The notes below the pieces were generated by a model. That model did not search any database, was not told the DNA's origin, and saw only the letters and a list, made by a program, of their open reading frames with translations. Positions 1 to 64,000 of a stretch of 64,000 nucleotides of DNA are shown here, in pieces. Source of the DNA: Macrostomum lignano (taxonomy: Eukaryota); the NCBI GenBank assembly GCA_002269645.1, contig NIVC01003394.1:1-64000 (forward strand), given 5' to 3'. Numbering within the stretch: position 1 is the first letter of the stretch; each line of letters opens with the position of its first letter. The translations under genes were made by a program, and so were the position numbers.

Positions 1-325
1 TATTACTATTCTGCAACTCGCGTGATGCGCTCGTGACTCAACAGTCTCCTCAGAGTCGCTAGAGTCACTGGTGAGTTGTCTGCAATGACTGCTTAGCGAC
101 TCTTGTCACGGTAAAGTTTTCAACGGTTTGACAGCTTCACTATTTTGCAGTCAAATAATGAAAACACCGATTCGATGCGATGTGTATAAGCGCGCGTCAT
201 ACTTGAAGAATATAAGTGTATTTAGTTGTAACGAACTAAACCAATTATCAGGTATATAATTGAGAACAATCTGCGAGGAGAAAGACAGGCATGTACAGGT
301 AATGCACAATCAACCGCTGTAGCTG

Positions 326-1340
326 TCAAACGGTAACTCCGATGGTCCTCTTCTTGACAATGTAGGCGCAGGTGCTAAAGAAGAAGACAAAAGCCAGGAA
401 GATCAGCACCTTGTCGGTGAAATCCCTGCGCGAGAGTCTGGTGAGCAGACGCTTAGCGGTGCTAATATGCCCCGTCATCGATTTGAGCTCTTCGCCAGTT
501 TCTGTGAGCTGCTCTGACGAGCGCAGCAGCCTATTGGCGGTCTCTGAGCTGGCCTCGACCTGCTCCGCCAGCTGGTTGCTAAGCAACAGCAGCGACTGGG
601 TCACGTGCGAGGCGGCGGCAGCGGCGGTCTCCTCGCGTTGGCGAACGCGGCGTCTGAAATCGACAGATAAATTGTCAGGTTTATGACCCGCTACTGACAG
701 CAATGATCGAAGGATAAAATCGTCAGGTTTATGACCCGCTACTGACAGCAATGACCGATGGACTGTCAGGTTTATGACCCGCTACTGACAGCAATGACCG
801 ATAGATGAATTGTCAGGTTTATGACTCACTATCGACAGCAATGATCGACAGACAAAATTTATGACTAATTCTTGATCAGCATAAAGTTTGGCCTCCGACA
901 CAAAAAAATCTGAAAGTGAACAGAAACATCGGCACGCACCTGGCAACGCCATCATCGCCCTGAACGTCGCCTATGCCTCCGTCGGCGCCATCACTGCGCA
1001 GCAGGTCCACCCGCTCAGCCTCCTGCAAGGCCTGCTTCCGCTGCAGCGCCGTCTCGCGCATCGCCTCCTGGGACGCCTGCAGGCTGCGCTGGCAGTTGCG
1101 CGCCTCGCGTTCAACTCGAGCCCGCTCGGCGTCGCCCTCGACGGCGTCCAGCAGGCCGTCGAGTTGACGTAGCAGCCGGCGAATCTCGCGAAGGCACTCG
1201 CGACCGACAGACTCCAGGCTGGCGAGGTCCCGCTGGCTGCGGCAGGCCTCCGGGCTGCGCAGGTCAGCGATGGCCTCCTTGAGTCGAGCGTCCTGACGGA
1301 CCAGCTCCTCCAGCGTCTGCGACACTCGCGGGTTTCCGTC
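326..1340 (-). CDS. SEC20: Vesicle transport protein SEC20 / BNIP1 (ER t-SNARE); exons 1340..940 and 653..326
   Basis: The C-terminus ELKSMTGHISTAKRLLTRLSRRDFTDKVLIFLAFVFFFSTCAYIVKKR matches the BNIP1/Sec20 SNARE+TM pattern (EFKSM..I..GRKL..KY.RRE.TDKLLIFLA). The GT-AG intron 939..654 has matching phase 2 (GCC AG|GTGCGT ... TTTCAG|A CGC). There is no in-frame ATG; the exon starts at an in-frame AG acceptor at 1341/1342. Confidence 0.88.
668..870. repeat. ~45-49 bp tandem repeat, ~4 copies, in the SEC20 intron
   Basis: Recurring core gtcaggtttatgacccgctactgacagcaatga. Confidence 0.9.
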
Positions 1341-1384
1341 CTGAAGTTCCGGAAGGGCGTGGACTGGCGATTAGCGGTATTAGG

Positions 1385-1862
1385 GTGACCGTGGTCTGAC
1401 GGGTTGCGGTCATGGTGTGACCGTGGACTGACAGGTTGCGGTCATGGTGTGACCGTGGACTGACGGGTTGCGGTCATGGTGTGACCGTGGACTGACGGGT
1501 TGCGGTCATGGTGTGACTGTGGACTGACGGGTTGCGGTCATGATGTGACCGTGGACTGACGGGTTGCGGTCATGGTGTAACTGTGGACTGACGGTTTGCG
1601 GTCATGGTGTGACCGTGGACTGACGGGTTGCGGTCATGTTGTGACGGTGGACTGACGGGTTGCGGTCATGGTGTGACCGTGGACTGACGGGTTGCGGTCA
1701 TGGTGTGACCGTGGACTGACGGGTTGCGGTCATGGTGTGACCGTGGACTGACAGGTTGCGGTCATGGTGTGACCGTGGACTGACGGGTTGCGGTCATGTT
1801 GTGACGGTGGACTGACGGGTTGCGGTCATGGTGTGACCGTGGACTGACGGGTTGCGGTCATC
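1385..1862. repeat. 32-bp minisatellite, ~15 copies
   Basis: Unit ggtgtgaccgtggactgacgggttgcggtcat; period checked at 1411 and 1443. Confidence 0.95.
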
Positions 1863-1949
1863 ATAGATGTTACTGGGTTTGGGCTTAGTAAGGACATAGA
1901 CTACATGGGCTGGATGCATTATAACCATAGAACATTGTCCTAAGAAGAT

Positions 1950-2210
1950 AGTATGACCATAGACTAATGTGTAAGGAGATAATAAGATCATAGACTAAGG
2001 ACCTCAGAAGATAGTATGACCATAGACTAATGTGTAAGGAGATAATAAGATCATAGACTAAGGACCTCAGAAGATATTATGACTAATAGACTAATGTGTA
2101 AGGAGATAATAAGATCATAGACTAATGACCTCAGAAGATATTATGACTAATAGACTAATGACTATGACCATAGACTAAGGACCTAATGAGATATTATGAC
2201 CATAGACTAA
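1950..2210. repeat. ~62-bp degenerate tandem repeat, ~4 copies
   Basis: Recurring catagactaatgtgtaaggagataataagatcatagactaaggacctcagaagat. Confidence 0.8.
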
Positions 2211-2721
2211 TAATAACCTAAAGAGATAATATGATACTTATACTTGTTACCATATAAAAAATAAACAGCTTGCTAAAATGCTACTAATGGAGAAAGAAAC
2301 CCTCAAGTATACACTTAAACAGAGGCATCAAAAAAATAAGAAAAAAGTCGTCATAAGTGTATATTCACACTAAAAAGTAAATCAGTTAGCAGTTAGCACA
2401 CATATAAATAATTATAGAATGATATTTCAGCATGCAGTAAGCGAGAACACAGCAAGTATACATACCGCTATACAATAAATAAATTGCACAACATATTTCG
2501 CTAATATGAAGCAGGATGGCATTTAGTTTCTGTCTTGTAAGGCAGCGTAAAAAGTTGAAATGGTTGGGCCAGGCTAGTGACTTCAGTACCCAGCTGATAA
2601 CCCAAAGTTAAAGAGTTCACTATTAATTATGTGTAATAATAACTACGACACCCCAATTTACTTGGGTTGGTGCAACTGTGATTGTAGAGGGATAAGAGGG
2701 CGATTTTCAAACTTTTGATGC

Positions 2722-3630
2722 ACCATTCTTAAGATTTGATAGGCGATTCTCAAGATTTGATGGGCGATTCTCAAGATTTGATGGGCGATTCTCAAGATTT
2801 GATAGGCGATTCTCAAGAATTGATGGGCGATTCTCAAGATTTGATGGGCGATTCTCAAGATTTGATGGGCGATTCTCAAGAATTGATAAAGGATTCTCAA
2901 GATTTGATGGGCGATTCTCAAGATTTGATGGGCGATTCTCAAGATTTGATGGGCGATTCTCAAGATTTAATGGGCGATTCTCAAGAATTGATAAAGGATT
3001 CTCAAGATTTGATAGGCGATTCTCAAGATTTGATGGGCGATTCTCAAGATTTGATGGGCGATTCTCAAGATTTGATGGGCGATTCTCAAGATTTGATGGG
3101 CGATTCTCAAGATTTAATGGGCGATTCTCAAGAATTGATAAAGGATTCTCAAGATTTGATAGGCGATTCTCAAGATTTGATGGGCGATTCTCAAGATTTG
3201 ATGGGCGATTCTCAAGATTTGATGGGCGATTCTCAAGATTTGATGGGCGATTCTCAAGATTTGATGGGCGATTCTCAAGATTTGATGGGCGATTCTCAAG
3301 ATTTGATGGGCGATTCTCAAGAATTGATAAAGGATTCTCAAGATTTGATGGGCGATTCTCAAGATTTGATGGGCGATTCTCAAGATTTGATGGGCGATTC
3401 TCAAGATTTGATAAAGGATTCTCAAGATTTGATAGGCGATTCTCAAGATTTGATGGGCGATTCTCAAGATTCGTTAAGCGATTCTCAAGATTCGTTAAGC
3501 GATTCTCAAGATTCGTTAAGCAATTCTAAGATTTAATGGCGATTCTCAAGATTTGATGGGCGATTCTCAAGATTTGATGGGCGATTCTCATGACCTGATG
3601 GGCGATTCTCAAGACCTGATAGACGATTTT
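2722..3630. repeat. 21-bp minisatellite, ~40 copies
   Basis: Unit gatttgatgggcgattctcaa; source of the spurious (GDSQDLM)n and (RIAHQIL)n ORFs. Confidence 0.95.
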
Positions 3631-3818
3631 CAAAGATTGTCATTTCAATCGATTATTTGAAATTGATTGAAATGACTATTGAAAAATCTAGGACCAATCT
3701 AAATATAGAGAGACAAAAACATTTAATAGTAAAAGGCAGTCTTCTCAACCTGCTTACTAACATATGATGAGTAAAATAACGGAAACACCTGAATGGGCCA
3801 GCCCCAGATGATCAGAGT

Positions 3819-6800
3819 TTAAACCCCGCCGCAGTCCAGCCGCTTGCCAACGGCGCGCACCCGGAAGCCGATCCGCAGCAGGGCCTCGTGGTCCAGCACG
3901 TTGCGCCCGTCGAACACGAATGCCGGCTTTGCCATGCTGGCAAAGATGCGGCCAAAGTCCAGCTGGGAGAATTCCGACCATTCGGTGCAGATGACAACAG
4001 CGTGAGCGCCCTCGGCAGCTGAGTAGGCGTCTGAGCACACTGTTAGCACAGCTGCATCGGATGCCTCATCCGGCTCGGGCTGGTTCAGGTCTAATCGAAT
4101 CTGGGAGCTCGCCACCTTTGAATAGATTGCGGGGGGGGCTCATGGAGGAGAGCAGATTGTGGGGGGGGGTCTTGGAGGGGAGCTGATTGTGGTGTGGGGG
4201 GCGGGTCATGGAGGAGAGCAGATTGTTGAGGGTTCATGGAGGGGAGCAGATTGTTGAGGGTTCATGGAGGGGAGCAGATTGTTGAGGGTTCATGGAGGGG
4301 AGCAGATTGTTGAGGGTTCATGGAGGGGAGCAGATTGTGGAGGCGGGTCATGGAGGGGAGCAGATTGTGGGGGGGGCGGGTCATGGATGGGAGCAGATTG
4401 TTGAGGGGTCATGGATGGGAGCAGATTGTTGAGGGGTCATGGATGGGAGCAGATTGTTGAGGGGTCATGGATGGGAGCAGATTTTTGAGGGGTCATGGAG
4501 GGGAGCAGATTGTGGGGGCGGGTCATGGAGGGGAGCAGATTGTGGGGGGGGCGGTCATGGAGGGGAGCAGATTTTTGAGGGGTCATGGATGGGAGCAGAT
4601 TGTTGAGGGGTCATGGATGGGAGCAGATTGTTGAGGGGTCATGGATGGGAGCAGATTGTTGAGGGGTCATGGATGGGAGCAGATTTTTGAGGGGTCATGG
4701 AGGGGAGCAGATTGTGGGGGGCGGGTCATGGAGGGGAGCAGATTGTGGGGGGGGGCGGGTCATGGAGGGGAGCAGATTTTTGAGGGGTCATGGATGGGAG
4801 CAGATTGTTGAGGGGTCATGGATGGGAGCAGATTGTTGAGGGGTCATGGATGGGAGCAGATTTTTGAGGGGTCATGGAGGGGAGCAGATTGTGGGGAGGG
4901 GGTGGGTTTCGGATGGGAGCCGATTGTCGGTGGGATAGTAAAAGGAAGTGGATTGATGGGGGCGGATCCTAGAGATGGAAGGGGTCGAGAGGACAATAGA
5001 AAAGTCAGCACCTAGATCAACAGCGATCCACGCCAACAAACCTTGGGATCGTAGACCCTGAGCAGGGCGCCCTCATCAATCAGCCTCCTGCAGACGTCAA
5101 TAGCAGGAGATTCCCTGGTATCGCCGGTGTCCTTCTTGAATGCGAAGCCAAGCACGGCGATCCTCTTGCCTTTTACCGTGTTGAACAGGTCGACAATAAT
5201 CTTGTCGGCGAATCGGTACTTCTGGTACTGGTTGAGCGTCACCACGGATTCCCAGTACCTGGCCACCTCCGGCAGGTTGAGGCACTCGCACAGGTACACC
5301 AAGTTGAGCACGTCTTTTTGAAAGCAGCTGCCGCCGAAGCCCAGACTGGCGCAGAGGAACCTCGGCCCGATACGCGAGTCCGCGCCAACCGCTTGGGCCA
5401 CCTCGGACACGTCGGCTCCCGTGGCCTCGCAGATTGCAGAGGCCGCATTGATGCTGCTGATGCGCTGGGCCAGCATGGCGTTGGCAACCAGCTTGGACAG
5501 CTCGGAGCTCCACAGGTTCATTGTTACCAGGCGCTCTTTAGGTACCCAGCGAGCGTACACCTGGGTGGACAGTAGCACACGAAACAGCATACAGTGTCCC
5601 TCAATGGTGGATGACAGTAGCACACGAAACAGCATACAGTGTCCCTCAATGGTGGATGACAGTAGCACACGAAACTCCATACAGTGTCCCTCAATGGTGG
5701 ATGACAGTAACACACGAAACTGCATACAGTGTCCCTCAATGGTGGATGACAGTAACACACGAAACTGCATACAGTGTCCCTCAATGGTGGATGACAGTAG
5801 CACACGAAACTGCATACAGTGTCCCTCAATGGTGGATGACAGTAGCACACGAAACTGCATACAGTGTCCCTCAATGGTGGATGACAGTAGCACACGAAAC
5901 AGCATACAGTGTCCCTCAATGGTGGATGACAGTAGCACACGAAACAGCATACAGTGTCCCTCAATGGTGGATGACAGTAGCACACGAAACAGCATACAGT
6001 GTCCCTCAATGGTGGATGACAGTAGCACACGAAACAGCATACAGTGTCCCTCAATGGTGGATGACAGTAGCACACGAAACTGCATACAGTGTCCCTCAAT
6101 GGTGGATGACAGTAGCACACGAAACTGCATACAGTGTCCCTCAATGGTGGATGACAGTAACACACGAAACTGCATACAGTGTCCCTCAATGGTGGATGAC
6201 AGTAGCACACGAAACTGCATACAGTGTCCCTCAATAGTGGACAGTTAGCACATGAAACTGCATACAATGTTCCTCAATAGTGGACAGTAGCACACGAAAC
6301 TGCATACAATGTTCCTCAATAGTGGACAGTTAGCACATGAAACTGCATACAATGTTCCTCAATAGTGGACAGTAGCACACGAAACTGCATACAATGTTCC
6401 TCAATAGTGGACAGTTAGCACATGAAACTGTGAAAATAACTTTATAGACGACTCCATTCTTATTTATAAAGACTATTTCTTACCGAGACAAGCCTCTGCA
6501 CCGCTTCTTGACCTTTATCTGTTCTCTCGCCGCCAATCAGAACCCGATCAGGCCTGAGCAGATCCTGCACAGCGGAGCCCTCGGCCAGGAACTCAGGATT
6601 GGACAGCACAGTGTGACGAACGCCTGGCCGTTCGTTGGCTCGCAGGATTGTGCAGATGCTCTCGGCAGCTCGAACTGGCACGGTGCTTTTCTCAACTACA
6701 ATCTTGGGCTGGCTGGCCGTGCGAACAATGTGCCTGCGGACCGGCGAGGGGGTGGATGAGAAGCTGATGATTTTGAGTAGCTATGTTTTGAGAACTAACA

Positions 6801-8432
6801 CAATCTCAGGAAATAGATTAGGGCAAAGCACAATTCTAAGAAATAGATTAGGGTAAAAGCAGGATTCCAGGAAATAAATTCGAGTGAAAGCAGGATTCCA
6901 GGAAATATATTAGGGTGAAAGCAGGATTCCAGGAAATAGATATGGGTGAAAGCAGGTTTCCAGGAAATATATTAGGGTGGAAGAAGAATTCCAGGAAATA
7001 GATTAGGGTGAAACGAGATTCTAGGAAACAAATTTGGGTGAAGCGCGATTCCAGGAAATACGACATCGTAGATTAGGATGAAACGGGATTCTAGGAAATA
7101 GATAAGGATGAAACGAGATTCTAGGAAATAGATAAGGGTGAAACGGGATTCTAGGAAATAGATAAGGGTGAAACGGGATTCCGGGAAATAGACAAGGGTG
7201 AAACGGGGTTCTAGGAAATAGATAAGGGTGAAAGCAGGATTCCAGGAAATAGTTTAGGGTGAGAGCAGGATTCCAGGAAATAGTTTAGGGTGAGAGCAGG
7301 ATTCCAGGAAATAGATTAGGGTAAAGCGAGATTCTAGGAAATACGAGATCGTAGATAGGGTGAAACGGGATTCCGGGAAATAGACAAGGGTGAAACGGGA
7401 TTCCGGGAAATAGACAAGGGTGAAACGGGATTCTAGGAAATAGATAAGGGTGAAAGCAGGATTCCAGGAAAGAGTTTAGGGTGAGAGCAGGATTCCAGGA
7501 AATAGTTTAGGGTGAGAGCAGGATTCCAGGAAATAGATTAGGGTAAAGCGAGATTCTAGGAAATACGAGATCGTAGATAGGGTGAAACGGGATTCCGGGA
7601 AATAGACAAGGGTGAAACGGGATTCCGGGAAATAGACAAGGGTGAAACGGGATTCTAGGAAATAGATAAGGGTGAAATGGGATTCTAGGAAATAGATAAG
7701 GGTGAAACGGGATTCCGGGAAATAGACAAGGGTGAAACGGGGTTCTAGGAAATAGATAAGGGTGAAACGGGATTCTAGGAAATAGATAAGGGTGAAACGG
7801 GATTCTAGGAAATAGATAAGGGTGAAACGGGATTCTAGGAAATAGATAAGGGTGAAACGGGATTCTAGGAAATAGATAAGGGTGAAACGGGATTCTAGGA
7901 AATAGATAAGGGTGAAACAGGATTCTAGGAAATAGATAAGGGTGAAACGGGATTCTGGAACTCTTAGAAAGTCTTCAGTTAATCAGAACTATGAAAGATA
8001 ATTTCGTGAAAGCAAAGCCAACTAATCAAAGGCACACCTGGCCGCAGCCTCAAGCGTGGTCAAGTCGGCCGCCTTGCCCTGGCCCAGTCCATAGGCTTTG
8101 GTGGGGGTGTTGACGCAGATGAACACGAGATCGGCGCCCTCCAGCGGGCCAATCATGTCGCAGCTGAAGTGCAAATTGACGCCCCTGGTCTGGCTAATCA
8201 GTTCGGACAAGCCTGGCTCGTACAGCGGGTGCCTGTCCGAGTTCCAGGCGGCCACTTTAGCGGCCGAGATGTCCACCACGGTGACGTCAATGTCCGGGCA
8301 CTTGCTAGCGATCACTGCGCTGGACGGCACGCCGACATAGCCAGCGCCGATGCAGCAGATGCGCCGGATTGGCTGATGCGGGGGCCGCGTGGCCTGCGCG
8401 TCACCTGACGTTGACATGCCGGCCGCCCGCAT
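3819..8432 (-). CDS. UGDH: UDP-glucose 6-dehydrogenase; exons 8432..8038, 6733..6484, 5560..5042, 4115..3819
   Basis: Motifs [10 protein letters not shown] (Rossmann), [45 protein letters not shown] (catalytic Cys), [25 protein letters not shown]. Three GT-AG introns with matching phases (2, 0, 0). Confidence 0.97.
4130..4910. repeat. ~27-29 bp G-rich minisatellite in UGDH intron 3
   Basis: Unit gtcatgga(g/t)gggagcagattgttgaggg. Confidence 0.92.
5563..6428. repeat. 45-bp minisatellite in UGDH intron 2, abutting the 3' splice site
   Basis: Unit gtggatgacagtagcacacgaaactgcatacagtgtccctcaatg; accounts for the repetitive N-terminal part of ORF 5012..6220. Confidence 0.95.
6805..7958. repeat. 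~30-31 bp minisatellite in UGDH intron 1
   Basis: Unit gggtgaaacgggattctaggaaatagataa with variants ttccaggaa and ttccgggaa. Confidence 0.93.
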
Positions 8433-8453
8433 TGGATTAACGCGCTGGCTGGA

Positions 8454-9312
8454 TTAGCAATCCATACTATTCATTATGCTGGCTATACTAGCAATCCATA
8501 CTATTCATTATGCTGGCTATACTAGCAATCCATACTATTCATTATGCTGGCTATACTAGCAATCCATACTATTCATTATGCTGGCTATACTAGCAATCCA
8601 TACTATTCATTATGCTGGCTATACTAGCAATCCATACTATTCATTATGCTGGCTATACTAGCAATCCATACTATTCATTATGCTGGCTATACTAGCAATC
8701 CATTCTATTCCTTATGCTGACTATACTAGCAATCCATACTATTCATTATGCTGGCTATACTAGCAATCCATTCTATTCATTATGCTGACTATACTAGCAA
8801 TCCATACTATTCATTATGCTGGCTATACTAGCAATCCATACTATTCCTTATGCTGGCTATACTAGCAATCCATACTATTCATTATGCTGCCTATACTAGC
8901 AATCCATTCTATTCATTATGCTGACTATACTAGCAATCCATTCTAATCATTATGCAGGCAATACGAGCAATCCATTCTTTTCATTATGCTGGCTATACTA
9001 GCAATCCATTCTATTCATTATGCAGGCAATACTAGCAATCCATTCTATTCCTTATGCTGGCTATACTAGCAATCCATTCTATTCATTATGCTGACTATAC
9101 TAGCAATCCATTCTATTCCTTGTACTGGCTATACTAGCAATCCATTCTATTCCTTATGCTGGCTATACTAGCAATCCATACTATTCATTATGCTGGCTAT
9201 ACTAGCAATCCATTCTATTCCTTATACTGGCTATACTAGCAATCCATTCTATTCCTTGTACTGGCTATACTAGCAATCCATTCTATTCCTTGTACTGGCT
9301 ATACTAGCAATC
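8454..9312. repeat. 34-bp minisatellite, ~25 copies, starting 22 bp upstream of the UGDH ATG
   Basis: Unit tactagcaatccatactattcattatgctggcta. Confidence 0.95.
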
Positions 9313-9983
9313 CACTTTAACAACTACACTCAGGCTAATTTACCATTTAATTCTGTATTTCACAGAGCCACTAGCATCAGAATTTAGAATTTTAAATACG
9401 AATAACAATTATTAAATAAAACAAAAAACTACATAAGTCTATAGAAATTACAAGTTGAAAATCCATTACAAAATTATTATTAAAGGGAAAATTTTGAGCA
9501 AATTGGGTTTCAAAAAAGGAAAAGCAGAGACGTATACTTAATTATTTGGCGCAAAAGTAAGCAAAAACGTATAGCAAAAATATGGGTGCTATATATACCA
9601 CTGACAACCTTGAAATAGTAGTAAAAAGGACAACAGCTCTAACTGTGCATGAATTCTAATAGTAAGCATCAGGAAAAAATCAGAACTTACAGTGAAAAAA
9701 CAATAGACTAATTGTAAAACTACTGCCTACTATAAGTAGTGAGCTGGTGGCGATGAGCATACAACTCGCAGATGCAGTAAAACCAATTCGTTAAAAATAT
9801 AAAACTGATCGTCGATCTTGTGTTGTTATGAATTACATTAAAGCCATCCAATTAAATGTACAAATGACTTATGGAAAATTACAAACTACAATTGATTGAT
9901 TCACAAAATACTTATAAAGTACTCTCGAATGAAACTCAAAACTCAAAGGGAGAGACTCAAAAATAAACTCTTTTGGTTTGGCA

Positions 9984-10143
9984 ACTGTCTGTCTGTCTGT
10001 CTGTCTCTGTGTCTGTGTGTCTGTCTGTGTGTCTGTCTGTCTGTGTGTCTGTCTGTCTGTCTGTCTGTGTGTCTGTCTGTCTGTCTGTCTGTGTGTCTGT
10101 CTGTCTGTCTGTGTGTCTGTCTGTCTGTCTGCCTGCCTCTGTG

Positions 10144-10200
<57 letters not shown>

Positions 10201-10240
10201 GCCTGCCTCTGTGTGTCTGTGTCTGTCTGTCTGTCTGTCA
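9984..10240. repeat. (CTGT)n microsatellite with (GT) interruptions
   Basis: Directly visible; source of the (VCLS)n ORFs. Confidence 0.95.
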
Positions 10241-10408
10241 GTCTGTATTGCTTCTGTTAATGTGTCTGTATTGTCTGTATTAATGTCTGTCCGTCTGTCA
10301 AAAGTCAGTCAGCTGAGAGAGTGGACAGAGACAGCACGGGTCTGGAATTGGAGGGGTGCATTCCGACTCACTGAATCTCGAGTCAGCAAATTGGGATTCA
10401 GCTGTAAC

Positions 10409-10821
10409 CACAGATTCTAGAACAACTAGATGGGCCACTCAGGCACATATACTTAGTAAAACAGCTCTCTACTTTCAGTTCAGTAGCAAAGAAGAATACA
10501 TAAGCTATTATATAAAAACGCGGCTTAAATGACTTTGATAAGTTTAGAAGCCAAGCTTGCAGGCGTAAACAACTAGCTAATTGGTTCAGCCATAATGTAC
10601 ATTAGCCAGTCCACTGAAATGTACATGGCAGCTGTAGGCTGGAATTCCGAGAACGGCAATAAAAATTGGAGCGGGGGGTAGTTAAGCTGGGGGTAAGAGC
10701 CAGTAAAATTAGCTTGTCTTGAAAAATACATTAAAATGTTTCAGTTTAACTAACTACTGAACTGAAAGTAGCTTACACGCAAATGTGCTGAGTGACCCAT
10801 CTAGTTATTCTAGTATCTGTG
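10409..10821. mobile_element. MITE family B copy 1 (TIR CACAGAT.CTAGAA.AACTAGATGG, 8-bp TSD; P or hAT superfamily)
   Basis: TIRs cacagattctagaacaactagatgggccactcag ... ctgagtgacccatctagttattctagtatctgtg; perfect TSD gctgtaac at 10401-10408 and 10822-10829. Confidence 0.88.
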
Positions 10822-10842
10822 GCTGTAACAGACAGAGTCGGT

Positions 10843-12204
10843 TCAAGACGAAGAGCAACAGTTAGAAAGCGACCGCCGGTTGCCACCCAGTGACAACCTG
10901 TGACCAGTCAGGCGGTCATTGTCAGCTGCAAGTGCCGGCGGTGACAAGCGAATCCTTTTAAGCAGCTCCTCGGCCACAGTGTGGAACAGGCGGTCAACAT
11001 TGCAGTTGTCTTTAGCGGAGGTCTCCAGGTGGGCCAGCATTGCTAGCCTGTTGGCAAATTCGCGGCCTTCAATAGCTGACACCTGGCGCTGAGACTCCAG
11101 ATCGCACTTGCAGCCAATGAGCAGGTGAATGGCTTGAGAACCAGCGTACCGATTCAGGTCCTCTACCCAGTGGTGCAGAGAGTCGAATGTCTCCTGTGAT
11201 TTGGATATTGTGTCATTTATTATACAGTAGTCTTACCACATCGAAACCGTAGGATTCTGAATGACTCAAATCCTTGGAAGATGATTCTGAATGACTCAAA
11301 TCCTTGGAAGATGATTCTGAATGACTCAAATCCTTGGAAGATGATTCTGAATGACTCAAATCCTTGGAAGATGATTCTGAATGACTCAAATCCTTGGAAG
11401 ATGATTCTGAATGACTCAAATCCTTGGAAGATGATTCTGAATGACTCAAATCCTTGGAAAAATGATTCGGAATGACTAAAATCTTTGGAAACTGATACTG
11501 AATGACTCAAATCCTTGGAAGCTGATTCTGAATGAATTAAATCCTTGGAAAAATGATTCGGAATGACTAAAATCTTTGGAAACTGATACTGAATGACTCA
11601 AATCCTTTAAAATGATTTTGTATGACTCAAAACTTAGCATTTGATTTTGAAAACTATTTTGAGTGACTCAAACCCTTGGAAGATAATTCTGAATAACTAA
11701 AATTCATAAATTTAAGTGCCTATAAGTCAAACTCGTTGAACCACAAAAAGAAGGTAACTTTCAATGACTAAACTCTGTCGGAAAAAGATTATGACATTAC
11801 TCAAATTTTTAGTAGATCACTCTGAGTAGTTCAACAAGTTGGAAGGTGATTCTGAATTGCTAATAAAGTTCCAGGTTACTAACTTTCAGGAAGATTATAT
11901 ATTATAAGTAATCACTGACCCGCCTAGTAATATCGTAGGCTATGATAGCAGCGCTGGCCGATCGATAATAGGACTGAGTGATCGTTCGAAACCTTTCCTG
12001 ACCGGCCGTGTCCCAGATCTGCAGCTTGACGCGAACTCCATCAATCAGCAGAGTCTTCATAGCGAAGTCCACCCCAATTGTGTTGGCCTGGGTCTCGCAA
12101 TAGTTGCCAGTTTTGAAGCACTGGACAATGCAGGATTTGCCAACGCTGGTGTCGCCAACAATGACCAGCTTGAACTGATAGTCGAACTGGTCATCTGGCT
12201 GCAT
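10843..12204 (-). CDS. RAB43: Rab43/Rab19-like small GTPase; exons 12204..11920 and 11193..10843
   Basis: [14 protein letters not shown] (G1), [29 protein letters not shown] (Rab30/43/19 group), HLETSAKD (G5), C-terminal CC..; phase-0 GT-AG intron (CGG|GTCAGT ... CACAG|GAG ACA TTC). Confidence 0.88.
11250..11700. repeat. 30-bp minisatellite in the Rab intron
   Basis: Unit gattctgaatgactcaaatccttggaagat, degenerating to the right. Confidence 0.92.
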
Positions 12205-13309
12205 GCTTTATTTGTGACTGGGCTGCAAGTGTCAGCATAAGAGCAGGTATTGTTAAATAGAAACTATTCACTTTTACAAAACTTTTAACTGTCTATTTGA
12301 CCAAATTTTATTATATTTAAGACTTATTATTTAACATTTATCTAAAAGATATAATTTTCTGGAATAATGTAAAAGGAAAAACATCTGTTGAAGGTCTGGG
12401 TCTCTGGCACCCAGGCACCTAGGTTAGGTATGTTAATAAAGGTAGGTGCAGGTGGGACTAAGAGTAGCATAATACAAAAATGCCTAAAAAAGTGACTTCA
12501 TAATAAAATATATATGCCACAATATGCAGAAGTTCATTATACTAATAACCCACTAGCTATGGCTATGCTACTATATGCCACTGTAAGGTACATAAATAGG
12601 TTGAAGATTGGTAATGGCCTAATGGGTGAGCCATAGCCAGGATCACAGCTTGCCTGCATTGGAAAAAATCCTATCAAAAAAGTTTGATTGCACTATAATG
12701 CACTAGAACCAATCATATAAAGAAGTTTGCTTGTGCTATATGTTAGAACTTTTTTGCAAAACACAAAATATAAAGGATAGTATTTTCCGTTTGAAAATTG
12801 CCAGTGAAACTTTTATTTGAATCTGTTTCATAGAAATGTAATGGTAATACATTTTAATTAAAAAAGCTAGGAAACAAAAAGTGCTTATTATGTATTAATT
12901 TAGATAATGCATTACTTGTTTTTTTTCATTTTATGCTTTACAATATTTTTATACTTTCTATATTAAATTCAATCTTGCTTGACTATTCTCAAATTCTTCC
13001 AAATGTTGAGAATGTCTCAAAATTACTTACTCGTAAAAAGGCCAAGTCTTAAAATTTTGGAATTGAGATTAAGATCTTGGTCAGACTCTAACTCAAACAG
13101 CACAATTTTGACACCATATGCATGTTGTGGTTAGGATAGTGGAAGCTTAAGTTAAGATAAATTAAATCAACAGGGAAGCTGCCAGCATTTGCCACTATCA
13201 AAGAAGGCTAGATTACAAAGGATGCTTCTTGGAAATCAACTGATGAGTAGGTCATTGCACTTGTAGATCTTGGTAAGAATAGGAATTTTTTATTTTAGTT
13301 ACCTAAATA

Positions 13310-13470
13310 ATATAGAAAAGGGAAAGAAGGAAGAGAGATAGAGAAAAATTTATAAGAAAGGGAAAAAAGAGGGAAAAAAGGGGAGGAGAGGAAGAGAAGA
13401 AAGAAAAGAGGGCAGAAAAGAGAAGAAAAAGAGAGAGGGAAAAGAGAAAGGGAAAAGGGGATAAAAGAGA
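13310..13470. repeat. Polypurine (GA-rich) low-complexity tract
   Basis: Almost exclusively A/G on the plus strand. Confidence 0.8.
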
Positions 13471-15498
13471 AGATATTTGCCCTTGGCCTCAACTGTGTAG
13501 TCTCTATAGCTTGAGCAATAGCATTTTATGCAATAGCTCAGGGCAGCAGACCTCTGACTAGATAATGTGGCTAGCCAGTTAAAGTTGTTGCCCATGTAGG
13601 CCATATCAAATGTTAGGCACTTCAGTGAGAAAATTAAATTTCAGAAATTGTTATAGGCTGCTATTTCACTAGATAGATCTTACTTTCCCATTTCCAAAAT
13701 GGCCAAACTTTAGTGATTTGGTTGAGTAATAAGGAAACTACAGCTATTTTAGTAACCCCGATTTGTGCCTTTAGCCAATGGAATTTTTACATTACGGTTT
13801 GTGATCATTTTTGGCCAAAAAGTTGGCTTTTTGTCTTTGAACACTTGTAATTAATTTTCTAGCCAACCAAAATGACTGTGCTTGGTGTCATTTTGTTCAG
13901 TTTTTTAGTGTTAATTGTATGAATTATATATTTTAATATTATTTTATATGCCCAAGTTGCTAAGCTAATTGAAACAGGATGGGTGTATGAAATTTTGACT
14001 ATTTTAACCAGATACGCAATGATTGCAATTTTAAAAATACAATAGCATCTGTTCTGCTTGCTTAATTTATACAAGGCTAGTGTCATTTTGTTCAGGTTTT
14101 TACCTACTATAATACTATTCTACTTCTTGCCCTAAATTTTTAATGCATGACAGACACCCCAACTGCAATGTAATGTGCTGTACAGGCTTTGCGCATGGGT
14201 TTATTAAAAAATGGTTTTGCCTATCGTGTTCAGCATAGCAGAATTAGTTAAATGACACAGAGAACTAGTTTGCCGGAAGGCAGAGTCTCACAAAAAACAC
14301 GAAATACACGTTTCAATGGGTATTTTACATGTAAACGTATCAAAAAAAGAAACCTCCACAAAATTTTTGCGCCTATAGCTATTGGCAAGCGGTTTTTTTT
14401 ACTGTGCTTGTATTGTCAATAGGTAATGAAAAATATAAAGAGAAACAATGCAGGAAAAGGATTTCATGGAAAATTTTGGATTTGAAATTTTGCATAGAGC
14501 CATATGGGCATTAAAAGAAAAAAAAAATTTTTTTTAACACCAGAAAAATGTTTCTAAATTATCCCTTTACACTATAAAACCTTTGTTTCCATTATAAGAA
14601 ACACATTGCAGCTAAGAAAAAGCATTTTCTGAACCACTGTTTTTTTATTCATTTTGGCTTCAATTTTATATTCCTCCTAAAAAATGGTCAACTTTAAAAA
14701 TAGACAGTGCAAAAAGTATAACAAAGCTAGACTTGCAGTTGGTGTCATTTGAAAGAGCTCCTTTTTACCTTTTAAATGCATATTTTACTTTCATCCTGGC
14801 TTCTATAGTTTCTTTAAAATCGCCCTTGAAAAATTGGACTTTTTTCTTACTTTTTTGCCATTGGCACGCACTTCTTATAACTCACTGAAGTCCCTACAAA
14901 TGTGCCTTTGTGTAGAGTATTAAAAATAAAATTTTAGTATATAAACCCAAGCCTTGGCCTTAAAACAGAATATTTGATAAGCCTTTTTTATTTTCTAATA
15001 CTAATAGGCATATCTAGCTTAACAACATTTTAATTATAAATTGTTCTCAATTTAAATTATAAATTTTGGTTGATAAAAATTATCTACTACATTTTGTGTA
15101 TTTCTTTTGTTTACTCAATTTGTGAAGCTATTTTATTTAGTCATGAAGCCATTGCCTTTTATTTAGCTTTCATTGACTAAGCTTTTTATTTAGTCAATGA
15201 AGCTATTTAGCCAATTTAGTCATGTTATTTGCTTGCTATAAAAATTTTAGGCCTATAAGCTTAGCTATAACATATATATTAAGTTGTAGCACTCAACAAA
15301 ACTCTTAATCAATATATAGGTAGGACCTTTCTCCCAATGATTCTTTGGAGAATTGATAAATAATATTGTATAAGTGGCCACTCATGGAGCCATAACCCAA
15401 AATACAAGACAATGAAAATTAAATGAATCATTTGCAACTTGACTTGACTCGAACTTATCGAACTTAATCGCGACGCGCCGGGTCTATGAAATTTGCTT

Positions 15499-16235
15499 GC
15501 GAGAAGTTTGCTTGCCGAAGTTTGCTTGCGGGACTTTTGTTTGCAGAAATTTGCTTGCCGAAGTCTGCTTGCCGAATTTTGCTTGCGGAATTTTGCTTGC
15601 CGAAGTCTGCTTGCCGAACTTTGCTTGCGGAATTTTGCTTGCCGAAGTCTGCTTGCCAAATTTTGCTTGCAGGAAATTTGCTTGCTGCACATAAGCTTGC
15701 CGAAGTTTGCTTGCAGGAAATTTTCTTGCGAGGTTTGCCAGCCAAAGTTTTGCGAGACCTTAAAGAAACCTATTTTTGAGCTCTTGTATTTCTAATTTTC
15801 ATTTTCTAAGATTCGTGGAAGCATTCTATATACTACATTCTTAGAATGAAACTCTATAAGCCTAGTTTGAAAGCTTAGTGTCAAGTCAGTTTACGTCGAC
15901 CCTGATAAGAATCCACTTGCAAAGCATCTGTAGTAAGTAATAATTGACTGACCAACTTTACAAGCAATCAAAACAAGCAAGCAAACAAGAAAATAATTCT
16001 GCAAGTTAAAACCTTGCGATTGTGTGATTGCAAATTTCTAGAAAGCAGACATCAAAATTTCGCAAGCAAAGTTCGGCAAGCAAAATTCCTGCAAGCAAAG
16101 CTCGGCAAGCAAACTTCGGCAGGCAAAGTTCCTGCAAGCAAATTTCCTGCAAGCAAAGTTCGGCAGGCAAAATTCCGCAAGCAAAGTTCGGCAAGCAGAC
16201 TTCGGCAAGCAAAGTTCGGCAAGCAAACTTCCCGC
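15499..16235. mobile_element. Foldback-like palindromic element: two inverted arms built from TTTGCTTGC/GCAAGCAAA subrepeats around an AT-rich spacer
   Basis: The left arm (~15490-15750) gcgagaagtttgcttgccgaag... is the reverse complement of the right arm (~15960-16235) ...ttcggcaagcaaacttcccgc; no TSD resolved. Confidence 0.65.
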
Positions 16236-16238
16236 TAA

Positions 16239-19200
16239 GGGTCGTTCTCAAAGCTAGGTCACAACTTTTTGTTATTGCAAAAAAAGTTTATACATCGACC
16301 AATAATCGTACAAAAAAAATTATTTCGACAATTTCTGTAAGAAGCTGCTACTAAAACCACAAGAAAACTTGAAATTGAGAAGAAATCAAGGCTATTTGTT
16401 ATTCTTTGTTGCGGAAAATAAACGACAAAAATATTAAAGAGAAAATAAAATTTTCTTCTATTTTTATTTTAAATATGCAGTTAAATTTCTTTTGCAAAAA
16501 TAAAAGAACAAGAAATTGACAAAGGAAATGTTTTTGAGCACAGCATTTTGTTACTCTGCTCTAAATCCCAGACATTTAAAATTATCGTGTGCGAAAAAGT
16601 GCGAAATTATTATAGCATGCACTCGAAAGGACTTCGATCAGTTTAACTAATCACTGAATTAAGAAGTCTAAATAAGTCTTGAAAAGTTGAATTAAAAATC
16701 AAGTTTTCACTATGTATCTTTTCAAAGTCAAGATGATTCGACAAATAAAGAATGTTCATTTTTACGGTGAATAGAATTGTTCATTTTTACATTAAATATA
16801 ATAAAATCTAACTAATAATAGAAAAAGTCAGGGAACTATCCTTGAACACCAAAAAGCACATTGTGGATTTAATATCAACTGCATGTTCCTTAATAAAGGA
16901 ATTCGGATTCTAGTATATATTTGATTATTTGTAGCATAATTTCTGAAAACTATAACTTGCTTGATTTTACTTTAAGTACTTATTACATTAATACTTATAC
17001 CAAAGCTGCATGTACTTAAAATAAAAAATTATAGTTACTTATTAGACATTTTACTCCAATTAACTTAAAATAATTCAAATTTATTTTAATCAATTCATTT
17101 TTTGAAACTTTTTGGAAAATAGACAAAATTGAATTATTTAATTACCAAAAACCTACTAGCTTAACTAAAATAGCAGTTAGTCTTTAAAAAAAGATTTCAC
17201 TTGTTAATTGAGAAAAATGAGGGTGTGCGAGGTGTAAAAATGCGAAAGAGCATGCAGGAAACAGAGACAAACAAAAATGTAGGTAAAAGACACTGCACAT
17301 GCACATAATATGATAACCAGACATAATGCGCACACTGAAACACCAGTAGCAATGACGCCCAAGCTTTTGATGATCACAAGCGAAAAGGCAAAACCCAGCC
17401 ATCAATCAAAGAAGTAGACTATAGCACGCATCTTGAGTGCATCACGCATTTTTTGCAGAGAAGCTCGAAAATTAACATTGTATTCTGTGCACAACCACCA
17501 ACTGCGACAGGGTCTGCCGGGGGATTTGTGGGCACGCGGTCGCGGATACAAATCGGAGGAGTCGCTGACCATTCTGAAATTACTAGCTAGTACATGTAAT
17601 TTTGTGTATTAATATATTTAGCCCGCTTTATTTCTATGCTCTCGTCCGCCTCTCGTTAATGCATCCCCAGACTCATGGAATAATTTCAAACTTATGATCG
17701 AACTATGCATGGCTTCCGTCCCTCGCTTTGAATCTCTCACCTCCCCATAGTTCCATCAACCTTACCGTAGTGGCTTCCTATGCAAAAATCATCCCTCCGC
17801 ATCTTACACAGGCTACTTCAGGCTGTAGACTGTACTACACTATTAATTAGTTGCGCTAAGGAATCTACATGTATTTTGCTCGCAGCGCAACGCGCTGCTC
17901 AAAGAAGTTTAGATCTATCTAGATATTCTAGTAATTTCAGGTTTGTCCATAGACTAGAGCTCATGAGATGAGAATTCCATTAACTAGTACATTTAATATG
18001 AATGAACTGCGTGTGTGTGTGCTGTGCATACATATGTATAATATACGAGTAGTTTATGGGCCAAATTATTGTGTGGCACAATTCTTGGCATCACTCAGCA
18101 GGCACAAGATGCAGTTAAGCAGCGCACGAAAATTCTACAAAAGAAATTGAGCCTGGTTGAGGTGATGCGAGGAGGCAGATCCACACAATCTCAGTGAATA
18201 CACCAGACTGCACCAGATACGAGTCCAGTCGAATGTGCGCACTGGTCTAAGCAGCACACGCATGTCCTTCTGACAATGACGGCACCTAGCTTCGTCCAAG
18301 CCTTTGCCAGCGTCACTGACAGCGTCAATACTACCATGCAGTGCCACCTGCAGCACCGACAACGGCAATTCCTCCAGTTAGCCCACAACAGTGGCTAAAC
18401 TGAGGGACATGGAACCTACCCGCAGAAGACACACACATACACACACAGCACCGGCAGCAGCACTCTGACAGCATAACCTAAAGCTCCATGAGCTCAGTTT
18501 TCAAGCATTGAAGAAGCAGAAGCAGTCATCTTGAATCCAGGGATCAGGAAGAGTGTTGCATGTCCGACATGTGCTGTTTCCGTGGCAAAAGGTGATGGAG
18601 CAAATTAATCAACACTTACTATCTAGCTCGTATTAAGACTAAAAAACTGAGGCAAGCTGGGATTAAACCAAAGAAAATTTTTTACTATACTTTTTTACCA
18701 TGTACTTTTACTATACTTCTATAGTATAGTAGAGAGGTACTCTATTTAAATGCAGTAAGAAGTGAAACAAATTTATATATTTAATTATTAAAATTAAATT
18801 AATTCAAGGTAAATAACTAATTTAACCAATTTATTAGAAGTATTTAATATTTTAATAAATTGATTTTTATACCTTACACGAAATAAGCTCTACATTCATT
18901 TCTTAGCTTGGGGCCCATCTGTATAAGGTCAGTTTCTTCAAAATGCTGATTAATTAATTAAGGCCTGTTGTCTTTACTTAAATTTATAAGGGCATCTTAG
19001 AAGTTAATATTACTATATAATACATGTATAATATTATTACTATATTATAATAATATAGTTGCAATTTTAATGACTATTGAATAAGTCTAAATGCTTCCCC
19101 TATTGACTCTAAATATATGGTATCTTTACCTTCAGAAAAAATTAGCATAGAATGACTTGATGAAAACAAAAAAAATCATTTCGAGATACACATTTGCTGA

Positions 19201-20044
19201 TCATTCAGGTCAAATTTCAAGGTCCAGTTTTGCACATGTTTCTCTGTAGCTTGGTTACAAGGATTTTAATAAAAATATAATAAATATGTCCAATGTACTA
19301 ACTGATACATAGCCAAATTGAAGTATTTTCAAAAACAAAAAAAATCATTTGCTCAGTTTACTTTACTGGATATCTGTGTAAAATTTCAGCTCAAAAGGTG
19401 CTCCATGGAGAATGCTAGTGTGGTTACAGGATATTTATTTTGTGCTTCAAAGTAGGAGTTTATTGCGATGCATGGTTGCTTTTAATTATTTTTATCAACA
19501 ATAGTGCTCTATTTCATAACAATTTTTTACAAAAAGATAAAAAGACATGTTTTTCTAATTATCTGCATCAAAATGTATCATTTTAAGCGCACATTCTAGA
19601 CGTCAGCTGAAAAAATACATTTTGTGAGACGCAAAGAGGCTATCCCACCGGAAATGCTAGGCGTACAGTTAAGCGTCTATAAAATCATTTATAGTGCAGT
19701 TTATTGAGCTTTAAAAAAATCTTAAATTAAATTTATATAAGCTTTAATTTTAAATGTAAAATAGCAAGGTTTCAACACAACAACAACTTTTTTTTAGCTA
19801 CAGACATCTTGTAGTACCAAAAATTAACATCGGTGAAATGATTGAATTTGAATTTTTTCATCGCTAATTATCGCTTAATACCGCCAGATGATTAAAAAAC
19901 ACTTTTGCATGATAAAGTTTAACCCAAAAATTCTCTTTATTCACAGATAAAAGTGTCCTATTATTTTCAATATGGCAGTAACAATAGTAAATGTTCGGAA
20001 AATTGTTAAAATTTTTGCTCCTCCTAGAATTTGCGAACGACCCC
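16239..20044. mobile_element. Putative PIF/Harbinger-like non-autonomous DNA transposon (~3.8 kb)
   Basis: Left TAA|GGGTCGTTCTCAAAGCTAGG, right CCTAGAATTTGCGAACGACCCC|TAA: imperfect TIRs beginning GGG with a TAA duplication; no intact transposase seen. Confidence 0.55.
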
Positions 20045-21392
20045 TAAGCATGTCGCCAGTAGGGAATTTAAAAATCTAAAGATTTCTAGTGTACATTTTA
20101 CGCGACAGAGTTTAACAAAGCATTAAAGCATTAAAATATCGCTTATTTTAAGATTTTATGAATTAGGAATATATGCATATATATAATTTTTATTATCCGA
20201 AAAAACCAAGTGCCCTAGAAATCATTATGAATACTTCATATAACCTATCGAGTAACGACCACAATAGAATGCAACATCAATTTAGAGTTTCATGCCTAAC
20301 CTGCTGAGAAAGAAATTTGTAGATAGAGGGGAAGCTATTAGTAGGCTAGTTAAGCCCCTGCTAGTTCTGGTAGTGCAAGCAAACGATAAAACTATGCATG
20401 AATACAGCATCTTTGGGCCTTTTCATATTGCTTGTTCTGGTTCTGGAACCAGAACCAATTTGTGAAGTATAACTTTTTGTCTCCATAACTAGAGGGAGAT
20501 ACGTGCTATAAAGTTTTTATTATTGAATGACAACAACCTCATTTAGCACAATTTTTCACCTTCTTCTTGGTGGTTAAGGCAGTCAAACATTCAACAGAAT
20601 TAAATAGTTATACTGCTGTTTTTCTTGGAAGATCCGAACCGATTCTGATTCTGGAATTGGTAATATGAAAAGCCTCTTTGTAAACACTGTTTCTGAAATG
20701 ACCATCACCAGGTTAATTCCAGTAATTCTGTATGCAACGGGGCTTTTTGCGTCCATTGTTTTATACAAATTACACATAACCAATTATTTGCACAAATGAC
20801 TGTCGAACTGCAAAATGTAGGTAAATTCCTTATTCGAAAAACTTTGACATAAAGCTTTTAAAATCATTGATTTTACGGTCTTAAGAGAAATAATCAAATT
20901 TTCAGTCCTCCTGTCCCATAAAACCAAACGTATTAATTGAAATGCTTACTGTTGCTTCGAAATAAAGGCATCAGCAATAGGGCAGCGTGTGTATTTTCGG
21001 ATTTTTATTGTACAATTTCAGGTTCGGCAGCAATGACAAATTGTAATCTTTTAAAATTAGCTAAATAATAATAAAAACGAACTAAAGAATCACTCAATAA
21101 TAAGTAATCACTATAACTCATTTTATTTGCCATAGAAAGAACTCTAACAATCAGCATATTAGAATTAGCACATGAAAAATTAGACCTGCCTATAGGAGTC
21201 TTTTTAGGGGGCTTCGTGCAATTTCCAATAAAATTTACATCAGGCAGGTGCACAAATGCAAACATAAAAGAAATAACAAACAAAGCACAGAATAAATTAT
21301 CCAATGGTTGATAATGGCGCACCATTATCGAAAGAACTCGTCGACTGATCATCTCCCATCGGAGTTATTTTACTAGTAGTTGTACTTCAAAC

Positions 21393-21830
21393 CACAGATG
21401 ATAAAATAACTAGATGGGCCACTCAGGCATATATAGTTAGTAAAACAGCTTACTACTTTCAGTTCAGTAGCAAAGAAGAATACATAAGCTATTTTATAAG
21501 AATAAAGGCAGCTGAGATGACTTTGATAAGTTAAAAAGCCAAGCGTTGTAGTCGTAAACAGCTGGCTAATTGGATCAGCCATAATGTACATTAGCCACTG
21601 AAGTGTTAAGGAAGATTTAGGCTGGAACAAACGCGGGAGGTAATAAAAATCGAGCGGCGGAGCAGGGGTAGAGGTTCGGTGTGGAGTTTGAGGGTTTAAG
21701 CTTGGGGGGGAGGGGTGAGAGCCAATTACTAAGCCGTGTCTCTAAAAATACATTAAAACGCTTCAGTTGAAAGTAGCTTGCACGCTTGAAATGTGCTGAG
21801 TGGCCCATCTAGTTAATTCTAGTATCTGTG
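21393..21830. mobile_element. MITE family B copy 2
   Basis: Same TIRs and internal sequence as 10409..10821; perfect 8-bp TSD cttcaaac (21385-92 / 21831-38). Confidence 0.88.
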
Positions 21831-21890
21831 CTTCAAACTAAGTGCGGCAATACTAAAAACTATGACGTCATCTCAGCCTAGGCATGCCTG

Positions 21891-24800
21891 TTACGCCCGA
21901 CCGTCTCCATCGTCCAACTCGCTGCTGTCGCTTGCCGCGCGCAGAAAGTCGTCAACAGACAGAATCTTCTCGCGCGGCTTCCCCAAAGATCGGCCGCTCC
22001 GCTGCTCGGCGGCGTCGATCCGCTCCCAGTCGGCGAAGGTGGTGTAGCGGACGCCTCGAGATCGCAGCTCTTTGACAAGTGCCAGACGGCCGGTTCTGGA
22101 CTCGGTAGGCAGCCGGCCGGAGTTCAGATCCTCTAGCAGGCGCTGAGCAGTGTGGAAGCTGTCCGACATGGTGCTGAGCAGCACGCCAGATGGTCCGGTT
22201 TTAAGCCAGCCGGCGCAGTAAGCGTTGTCAAGGCCGCTAATTTTGCCGTTGTCATTGGCAACTACGCCAGTTCGACTGTCCATGGGGATTAGCGGGTCCA
22301 GGGCGACGTTCTCGTAGCCGACGCTGACAACAGCGAGGCCGCAGTCAAGGCCGACCAACTCGTCCGTGGCTTCGACTTTGTCCGAGGTGGGCGAATCTGC
22401 TGGCGAATGGCGATTCCGCTTGAACTGGACGGAGCCGACCCGATGGGGAGAAGCTGCCGATGCGAGGAACTCCAATGGAGACAGAAGGAAATGCAGAGTC
22501 AGCTGGCGCGGCGACTGCGCTGCCACTTCAGGGTTCTCTGCCGATTTTAGCACCTGAAAAATTGGGGAAATTGAAAGGCAGGGCAAGTAGAATGTGTTAA
22601 CTTTCAATGGGAGCTTAAGTCCCTGGGTCGGGGACTCAAGTAACAGAGATTTTTTGATGCCACATGCACAGGGATGGGGCAAAAGTAAATTGAATGTAGT
22701 CCTTAATAGTCCTTCAACTTTATAATTGAAGGAAGAGTCTAGGGCGAGTTGATGGGAGATTATAGGGCTAGTTGAAAGGGACTATAGGGCTAGTTGAAAG
22801 GGGATTCTAGGGCTAGTTGAAAGGGGATTCTAGGGCTAGTTGAAAGGGGATTCTAGGGCTAGTTGAAAGGGGATTCTAGGGCTAGTTGACGGGAGATTCT
22901 AGGGCTAGTTGAAAGGGGACTATAGGGCTAGTTGAAAGAGTATTCTAGGGCTAGTTGAAAGGGGATTCTAGGGCTAGTTGAAAGGGGATTCTAGGGCTAG
23001 TTGAAAGGGGATTCTAGGGCTAGTTGACGGGAGATTCTAGGGCTAGTTGAAAGGGGACTATAGGGCTAGTTGAAAGAGTATTCTAGGGCTAGTTGAAAGG
23101 GGATTCTAGGGCTAGTTGAAAGGGGATTCTAGGGCTAGTTGAAAGGGGATTCTAGGGCTAGTTGACGGGAGATTCTAGGGCTAGTTGAAAGGGGACTATA
23201 GGGCTAGTTGAAAGAGTATTCTAGGGCTAGTTGAAAGGGGATTCTAGGGCTAGTTGAAAGAGTATTATAGGGCTAGTTGATGGAAGATTCTAGGACTAGT
23301 TGAAAGGCGATTCTAGGACTAGTTGAAAGAAGATTCTAGGGCTAGTTGATGGGAGATTCTAGGGCTAGTTGATGGGAGATTCTAGGGCTAGTTGATGGGA
23401 GATTCTAGGGCTAGTTGATGGGAGATTCTAGGGCTAGTTGATGGGAGATTCTAGGGCTAGTTGATGGAAGATTCTAGAGCTAGTTTATGGGAGATTCTAG
23501 GGCCGTGATGGGAGATTCTAGGGCTGTTGATGGGATATTCTAGAGCTAGTTGATGGGAGATTCTAGGGCTGTTGATGGGAGATTATAGGGCTAGTTGATG
23601 GGAGATTCTAGGGCTAGTTGATGGGAGATTCTAGGGCTAGTTGATGGGAGATTCTAGGGCTAGTTGATGGAAGATTCTAGAGCTAGTTTATGGGAGATTC
23701 TAGGGCCGTGATGGGAGATTCTAGGGCTGTTGATGGGATATTCTAGAGCTAGTTGATGGGAGATTCTAGGGCTGTTGATGGGAGATTATAGGGCTGTTGA
23801 TGAGATATTCTAGGGCTAGTTGATGGGAGATTCTAGGTCTGTTGATGGGAGATTCTAGGGCTAGTTGATGGGAGATTCTAGGGCTAGTTGATGGGAGATT
23901 CTAGGGCTAGTTGATGGGAGATTCTAGGGCTGTTGATGGGAGATTATAGGGCTGTTGATGAGATATTCTAGGGCTAGTTGATGGGAGATTCTAGGGCTGT
24001 TGATGGGATATTCTAGGGCTAGTTGATGGGAGATTCTAGGGCTGTTGATGGGAGATTCTAGGGTTAGATAGTTGATGGGAGATTCTAGGGCTGTTGATGG
24101 GATATTCTAGGACTAGTTGATGGGAGATTCTAGGGTTAGTTGATGGGATATTCTAGGGCTAGTTGATGGGAAATTCAAGGACAAATTGATGGGATTCTAG
24201 GGTTAGTTGATGGGATATTCTAGGGCTAGTTGATGGGATATTCTAGGGCTAGTTGATGGGAAATTCAAGGACAAATTGATGGGATTCTAGGATCCATGCT
24301 TTCAGAATGTGGACTTTCTATAAAACGAGAGGAATCCATGATTATAGGAAAAACAAGGAAATGAGAACTATGTTAATTTACCAGTTCAGTAAGCCGGCGC
24401 CGCGGTCTCGGCAGCCCAGCTAGCAGCTCCGGCGACAGCTGGGCGGCGGACGGCGCGCCTTCCAGACAGACACCAACGCCGTCAAGGCGGGCCAGCTCGC
24501 GGAACTCTTTCGTGTGAACGCCGCCTGCAGGAGGCCTCGCCGGCCAACCAGACGGACTCGGCGAACCTCGGACTCCTCGGCTAGGCGGCGAAGCACCGCC
24601 TCCGGGGCGTCGGTGCGGCGCAGGCGGTCGGGGCTGGACAGCAGGATGCGGGCCACGTCAAGCGCCACGTTGCCATGCCCGATTATAACTGCTGTCTCGG
24701 CTGCCGCCAGGTCAACTTTCAGGTTCTCGGCGCCGGGGAAGCCGTTGTACCAGTTGACGAAGTCCCTTGTGAAGTGGGAGGCGCGGGACGGCTTGGAATA

Positions 24801-27633
24801 ATGAGGCTGCTAATCATTGATGCAGGCTATTGTGGATAATAAGTGTAGTGTCTAAAAACTATTAGTCTACTTGGACAGTAGGGTCCCTTTCAAAAGACCA
24901 AAGTTTCATAACGCCAAAAGACACCTGCCTTCACAAGACCGAAAACTACTGCATGTTCCTTCACAAGACGGAAACGTCACAAGACCGAAACTTCACAGAA
25001 CCGAAACTTCACAAGACCGAAACTTCACAAGACCGAAACTTCACAGAACCGAAACTTCACATCGTAGAAAACTTAATAACAAGTACCATGCAGAATTTTC
25101 CGCGTTGTGAAATTTCGGTCTTATAAAGCCCCCAGATAGTACATGTATCGAACATATTTTTATTGAGTATTTTCTTAGTCTATTTTCCCTGTATATTTCT
25201 ACTATCAGTACGGCACACCAAAAAAAGTTTTTTACATACGGTATTCCGTGGAGGTTCAGCCAAGCAAACATAAATATAAATATACTGTAGCGATCCATTT
25301 TTATTAGAGGCAGGGGGGTTGTGTGCACCCTGGCGCACTTTAAGCGACATAGGCACACAACCGGCGAGAGGCATTACTGCCCATTCCGCCGACTCCCCTG
25401 AGCAGGCACACAAGCGCACGGATACGTACACAGGCACACACTCACACAGGAGTGTACAGCGGCCCTAACTTTATATTATCGTTAGGCATGTACACTTCAC
25501 TGCGCCTTGGGGGGTTGGCTCTCAAGGCCGTTAATTGCATGAGCAGAGCCAAGCCGAGATTCCAATTCAGCCCCAAATTAATGTGACTGCACTTGGAATC
25601 GAGCCTGGGTCGCTGGCACACCAGAGCAGCTGCGCTACCGCTGGGCTACGGCCCCCTGACTTCACAGATACTAGAATAACTAGATGTGCCACTCAGCATA
25701 TTTGCGGGTAAGCTACTTTCAGTTCAGTAGCAAGTTAAACCACCCGCCCCAATTTTTATTGCCTTTCTCGAAATTCCAGCCTAAAGCTGCCATGTACATT
25801 TCAGTGGACTGGCTAATGTACATTACTGCTGAACCAATTAGCAAGTAGTTTACTCCTGCAAGCTTGGGCTTCTAAACTTATCAAAGTCATTTCAGCCGCC
25901 TTTATTTAAAAAAATAGCTTATGTATTCTTCTTTGCTACTGAACTGAAAGTAGAAAGCTGTTTTACCAAGTATATATGCCTGAGTGGCCCATCTAGTTAT
26001 TCTAGAATCTGTGGTTGACTTGAAACTTTTTTTTATTAGAGGCAGGGGGGCTGCGTGCACCCTGGCGCAATTTAAGCGTCATTGGCACACAACCGGCGAG
26101 AGGCATTACTGCCCATTCCGCCGACTCCCCTGAGCAGGCATACAAGCGCGCGGATACGTTACGCAGGCACACACTCACACAGGAGTGTACAGCGGCCCTA
26201 ACTTTATCAATTATTAGGCATGTACACTTCACTGCGCCTTGGGGGGTTGGCTCTCAAGGCCGTTAATTGCACAAGCGAGCCAAGCCAAGATTCCAATTCA
26301 GCCCCAAATTAATGTGGCTGCACTTGGAATCGAGCCTGGGTCGCGGCACACCAGAGCAGCTGCGCTACCGCTGGGCTACGGCCCCCCTTGACTTGAAACT
26401 TTAGCGTCACAAAACTTTAAGTAGTATTAAGTCTTTCTTCTTGATACTACTTTTAGTAGAAATGCAAACAAAGTAGTGACTGACGCCTCACCTAGCGGAC
26501 AGCACATTGTCCAGGCTATCCTCGCCGGGAATGCCGAGGCGCTTGGCCCGCGAGGCTCCGTATGCGAGCACCACGGCGGTGTACGCGTCCAGCAGGTGCC
26601 GCAGGCGGACGTCGGTGCCGACGCTGACATTGCCGAAGAAGGCTAATCGAGGATCACGGGCGATCTTGGTGAACCCCGTGATCACGTTTTTAACGTCCGG
26701 ATGGTCGGGTGCGACGCCGTAGCGAACGAGGCCGAATGGCACTGGCAGGCGTTCGAGCAGGTCTACCTTGAAATGCGGTTTGGAGAATGGGGCTTGGTGT
26801 GGGCATTTTTTACGCATTTCTGGAACCAAAATCGCGGATCAAGATTATTAGAGTAGGGATCATGATTATTGTATTTAGATTAGGATTTTTGAGGTGGGGA
26901 TTAGGATTATTGAGATGGGGATCGGGATTATTGGGGTGGGGATTAGGATTATTGGGGTGGGGATCAGGATTATTGAGGTGGGGATCAGGATTATTGGGGT
27001 GGAGATCATGATTATTGAGGTGGAGATCATGATTATTGAGATGGGGATTAGGAATATTGGGGCAGGGATCAGGATTTTTGAGGTGGGGATCAGGATTATT
27101 GAGGTGGGGATTAGGATTATTAGGTGGTGAGGATCAGGATTTTTGGATTGGGGATTAGGATTATTGAGGTGGGGATTAGGATTATTGGGTTGGGGATTAG
27201 GATTATCGGGGTGGGGATCAGGATTATTAGAGTAGGGATCATGATTCTTGTATTTAGATTAGGATTATCAGGATGGGGTCCAGGATTGTTAGAGTAGGGA
27301 GCACAATTCTAAGACCTAGATTAAGATTATCAGACTGCATAACAGGATGATCAGACTTTGAGATGATTATTCTTACAATAAATAAAACTAAAATTGGAAT
27401 AGGAATAAGAAATGTCTAAAAAACTACCTACAAAAAAAGCAATAAACCAGCAGTCATACCTGCATGCTGGGATGCAGCTTTAACAGCTGTTGTGCCACAT
27501 AGAAAGAGGCTGGGCCACTGCCAACAATGGCAACTGTTGGAGGCAATGACGACTTTGCCTGTGTTGCAGAACTGTACAATCTGCTTCTAGATAAGCAAGA
27601 TGACAAGAAGAGCTGTCTAGCAAAAGGCCACAT
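21891..27633 (-). CDS. FDXR: NADPH:adrenodoxin oxidoreductase (ferredoxin reductase); exons 27633..27460, 26766..26492, 24765..24382, 22553..21891; one 1-nt frameshift near 24512
   Basis: Mitochondrial-type leader, [96 protein letters not shown]; intron phases 0, 2, 0 match. Confidence 0.93.
22740..24290. repeat. ~23-bp minisatellite in FDXR intron 3
   Basis: Unit gatgggagattctagggctagtt; the left block has the variant gaaaggggattctagggctagtt. Confidence 0.95.
25298..25656 (-). mobile_element. tRNA-derived SINE family A copy 1
   Basis: Minus-strand head ggggccgTAGCCCAGCGGtagcgc...caGGCTCGATTCCaag (A and B boxes) and an A-rich tail; near-identical to 26030..26387. Confidence 0.8.
25663..26013. 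mobile_element. MITE family B copy 3, in opposite orientation to copies 1 and 2
   Basis: Same TIRs; flanks cctgactt / gttgactt (partial TSD). Confidence 0.82.
26030..26387 (-). mobile_element. tRNA-derived SINE family A copy 2
   Basis: A/B-box head, poly-A tail, 15-bp TSD ttgacttgaaacttt (26015-29 / 26388-402). Confidence 0.87.
26830..27330. repeat. ~21-bp degenerate minisatellite in FDXR intron 1
   Basis: Unit ggggat(t/c)aggattattgaggt. Confidence 0.88.
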
Positions 27634-29879
27634 TTTCAAAGTAGATTTTTAGGCAATTGCTTGCTATATTAAGTTTAGTTGATATGTAAGCCATCAAAAT
27701 TAAGTACAAATAATTTTTTATAATAAAATGAACAAATTAAATGATGATATAGTTCAACATTTAAATACAATAGCTTAAATATATTAACTGCAACTAATTG
27801 TAAGACAAAATACTTTAATACTACAAAAAATGCATTTATTAGTTATACTACACATTTTTGCATTCTATTTCAATAAAACCACATTCAATTTCAGCAAACT
27901 GGCTTTTATTTTCAGCATCAGCTATGGCCACACATCTAAACTGATGCCAAAAATGAAGCCTATTTGATGAAATTGAATGTAGTTTTATTGAAATAGAATA
28001 GTGAATACAAAAAAAGTGTATTAGATTAAGAAATTAAATTATTTATGATCAATATTTGATCCACTTTCAAATCATTTCATAGGCCTAATTTGAAATTTTA
28101 TATAAGCACACTAAGCCTTTCATAGCTTTATAGTAGTGTAGGCATTCAAATTCTAAATTCATATGGAACATCCATTAAAAGCATTAAAAATATCTTTTTT
28201 CAAATATTTGACCTTCCAATTGGTACAAATTTTATATACCAATTACCCCTATCTATAACTACGAGTCCTACAAATTAGGAATTCATAACTACGAATTATG
28301 CCTTATAGTCCCAAGTATGCACCATGTATATGAGAATTTTTTTGCTTTGTATGTTGCATATGGGAGAGTTGGATCAAATGCACCCTGAGTATGTGCCAAT
28401 AGACTAGGGCTAGGGGGTTGCAAATTGGGACACTATGATAATAAAGGACCATTTTTGCATTGCAACTATTGCTTTTTGTGTTTTGAATTTTATGTGAAAC
28501 AATAGATAAACAATGTTTATAGAAATGCTCTCTTATTTGCAACCTAAAACATTTATTTGCTTTTTAGTTAAATTAACTATGCCCTTTTTCAAATTACATA
28601 CAATACTTGCTTTAAAAATGATAAGTATCACGTTGTGTTTTGAAATGACTGAAAATTTTCCATATGGCCAGTGTTGCGCACTATTAATGAAAATCTTAAC
28701 TTATGTTAATGGCAAAAGCATTAGCTTTAAAACAAAAAAATCTTAATTTATTAACTCTTAATTTTGTTAAGTTAACTAAAAGTTAACTGATAATCATTAA
28801 TAAGCGTTAATCCATTTAAGTTAACATAGAAAAAACAAATCTTGCACTTTTTCCAAAACAGACTTCTTCATAATGCACTGTTTTTTGCTTTACCATCTTT
28901 TTAGCGAAACACTGAGGTCAGTACTACAGTAGCTGATCAGGCATTTTGGCTTAATAAGACAGTCATAGTTATTCCTGCCATTTACCCAAAGTTGTGTTAA
29001 TTTTGATTTAGGTTTTTTTACATGTAAGTTGCATTTTTGGCCAAAAACTATGTCACATTATTGTTAAAACTAATTTGCATAGCCAACCAAATTTTGGAAG
29101 TTGCGCATGTTCATGTATGTATCAGGGTCTAGCTAGCCACTAACTAGAACCTTATATAAATGAGTAATAATAACTCAAACATACATAGAATATGCTTATA
29201 TGGTTTTTCCGATTAATTATATAATTATATTTAATATTGTATTTTTTAACGTTTGTTTAAAAAATAAGTAGATAAGCAAATGGCGAAATCCAAAAACGTG
29301 GGATAAAACGGTAAAACAAATCTGCGGACATTCGATGGAAAGTAATGTATCTAAAAAAGGTTTTTGAAAGATAGATAGGTCTTTAGAAAATAGTTCTGGA
29401 TAAAAACTATTGTTTTCATGCTTTATATTGTTGAATAAATAAGAAAAAACCACAAAAAAGCATTTTGAAAGTCCGAGTTGACCGATTTGCAATTTTTTGT
29501 TTCACTTTTTTTTCATTATTAAACAATTAATTTTAAGACTTGTAGGCCTTAGAGAAGGCTAATTTTTTTACTACTTACAAAACAGAAAGTAATCTGTGTT
29601 TTACTTTTTATTCAATTCAAAAAGATGAAGTATTTCTAAGGATTTCAAAGTTTTTCTAAAACCATATAAACTCGCAAAAATTCATACTAATATAAAGTGC
29701 AAAGTTTGCCAGCAAACATCTTTTTCTAAAAGTAAATATATCGCTAATTCCTTGTTGCAAAATAATCTTTAAGTTGTTTTCTTTCATTTAAATATCAACT
29801 TGCATAGTATTAGTATTTGTAATATGCCTATATTTAGACTTAAAAATTTTGGGTAAAAAATGGTACCACAAAATGTGAA

Positions 29880-30582
29880 CCCGGCATCCAAATCAGATGC
29901 TTACTGTATGCTCATTAAGCGACGAAGAACAATGAAATTACACTAAAACATGTATCATCGCGGCGTGTATGCAGGAAAAAAAGAATTTTCCAAATCGCTT
30001 CAGTAGAAGCTGAGTAAAATGCAATTTTCCTATCCTTATGGGAATTCCAATGTGTTACCCGGCTTCCAAATCAGATGCTTACTGTATGCTTATTAAGTGA
30101 CGAAGAACAATGAAATTACACTAAAACATGTATCATCGCGGCGTGTATGCAGGAAAAAAAGAATTTTCCAAATCGCTTCAGTAGAAGCTGAGTAAAATGC
30201 AATTTTCCAATCCTTATGGGAATTCCAATGTGTTACCCGGCTTCCAAATCAGATGCTTACTGTATGCTTATTAAGCGACGAAGAACAATGAAATTACACT
30301 AAAACATGTATCATCGCGGCGTGTATGCAGGAAAAAAAGAATTTTCCAAATCGCTTCAGTAGAAGCTGAGTAAAATGCAATTTTCCAATCCTTATGGGAA
30401 TTCCAATGTGTTACCCGGCTTCCAAATCAGATGCTTACTGTATGCTTATTAAGCGACGAAGAACAATGAAATTACACTAAAACATGTATCATCGCGGCGT
30501 GTATGCAGGAAAAAAAGAATTTTCCAAATCGCTTTAGTAGAAGCTGAGTAAAATGCAATTTTCCGATCCTTACGGGAATTTG
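29880..30582. repeat. 178-bp tandem repeat, ~4 near-identical copies
   Basis: ccgg anchor at 29881, 30059, 30237, 30415 (period 178). Confidence 0.93.
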
Positions 30583-31141
30583 TATGTTTAAATAATAAAC
30601 TTACGTTGAATACAATTTATTGCAAACGAACTCTACAAAATACACGTTGTCAAGAGTAACGAAAGTGATAAACAAATAAAACCTTAAAATAATGTTAAAT
30701 ATGTTGTAGAATTATAGAGTGTAACATTATAAGATAGTTAAAGTTAATAAAATACATTATTATAGCTTTTCAATCATTTTCATTAGACTCATTTTAGGTC
30801 GTAATTAAACTTACCGTTTTAACAAATCATTTTATTAAAAATAAAGCTATACGAAAATAATTTGTGCTTTAATAGACTTTTTTACTTTTTAAAAACTTGA
30901 ATAAATTTATTTTATAGCTTTATTGCTTTCAAATTGCCAAAAAACGAATTTTCATAAAACTTGCCCCGATTTTTGGATTTCCCCAAATAAGCAAGCTACA
31001 AACAGGTAGAATAAGTCTGAGACATTATGGTATAACTAAGCTACTTGAATTGAATACTTTTATTAATGTAATTAAACCCCACCCCACATAAAGGCATACA
31101 ACCCCTTTAAAGTGGAAAGAGACTTTTAGGGTGGCCTGCAC

Positions 31142-33845
31142 GGTTGACGGTCGTTTCGTCTGCCGCCAGTTCGTCTGCCACCCTTTCGTCTGCAAAAATA
31201 CGATACAGTCGTTTCGTCTGCCAACGAATAGTAAAGTTTTAATAAGTGTAAATATGTCAGTTGTTGTCATTAATTTGATATTTGAGATATTTGAGATAAC
31301 AGTGATTAAGATATCGGGATCATTTCTTAGTAGTAATGACTTAAACGAGTAATTTATGAATATTTATGTTTATATTTAATAAACTACGCAATTGAACGAA
31401 TTCAATGCATTTTCGTCATGACTCATGATATGGCATGACGCCATACTATCTCTTAACCGTCTTAAAGCTTCAAAGCTCAAAAGCAATTAGTCGAGTTAGA
31501 ATTATTTTACTTATTATAAGTAAGTTACACGCGCACAAATTATAAATCCCATTCTCACAGCTCACTACGTAGATTCAATTAAAGCTTATGTGGTAGTAGC
31601 GGACTACCACTAACTACTCGTAATTTTTTAATTAATTCCTCAAATAACATATATTACGGACATTCCCCTTTTCCACCGCCCCGTTTCTGGCCCAATCTGT
31701 CCACCCCTTGGCGCTATCTATGACGCGTTTGCCCTTTTTCTGGTGTAACTGCCCTCTTTCTGGTTTTCCGTGCCCTTTTTCTGTTTTTGTTTTTTTTCTT
31801 TGTGTTTTTCTGCGGAATTTTGCTCACCATGTTCTGGGCCTTTGTGTCCACGTTCTGTCCCCATTCTCTGGACCACTTTGCCCACTTTCTGTTCCTTTTT
31901 TGTTATTTAGCTTGGCTCGCCCCCTCTCTCTCCTTTAAACCCGTCTGCTGCTTCTTCTTTTCACCTCTCCTTCTCTTTTTCGCGAACTTAAACTTAATAA
32001 ATTTAATACTTTGTTCTCAGTTAGGGTAAATCCCTTAAAAGTCTAGGGACTTACGAGGGGTGTCCAAAAAGTAGTGATACTTTTAACCGTAGCTCTCGTT
32101 CTGTAGCTTCCTGTGATTTAAAATTTTATGAACTGATAGCGGAAAATCTCTTCTACAGACTGCTTTTTTGAATTTTTAAAATTGATACTAGAGAACAAAA
32201 GTTATACCCACGAAAGTAACAGTACCTGTACCATAGAGTTACACAAATTATATCGAAATTTATAGTAGTTGACTTCTGCACTCATTCATTAAGAAGGCAT
32301 CGATAAATGTCTTGTTTAAGCAATACCAAAGCCCAATTGCAAAATGATGCTCACTGTGACTGACTGAAATTTATCTATGGACGGGATCAGGCGCAGAAAA
32401 ATAAAGCATTAAATGCATTACTTTACTTGCAAACAGAGGATCGCTTGCATTTTGCGATTCGTTCATGATTTCATTGCCCATACTCGACAACACACATGAA
32501 TGTGCACTCAGTTGTTGCTCAGCAAAGCACTATCTTCACTCTTTGGGGCGCTGGCCATGGTGCCTCAGAAATTCACGCAAAACTTTGCTCTGCGCACGGA
32601 TCCTCTGCGGTCAGCAAAATGACAGTTTATCGATGGATGGAGCAGTTCAGCGAGGGAAGGATTGACTTGGCAGATCAGCATTGGACGGGGCGGCCATACG
32701 TTCATCGACCTGATGTACTGGCGGACTCCATTCTGAATCTTCTTGACGAGGACTCCCGAATGACCATTAGAGAGATCGCTGACAGGTTGGACAAGCCGAA
32801 ATCAACAATTCATCGAAGCTTACTCGGCATGGATCTCGTGAAGCTCAGCCTATAATTTGTGTAACTCTATGGTACAGGTACTGTTACTTTTGTGGGTATA
32901 ACTTTTGTTCTCTGGGATCAATTTTAAAAATTCAAAAAGCAGTCTGTAGAAGAGATTTTCCGCTATCAGTTCATAAAATTTTAAATCACAGGAAGCTACA
33001 GAACGAGAGCTACGGTTAAAAGTATCACTATTTTTTGGACACCCCTCGTATATTTGACTGTTTAGAGCTCCGCACCGCGGCTCCCCCGGAACATTTCCTG
33101 TCGTTTGGTCGTCTCCGCTACAATATTCAGCGTTGAATAATAAACTAACGTCAATTGTTTTCAACTATACCTAATCGAAAGCCGTAGCTTATCTTAAGTC
33201 ATTTGCCCGTGGGGCGTAAAATACCCAAGTTCTCATCTTAAAAGAAAGCTCTGAGACTTCAACGTTCCGTAATACGTAAATTACGGTGGTGGCAGCGCTA
33301 CTTTACTAACAGTAATCAATTAAACAATCGAAGTGCGTTAACTACGGTGTCTAAGGACCCTCTCTGAACGATCGCGCCTAACGAAGACCGTTCGTCTACG
33401 GCTAGACTACCCTCCCCCCGGGATTGAGGACCCCGGCAGTCGGAGTAAAACAAGAGGCGAATTTCCGTTGTGATTCTTCTGCGCGTTTTCCGGCTTCAAC
33501 TCGTGCGAACACAACGACGACCGGTTTCGAAGAAACCCCGAGTCCAAATTCGCGGCCGCCGATAATTTGAACCCAAATTATACAAGGAACCCCCATTGTC
33601 AAAATCGCCCCACCTCACTTATATACGAATAATTGTATTTCTTGGAAACATTGCGATAAGCAAAATAAAAAATACAAAGACTACATATAATTCTAAATCT
33701 GAAAATTACTAGTAAATTCTAACTATTAAAAATAAACTATAAATTAATTTCAGCCATTTAAAAAAAACTTATTTTGCTACTTATTTTAAAAAGTCGTTTC
33801 GTCTGCCGGCAGACGAAAAGGCGGCAGACAAAATGACCGCGCACC
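31142..33845. mobile_element. Non-autonomous DNA transposon with GG-starting TIRs and 8-bp TSD (Merlin- or MULE-like), host of a nested mariner
   Basis: Left ggttgacggtcgtttcgtctgccgcc versus right reverse complement ggtgcgcggtcattttgtctgccgcc; TSD gcctgcac at 31134-41 and 33846-53; subterminal TTCGTCTGCC repeats. Confidence 0.68.
32054..33048 (+). mobile_element. Internally deleted mariner (Tc1/mariner) element with ~200-bp TIRs and a truncated transposase N-terminus (32496..32855)
   Basis: TA|CGAGGGGTGTCC...GGACACCCCTCG|TA; arms 32054-32252 and 32851-33048. Peptide ASEIHAKL..AHG..AVS..TVYRW..QF.EGR.DL.D..WTGRP...D.RMTIREIA is a mariner bipartite HTH; no DD34D domain. Confidence 0.9.
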
Positions 33846-35878
33846 GCCTGCACTCACCCTTTGCAATGCCATCCTTAAGCGCTTGTGGCTTGATGTAAGA
33901 GTGTAGCTGTCCACGACCACAACTGCTACATTCCATCACGCTCTGATAACAATGTAATTCCCTAATTTCCTAACCTAAATCTTAAGTCTTATTCCTAATA
34001 GTTCCTACAATAGTCCCTAAATGACAGATTATTACTATCCTTATACCACTATCTTCCTAGGCCTATTCAAAATTTTCAATGCAATGAGATCTAGAATTTG
34101 CAGAATTCTAGAATTCGCATTTAATTAATGCAAATTTTATCTCTTCTCCTGATGATCCAAAATCAAATAAAGATGCATGTGCACTGCACCCATGACCCAT
34201 GCAAACCAAATTTATGAATTATTCAATTAAATTAAAGGATACTTAAGCATTAATAAAGAGTAGCCTATAAAAAGATTTTACTAGCTAGTTACAAAAAGAA
34301 AGTAGAATGCGCGTGGCGACGGCGGTGGCATGTGTGAGTCGTAGAGCAGAATCTAGGCCCTAGCAGCTAGAGGAAGAGGAGATCGAGAGGTGAGGCCATG
34401 TAGATGGATTTATGTGGCCGTCAATCGCCAGCTCTCGTGCACCCATTGGCGCAACAAAGGGCAAGAGATGAACGGTCTTTGGGTCTTCACCTCTTGGATC
34501 CCCCCCCGACCGACTTTCTTGTTGCGCACAACGAGCAGTCCATCACCATGGTTCGTGCATGGGAATTCCATTGGGGGTTCGTGGGTTCGACGATATGTAA
34601 TTTTCGTATGCACAACGTTTTCTTGGATAATGTTTATTTAAAATTTATACATTACTATTGACTATAAATATTTTAATTTTTAACTTAAAATTTAGACCAA
34701 AAAAATCTGTAAGCAATAAATGAAGCGACATAAATTTCATTGCTTTTATCTTACGTGTTTTACTACACTTTTTAGCGAAAAATCAAATGGGCACGAATTA
34801 CGAGTAAGTACTTTCTTTGAAAGCAGTAAAAATCTATCGTTCTTTTTAGTTTTCAACCGGTTTATCTTATATTACATTATATTGTATATCATCTTTGGTT
34901 TACCCTAGTCATTTGATTTGGCCTTCTGCATCACATCATTATCAGCTTCGGCTTTTAAGTCTGGCATTCCTTGTGAGAATGTGCTGATTGTAATTCGGAA
35001 CAGTTTTATCATTGCGTTGCTGTACTAATGATTTAAGTATTAATCAAAGTTTTGTAGCAAAATTTGCTTTTAAAGTTCATCCATTGTATGCACTCAATGC
35101 TCATTCCATGTTCTATGTATGTTTAAGTAAACCATAGTCATGTGTATATGTCATGTGTATATTGTGTATGTGTATATTGTATATTGTGTTGTGTATATAT
35201 TATACACACGTCATGTGTATAATAGGCAAATTTTTAATTTTGTAGTGTCATCTGATTTGATGCCATGATGGTACAATATATGAGTATATTATCAATTTGC
35301 TAAATGAACTACTGGTAAATGTATGTAAAAATTCATAGAAAGCTATCAATTTTTTAAAAATATATTTTGCCATTGCCATTAAGCAATTTTAATTCAATTT
35401 CAAAAAAGGCTTTAAATCTCTAGTCTTGTCTTGTTTTGTTAAATAATTGCGCCTATATAAATAACAATCATATGTTATTTTAGGTTGTTTTATGCAATAG
35501 ACTATTATCAATTATGCATCATAATATGTATTACATTCAGAAAATAGTTTTATGCACTATTTTTATACAAATGTAGTATATATGATCTAAAGATTTATAA
35601 GAATTAAAGTCATTTAAATTATTTTTTTTTAAATTAGACTAGTCATATTTTACTAACACAATGGCAATCATTTAGCATTAGATACTATTTTATTTGTTCA
35701 AAAGTATTCAAAATAAATGTATTTGTTTTTTCAATTTATTTCATTTGTTAATGCTAAAGTACTGTACTTTGCTGATTATTAGAACCTATTTTTAAACATA
35801 GCTTAGTATCAACTATCTAATATAGATATATTTTTTTGCTATTTATTTTACCAAATATTTAATTTATTGCATGGCTAA

Positions 35879-40608
<4,730 letters not shown>

Positions 40609-40724
40609 ACAGGCAGGTTGACAACACATCGTTGTTTTGTTTTATGTCGTCGTCAATACATCGACGTGGACATGGTGGACAATACATACTACCCTACCCC
40701 CATCAAAATAAACAGGGGTCCAGG

Positions 40725-41013
40725 CATACATGCGCAACCTCCAACATTCGGTCGGCCGTGCGACTTAGTTTTAACAAAAATGCGACGTAGTTTTTGGCTA
40801 AAAAATGCGACTTACATGTAAAAAACCCTAAAGCAAAATTAACGCAACTTTGGGTAAACGGCAAGAGTAACAATAACTTTTTTTATTAAATCAAAATGCC
40901 TCGTCAGCTACTTAGTAGTACTACTTTGGTATTTTTCGGGTGGGAATTTTTGCGACTTCCTTGATTGGCCGCCAAATCGGTCGGCCGGATCGGCCGACTG
41001 TTGCGCATGTATG
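40725..41013. mobile_element. MITE family C copy 1 (14-bp TIR CATACATGCGCAAC, 8-bp TSD; P-element-like)
   Basis: Perfect TIR; TSD ggtccagg at 40717-24 and 41014-21. Confidence 0.88.
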
Positions 41014-41288
41014 GGTCCAGGGTCTTTCAAGTCTCAGTTGAGTGCTATTACTAGATACGGGAACTAGATATGGGAAATATGTGTTCCCGTAACCATATCC
41101 GCATCCGTATACTTTGTCAAAACACCATAGGCCGAAAAACCGCTGGCACGCACTCGTACACACTCTCACAGCGGTCCTGACTTTCTAATCACCAAGCATG
41201 TACACTCTCTGTGCCTTGGGGGTTGGCCCCCGTGGACGTGAGTCGCACGATAACCCTCTAGCCTATTTTCGTGTACAAGCCCCGAAAT

Positions 41289-41526
41289 CATACATGCGCA
41301 ACCCCCCTGATTTACACTGGCCATGCGACTTACCTGTGGAAGAAACCCTAGAGCAACATTAACGCAATTTTGGGTAAACGGCAGGAGTAACTATGTGCTA
41401 AATGCCTCGTCATCTAATTAGTACTACGTCTATTCTTTGGGGTGAGCATTTTTGCGACTTACCCCTGGTCCACCACAATTTACGGTGGCCAGATCGGCCA
41501 GGTCGGCCAGCAGTTGCGCATGTATG
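41289..41526. mobile_element. MITE family C copy 2
   Basis: Same TIR; TSD cccgaaat at 41281-88 and 41527-34; internal similarity to copy 1. Confidence 0.88.
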
Positions 41527-42080
41527 CCCGAAATGAACCAAGATTTGCGACGCGAGAGTCAGTGATTGTCATTCGGGAGCTTTCAAGACAGAACTATCCA
41601 CTGCCTCCATAGTCCCATTGATTCTATCTGTAGTGTTCCCCAAAAATGGGAAAAACTGGGGTCGATTTACGAGTACTTTGAAAATCTTCCAACATAATGC
41701 TTTTTCACGCTACTAACGTATATAAACGTATAAACGTATAAGCGTATGGGAGCCGGAGCCGGAGCCGGTGGACTAGCATATGCTGGTTCTATTATTAGAA
41801 ATGGCATATGCCAGTTCATGCTTTGTATGAATGCATTGCTCTTTCAAGTTGCCAATGAATTTTAGTTCCATGTTGTCGTCGCCTGGCTGATTAATACGAG
41901 TATTGAGAATGTTAAGCTGGCGTTGGGCCGGAACTTTTGCATGTTGCTGTGTTAGAAGATTTTCGAACTCTCTTGAGCTCTATTCGAACTCTTGAAAGTA
42001 TACTCGTGACAACTGCTCAGAACTGCTCAGCCCCTAGCCAAAGTTGGACTGTGTTCCGTGTTCGTGTGCCTGCCTGCTCA

Positions 42081-42398
42081 GAGGGTGTAGCGTAATGGTT
42101 AGAGCGTCGGACTTACAATTTGAAGGTCGGGGGTTCGATTCCGATCCCACTAGAAACAATTTGTGTCTTTGAGCAAGACTCTGCAGCTCTGCATTGCTTC
42201 AGTTCACCCAGCTGTAAAATGGGTGCCAGTATTAGCTGGGGTAATTGAGGATGTGTGTGTGTGTGTGCCCCTCTTTCCCCAGTGCTTGGACTGAACAGCC
42301 GTACGCAGCCTTCAGATGCGCCGCGCAATGGTTGCGGCTGAGCTGTTGGTTGCACATCTGCCCCTTAGGGCAGGTGTTATTAATTAATTATTATTATT
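42081..42398 (+). mobile_element. tRNA-derived SINE family B (tRNA head, conserved-looking core, (TTA)n tail)
   Basis: Head gagggtgTAGCGTAATGGttagagcg...GGTTCGATTCC; body gtgtctttgagcaagac...cacccagctgtaaaatggg; terminal hairpin ctgccc-ctta-gggcag and tail ttattaattaattattatt; second copy at 55725..55900. Confidence 0.8.
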
Positions 42399-42704
42399 TA
42401 TTGATTCAGTGGGAAAACGTATATCATGCCAGTCACCTTTACACTGATTACACTCACTACATTATTTATCAATTTTCAGATAAATTCTTTACTAGCTGTG
42501 CCTTCACGAATAATTTGTTAAAACAAGTTTTATTTATAAGCTTTCGCGATTCATTCATTAAAAAAGTTTAAATTTGTGTGTGCCTTTAGCATAGCGGTTT
42601 TATTTTTAAGTTCGGATATTTTTATCGATTCGATATATTATAGGTAGATATTACCCACCAATGTTGGTTTATTTTTTATATTCATAGTTGCATATTTTGC
42701 TTAA

Positions 42705-43474
42705 TATACCTTTTAACAGTGTTGTTGGGCGTAGGTGAAATTTATCTGGTCCAAGTGCTCCTACCACTGAGCGAAGTGAGTTTGATTTAGTCGCTTCAAT
42801 TAGCTTGCAGCCATAGACGGTGAATTCAATATAGTCGTTTTTAGCGCGCGCAACGAGATCGTGACTTTTATTTAGTCAAAGTGAAATGAATATGGTCAAC
42901 GAGATCGTAAACTTTCATAAAAGGCGCAAAAACACATAAGATGTGTAAGATGTAAGATGTAAGATGTAAGGTGTAAGATGCAATGGCAGCACACAACTAG
43001 TGACCGTCAGGCAAACAAAACTGTTCAGTGTTCAATTAGGCAACGATGTCCTCCATGGCTATGCAGCGCGGTACATAGCGCAGACTTTCTCGGTGCCAGG
43101 CTTCGCAGTGCAGCTGTGTAACTGCGCTCATACAGTCTTCCAGTTCACGCTCCAGAATGCGTGCGCGGTGTTCCTGCAGCGTAATGCCTAACGCGGCAGC
43201 TGCATTCCTATCGCCAATAGAAAGAATTCTATGATTCAGCAAATTCTATAGCCAAACAAGAACTCTAAGCGGACTAAATAAATTTCACTACGACTAACTT
43301 TAAGTCACGGTAAGCTCAGCGCTAAGCAAGAGCGACCAAATATATTTAACTTTTCCTCAATCGTCTATGGCCAAAATCAACAGCTAGACTATATCAAACT
43401 CACTTCACTCAGTGGTAGGAACACTTGGACTGGATAGATTTCACTTGTGCCCAACAACACTGTTAAAAGGTATA
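42705..43474. mobile_element. MITE with ~120-bp TIRs (TA/TATA ends) and a GC-richer internal segment
   Basis: tataccttttaacagtgttgttgggc...gccatagacg is inverted against cgtctatggcc...gcccaacaacactgttaaaaggtata. Confidence 0.75.
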
Positions 43475-44351
43475 CTTACTCTCAGCAACCTTTGACTCGA
43501 CCATGTCTTATAATGATTTATCTACCGAATCCGAATTTTATATTTATATTCTTTGGTTTAAAGTTCATGTGATAAAGATGACGTCACAGATTGGTTTGCA
43601 CTTTACTGTATGTACTTTTATCAATGGGAGTTTTATCTGTAATAATTTTTTTATAGATTCAAATGCGTTTGCTGTGTCGGCGACTGTGTTCAACTCTTGC
43701 TTGGCATCATCTTGTTTGTCGCGTTCTTCCACGAGTCAGTACAGTGATGTGGCTTTCATAGTTCTTGTAGCCTTCTCTATACTTATATAATAATATAATA
43801 GTAATAAATTTCGTTTCTATTCGGTTAATAAGATGTATACGCTAGCATTAGTGCAATGTTTTTCCTGTAATCACAATCAATTTAACTATGATGCTTTTTA
43901 TTGTTGCCTAATGTACTTTTAGGTATGTACTTTTATGCTATTATTATTTCTATTGCTTTCAACTTTAATAGTCAATTTATAATTGAAGACTGTGCACTTT
44001 GCGCATAGAACACTTTTTCAAAATACATGTTTAGATCTTGTCACGTGACTACTATAGCGAATGTCTTGCTTAGAGTGTTTTACACAATTGAGATTTGACT
44101 TTGACTAACTTCTTAACTAATTTCGAAACAGGTTGGAGTAAAACAAACAAATGGGACCCAGTGTAATCTTTTGGGTCAAAACAATTATGACTATATGGTT
44201 GCAATCGCAAGACCGTGGGGTTGCAAGTGAAGACCAAATTTAACCCAGAGCTCTCTTTTGGCTCTATGTTTGAAAATATATTCAAATTGTCGTGACGCGA
44301 AAGTGACTTTCACTTTTGCATTTGAATTTGACTAGGGTTCATCATCTTGAC

Positions 44352-44840
44352 CAGGGGTCAGCAAAAACTTCTTACCTCAAGGTTCAGATGAAGAATCCAG
44401 GTCATGGCTAGGGGCCAGATGAGAGAGGAAAAGAGGAAATAGAAAATGAGAGAAGAGAGAGAAGAGATATAAGAAAGAAGACAAGAGGAGAAAAGAGGGG
44501 AGAGACGAGAGAAGGGAGTGAGGGAGGAGAGGAGAGAAGGGGAGAGAGGAGAGGGAAGAGAAGAAGGTAAGAGGGTATAGAAAGGAGAAAGAAAGAGGGG
44601 AGAGAGGGTAGAGAAAAGGGGGGAGAGGAGAGAGGGTAGAGGGGAGAGAGGAGACGGGAGAGAAGAAGGGAAGAGGAGAGAGGGAAGAGAAGCGGGTGTA
44701 ATAGCTCACGCGAACTCCACTCGTTAAGTAAGTTAGAACTCTACGAGAAAGCTTGAGCGACTGCTCAAAGGACCCCAGGGCCGTATAGAGGGAATTCGCA
44801 GGTCGCATGTGGCCTGCGCGCCGGAGTTTGCCAACCCCTG
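44352..44840. mobile_element. hAT/Charlie-like MITE with an internal GA-rich tract (44415..44695)
   Basis: TIRs CAGGGGTCAGCAAA ... TTTGCCAACCCCTG; flanks atcttgac / atctagat resemble the Charlie nTCTAGAn target. Confidence 0.78.
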
Positions 44841-45567
44841 ATCTAGATCGAGATTTTAGTGAACTTTTTAAGCGCTGAAGACGGACGGCTCGCGAGCCAA
44901 AGAAATGATCTGAGAGACTGACGCGGTTGAGCGAGAGAAGTCCATGAATACAGCTAACGGCTTCTCATCTCTCTTTATTGCAAAAGAAAAAAATCATTAT
45001 CATAATAAATAAATAAAGTTGATGTTGGTTGCCCTCCACCATAGTACCCCCATCTGAAAGAGCGAAAAAGTATGCGAAGCTGCATCAAAACTTGAACTGC
45101 TCGGTATACGAGCGGAGTTACGAACATAACGAACATTGCCATACGAAACAAAAATATGATAATAGCTTAATAAACCAATGATGATCTAGTAAAAATGCAC
45201 TAGTAAACGGTTTAAAGTTCGTTTGATTTAAAACCTCTCAAAGCTGGTCAAATAAGGTCTTATACATGTACTAATATCGTGCAGGGGAACAGCCCCGGAT
45301 TTTTATCGGAGGTGCCACCCGCCTGCACTAACAAGAGGGCTCGAGCAGCTCAGCAGTAAAAACACCTTGACTCTCGCGCCACGACGGTATTGAGACGACG
45401 TCACCGAACGCATTGCGCCAGGAGGCCCGAAACCCTGCTCTGAATGCTATATAAAAATATTGCATCCTAACCATAAAGAAAGTGCAGCTCTACAGCACAC
45501 CTGGTATGTAAAGTTACGAAAAACTGCACCACCTCAGTTTGAGAAAATTTAATAAAATTTACTTTCT

Positions 45568-47347
45568 TCAACCGAGAAAAGCTCCGATGGTGGTGAGAAT
45601 GGCTTTGCCGCAGGCTGGGCAGGTGCAGAAGCTTCTCGCGCATTTCCGGCAGTATTTCAGGTGCGCGCAAGGCAACAAAACGCAGTCGAGGCTTCGCTGA
45701 CTGCAGTTCTTGCTCATCGGGCTGTCGTCGCAATCTGTTGAAGCCGGGCCGGAGCTTCTGGCCGGCTCCTCGGGCCTGTAGTCATCTGAATTTCTGAGTA
45801 AGAAAAAATCGAGGCCATTGATCGTATTGTTGTGTTCTGTACTTTTGTTTCAATGTAAGGGCACCCCGTCCTTCAGTCTTTGGATGACTCGTTAGTTGTG
45901 TGCGTTGTTCCATGCACCTTCCATGTGATTTGTCATTCGGCTTAAGCCTTTGCCGAGGTTAATTCCCTCCTCTCCCAGTTCTCCTTGTTATTAACTTATC
46001 ACAATTTTCGTGCCGTCAATTGGATTGGCGCTTCTGTGCCTCTTGTACTATTTGCTGTTCACTGCGTTCTGATTGGCTGGGCTGGGCGGCGGACTCGGTG
46101 TTTCCTTTCCCTCCTGGAGGTGTGGTTGGCTGATGCGGGATGGGGTCGGTGGTGGGGTGGTGGGTCTGGGTTGCCCAACCCTCCCCCTGTCGTTTTGGGT
46201 TTTGTCGTGCCATTTGATTGGCTTTTCTCACTTAGCCGGAAAGACGGGTCTTACTGCGAAGTCTCAATAATGAAAGAAGACCCGCTAGACCTACCGAAGC
46301 GTACCGGCGCACTTGTGCCATGCTGCTTTCGTAATTAAGCCTTTGTTACTAATTACATGAGTGCGTGCTGCTCTGTTCATTGTTTCGGTTGCCTAGGGGT
46401 TCGAAGAGCCCATGTGTCCGGACGCTCACCCCGTAGGCTAGTAGGGATCCTGGTATACAGCACTACGACTGTCTATATCTGTATCTAAATATCGCCCAGC
46501 ACAGATGAAATATTTGAATCGCTGAGGCTAATCTAATTTGTTGCATAGTGTTAAAGATACCTAGACCTTGAAAAAGGTTTTAACACTAAAAGTCGAAAAC
46601 GTATCATGTTAGAAATTACCTCAAGCAGTTGATGCGCTCGGTTTGTGCAGGTGTGGCTACGCACCAGCTGGCAGCTGCCTTCACCAAATCTGCGGTCCAG
46701 GAACCCAGCGTGCGCAGAGCATCCGGTATGCCGTGAATCACTCTGATGAGGTCTCCCGGCTGCGTCAATTTCAAGTCACTGCCTGCCGCCTGCTTCAAAA
46801 CCATGAGTTTCAACAAGGACAGGACGACGTCTCCTTCGGAAAAGCCGTACGACTTCACGTGTCCAACGATGGGGTCAAGAAGAGCTGATAGAAGCTGGCC
46901 GATCAGTTTTTCGTGTTTTTTAGCATCAGCAGCAATTTCAGCGTTGGGCGGCTTCTTGTCAATGAGCTGCAGCAATTGAAGCAGCTTGCAGTTGGGCTGG
47001 TGAAACGATTTCCACTGCTCCAGACGGTCTGTCAGTTTCTCAACTCGGAAGCCGCAGTGACAGCAACTGGCGCCCCAACTGCCATCGAAATGAAACCCCT
47101 GCTCGGCCACCTTTTCTGCTGCAGTTGCTTCTATAATGCCTTTGAACGACTGAAGACGGCGATTAAAGATAATCTGATCCGGTCTGTTTGATGTGCCGAT
47201 TATAAGTAGTAGATAACCGGCCAGAACCAAATTCCAAACTCTATTTTCTGCCCCTTGAATAGACTTTTTAGCCTGTTCGGCTGAGAGTAGCGGGATGGTC
47301 AGGGTCTGAATATTGGTTTGGTTGCTAGATTGACTGGCGCGGGCCAT
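45568..47347 (-). CDS. IAP-like gene 1 (divergent BIR, UBA-like, RING variant); exons 47347..46620 and 45793..45568
   Basis: RLQSF..AEQGFHF...SCCHC...HQPNC; VKSYGFS..PGDLI. Phase-2 intron TTG AG|GTAATT ... CTCAG|A; hand-translated last exon ...DDSPMSKNCSQRSLDCVLLPCAHLKYCRKCARSFCTCPACGKAILTTIGAFLG*. Confidence 0.78.
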
Positions 47348-48404
47348 TAATCGGTTCTTCAGTTGCCTGCTTGAACTCTGAAGGAACCTGTGAGGGTGCA
47401 AGCCAAAAAAACAAAATGAATCGTACGAAGCTTTATGGAAGGTATAACTTATTGGGGTTGTATTGCTGTCCAAAAATTACTGTAGCAGTTTTAGTTTTCA
47501 TAAATTTAATCTTTACTACGAGTACTAGGAAAAATCACAACAATAAAGTAGGCTGTGCGAATTTTAACTCTTTTTGTATTAATGAGCATTTCATGTATAT
47601 TATGTGGTATTCAACAATAAAGTTAGACAGATTCACGACCTACCATAGGCCATTTGCAGCAGAGAAAAGCTCTACATGTCCTATGTGTACATGTAGTGGC
47701 TGTGCTCCATTAGCCTTGCTGCAATGCAAACCGTATACTTCTTTACTCAGAGGCGATTTTCTTTTGCGAACAATGAGAGAGACTCATTGTATATTCGGAA
47801 CTTTTGTATTCGGAACAGCAAAATCGGAAACCGAAACCCTACACCCTGTGCGCCTGATCGAGAGTTGGAAAAACTTTGGGAAACTCGCAGTGTACAATCA
47901 GTCTTCCATGCAATTCTCCAGGTTTTCAGTGTTGCTGAGTATGTGGCTCCTACAAATAAGGAACTAAGGAGTCAAGGACTATGCAGTTATTCAAACAATA
48001 CGCTCGTAGAGGAACAGATCTGTGCCAAATTATAAGGGCATAAGCAATATAGACAGACCACTATTCTAGCCAGGAATATACGGGCCAGCTTTTCGAAGTG
48101 CGGTTTTAAAGAAGGCTCAAAATACAAAAGCTACTATTGGGTGTGGCCATAGACGATTCAGTCGCACACACACCCATGCAGCCATGAGCTAAGAAAGCAA
48201 TGCTTTAAGCTGGGAAAATAAAAAAGAACGTTACGATAACATGAAATAAAAATAAGACGCTCGGTTAAGAGAGCAAATACTTTGTAGTTGGCTCACTGCT
48301 GTCTTCCGCTAGAGAAGAAGTCACAACAGCTGCAAAATGGTAGGCTACAAAACTGACTACTTACAAAAGCCGATCGTCAAAACTGTCATTTCAGCTACTA
48401 CGAG

Positions 48405-48752
48405 CAGGGGCGTCGCTTTGGATTTTGTAGTGGAGGGAAAAAGCCAAGAATTCTACACATGTACATGTACATCACTAAATTCCGACATGTACGTTATTTT
48501 GAGAATCGCTTATTTTAGCATTTTAGCTTACTTTATATAAGAGAGACACTCCTTTCAACGCAGCTGGCATTCATTTTGGCACCGCAGGCACTCATTTTGG
48601 TGCCGCAGGTGCTATTTTTATCGCCCTAAAGCAAAATTATTGATTTCCATAACTGGTCACCAGGTAAAGGGGTGGGGGGGACAAAGCATCAAAGCTCCAG
48701 CCTTTAGTGGAGGGGGACACGTCCCCATGTCCCCCCGTTGGCGACGCATCTG
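48405..48752. mobile_element. hAT-like MITE
   Basis: Ends caggggcgtcgc ... gcgacgcatctg; flanks actacgag / actacgac (7/8). Confidence 0.62.
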
Positions 48753-49774
48753 ACTACGACTCTAGAATTTGAAACGTAAATTGAAATCAAAATGATTCCC
48801 AAACATTCAAACGTAAACCATTTTCACAACAAGTCTATAGACTCCGTTGCGTTACTATGAATTCAATTCATTGCGAGTGACATATCTAGTGCTTAGATGT
48901 TTTAAAATTAAAATGTCTAAATAATATACCAAGAAGCTTCCAAAAACCTAACAATGGGTTGAGAAAATTGTTGCATATTCTGTCAACTTGTAGAATAAAG
49001 CTTGAAAAAGGTTTCTAAAAATTGAATTTTAAAAGTTTTGCAAAAAAATCGTTAGGCCCATTAACGTATAGTATTTTTTTCATGCTACAGAATCGCAGAT
49101 GAAGGCTTTAAATCACAACAGCTTTATTTTAGGCGACTTAAACTCTTTATAGGTCTCTTTTAGGAATTTTACTTGAAAATAAATCTTCTTTTAAAAAATA
49201 ATCCGCTTTGTGATAGACACGTCTCGCTTTGAAACAGCTCACAGTTTCCCAGTAGAATAGAGTAGAGTAGCAGTAGGATTCCCATGCAGAAAATGATGTG
49301 GCTTAATATTTTATATTTCACTTTCTAAACAGTTTTTTTTCAGTTTTTTTTCGATGACTGATTAGCATATCTTTCCTCCTCCTCTTCGAAGAGTTGCAGC
49401 CCTTCCCAAGCTCGGACACTGGTGTTTTCCGTCATCTGATTAATTATGTCTTCAGCGAAGTAATTTTACCATCTCAGCGATCGCAATTCAGCTCTCTATC
49501 GTCAGACGAGGAATTACAAGAAACTCTGGGAGATTTAAGAAATAAAGAGCCGTGCGCAAAGACTACAGTGAGTTTACATATGTACTCAGCAACATTGAAA
49601 AGACGCCATCGTAGAAGATTCCTTCTGTGGTTGGCACTTTTGAGAGTGCAGGTAAAGTCTCTGATTGGCGCGAGATTCCATTCCCATATAGTAAAAAGGA
49701 CGTCTCCATGTGTGGGTAGTCTAGATATAAAATTCTAGCAGAAGTCTGTTTCAGGCTATCTGACAGTCGCTAAG

Positions 49775-52700
49775 TCACACTATATAGGCAGGTACATTGC
49801 ACAGTATATAGCGGCCACAAAGTTGACAATTCTTCATATCGCTGACGCACACTTGGCAGAACTTCAGGTGAGCGCACGGCAGCACGATCCGATTGCGTTG
49901 GCGACTGCGGCACTGAACACACTGCGGGCTGTCATCGTCTTGAAGCAGTGGATTGGCGTGCGTTACATCTTGCTCACTGCAATCGGGTTTTGTTCAAGGG
50001 GAATGTTTGAGAGGGTTGCGTGCAGCAATCACATCAAATCGAAGCAGACAGCTTAGACTAATATGTTATTAAATTTCCTCAGATAGGAGTTTTTAAACAC
50101 CCGTGAACTAGCTACTGGCTGGCGCCCCTGGTGCTGGCGCCCCTGGTGCTGGCGCCCCTGGTGCTGGCGCCCCTGGTGCTGGCGCCCCTGGTGCTGGCGC
50201 CCCTGGTGCTGGCGCCCCTGGTGCTGGCGCCCCTGGTGCTGGCGCCCCTGGTGCTGGCGCCCCTGGTGCTGGCGCCCCTGGTGCTGGCGCCCCTGGTGCT
50301 GGCGCCCCTGGTGCTGGCGCCCCTGGTGCTGGCGCCCCTGGTGCTGGCGCCCCTGGTGCTGGCGCCTCTGGTGCTGGCGCCCCTGGTTCTGGCGCCCCTG
50401 GTGCTGGCGCCCCTGGTGCTGGCGCCCCTGGTTCTGGCGCCCCTGGTGCTGGCGCCCCTGGTGCTGGCGCCCCTGGTGCTTGCGCGTCTGGTGCTGGCGC
50501 CCCTGGTGCTGGCGCCCCTGGTGCTGGCGCCCCTGGTGCTGGCGCCCCTGGTTCTGGCGCCCCTGGTGCTGGCGCCCCTGGTGCTGGCGCCCCTGGTGCT
50601 GGCGCCCCTGGTGCTGGCGCCCCTGGTGCTGGCGCCCCTGGTGCTGGCGCCCCTGGTTCTGGCGCCCCTGGTTCTGGCGCCCCTGGTTCTGGCGCCCCTG
50701 GTGCTTGCGCCCCTGGTGCTGGCGCCCCTGGTGCTGGCGCCCCTGGTGCTGGCGCCCCTGGTGCTGGCGCCCCTGGTGCTGGCGCCCCTGGTGCTGGCGC
50801 CCCTGGTGCTTGCGCGTCTGGTGCTTGCGCGTCTGGTGCTTGCGCGTCTGGTGCTTGCGCGTCTGGTGCTTGCGCGTCTGGTGCTTGCGCGTCTGGTGCT
50901 TGCGCGTCTGGTGCTTGCGCGTCTGGTGCTTGCGCGTCTGGTGCTTGCGCGTCTGGTGCTTGCGCGTCTGGTGCTTGCGCGTCTGGTGCTTGCGCGTCTG
51001 GTGCTTGCGCGTCTGGTGCTTGCGCGTCTGGTGCTTGCGCGTCTGGTGCTGGCGCCCCTGGTGCTGGCGCCCCTGGTGCTGGCGCCCCTGGTGCTGGCGC
51101 CCCTGGTGCTGGCGCCCCTGGTGCTGGCGCCCCTGGTGCTGGCGCCCCTGGTGCTGGCGCCCCTGGTGCTAAAGCCCCTGGTGCTAAAGCCCCTGGTGCT
51201 AAAGCCCCTGGTGCTAAAGCCCCTGGTGCTAAAGCCCCTGGTGCTAAAGCCCCTGGTGCTAAAGCCCCTGGTGCTAAAGCCCCTGGTGCTAAAGCCCCTG
51301 GTGCTAAAGCCCCTGGTGCTAAAGCCCCTGGTGCTAAAGCCCCTGGTGCTAAAGCCCCTGGTGCTAAAGCCCCTGGTGCTAAAGCCCCTGGTGCTAAAGC
51401 CCCTGGTGCTAAAGCCCCTGGTGCTAAAGCCCCTGGTGCTAAAGCCCCTGGTGCTAAAGCCCCTGGTGCTAAAGCCCCTGGTGCTAAAGCCCCTGGTGCT
51501 AAAGCCCCTGGTGCTAAAGCCCCTGGTGCTAAAGCCCCTGGTGCTAAAGCCCCTGGTGCTAAAGCCCCTGGTGCTAAAGCCCCTGGTGCTAAAGCCCCTG
51601 GTGCTAAAGCCCCTGGTGCTAAAGCCCCTGGTGCTAAAGCCCCTGGTGCTAAAGCCCCTGGTGCTAAAGCCCCTGGTGCTAAAGCCCTGGTGCTAAAGCC
51701 CCTGGTGCTAAAGCCCCTGGTGCTAAAGCCCCTGGTGCTAAAGCCCCTGGTGCTAAAGCCCCTGGTGCTAAAGCCCCTGGTGCTAAAGCCCCTGGTGCTA
51801 AAGCCCCTGGTGCTAAAGCCCCTGGTGCAAAGGTGCTCTGAAGATTGGCCCAGTCATCTAATATCTAATATTTGGAAAGCTCGGTTTAAATCTGATAGCG
51901 GACTCATATAATGGACAAAAATCTGTACATGTTGGTTAAATGCAAACTCAAAAGCATAGAGCAATAATACACGTAACTCGTAGTTACTACGACTTTAACA
52001 GTTGAACCGCAGCAGAGCAGCAAAAGCAGCATCTGTCGAACTTTGAAGCCACCGAGTTAACAAAAATCCTATAGGCGGCCTGCCGACCTCCTTAGCATCA
52101 GCGATGTTGCTTAATCAGAATGCATCCTATTGGCACGAGTACGCTGGATCAATGGCGAGTTTTGACTTTTACCGTGTTTTGTTTCAGTTTAGCAACTAAA
52201 AACGATGGCATAAATGAATTCGATATTAGTTTTTTAGGGGCTGTGTGCACCCTGGCGCACTTTAAGCGACATTGTCACACAACCGGCGAGAGGCATTACT
52301 GCTTATTCCGCCGACTGCCCTGAGCAGGCACACAAGCGCGCGGATACGCACGCAGTCATACCCACAGGCGCGCACTCACATAGGGGTGTACAGCGGCCCT
52401 GACTTTATTTATCGTTAGGCATGTACACTTCACTGTGCCTTGGGGTATGGATTCCAATTTAGCCCCAAATTCATGTGACTGCACTTGGAATCGAGCCTGG
52501 GCCGCTGGCACATGAGAGCGCCGCACCACACCACTGGTTGTTATTGCTTCCCCAAACAACAAAAGGTGTTATTGCTCATATTTAAAATTATGATTACTAT
52601 TAATATTTTTAAAATACGTCCTGTGTGTTGGCACGCAGTTAGTGACTTGCACTTCCGACTGAACTGTTGAATCTATCGACGGTCTGCATGGTGATGTTGC

Positions 52701-54766
52701 TGACTTCTTCAAATCTAATCAGGGTACGAGGCGAAAATCCGATTTGCATGCTGGTGTATACAGAATTTCTTCTACCTGAACAAAAAAGAGTATACAGGGT
52801 AGATTTCGTTTCCGTTTTATACATTGATCAGATCGAAGCCTTACTTTGGGCTCAATTCCGTAGCCTAAGCTGACGTCCCGCGAGCAGTCAATTTAGTTCT
52901 GAATGTTGAAAAACAGTCTGAGAGTCTCTGAGGTTCTATGGCCAAAGTGTTGCATAACGCTCTAATCAATTTGATCCTGCGAGCAGTAAAATTCACACAA
53001 TCTTTTTAAAATCTATGTACTGTAGATCAGTTATCATGCATCCCAGGGTCTAACACGACAACGCAACACAACACAACACAACGCAACAAGGCAATGCAAT
53101 GCGGAATAACACAACAGAATAGGAACCATCATGCTATAGTCAGTTTCGAAGGTTATCAAACTCAGAGAATCGGTAGGCCAGTGATGCAGCGGTGAAGCTG
53201 TAGGCTGTATAGCCAATCATCATTTCACGATGCCAACCTCCGCATTTTTCAATGCTTGCAAGATCAAGGAGATGAAGTAACGCTAACACGTCTTCATCCT
53301 GCAACTTCTTGGGACTGTCTGCCACCTTTTGGTGTACGATATCGGCGTTCAGTTATCTGGTACCGTCTTCTGATTGAATCGACTGTCCGGATCTTCAAAT
53401 TCCGCCACTGAGCAATTGCCGATGGCCTGTATGATCAAGAAGTACCTTTCGTCCCCGATCTTATCGTATGAACCGCGTCCTTCGAGCAGTTGCTTTTCAG
53501 CAGTGACGAAACTTTCGCTGCTCTCCGAATCGCTCATTCCAGCACGGGCTCCGAACAAAGTCAGTCTATGGGTCTCTGACAGTCTGTGGCTTGAGCGAAA
53601 TCAAGTGCTCCCAGGAACATATCATTGCTGTCCGGTAAATCGGGTGGGAACCATGGATGAAGGAAGGACGGATCCTTTTCTATTCCTTCATCCATGGTGG
53701 GAACATGATTGGAACGAAACGACAGTTCTGGCCATAGAACCCTAGGTGCCTCTGTGAATCCGTGTGGACTTTTACCTTTCAGATTAAATCCACTGCTCGC
53801 AGGACCGAATTGAGTGGGAGTGGTATATTGCAGCAAAGAACAAAGCACAAGCAAAAAGCAGAGTTAAAGCACAAATTCGATCGAGCAAACAAATACAGAA
53901 TCTTACGGCATCGTAGCTCCAAAATTGATATTCGACACATGGTTTCCGTTGTTAATACGAGCAGCAACCACTTGCTCAGGTACTCGATCGGTGGTTCCCA
54001 GACAGCTCGAAAGATCTCGCTGCAGCAGGTCTCTGAATGAGCCTCTACCAGCCAATGCTTCTCTCAAGAATGACACCAGCTCAGGCGACAGAGAGTGCAA
54101 GATCTGAATTAAGTCTCCAGGTCTCAGGTCTGAGCTTTTATCCGCTGGACAGAAGGCGTAGTTATTTATTGCCAGTGTCACGCCGTCCTCCGGGAAGCCG
54201 TACGATTCAACCTGGCCAATCAGTTGTCCGTTCAAAAGCAGCTCAAAGAGTTTTCGCAGTTTAGTCAAAAGCTTTTCAACTCGGGAAGCGATTTCAGCCA
54301 TCATCACGGATAGTTCAACATTTAGAAGTCGGATCAGTTGATGCAGACTGCACTCTGGCTGCTGGTTCGCGTGGCATTCAGCGGGCTCGCAAGCAGTCAG
54401 ATTGTCCGCGTGACCTCCGCAGTGGCAGCAGCTGGCACCTCCAAGTCCATCGCTGACAAATCCGTGCCTCGCCCAACGCTCCGCAGTTTCAACATCAACA
54501 AAGCCGTTACCAGAGAATGAGCGCAGACGATTTTCATAGCTCAGATTGGCTGGGCTGACGGATGCAGCTAAAATAGTCAATAAGTTACCCAGAACATAAA
54601 CTCGCAGCCTCGGGTTCGCATCCGGTGCCAATTGCACCTTTTGCTCACTTGGATTTGTCTTTTCATTTTGTTCCGATTGGGGAATTATCTTTGGCAGCAC
54701 AGTATTTACCAAAATGTTGTTTTCTTCGTTGGCCGTCGATGCTCCGTTGTGGTTGTAGTTGGACAT
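49775..54766 (-). CDS. IAP-like gene 2; exons 54766..53907 and probably 49976..49775 (RING)
   Basis: RLRSF..ARHGFVS..ASCCHC..EPAECH....PEC; VESYGFP..PGDLI. Donor ATG CC|GTAAGA (phase 2). Hand-read RING exon [54 protein letters not shown] behind a phase-2 AG at 49977/49978; the exon join is inferred. Confidence 0.7.
50117..51826. repeat. 15-bp minisatellite, ~114 copies, in homogeneous variant blocks
   Basis: Units GGCGCCCCTGGTGCT, TGCGCGTCTGGTGCT, AAAGCCCCTGGTGCT. Confidence 0.96.
52230..52545 (-). mobile_element. SINE family A copy 3 (older, internally deleted, degenerate head)
   Basis: gtgcaccctggcgcactttaagcgac...ttggaatcgagcctggg matches copies 1 and 2. Confidence 0.8.
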
Positions 54767-55724
54767 TTTGGCCGCCTGCAAAAAATAAAAATAGTAATGC
54801 AAAAAACCAATTCTGTCTAAAATTCTAATTTATTTCTGTAAACTGAAATATCCGTTACGAACTTTTTTGTTCGATGCGAACACGCTCGCTGAGTTTCCAG
54901 GAAATCAGCGGAAACTGTCGGACCTCCCAGCGCATAAATCTGAATCCTATAGCTGACTGGTCTGGCTTCAATCAAACTATTGTTTACATGTGTCTAATGA
55001 CGAATTCACAATCAATCAATCAATTCGTGCACCAAAACGTACCAATAAAACACATTAGAATCCGTAAGGGTAAAAAGCCTGTTTGTTTCTGGCAAGAGTT
55101 GAGCAATGCGCGAGAGCCGATGTGTTTTAGATGTTTTTGTCTCGTACGGCTAAAGAGGTTTATCTTTATGCCTTCGAGTATTTCGCTAGCATTGAATTGG
55201 CATATGCACATGGCTGGCCGCAGCAAGGACAGTCATTGTACACGGAGCCTTCACAATCTTTAACACGTCAAGAGAGTACAGCGATGTGCAAAACCCATGA
55301 AAAAAAGTAATGCAGGAGCGTAAGCTTGATGAAATGCTTATATACAAGCTGTTTAAACAATTTTTACAACAAGGATACAAGAGTAGATGCCACTTCAGTA
55401 CAAGAACAGCCCGTAGTATTAGGCATATTATTAGCAGTGACGCCGTGCTTGTATTGTAATTGTACACCGCAACATTGACAAGCTCAAATATTCTGTGGAT
55501 CCGTGATTTTCAATCCATTACAGGCGTTGAGATTATTGTAGAGTACTTTTGCACCTGTGGTAGTTATCTACTTCGTAATAAACTAAAGTTGTTCTACGCG
55601 AAAGGCATTGCATTTCTCTTTTTATGCAATATGGTGAAATTATATCCGATTAATGCTTCAGAAAAATAGTTTTCAAGCATACATTTACTTCACCTAATTT
55701 TTTATTACACCTGCTCTAATGGGT

Positions 55725-55900
55725 AGATAGATGTGCAACCGACAGCTCAGCCGCAGCTATTACGCGGAGCATCTGAAGACTGCTCACGGCTGTTCAGTCC
55801 AAGGACTGTGGGGGGGGGGGTCGCCACCCAAATCCTCAATTACCCCAGCTGTACTGAAGCAATTCAGAGTTAAAATTCTTGCTCAAGAACACAAATTCAC
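55725..55900 (-). mobile_element. SINE family B partial copy
   Basis: Reverse complement matches ~42155-42360 (gtgtctttgagcaag, ttggactgaacagccg, ggctgagctgttggttgcacatct). Confidence 0.75.
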
Positions 55901-56602
55901 CACATACTAGTACATATCAAAACAATATGATGCTTACCTTTGCGATAAAATTCCTCACTATGATTCCTGATGTTCACTCAGATTGGCATAATGGTACGTA
56001 CGGTGGTATGCTAGTTTTCTGCTGTTAACTAGGAACCAACCTTGTATGCATGCAAATTTTCCAATTCACATCGTAAACACAGGGTGTGCGCCCATAAGCG
56101 TACGTTTTTACTTGTGTGCGCAATGCAAGTACACTGGTATACGGGCGTAGCCAGTACAGGGTATCCCAGCTAATGTACGATGCCAGTGCACCAGACACTT
56201 TCCTTCAAATTTCAGACAATATACATACTAGGTACTACTCTGATAGATAGCTTCTCAGTAGCTACTACATCTATCGTTTAATTAAATTCCAATGCCACTT
56301 CTAAAGACGTCAGATAGACCTCACTTTTGGAATTTAATTTGTTTAAAAAAATTTTGAACAAACTCCACGGTAATTAAATGGAGCTACGTTTTTTCAAGAT
56401 GATATTTATAAACAGTACATATTTCTTTTTTCTTATTGACATGTGTACATGTCATTCGTACGAGTACATGAAATTTGTACATGAAGTAGCTGTGGAATAT
56501 TGACCAATATTAATTGCTATTGTGTCGGTGTGAAAGTATGCCGCATATACAATACAAGTATCAACTGTACAAATTGAGCGTCAAAGAGAGCATTCGGTTT
56601 AA

Positions 56603-57613
56603 TCACAATGCCAAAACCGCAGTCAGCATGCTCAAGATCTCAATCCCACAGCGGGGACATGAGCTCAGGAGATTGAGACATTCGCGGCAGGCGATGAGGT
56701 GAGTACAGGGAAGGCAGACTCGGTCGCGAGGTCGTTCGTAGCACTCGATGCACCGCCAGTTCGTTCCCGAATCCTCGGCCTCCGTCTGCCTCCGTCCCGC
56801 AGAAGCAGTTTTCTCACCCGACTGATCCTCTGGCGGCTGGCAGACTTCATCGCCTTCGGTCTCCAAGGGCACGGGTGTTGAGTCCGTTGGAATTCGGAGC
56901 CGGTCTTGAACGATGGGTGACGCTAGGAGCAGGTCTAGCACGTCAGGAAGCTCGTCCAAGTCAGTCCGCAGCTCGTGGATCAAGCCAATGATTTCGCCTG
57001 GCTGCTTAGCGCCAGAAGCTTCAGGGCCACCAGCCAGCAGTAGCTTAAGCTGGACAAAGATGACTTCATTGGCCGAAAATCCAAAAGACTCCACAAATTT
57101 AGTTACAGGATCTCTGAGTGCAGCTAAGAGTCTTCTGATGAGCTGCTCCAGCCGCTCTGCATCGGCGATGTACTTAACGTCGTCTACTTCGGGTCTTGCC
57201 TTGTTGAGAAACTGCCAAAGGCGTAGCATAGCACAGTGAGGTCGTCGGTTCGAGTGCCAGTCTCCAGGATCGCCATTCACCAACGAGTCAACTCGCGCAC
57301 CGCATAGAATGCAGCTGACACCGCCGAGTCCATCGCTGTAGAATCCGCCATCCGCCCATTGGTGAGCAGCGGCTTCGTCCACGAGACCTTCGAAGGAACG
57401 CAGTCGACTTGTGAAGCTGAGCTTGTCCTGGTAGGGTGAAGATGATCCTAGAATGACCAGGAGACTGCCGACCAGAAAGTTTCGAATCGTCTCGGAGCCA
57501 GACTTCCAGCGCTCCTTCAGTTCTGTCAGCCGGGAGTTTGAGAACAGACAAGAGCTTACTCGAAGCTCATTGACGTCTTTCGGAACCTGTAGCTTTTGAA
57601 GACCTGAAATCAT
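56603..57613 (-). CDS. IAP-like gene 3 (BIR, UBA-like, RING) in one open frame
   Basis: RLRSF..ADGGFYS..VSCILC..GDPGDWH....PHC; VESFGFS; C-terminal CIECYERPRDRVCLPCTHLIACRECLNLLSSCPRCGIEI. Confidence 0.85.
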   Translation of the reverse strand: MISGLQKLQVPKDVNELRVSSCLFSNSRLTELKERWKSGSETIRNFLVGSLLVILGSSSPYQDKLSFTSRLRSFEGLVDEAAAHQWADGGFYSDGLGGVSCILCGARVDSLVNGDPGDWHSNRRPHCAMLRLWQFLNKARPEVDDVKYIADAERLEQLIRRLLAALRDPVTKFVESFGFSANEVIFVQLKLLLAGGPEASGAKQPGEIIGLIHELRTDLDELPDVLDLLLASPIVQDRLRIPTDSTPVPLETEGDEVCQPPEDQSGEKTASAGRRQTEAEDSGTNWRCIECYERPRDRVCLPCTHLIACRECLNLLSSCPRCGIEILSMLTAVLAL

Positions 57614-58490
57614 AATGTTACCTTGAAATAATATATAAAGATAAAACCCTCCATTTTAGACATATCTCATTAGCTTCATTCGAAATTGCCTGCAATTCCA
57701 AGGGCTAGCCAAGTTTGTTCCTCGGAAACGCCAAGGAAATGCCTTTGAAATCGGTCTAATAGTTTAATAACTGCCTGAAGTTCCACTTAATAAGCGCACT
57801 AATGGGTTAAGTGCTTTGCTAATGAACTGTGCAGTACATGAACTTGCTATGCAAGCATTTGACAGTTTCCTGAGCAACAAGAATCTGCACATTTCTACCC
57901 TCATACACTAAAGCAGTTATATCGATTGGAATTGTACACTATATATAGCTATTTCAGGTGTAAACGTTAGTACATAAACAGTAAAGTAAATAAATTGCTT
58001 TAGTACTTCAGTAGATTAGAATATTTATACCTTATTACAGATTTTTCGTTCCTAGTAGCAAGGCACAAACTTTTTTAAATAGCGCCGCTGTTTTTGCTTT
58101 GCCTTCAAAGCGTAGAGCGAGTGTACAACCTACACGGTACTATCCACGGTGTGCATGGGCGCCTCTGTACATTTTGCATTGTAAGCTTTTAACTGTCATG
58201 GCGACAACGCTCTTGCAATTTTGGCAGTAACTATTCACTATAGAATCAAGCAGTGAGCTAGAAAGTGTACTCAAGCTGAATGGTAGAATGATGCTATTAG
58301 AGCATCATATCGCTGCAGTATCCTCGATGTCTCAGAGAATGATTGTTATAAGTACATGTACAGCAGTTAGATTACACGAATGAGTCAGGAATTATGTTCT
58401 ATTTTGCTTATTTATCCCTCTTTTGCCCCGGGCGATAGTTTATGTCACGCTTGTTTTTATTTATTTTCATCGGTGAAAAATCTCTCAGTC

Positions 58491-59768
58491 TCAGGGCATA
58501 TACGCTTGTTTCTCAGCCGAAATCTTGCAGTTGCAAGCGGGACACACGAAATATCCTGAAATGCAACGCTTGCAGTACAAGAGATGCTTGCACGGCAGCA
58601 GCAGCACTTCCCGAGACCTGGTCTGGCAAAGGTGGCACAGCGGGCTGTCTTTCAATGCCTTCTGGTTGGCAGTGGTCTCTTGATGGCCTTCTGGTGCCCT
58701 GTAATAGTTAATAAGGTAGCATAAAAACATTGTTTTGAGCATGATTCTTACCCTCAGAATCTCACGATTCTTACCCCCCCCCCAGAATCTCACGATTCTT
58801 ACCCTCAGAATCTCACGATTCTTACCCCCCAGAATCTCACGATTCTTACCCCCCAGAATCTCACGATTCTTACCCCCCCAGAATCTCACGATTCTTACCC
58901 TCAGAATCTCACGATTCTTAACCCCCAGAATCTTACGATTCTTACCGGCAGAATCTCATGATTCTTACGAGCGTACCCCCAGAAAAAAAAGTACCCCGAT
59001 TAAAATTCGCTGGGGTGGGGCAACACTGGCTGTCAATTCTGCGAAAGGAAATTTGCAAAAGTCTAACCTGATCGAGGGGCTTTCATCGGCTGAAATCTCC
59101 AGATTTCGGATGGTACCCGGCCGGTTCATGACGTCTGAGCTTCTCGGGTCAGCGGTGACTTTGTGACTGGCAAAATCCAGCAGCCTCTGCACCATGCTAG
59201 CCAGCTCTGCAATGTACTCCGGAAGCGAATGCTCAGCCTCTATCAGATCCCCCGGTTTCCACGCCAGAGCTCCGCGATTCAGCTTGAAGAAGAGGCGCAA
59301 GGCGCCCAACGCGGTCTTGGCTTTCGAAAACCCGAACGATTCGACGAAACCAATTTTGAAGTCCCTTAGAAAGAGGAACAGCTTCATGATTAGCTTATGA
59401 AACTTGGCAGTTTCAGCGGTCAGCTCAGAGTCAGGAATCGATCCCGGCTTTTCAGAGAGTCGACGGAGCTGCGACAGGGCGCAGTCAGGCCGGTGGTTCG
59501 CGCTCGATTCTCCGCAGTGGCAGCAGGCGCTGTCGACTCCATTGCTGTAGAAACCGTCCTGCGCCAATCGATGTGCCACTTCTTCATAGTGACGATTGTC
59601 CAGGAATGATTTGAGACGATCCTTGAAGCTGAGCCGGTTTAAGCTCACTGCTGTTCCAAAAATAACCAACATCGTGCCAATTAGATAAATTTCCCGTCCT
59701 GATTGCAACTCTTCCGGAGGCCAGATAGACAATATGTACTGTATAACTTGCTTTATGCTGTCGTCCAT
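58491..59768 (-). CDS. IAP-like gene 4 (BIR with internal deletion, UBA-like, RING); exons 59768..58969 and 58698..58491
   Basis: RLKSF..LAQDGFYS..ACCHC..HRPDC; VESFGFS..PGDLI. Phase-2 intron TC|GTAAGA ... TACAG|G; RING CHLCQTRSREVLLLPCKHLLYCKRCISGYFVCPACNCKI. Confidence 0.8.
58742..58968. repeat. ~24-bp minisatellite, ~10 copies, starting at the 5' splice site of IAP-like gene 4
   Basis: Sense-strand unit GGGGGTAAGAATCGTGAGATTCT. Confidence 0.9.
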
Positions 59769-60299
59769 TGTCCTTCTGAACAGTGACTACGCCAAGTCCC
59801 ATGAAGGCTCGTTTTATGCAGTAACATGGAACCGAAAAAAGCAAATCTCTTATCAACCAACACGCACAATGCAGTGAACGCTACAATCTATTGTACAATG
59901 TATGCAATAGGTTTTAACAAAATAATTTCGCTCAGCCAATAAGATGCCGCTCTATTGCCTGGCTGTTGAAAGCAATATAACAAAATTGTATCTCGCTAAT
60001 GGGTGTTTTAAATGACTTATTTACTGTGTAAGAAACGCAGATCTCTATGAAATATACTATTGAGATACAATGACACTAATATAATATATCGATGCCTTGT
60101 GATAGGCATCTATCAGCAGTCTATTGAGCCTTAGAAATGAGAGCAGCGTCTCATGGCGGGCGCAACTCAAGGCTTGGTGCATAGACCGAACAAGGACGAC
60201 GTAACTGTTATGTTAATATGACTCAAACTCGTCGAAAAGGAATTATCAAAATATAAATATCTAATTACAAAACTGCCTATCAGCAACGCTCGCTAGGAG

Positions 60300-61316
60300 T
60301 CAGCAAATTGTCGCTCTGATGACAGTCAAAATGTCAGCTCGGCATTTCGGGCAGCTCCGGACCTCAGCGGTCAGGCAGCGGCTGCAGAAGCAAAAGTGAG
60401 CACACGGCAGGATCACTCGGTCCCGGTTGCGCGTGAAGCACCGCTGGCAGAGCGGACTGTCGCTGCTGCTGAGGTCCGGCTGGCTGAATGATGACAGTTC
60501 AGAGACTCGACGACCCGAAGCCGGAGAAGTCTCAGCTGATTGGGCGGTCGGCTGTCGATCTTCAACTGGGTGGTTCTTCGTCGAGGTGTTCGCATCGATG
60601 AACTTTAGCCAGCGACAGGAGGCTGCGCTGCCGACGGTGGCATTGGCTTGCTTCACGAGCTGGATCAGCTCGCCAGACCTCAGTTCGGCATCAGCTGTAG
60701 CCTGGAAAACATGAGCCGCAGCAGCCAAGGTTAAATCGAACTTTGAGAATCCGAACGATTCCGCGAGCAGCACAGACTGATTGTTGATGGCGTCCTCGAC
60801 TTGTCTGAACAGCGATTCAAATCTGAGTGAATCGGCGACCTTGGCGGACAATCGCTTATCGAGAAGTTGCAGCAGCCGCAGCAACTGGCAGTCGGGTTTC
60901 TGGCTGATGTGCCACCGCTCGGGGTCATCCGCGATCAGCCGGTCAGCAGGGACTCTGCACTGGCAGTAGCAGCAGCTGGCACCGTCGCCGCCGATGCTGT
61001 AGAATCCAGACTGCGCCCACCGGCAAGCCGCGGCGCTGTCGAGGACGCTCAAGAATGACTGCAGTCGGGTGTTGAAGTCGAGCTGGAGTCGGTTGGCAGC
61101 CACGGCGTGAATGACGAGCAAGCGGCCGACCACAGCAGCGCTCACAGAGTCGCTGTTTTGCTGCAGAAGCTTCTCAGCGCAGTTCAGATGCCAGGGACAC
61201 AGGAGCAGCAGCTCCCTGGCTTGAAGCAGCAGTCGCCATGCAGAGCTCGCGGCTTGCCTTCGACAACAGATTGTCGGCTCCGAGGCCCAGTCGTGCCATT
61301 GATGAGGGTCCATCAC
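60300..61316 (-). CDS. IAP-like gene 5 (BIR, UBA-like, RING) in one open frame
   Basis: RLQSF..AQSGFYS..ASCCYC..DDPERWH....PDC; AESFGFS; RING CQRCFTRNRDRVILPCAHFCFCSRCLTAEVRSCPKCRADI. Confidence 0.85.
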   Translation of the reverse strand: MMDPHQWHDWASEPTICCRRQAASSAWRLLLQARELLLLCPWHLNCAEKLLQQNSDSVSAAVVGRLLVIHAVAANRLQLDFNTRLQSFLSVLDSAAACRWAQSGFYSIGGDGASCCYCQCRVPADRLIADDPERWHISQKPDCQLLRLLQLLDKRLSAKVADSLRFESLFRQVEDAINNQSVLLAESFGFSKFDLTLAAAAHVFQATADAELRSGELIQLVKQANATVGSAASCRWLKFIDANTSTKNHPVEDRQPTAQSAETSPASGRRVSELSSFSQPDLSSSDSPLCQRCFTRNRDRVILPCAHFCFCSRCLTAEVRSCPKCRADILTVIRATIC

Positions 61317-61705
61317 CGTGCTCCAGCGGCCGACTTGTCAGATCGTTTGCCTGAGACTGAGAGTTGGATCCCGTGAACTGTGCTTGAGTCATGTGTTGCT
61401 TCTAAAAGTGGACGTTGGTGACAGGGTGCCGGCTACTAATAAGTAGTCTAAGTGATCTATTTTTAGAAACAAAACTGGAACACTGCCAAGTTTTTGAAGT
61501 GCAACTGGAATGCTGGGCAAAAAATGGTCTGTGCGTCGTCAACTTTGCTTTCTACCTAAGTAGTCCGTACTTCAAACTGTATTGATACCTTGTTGCACCT
61601 CTTTTATTATAAATGATTTAAATTATTATAATTTTAAAGACGTACGATTTGTGATGAATTTCTTTCAGCAATTCCTAATAACCTAAAATCCTAATATTAA
61701 GTGTC

Positions 61706-62925
61706 CGCCCCCGTCGCGGTACGGTGACGCAGATCCTGGCCCTCCGCCGCATCATCGAGGAGGCGCGCATCCACCAGTCAAGCCTTATCGTCATCTTTGT
61801 TGACTTCCTCAAGGCCTTCGACTCGGTGGCGCGCGGCGCGCTGCCTCACGTGCTCCGTGCCTACAACGTACCGCAGCAGCTGATCTCCGCCATCATGGCG
61901 CTGTATCAGGACACCACCGCCGCGGTAGCGACGCCAGACGGACCGTCGGAACTGTTTAGCACGACCTCCGGAGTGCTACAGGGTGACACTCTGGCCCCTT
62001 TCTCTTCGTGCTGGTGATGGACTGGGTGCTCAGGACCGGCCTGCCGACATCAGAGGACGGCTTTCTGCTGCAAAGGCGCACCAGTAGACGGCACCCGGAG
62101 AAGAAACTGTCTGTCCTTGGCTACGCGGACGACCTCGCCCTGCTGTCTTCGACGGCCGAAGGCGCCCAACGGCTTCTGGACGGCCTGACTGCGGCGGCGG
62201 CGAGGGTCGGTCTCGTCATCAACGCCAGGAAGACCGAGGTGCTGACGGTGCCGCATGATCTACCCGCCGAGATTCGACTTCGAGACGGCGACGGCCCCGG
62301 GACGGCGCTCCCGAAGTGCCTTCAGTTCGTCTACCTCGGCGGACTGGTGCCGGACGTCGGTGACGACCTAGCGAGACGGCGCGGCAAGGCCTGGGCTGCC
62401 TTCCGATCTGTGCGGGCGGTGCTGCTCTCCGAGGCCCTGTCCGACGGCGCCAGGTCCCAGCTGTTCCAGGCGGTTGTTGAGACCGCCCTGCTGTACAATG
62501 CTGAGACCTGGACGCTGACCGGGGCGCTTGAGGCGCAGCTCGACGCGGCGCATGCGGCCCTAGTCCGCGCCGCTTTCGGCGCCCGCCGCGGCCCTGGCAG
62601 CGAGACAACCGAGTCCCTGTACAAACGCACAGGCCTGACGCGGCCTTCTGCCCTGCTGAGTCAGCGGCGCCTGCGGCTTGCCGGACATGTCATCCGGGCC
62701 GAAGCCTACTGCCCAGAGCCGCTGCAGGACGTCCTGATGTGGACCCCGCAGGGACCGCGCAGACGTGGTCAGGGACGGTCAGCCCGCTACGTCGACCGCC
62801 TTTTTGAAGATGCGCGAGCACCCAGCCAGACGGCCGGTGTGAAGCACATTAGAGACCTGGCTCTGAAACGCGCGATTTGACGCTCCCCCTTCTTGGCCAC
62901 TCCCGTGGCTGGCGTGGGGCGTAAC

Positions 62926-62952
<27 letters not shown>
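61706..62952 (+). mobile_element. 5'-truncated RTE-type non-LTR retrotransposon; RT split by a 1-nt frameshift near 62000
   Basis: RRGTVTQILALRRIIE, FVDFLKAFDSV, GVLQGDTLAPF, YADD, GLVIN.RKT, LYNAETWTL, RLAGHV.R; (TTA)n tail; TSD tattaagtgtc at 61695-705 and 62953-63. Confidence 0.93.
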
Positions 62953-62958
<6 letters not shown>

Positions 62959-63798
62959 GTGTCAATCATACACGTACTCGTATAGAGAAAGGCGCAAGTG
63001 TCCACCTTACCTTTTCAATTCGTTTGTTTTTATTAAAGCCAATAATTTTTCAATGCTTTTCGGACGTGTCGACAGTTATGAAGAGCTTTCTTACAGCACT
63101 GCAATGCGCGTGCAGTGCTGTATAGGGCTTTTTTGTGGTTGATCCAGGGCTTGTCCGAGGAAATTCCCGGGCTGCACCGGGGGCATTTTGCTGCGGCCGT
63201 TCATGCCGCATTCTATTTTTAGATTCTTAGAAGACTTGACGCGTTCTTTGATTGGTACATTTAGTCTACTGTGTGATAAGTAATCCAGATTGGTGTTTGC
63301 ATGATATGGCAACAATTTGAGCGTTACAATTTATGCATGAACTATGCTTGAACGCAGACTCGTGTGACGCTTTAGTGTATGCATGAGTACAGCTTGTGCA
63401 TACGGCCTTGGCATGGGCTATTTTTAGCAGATTACCTGATGTGAGCTGCTGCAGGGGAGGGGGTACTAACGTACTTACGTATTTCGTAGAATTTAGGACG
63501 ATGTGGTGTTAAAGAATCGACGTAATCTAGTTCGAATGAAAATCAACGATCATATTTCTGTCCGATCGTGTTGTATTACTTGAGCAGCGCAGAGTAAAAC
63601 ATGAGACCAGGATCTCTCATTCAGGAAGTGAATGCCTGCAGTGCCTGAATGATGGCACCGCCGCACCGAGGTCCGTTGAAGTCCGTCTAAGCGGGCGCAC
63701 AGTGCCAAGTGGCTGCAGTGGCTGCTGCCTGTCTGCAGAGACCTGAGATCCGGCGCTGGGTCAGAGGGCGGTCTGGAAACGGTGCTTTTAGTGATGAG

Positions 63799-64000
<202 letters not shown>

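What the first reader, a model, noticed from the sequence alone, without database searches (positions are those of the whole stretch)
1323..1375. SEC20 has no genomic ATG: probable initiator AUG donated by a trans-spliced leader
Seen: the reading frame is closed by TAA at 1373..1371, there is no ATG in frame, and an acceptor (cccttccggaacttcag) sits exactly in phase 0 before GAC GGA AAC CCG CGA GTG. Adding one Met gives MDGNPRVSQTLEELVRQD, close in length to the BNIP1 N-terminus (MAAPQDVHVRICNQEIVKFD). Established: flatworm spliced leaders end in AUG, which can serve as the start codon. Inference: this gene depends on the SL for its start codon.
Basis: partly seen in the sequence, partly recalled or inferred. 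Interest (0 to 1): 0.7.

Follow-up and report, generated by a model that had tools for sequence, protein, structure and literature searches.

The report
SEC20 start codon from spliced leader
In the flatworm Macrostomum lignano, the SEC20 gene starts at a splice acceptor with no start codon of its own, so its AUG most likely comes from the trans-spliced leader RNA, a mechanism already known in flatworms.

Summary
The window is Macrostomum lignano contig NIVC01003394.1. A two-exon SEC20/BNIP1 gene lies on the minus strand (exon 1 1340..940, exon 2 653..326). Its frame is closed by TAA at 1373-1371, and the first in-frame ATG is codon 94 (1061-1059). CTTCAG|GAC (1346-1341|1340) matches the published M. 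lignano trans-splice acceptor motif [T/C]TNCAG and lies in phase 0. The species' single 35-nt spliced leader (SL) ends in ATG.

- Four annotated models at paralogous copies start or join exactly at this acceptor.
- Paralog divergence drops from 13/45 nt upstream to 0/54 nt downstream of it.
- One added Met makes the N-terminus collinear with 35 orthologs.
- SEC20 is gene g2 of transcriptional unit Mlig028127. UDP-glucose dehydrogenase (UGDH, g1) lies upstream, separated by about 760 non-repeat bases, an operon-like arrangement.

SL donation of the AUG is therefore the best explanation (about 0.75). I could not retrieve an SL-exon junction read. Two annotated in-frame UGDH-SEC20 cis-spliced isoforms use the same acceptor, so "depends on the SL" is not proven. 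The mechanism is established in flatworms (Cheng et al. 2006), so this is a new example, not a new kind.

The parts
1371..1373 (-). In-frame TAA that closes the SEC20 reading frame 11 codons upstream of the exon start
   Evidence: The divergent paralog L002 has TGA 24 codons upstream instead, also with no ATG in between.
1341..1362 (-). 3' splice acceptor region: pyrimidine-rich stretch ending in CTTCAG (1346-1341). The AG at 1342-1341 is the proposed SL trans-splice site, in phase 0.
   Evidence: Sequence. It matches the published M. lignano trans-splice acceptor motif [T/C]TNCAG. Models P0002 and P0159 start at this nucleotide, and fusion models P0006 and P0157 join at it.
940..1340 (-). SEC20 exon 1 (133 codons + 2 nt), encoding DGNPRVSQTLEELVRQD... 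with no initiator codon. Donor is AG|gtgcgt at 940|939.
   Evidence: Only 3 of the first 279 nt differ from paralog L002. phmmer aligns it from residue 1-13 to the N-termini of orthologs.
1059..1061 (-). First genomic ATG of the mature mRNA in any frame (in frame, codon 94). Starting here would delete the conserved N-terminal domain.
654..939 (-). Intron 1, containing a 43-48-nt minisatellite
326..653 (-). SEC20 exon 2 coding part: Sec20 SNARE domain and C-terminal transmembrane anchor, with stop TGA at 328-326
1385..1861 (-). 32-nt minisatellite (about 15 copies) in the presumed outron. Each unit carries an ATG, and these upstream AUGs would be removed by trans-splicing.
3819..8432 (-). Upstream same-strand gene, UDP-glucose 6-dehydrogenase (BOX15_Mlig028127g1). 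Exons are 8429..8038, 6733..6484, 5560..5042 and 4115..3819. It belongs to the same transcriptional unit as SEC20 (g2).
   Evidence: The reconstructed 485-aa product is an exact match to PAA51590.1.
6478..6489 (-). UGDH exon 2 donor (GTCTCG|gtaaga, phase 0). In paralog model P0006 it is cis-spliced in frame to the SEC20 acceptor.
3855..3866 (-). Cryptic phase-0 donor inside the last UGDH exon (TTCCGG|gtgcgc, exon side ends at 3861). In the near-identical copy L003 it is cis-spliced in frame to the SEC20 acceptor (713-aa model P0157).

Best explanation
SEC20 (BOX15_Mlig028127g2) is the downstream gene of an operon-like transcriptional unit whose first gene is UGDH.

Proposed mechanism:
1. The pre-mRNA reads through about 2.5 kb of mostly minisatellite spacer.
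2. The 35-nt M. lignano spliced leader (...TTATTGCATG) is trans-spliced to the AG at 1342-1341.
3. This removes an outron with many upstream AUGs and the in-frame TAA.
4. It places the leader's 3'-terminal AUG directly in frame before GAC (1340).
5. Translation from that AUG gives a complete 243-aa tail-anchored Sec20/BNIP1 SNARE, MDGNPRVSQTLEELVRQD...

Shown here: the missing ATG, a real splice acceptor, its phase, the constraint boundary, completeness of the N-terminus, and membership in a shared transcriptional unit.

Taken from the literature: the SL sequence and motif, and that flatworm SL AUGs initiate translation in vivo.

Inferred: that the SL is joined at this particular site and that ribosomes start on its AUG.
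For: - **Organism and SL.** The closest proteins are all M. lignano, and the window is NIVC01003394.1. The SL is CGGTCTCTTACTGCGAAGACTCAATTTATTGCATG, and 30% of genes are trans-spliced (PMC8629364).
- **Acceptor motif.** CTTCAG|G matches the top motif at mapped trans-splice sites, [T/C]TNCAG.
- **Acceptor use.** UniProt models P0002 and P0159 begin exactly at D(1340). NCBI fusion models P0006 and P0157 join exactly there.
- **No model has a Met.** UniProt and NCBI entries for all copies lack one, and the NCBI entries are flagged partial.
- **No in-frame ATG upstream.** This holds between the upstream stop and the exon in the window, in L003 and in the divergent L002.
- **Constraint boundary at the acceptor.** 13/45 nt differ upstream versus 0/54 and 3/279 downstream.
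- **N-terminus.** With one Met added, it is exactly collinear with the best ortholog P0008 (MSTPTHVTSTLQDIVRHD), and its length is within the ortholog range.
- **Shared transcriptional unit.** UGDH is Mlig028127g1 and SEC20 is Mlig028127g2. In that annotation, units are cut into genes using trans-splice and poly(A) read signals (PMC5730564). The g2 open reading frame is 5'-partial inside exon 1, which a poly(A)-only cut could not produce because of the TAA at 1373.
- **Operon spacing.** The spacer is 2478 nt, of which 1714 nt are tandem repeats. That leaves about 760 nt, below the 1-kb operon threshold of PMC8629364.
- **Precedent.** Flatworm SL AUGs serve as initiator Met (Cheng et al. 2006, cited). 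In Macrostomum the terminal ATG of the SL is described as a translation start codon (PMC10468722).
Against: - No SL-exon junction sequence could be retrieved. Exact look-ups of M-started proteins found nothing, and two metagenome scans found nothing.
- The NCBI model at this very locus starts at 1319, which is 21 nt downstream of the acceptor and not behind an AG. I cannot explain this boundary.
- A second in-phase AG at 1318-1317 exists.
- Two annotated cis-spliced in-frame UGDH-SEC20 isoforms show that an alternative, genomic AUG can reach this open reading frame.
- The SL AUG has a weak -3 position (U), though +4 is G.
Confidence: 0.75

Rival explanations
1. SEC20 is translated mainly as a UGDH-SEC20 fusion. 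A UGDH donor (the exon 2 donor, or the cryptic donor 12 codons before the UGDH stop) is cis-spliced in frame to the acceptor at 1340, so the start codon is UGDH's genomic ATG (8417 or 8432).
For: NCBI models PAA93980.1 (456 aa...EAVQRLVS|DGNPRV) and PAA77400.1 (713 aa...LLRIGFR|DGNPRV) at paralogous or duplicate loci. Both are in frame, and both donors are present in the window.
Against: - At this locus the same transcriptional unit is annotated as two genes, and UGDH has its own stop.
- A candidate ATTAAA poly(A) signal lies at 3727-3722.
- Two UniProt models start exactly at the acceptor without UGDH exons.
- All 35 full-length orthologs examined are stand-alone proteins of about 220-280 aa.
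- Phase-0 donors joining a phase-0 acceptor are expected fairly often by chance, and in-frame cases are the ones that annotation pipelines report as a single coding sequence.
- Cis use of trans-splice acceptors is a documented by-product in flatworms.
Confidence: 0.1
2. The SL is trans-spliced at the other in-phase AG (1318-1317, TCGCAG|ACG), giving M-TLEELVRQD.... The AUG still comes from the SL, but the site is 24 nt downstream of the reader's.
For: The NCBI model for this locus begins with the CAG at 1319-1317. The AG is in phase 0.
Against: - The hexamer TCGCAG does not fit [T/C]TNCAG.
- The 24 nt between the two AGs are identical in the divergent paralog, although 29% of positions differ just upstream.
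- The resulting N-terminus would have 10 residues before the anchor, shorter than all 35 orthologs (minimum 12).
- Four other models use 1340.
Confidence: 0.07
3. There is no trans-splicing. A conventional mRNA initiates at a near-cognate codon (GTG 1325, ACG 1316, CTG 1313 or 1304) or at the internal ATG 1061, the latter giving an N-terminally truncated SEC20.
For: In-frame near-cognate codons exist, and ATG 1061 is the first AUG of the exon.
Against: - The 93 codons before ATG 1061 are homologous to the N-terminal domain of orthologs and are under constraint.
- An unspliced 5' region would carry about 17 upstream AUGs from the 32-mer array and nearby sequence.
- Non-AUG initiation is rare, and an AUG-bearing SL system is available.
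Confidence: 0.05
4. An unannotated SEC20-specific upstream exon, with its own promoter and ATG, is cis-spliced to 1340.
For: The acceptor is clearly competent for cis-splicing.
Against: - No model in either annotation contains such an exon.
- The 2.5 kb upstream is about 70% minisatellite.
- The gene shares a transcriptional unit with UGDH.
Confidence: 0.03

Closest known systems
[quoted passage not shown]
   Same: A flatworm SL ending in AUG. The recipient exon begins in phase directly after the acceptor and has no AUG of its own. The N-terminus matches orthologs only if the SL AUG is used.
   Different: A different lineage (free-living Macrostomorpha) and a different SL sequence. Here neither the SL junction nor translation from it was observed. 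I could not read the 2006 paper itself; it is cited through.
Echinococcus granulosus SL-bearing cDNAs with the SL ATG in frame (PMC3510090)
   Same: That study used the same comparative argument: the SL AUG is required for the N-terminus to correspond to conserved orthologs. It found 143 of 187 SL clusters full-length with the SL ATG.
   Different: Those cases rest on sequenced cDNAs that carry the SL. This case rests on genomic anatomy plus annotation.
M. lignano operons and trans-spliced transcriptional units (Wudarski et al. 2017, PMC5730564; Ustyantsev & Berezikov 2021, PMC8629364)
   Same: Same organism, SL and acceptor motif. The g1/g2 naming of one transcriptional unit applies here, as does a repeat-inflated intergenic spacer with less than 1 kb of non-repeat sequence.
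   Different: Those papers do not discuss use of the SL ATG as a start codon ('ATG' occurs only within the SL sequence). This gene is not mentioned in the texts or supplements I could search.
slORFs, open reading frames created by SL addition in nematodes, ascidians and trypanosomes (PMC9851317)
   Same: A start codon supplied by the leader.
   Different: Those mostly use near-cognate NUG codons inside the SL and often create alternative open reading frames. Here a canonical AUG completes the main conserved open reading frame.
Shared cis/trans 3' splice acceptors in parasitic flatworms (PMC12582326)
   Same: One acceptor serves both SL trans-splicing and cis-splicing from upstream donors, as the UGDH-SEC20 fusion models suggest here.
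   Different: Here both cis products are in frame and would encode a tail-anchored UGDH-SEC20 chimera. Whether that protein is made is unknown.

Membership tests
Flatworm mRNAs initiated at the spliced-leader AUG | The organism performs SL trans-splicing with an SL whose last three bases are AUG | tested here: met
   Organism identified as M. lignano. The SL ...TTATTGCATG is reported in PMC8629364. There is no SL RNA gene in the window itself.
Flatworm mRNAs initiated at the spliced-leader AUG | The first coding exon begins at a functional 3' splice acceptor, with no in-frame genomic AUG between the upstream stop and the conserved coding sequence | tested here: met
   Acceptor use is shown by four models.
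Flatworm mRNAs initiated at the spliced-leader AUG | Acceptor phase puts the SL AUG in frame with the main open reading frame | tested here: met
   The AG at 1342-1341 is followed by codon GAC 1340-1338.
Flatworm mRNAs initiated at the spliced-leader AUG | The N-terminus corresponds to orthologs only if the SL AUG is the initiator | tested here: met
   Distance from Met to the conserved anchor is 18 residues, versus 12-34 in 35 orthologs. It is collinear with P0008. The internal ATG would remove 93 conserved residues.
Flatworm mRNAs initiated at the spliced-leader AUG | SL sequence observed joined to the exon in RNA | not testable with these tools
   No M. lignano RNA-derived sequence for this gene is in the collections. 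The g1/g2 cut of the transcriptional unit is only indirect evidence.
Flatworm mRNAs initiated at the spliced-leader AUG | Translation starts at the SL AUG (protein or ribosome evidence) | not testable with these tools
   Requires proteomics, ribosome profiling or a reporter.
Sec20/BNIP1 SNARE family | Sec20 domain (PF03908) followed by a C-terminal transmembrane anchor, with an N-terminal helical domain | tested here: met
   PF03908 E=2e-21, residues 149-237. The hydrophobic tail VLIFLAFVFFFSTCAYIV is read from the sequence. Full-length phmmer alignments to 452 relatives.
M. lignano operon (criteria of Ustyantsev & Berezikov 2021) | Adjacent same-strand genes with a repeat-adjusted intergenic distance below 1 kb | tested here: met
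   From the UGDH stop at 3819 to the acceptor at 1341 is 2478 nt. Subtracting 1714 nt of tandem repeats leaves about 760 nt. Both genes carry the same transcriptional-unit identifier.
M. lignano operon (criteria of Ustyantsev & Berezikov 2021) | The downstream gene carries mapped SL reads | not testable with these tools

The most novel reading that the evidence does not exclude
The phase-0 acceptor at 1340 is a deliberate dual-use site. SL trans-splicing yields stand-alone SEC20 started on the leader's AUG. In-frame cis-splicing from phase-0 UGDH donors yields a tail-anchored UGDH-SEC20 chimera, with UDP-glucuronate synthesis tethered to the ER membrane. The balance between cis- and trans-splicing would then set the ratio of two different proteins from one operon.
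Probability: 0.1. Interest if true: 0.55.

Novelty: new member of a known kind. Interest (0 to 1): 0.25.

Why it matters
**Biology.** This is one more instance of a mechanism established in flatworms since 2006, now in an early-branching free-living model species and for an essential ER SNARE. It suggests that dependence on the SL AUG is not confined to parasitic Neodermata.

**Annotation.** This is the practical consequence. Every public model of this gene (three UniProt-type starts and three NCBI entries) lacks a methionine, is flagged partial, or is fused to UGDH. Pipelines that trim the SL, including its ATG, will systematically produce start-less or chimeric models for such genes.

**Dual use of the acceptor.** The apparent cis and trans use of the same acceptor is worth a read-count check but is probably splicing noise.

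Tried and rejected
- **Exact-sequence look-ups of M-started SEC20 variants.** I tried the window type, the L002 type and M-TLEEL. None is in the 15-billion-protein collection.
- **Metagenome scans.** One searched for the SL-exon junction and one for the exon 5' end. Neither found anything, so that collection holds no M. lignano SEC20 RNA.
- **Papers and supplements.** Searches for Mlig028127, Mlig001104, BNIP1 and SEC20 found nothing. PMC8629364 has no supplements held. Cheng et al. 2006 and Wasik et al. 2015 are not held.
- **SL RNA gene or any Rfam family in the window.** None found.
- **Closest non-Macrostomum ortholog transcript (L004, from Logan).** I checked whether it also relies on an SL AUG. 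It has a 192-nt 5' UTR and its own ATG, so it says nothing about conservation of the mechanism.
- **Offset of the NCBI g2 start (1319).** I considered that it reflects a strand-specific peak-calling offset. The L002 g5 boundary on the same record strand showed no such offset, so I dropped this idea and the boundary stays unexplained.
- **Possible coding upstream of the acceptor.** HALPELQ in the window and HALPKLQ in L002 hinted at this. I rejected it because divergence further upstream is high, the stops differ, and neither copy has an ATG there.

Full report
**What is there.** Reading the minus strand of 1-3000 and translating it gives a two-exon gene.
- Exon 1 runs from 1340 to 940 (donor AG|gtgcgt).
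- Exon 2 runs from 653 to the TGA at 328-326.
- The intron is filled with a 43-48-nt minisatellite.
- The 242 encoded residues carry a Sec20 domain (PF03908, E=2e-21, residues 149-237) and a hydrophobic C-terminal anchor.
- The reading frame is closed by TAA at 1373-1371. Ten codons later comes CTT CAG, then GAC GGA AAC CCG CGA GTG.
- In the spliced mRNA, the first ATG in any frame is at position 280 (window 1061-1059, codon 94).

**Whose genome.** The only close proteins among 5.8 billion are Macrostomum lignano SEC20 entries. An exact-protein look-up places the gene at NIVC01003394.1:326-1319 of assembly GCA_002269645.1 (Mlig_3_7), so the window is the first 64 kb of that contig.

M. lignano trans-splices about 30% of its genes to a single 35-nt leader, CGGTCTCTTACTGCGAAGACTCAATTTATTGCATG. 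The top motif at mapped trans-splice acceptors is [T/C]TNCAG (PMC8629364). The window has CTTCAG at 1346-1341, which fits that motif. The only other nearby in-phase AG (TCGCAG, 1318-1317) does not fit it.

**Is the acceptor real?** Yes.
- UniProt models A0A1I8FUZ1 (P0002) and A0A1I8I6W5 (P0159) begin exactly with D(1340).
- NCBI PAA93980.1 (P0006) joins ...EAVQRLVS to DGNPRV.
- NCBI PAA77400.1 (P0157) joins ...LLRIGFR to DGNPRV.
- No public model has a Met. Other starts are LQDGNPRV, HALPELQDGNPRV and QTLEEL, which are genomic read-throughs or truncations, and the NCBI entries are flagged partial.

**Paralog comparison.** I fetched two further copies.
- L003 (NIVC01000746.1) is nearly identical to the window: 0 of 100 nt differ upstream and 1 of 401 nt in exon 1.
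- L002 (NIVC01000019.1) is a diverged homeolog, 80-90% identical in non-coding DNA.
- Between the window and L002, 13 of the 45 nt just upstream of the acceptor differ. None of the next 54 nt differ, and only 3 of the 279 nt before the first ATG differ, two of them synonymous. Fisher p is 1e-5 and 6e-10.
- L002 lacks the TAA but has TGA 24 codons upstream, again with no in-frame ATG.

Constraint therefore begins exactly at 1340, and two independent copies lack a genomic initiator.

**Is anything missing besides Met?** A full HMMER scan of 1.8 billion representatives found 452 relatives. Full-length ones align from query residues 1-13 to their own residues 2-25.

In a MAFFT alignment of 35 Met-started orthologs, the distance from Met to the conserved D of the first helix is 12-34 residues (median 22). 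With a single Met added, the M. lignano protein gives 18, the same as four orthologs. It is collinear residue for residue with the best hit (MSTPTHVTSTLQDIVRHD versus MDGNPRVSQTLEELVRQD). Starting at the second in-phase AG would give 10, shorter than all orthologs. Starting at ATG 1061 would delete the whole conserved N-terminal domain.

**Context.** Upstream on the same strand lies UDP-glucose 6-dehydrogenase.
- I reconstructed its four exons (8429..8038, 6733..6484, 5560..5042, 4115..3819). The 485-aa product is an exact match to PAA51590.1, locus tag BOX15_Mlig028127g1.
- SEC20 is BOX15_Mlig028127g2.
- In this annotation, a shared prefix means one transcriptional unit. Such units, described as precursor mRNAs with several trans-splicing sites, were cut into genes by the TBONE pipeline using mapped SL-read and poly(A)-read signals (PMC5730564).
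- The g2 coding sequence is 5'-partial and begins inside exon 1. It therefore cannot result from a poly(A)-only cut, because an in-frame TAA lies upstream.
- The spacer from the UGDH stop to the acceptor is 2478 nt, of which 1714 nt are tandem arrays (32-mer, 63-mer, 21-mer). That leaves about 760 nt, under the 1-kb repeat-adjusted operon threshold of PMC8629364.
- The spacer carries 39 ATGs, 17 of them below position 1900 and most of those in the 32-mer array. Trans-splicing would discard all of them.

**Mechanism.** The best-supported reading is that the SL is joined at 1341|1340 and its terminal AUG starts translation of a complete 243-aa SEC20.

That flatworm SL AUGs act as initiator methionines in vivo is established (Cheng et al. 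2006, cited in PMC9851317, PMC12582326 and PMC3510090). In E. granulosus, 143 of 187 SL-bearing clusters are full-length with the SL ATG, and some require it. For Macrostomum, PMC10468722 calls the terminal ATG a translation start codon.

**What weakens it.**
- I could not see the SL on this mRNA. The collections hold no M. lignano RNA-derived copy of the gene.
- The NCBI g2 model starts at 1319, which is 21 nt inside the exon and not behind an AG. I could not explain this.
- The two fusion models show that UGDH donors can be cis-spliced in frame to the same acceptor. These are the exon 2 donor at 6484|6483 and a cryptic donor TTCCGG|gtgcgc at 3861|3860, both present in the window.
- L003 is essentially identical to the window, yet it is annotated as a fusion while the window is annotated as g1 plus g2. 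The two annotations therefore probably reflect the same mixed read population.
- Shared cis/trans acceptors are described as extensive in parasitic flatworms. I therefore treat the fusions as co-existing, probably minor, products rather than a refutation. Only junction-read counts can settle the proportions.

**Verdict.**
- This is a new example of a known flatworm mechanism, with mainly annotation-level consequences.
- The most novel reading not excluded is that the in-frame cis/trans choice is functional and produces an ER-anchored UGDH-SEC20 chimera (about 0.1).

Noticed in passing
window 8417-8446 (minus strand); L002 9990-10015; L003 5985-6015: At the UGDH 5' end, the three copies differ in the codon just before the annotated coding start. 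The window and L002 have ATG|CGG; L003 has CAG|CGG. This codon is in frame with the UGDH open reading frame ([10 protein letters not shown]...). The CAG copy could be an in-phase trans-splice acceptor whose product would carry the SL ATG at the position where the other copies encode ATG in the genome.
   Followed up: partly
window 1319-1321 (minus strand): NCBI model PAA51589.1 for this locus begins at CAG 1319-1317 (QTLEEL...). That is 21 nt downstream of the acceptor used by four other models, and it is not preceded by an AG. The origin of this annotation boundary is unexplained.
   Followed up: partly
window 3861|3860 and 6484|6483 (minus strand); L002 and L003: Two different phase-0 UGDH donors are annotated as cis-spliced in frame to the SEC20 acceptor. 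The resulting UGDH-SEC20 chimeras are 456 aa and 713 aa. The 713-aa form keeps all but the last 12 residues of UGDH.
   Followed up: partly
window 666-848, 1385-1861, 1939-2234, 2698-3638, 4203-4892, 5568-6430, 6808-7960, 8444-9314, 11253-11631, 22726-24291, 36764-39636: Almost every intron and spacer of these genes holds a different minisatellite, with 15-63-nt units and up to 117 copies. The 25-mer array at 36.8-39.6 kb is strongly purine-skewed (GC skew up to 0.85). Copy numbers differ between paralogous loci.
   Followed up: no
window 50118-51828 (+): A 15-nt unit (GCTGGCGCCCCTGGT) is repeated 114 times at 98% identity in 65% GC DNA. It gives an open frame of VLAPL pentapeptide repeats (open reading frame 50131-51696). 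Whether it is coding is unknown.
   Followed up: no
L003 1466-2706 and 14945-16152; window about 10843-11319+: Gene order Arf/Ras-like GTPase, UGDH, SEC20, FKBP is conserved on one strand between copies. The FKBP and Arf genes have their own genomic ATGs, so SEC20 is the only gene of the four without one.
   Followed up: partly

Follow-up and report, generated by a model that had tools for sequence, protein, structure and literature searches.

The minus strand of the Macrostomum lignano contig NIVC01003394.1 carries five paralogous genes between positions 45568 and 61313, called g5 to g1 in order of transcription (the window analysed is the first 64,000 nucleotides of this contig). The five have a common layout, composed of a hydrophobic leader, a BIR domain, a helical linker, a three-helix module with the signature ESFGF...PGDLI, and a C-terminal RING. 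A single intron, placed before the RING exon, is present in g1, g2, and g4, and g3 and g5 are single exons. Pairwise tblastn between paralogs gives E-values of 1e-10 to 1e-38, far beyond chance, which confirms an initial annotation that had described five minus-strand genes with one layout at 45568-61316. The four motifs quoted in that annotation are all present: the leader (e.g., GRLLVIHA), RL.SF...GF...C..C...P.C, (E/K)S(F/Y)GF...(P/S)G(D/E)(L/I)I, and a RING in every gene. The rest of the window and the 10 kb upstream of g5 contain no additional gene of this type. The five genes are real and lack an IAP (inhibitor-of-apoptosis) annotation; g5 is the only gene of the array annotated in GenBank on this contig.

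All features are on the minus strand. The single exon of g5 (60300..61313, 337 residues) is an intact ORF, identical to P0001, with the leader GRLLVIHA at 61104-61127, the BIR at 60888-61067, the UBA-like module at 60651-60761, and the RING at 60342-60452. Exon 1 of g4 (59068..59768) contains the leader GTMLVIFG (59655-59678), a degenerate BIR (59481-59618), and the UBA-like module (59229-59342), and ends with the splice donor CAG/GTTAGA at 59068. The intron (58699-59067) has a 23-bp minisatellite inside, and exon 2 (58491..58698), directly after the acceptor TATTAACTATTACAG, encodes the RING (58533-58640) and the stop at 58491. The spliced product of g4 (302 residues) is identical to P0153, which is UniRef A0A1I8HW95. 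The g3 gene (56603..57613, 336 residues), a single exon without GenBank annotation, has the leader GSLLVILG at 57446-57469, a BIR with spacing C-x2-C-x15-H-x6-C at 57233-57406, the UBA-like module at 56975-57091, and the RING at 56648-56752.

In g2, exon 1 (53907..54766, donor GCC/GTAAGA at 53907) contains the leader GNLLTILA (54566-54589), the BIR (54350-54529), and the UBA-like module (54095-54208). It is followed by an intron of 3930 nt (49977..53906), with a GC-rich minisatellite of 114 repeats of 15 bp (50118-51828) making up about 1.7 kb of these 3.9 kb; the homeologous intron has 4466 nt. Exon 2 of g2 (49775..49976), identified by tblastn and translation, contains the RING (49817-49924) and the stop (49775-49777), and the splice model gives a protein of 353 residues, the same length as the annotated GenBank gene at the homeologous locus. 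Exon 1 of g1, counted from the first ATG (MARASQ...), spans 46620..47347, with the leader GYLLLIIG (47195-47218), the BIR (46988-47158), the UBA-like module (46733-46855), and the donor GAG/GTAATT at 46620; exon 2 (45568..45793), directly after the acceptor TTTTTTCTTACTCAG, contains the RING (45610-45714) and the stop at 45568. P0002 and P0152 in UniRef are close relatives of g1.

The five paralogs of the window are 30-33% identical to each other. A second, homeologous array is found on NIVC01000019.1, with 91-94% identity and with gene order and ORFs kept. The paralogs have about 31% identity and the homeologs 91-94%, which shows that the duplications happened long ago and did not arise in assembly, as had been argued initially from the divergence of the copies. 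Between homeologs, dN/dS is 0.36-0.56 per gene and 0.43 when pooled, significantly below 1 (Fisher p 1e-8). Hence, the genes are constrained, and the array is under purifying selection. The g3 homeolog has 93.8% identity, an intact ORF, and a dN/dS of 0.40, and the homeologs have conserved splice sites. With dN/dS around 0.4, the description of the family as fast evolving holds in a moderate sense at most.

All five RINGs exceed the gathering score of Pfam zf-C3HC4_3 (PF13920, 27 bits), with 32.0 bits in g1, 35.2 in g2, 34.3 in g3, 36.0 in g4, and 36.3 in g5, as expected for the terminal RING of the IAP/MDM2 type that had been proposed. The family profile matches the RINGs of cIAP1, cIAP2, and XIAP with E-values of 1e-9 to 1e-10. 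The C3HC4 ligand set is complete in g2-g5, and g1 has a Ser for the first zinc Cys. The aromatic residue found three positions from the C-terminus in XIAP and cIAP is kept in most copies.

Taken singly, none of the five window sequences reaches the gathering score of Pfam BIR (PF00653, 22.9 bits), the scores being 15.4 (g1), 13.9 (g2), 19.9 (g3), 15.2 (g4), and 20.1 bits (g5). Among paralogs outside the window, P0164 passes at 36 bits, and P0155, P0157, and P0011 have no Pfam BIR match. The assignment to the BIR family is nevertheless well supported at the level of profiles. The top 32 PDB matches of the five-sequence family profile are all BIR domains, the best being ILP2 and XIAP BIR3 (E 5.8e-6), and a 13-sequence profile retrieves single BIR domains at E around 1e-8 and NAIP at 1e-16. 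In a library of 1.84 billion proteins, the family profile has 553 matches. The C-x2-C pair and the last Cys are found in all copies, and His-x6-Cys in g2, g3, and g5, whose loops measure 15, 15, and 17 residues. The exact CX2CX16HX6C spacing is found in none of the five, and it is broken in g1 and g4: g1 has a Lys at the canonical His position, followed three residues on by a His (-4 from the last Cys), and g4 has lost about 14 residues between CxxC and the His, leaving a six-residue loop and His-x3-Cys. A weak full-length AF2 model of g1 (mean pLDDT 59) gives 35 top Foldseek matches that are all XIAP BIR3 or ILP2, with E-values of only 0.07-0.5 and target TM scores of 0.44-0.60. When aligned by HMM to XIAP BIR3 and ILP2, the five copies lack equivalents of both W310 and W323, and the position equivalent to E314 is acidic in g1 and g5 only; these three are residues of the IBM (IAP-binding motif) groove in human XIAP numbering.

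Relatives were examined among the best 150 of the 553 library matches, so other flatworms may have some as well. Within this set, every traced full-length relative comes from M. lignano, in agreement with the claim of a lineage-specific family, and the annotations of these relatives read hypothetical or "RING-type domain-containing" protein. The five window genes form their own cluster, and the other family members are 16-30% identical to them. P0155 (PAA78111.1), P0157 (PAA57201.1), P0011 (PAA84874.1), P0018, P0019 (PAA78574.1), P0059, P0060, and P0164 share the leader, BIR, ESFGF...PGDLI, and RING organization with the window genes, except that P0059, P0060, and P0164, as listed, have no RING; P0060, with 205 residues, ends shortly past the UBA-like module. 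Some other M. lignano members have long Gln/Pro-rich repeat spacers. All of the approximately 70 non-family sequences read among the matches listed contain BIR repeats, and the ones named in their source are annotated IAPs. The top non-family matches are P0006, P0007, P0012, P0038, and P0128, with the NCBI names XIAP-like, DIAP2-like, or BIRC7-like. Single HMM alignments run from the leader to the RING in the canonical IAPs P0047 (74.7 bits, HMM 38-327) and P0038 (67.8 bits), and in the XIAP-like P0026 the profile aligns from BIR3 through the UBA.

The C-terminal half of XIAP and human ILP-2/BIRC8 (BIR3-UBA-RING) have the same domain order, a similar size, the same Pfam RING type, and the same C-terminal aromatic tail as the array proteins. 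Their BIRs are, however, only about 20% identical to those of the array, which lack the Trp after RLxTF, have Leu/Ser/Arg and Arg/Gln/Lys/His at the equivalents of W310 and W323, respectively, and have zinc loops of 15-17 residues instead of 16. The array proteins also have the additional hydrophobic leader and a UBA-like module that is unrecognised by Pfam. The XIAP/DIAP2-like and BIRC7/BIRC3-like IAPs of insects, ticks, crustaceans, and molluscs are collinear with the array proteins from leader to RING, but they have two to three (or more) canonical BIRs that pass Pfam, whereas the Macrostomum proteins have one degenerate BIR. ML-IAP/Livin (BIRC7) also has a single BIR and a C-terminal RING, and its RING structure (4AUQ) is matched by the family profile. 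ML-IAP is not known to have a UBA, and its BIR is a canonical IBM binder; what the Macrostomum family has in addition is a helical linker and the UBA-like module.

At the level of sequence, homology of the BIR and of the RING is thus shown, as is collinearity with canonical IAPs. The array is a variant of the known IAP family and not a new kind of system. Very probably, the five genes are old paralogs in a tandem array that belongs to a highly divergent, Macrostomum-specific branch of this family, collinear with the C-terminal half of XIAP/DIAP2-type proteins. In bivalves and other groups, there is good documentation of tandem IAP expansions that are specific to one lineage (PMC7831173, PMC8917759, PMC13159474). 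The array adds very divergent IAP relatives in a flatworm, at a time when RING-bearing IAPs have recently been reported lost from flatworms. A survey of 2026 is said to have scored the RING-IAP lineage as lost in Platyhelminthes.

The central module is the part for which methods disagree. Profile-profile alignment by hhalign with 15 canonical IAP UBA segments, picked by eye for this one test, gives a probability of 87.9% (P 3.2e-6) across 47 columns that place ESFGF on MGF, and scores 28.7, compared with 7.5 +/- 1.9 in shuffled controls (maximum 13). The initial proposal of a UBA-like loop is supported by this comparison, but Pfam gives no match at E<=10, the PDB profile search returns only SH3/PDZ noise, and none of the 50 Foldseek matches listed is a eukaryotic UBA, the best being RuvA domain III (E 1.2-4). 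The AF2 model of the module (pLDDT 80.7) is a helix-loop-helix-helix, with helices at 11-18, 23-40, and 47-62, and its second helix, like the loop that leads into helix 3, is longer than in a textbook UBA. A less likely reading is that the module serves for helical packing or dimerisation in this family alone and resembles the IAP UBA without being a ubiquitin-binding UBA. Against this, the hhalign alignment is in full register and well above both shuffled and reversed controls, and the module occupies the same place between BIR and RING as the UBA of XIAP and DIAP2. Furthermore, RuvA domain III and UBA belong to the same fold class (SCOP fold a.5).

The hydrophobic leader (G-x-L-L-x-I) is specific to the family. 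Canonical type-II BIRs have a conserved leader of their own; in invertebrate IAPs it reads LG(I/V)...PKxPxY, and before XIAP BIR2 it is TGQVVD, the linker that blocks caspase-3/7. One might see in the pre-BIR motif a diverged homolog of this leader, perhaps one that touches the active site of a protease. For 17 canonical IAP BIRs the HMM alignment does reach into the motif, 136 canonical leaders show an enrichment for G plus a following hydrophobic residue at -18/-17, and P(-8) with an aromatic residue at -6 is common to canonical leaders and to the paralogs P0059, P0157, and P0164. The distance from the motif to the Arg of RLxSF, 20-21 residues, is also close to the 20 of the XIAP-like linker of P0026. 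Yet this homology is unlikely: comparing leader profiles with those of canonical IAPs gives no significant match (4.8% probability, one aligned column), and where the XIAP linker has its central acidic residue the motif has a hydrophobic one. Given the negative profile-profile comparison, the motif remains, as first described, without a name.

The copies are not in the same state. Judging from their residues, g2, g3, and g5 look fully competent, with all zinc ligands kept, and g1 and g4 are probably impaired or decaying. An alternative is that the array consists mostly of decaying pseudogenes, relics of an IAP expansion rather than working genes. The deletion in the g4 BIR removes the canonical His, codon 99 of the g4 homeolog reads TAG, a premature stop, instead of TCG, g1 has the Ser at the first Cys of the RING and the Lys at the BIR His position, four of the genes are unannotated on this contig, and a dN/dS around 0.4 is relaxed relative to typical housekeeping genes. 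This is nonetheless very unlikely. None of the five ORFs is interrupted in the window, and the same is true of g2, g3, and g5 in the homeologous array, with no zinc ligand lost. The splice sites, too, have been preserved between the homeologs, and the pooled dN/dS is significantly below 1. In addition, gene models in databases cover g4, g5, the g2 homeolog, and the close relatives P0002 and P0152 of g1.

In order, the proteins would comprise a short leader, one BIR zinc fold, a helical linker, a three-helix homolog of the IAP UBA, a low-complexity spacer, and the C-terminal C3HC4 RING, and we infer that they function as RING-dimer E3 ligases with a retargeted BIR. The RING would dimerise and recruit E2~ubiquitin, the BIR would select the substrate, and the UBA-like module may contact ubiquitin chains. 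Because both IBM-groove tryptophans are gone and the zinc-loop length is changed, the BIR ligands are probably not classical Smac/Reaper-type N-termini, and the sequence divergence of the paralogs suggests that they have different targets. The roles first proposed for them, in immunity, cell-death control, or regeneration, are speculative. The leader would most likely form a helix packed on the BIR or on the linker and stabilise it. That it instead anchors these proteins in the membrane, as tethered E3 ligases, is very improbable, for although no other stretch is as hydrophobic in most members (Kyte-Doolittle 19-residue means of 1.68-1.86 in the paralogs P0019, P0157, and P0164), the five window genes reach just 1.37-1.52, under the usual 1.6, the unbroken hydrophobic run is of 11-15 residues, with an Arg or His within it in g5 and P0011, and the leader stands about 12 residues before the BIR core, where AF2 models it as a helix beside the domain.

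A broader proposal, which we regard as tentative and rather doubtful, is that Macrostomum has kept, expanded, and re-engineered an ancient RING-IAP lineage, with the BIR moved off classical IBM N-termini, a functional leader, and retargeted paralogs. If true, these proteins would represent a distinct functional class of BIR E3 ligases. Under such a proposal the leader might be, for example, a pseudo-substrate or protease-blocking segment, a dimerisation element, or a membrane tether, and the targets might lie in cell-death, stem-cell, or immune control.

The minus strand of the window carries, between 45568 and 61316, five paralogous genes with five RING-coding segments, which were recovered alike by listing ORFs, by aligning the five copies with one another, and by tblastn. 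Neither the rest of the window nor the 10 kb upstream of g5, the first gene in the order of transcription, contains a further copy. Window coordinates are also record coordinates of contig NIVC01003394.1 (99,975 bp), whose GenBank protein is identical to the product of 60300–61313. This is the single-exon gene g5 (61313–60300, 337 aa; identical to the database protein P0001). It is followed by g4 (59768–59068 joined to 58698–58491, 302 aa), which is identical to UniRef A0A1I8HW95, by g3 (57613–56603, single exon, 336 aa), whose ORF is intact and has no GenBank gene call, by g2 (54766–53907 joined to 49976–49775, 353 aa), and by g1 (47347–46620 joined to 45793–45568, 317 aa), which has good GT/AG sites. 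The split genes have one intron each, which always separates the spacer from the RING exon. For g2, a splice model with donor 53972 and acceptor 49972 was dropped, as donor 53907 and acceptor 49976 give the 353 aa of the annotated homeologous gene. Within record positions 50300–71313, g5 is the only gene call in GenBank; g3 is uncalled even though no zinc ligand is missing from it and its homeolog is constrained, and the exons of g2 and g4 in this interval are uncalled as well.

The initial annotation proposed that the five genes share one layout, and this holds: the paralogs are 30–33% identical and find each other by tblastn with E values of 1e-10 to 1e-38, and all four motifs on which the proposal was based (a hydrophobic leader, a BIR pattern, an ESFGF...PGDLI module after a helical linker, and a C-terminal RING) are found in each of them. 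The sets of zinc ligands are complete in g2, g3, and g5. In g1, the RING has a Ser in place of the first zinc Cys, and in the BIR a Lys takes the canonical His position and a His follows three residues further on. In g4, the loop of the BIR between CxxC and His is shorter by about 14 residues.

All five genes pass the threshold of zf-C3HC4_3, the Pfam model of the IAP/MDM2-type RING (32–36 bits), and the family profile matches the RING structures of cIAP1, cIAP2, and XIAP at 1e-9 to 1e-10, and the cIAP1 BIR3-UBA-CARD-RING structure (3T6P) at 6e-14. The RING dimers of IAPs use a C-terminal aromatic tail for the activation of E2~Ub. In most members of the family, position –3 is aromatic (AFLG, AYIV, AYMP, AFIA); g3 and g5 have no such residue.

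The BIR is divergent. Searches of Pfam with the single proteins, by which it was to be checked, fail for all five copies, with scores of 13.9–20.1 bits against a gathering score of 22.9. Profiles do identify it: among solved structures, the five-sequence profile matches BIR domains only, the best being ILP2/BIRC8 and XIAP BIR3 (E about 6e-6), and a 13-member profile matches single BIR domains, including XIAP BIR2 and BIR3, ILP2, and DIAP1 BIR2, at about 1e-8, and NAIP at 1e-16. A word-indexed protein search with g3 alone gave no match, and with the 13-sequence alignment it gave only the library proteins P0059 and P0164. Because its prefilter of 8000 candidates is ill-suited to this family, the analysis rests on an exhaustive profile search of 1.84 billion representative proteins, which gave 553 matches at E ≤ 1e-3. 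Among the best 150 of these, all of the approximately 70 nonfamily sequences that were read contain BIR repeats, and those with NCBI names are XIAP-like, DIAP2-like, and BIRC7- or BIRC3-like. At the level of profiles, homology to BIR is established. Evidence from the predicted fold is supportive: the 35 best Foldseek matches of the AlphaFold2 model of g1 are all XIAP BIR3 or ILP2, but at E values of 0.07–0.5 and from a model of modest quality (pLDDT 59, shallow alignment).

In the HMM alignment to XIAP BIR3, the family BIR lacks the Trp that follows RLxTF and the equivalents of the groove tryptophans W310 and W323, and its zinc loop has 15–17 residues, against 16 in XIAP BIR3. With three Trp positions missing and this zinc loop, it is, judged from its residues, not a canonical type II BIR binding the IAP-binding motif.

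Between the BIR and the RING lies the UBA-like module, for which methods disagree. An alignment of 12 modules matches 15 UBA segments, chosen by eye from canonical IAP matches, with an hhalign probability of 87.9% (P 3.2e-6, 47 columns) in a register that places ESFGF on MGF; the score is 28.7, whereas reversed and 60 column-shuffled controls do not exceed 13. Whole-protein HMM alignments with canonical IAPs are collinear through this region, and AlphaFold2 models the isolated module confidently (pLDDT 80.7) as helical. Domain and structure searches speak against a UBA: Pfam has no match to the module at E ≤ 10, a profile search of the PDB with this region alone finds no UBA, and Foldseek returns nothing significant for the model, its best match being RuvA domain III at E > 1. 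RuvA domain III belongs to the same SCOP fold class as UBA. The SH3 (Stac) and PDZ (DegP) matches of the PDB search are weak (E 0.16–0.4), arise from the string RPGDLI, and are rejected because the predicted structure is all-helical. The module is probably a diverged IAP-type UBA, with putative ubiquitin binding.

The leader, G-x-(L/M)-L-x-I, lies 20–21 residues ahead of the Arg in RLxSF and is kept across the wider family. A transmembrane reading is rejected, as hydropathy is mostly under threshold. Canonical IAPs conserve, ahead of their last BIR, a G plus hydrophobic residue at –18/–17 and PKxPxY at –11 to –6, and the HMM alignments of 17 canonical BIRs extend into the leader motif. What the family shares with canonical leaders is limited to P(–8) and an aromatic at –6, and to some of the paralogs, and hhalign of the leader against 136 canonical IAP leaders is not significant (4.8%). 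The motif is therefore not claimed as a homolog of the canonical leader or of the XIAP linker, and the initial view of a motif that matches no known IAP element stands. AlphaFold2 predicts a helix with low to moderate confidence, and the leader may serve as a stabilizing helix.

Full-length relatives (P0005/P0155, P0008/P0157, P0011, P0018, P0019, P0059, P0060, P0077, and P0164) all trace to M. lignano, and the names on record are "hypothetical protein" and "RING-type domain-containing protein." As the full-length relatives traced among the best 150 of 553 matches are from this species, the family does appear lineage specific. Several of them have no Pfam BIR match at all. The window genes form their own cluster (30–33% identity inside, 16–30% to the rest), as expected from local tandem duplication, and, counting them, the number of BIR-(UBA-like)-RING genes in M. 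lignano is a dozen or more. P0154 and P0155 (PAA78110.1 and PAA78111.1) have consecutive accessions on one 241,009-bp contig, suggesting that other parts of the genome contain additional tandem pairs. In some paralogs, the UBA-like module is separated from the RING by a long spacer of PALEQQR-type repeats.

On NIVC01000019.1, a homeologous array has its genes in the matching order, g5'-g4'-g3'-g2', with protein identities of 91–94%. Nei-Gojobori dN/dS between homeologs is 0.56 for g5, 0.40 for g3, 0.36 and 0.11 for exons 1 and 2 of g2, and 0.41 (alignment adjusted for an in-frame stop in the homeolog) and 0.71 for those of g4. Since the pooled value of 0.43 is significantly below 1 (Fisher p 1e-8), the array genes are, by this measure, under purifying, somewhat relaxed selection. 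In g4' (NIVC01000019.1 9620–10324), codon 99, just past the BIR, is a nonsense codon (TCG to TAG), and because of this stop the GenBank annotation comprises only a 176-aa C-terminal product (PAA93983.1). Together with the deletion in the g4 BIR, this suggests that the g4 lineage is decaying. Upstream of g5, at about 61318–61392, the window and the homeologous locus differ by one C that only the window has (GGACCC versus GGGCC). Because of it, the ATG at 61392 (MTQAQFTGSNSQ...) and g5 are in different frames, whereas the matching ATG of the homeolog shares the frame of its gene and extends the protein by 31 residues. The additional C could be a true indel or an error of long-read sequencing in a homopolymer.

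Array proteins have the same architecture as the BIR3-UBA-RING half of XIAP and as human ILP-2/BIRC8. They would act as RING-dimer E3 ubiquitin ligases, with substrates chosen by a retargeted BIR and ubiquitin chains that may be read by the UBA-like module; the divergence of the paralogs would then reflect different targets. A part in caspase control, signaling, stem cells, or immunity is speculative. Proteins with a single BIR and a RING are a familiar architecture. IAP expansions within single lineages have ample precedent in molluscs and other groups (PMC7831173, PMC8917759, PMC13159474). A 2026 survey that covered 312 species and 2,843 IAPs reports the loss of RING-containing IAPs in nematodes and Platyhelminthes, and Macrostomum is absent from its main text (PMC13159474); our literature search on Macrostomum IAPs found nothing relevant. 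The predicted genes show that a RING-IAP lineage persists, expanded, in an early-branching free-living flatworm, and that the loss is not phylum-wide. Threshold-based domain screens miss such divergent BIRs: the window genes fall under the Pfam cut-off, and some paralogs go unmatched. The novelty lies in the lineage and in how far the proteins have diverged; expansions and architectures of this kind being known before, the advance is incremental for IAP biology overall. Since RNAi and transgenesis work in M. lignano, which serves as a model for regeneration and stem cells, these genes are testable candidates for control of ubiquitin-dependent cell death or signaling by noncanonical BIRs.

The window is unusually rich in minisatellites (32 TRF rows). 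The 3.9-kb intron of g2 (3930 nt, versus 4466 nt in the homeolog) contains one at 50118–51828 (15 bp × 114, 65% GC), and that of g4 (369 versus 912 nt) another at 58743–58968 (23 bp × 9.4); long ORFs that are spurious result from these intronic repeats, among them one of 521 aa with an LAPLV repeat. At 36764–39636, the two strands of a 2.9-kb purine-rich minisatellite (25 bp, about 117 copies) are extremely asymmetric: GC skew rises to as much as 0.85, and AT skew to 0.63. A fragment of a LINE-type reverse transcriptase (RVT_1, split over two frames) lies just upstream of g5, on the plus strand at 61724–62880, and further away a Mos1/mariner-type transposase HTH fragment lies at 32496–32855, also on the plus strand; both look like degraded mobile elements. 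Other genes on the minus strand are a Sec20/BNIP1-like SNARE (326–1325; Pfam Sec20, 78 bits), adrenodoxin-reductase-type flavoprotein-like ORFs (21891–22682 and 26488–26829, spanning 21891–26829; recognized by eye, Pfam negative), and the neighboring UDP-glucose 6-dehydrogenase exons (5012–8432), where a 45-bp repeat array lies directly 5′ of the coding sequence of the central-domain exon.
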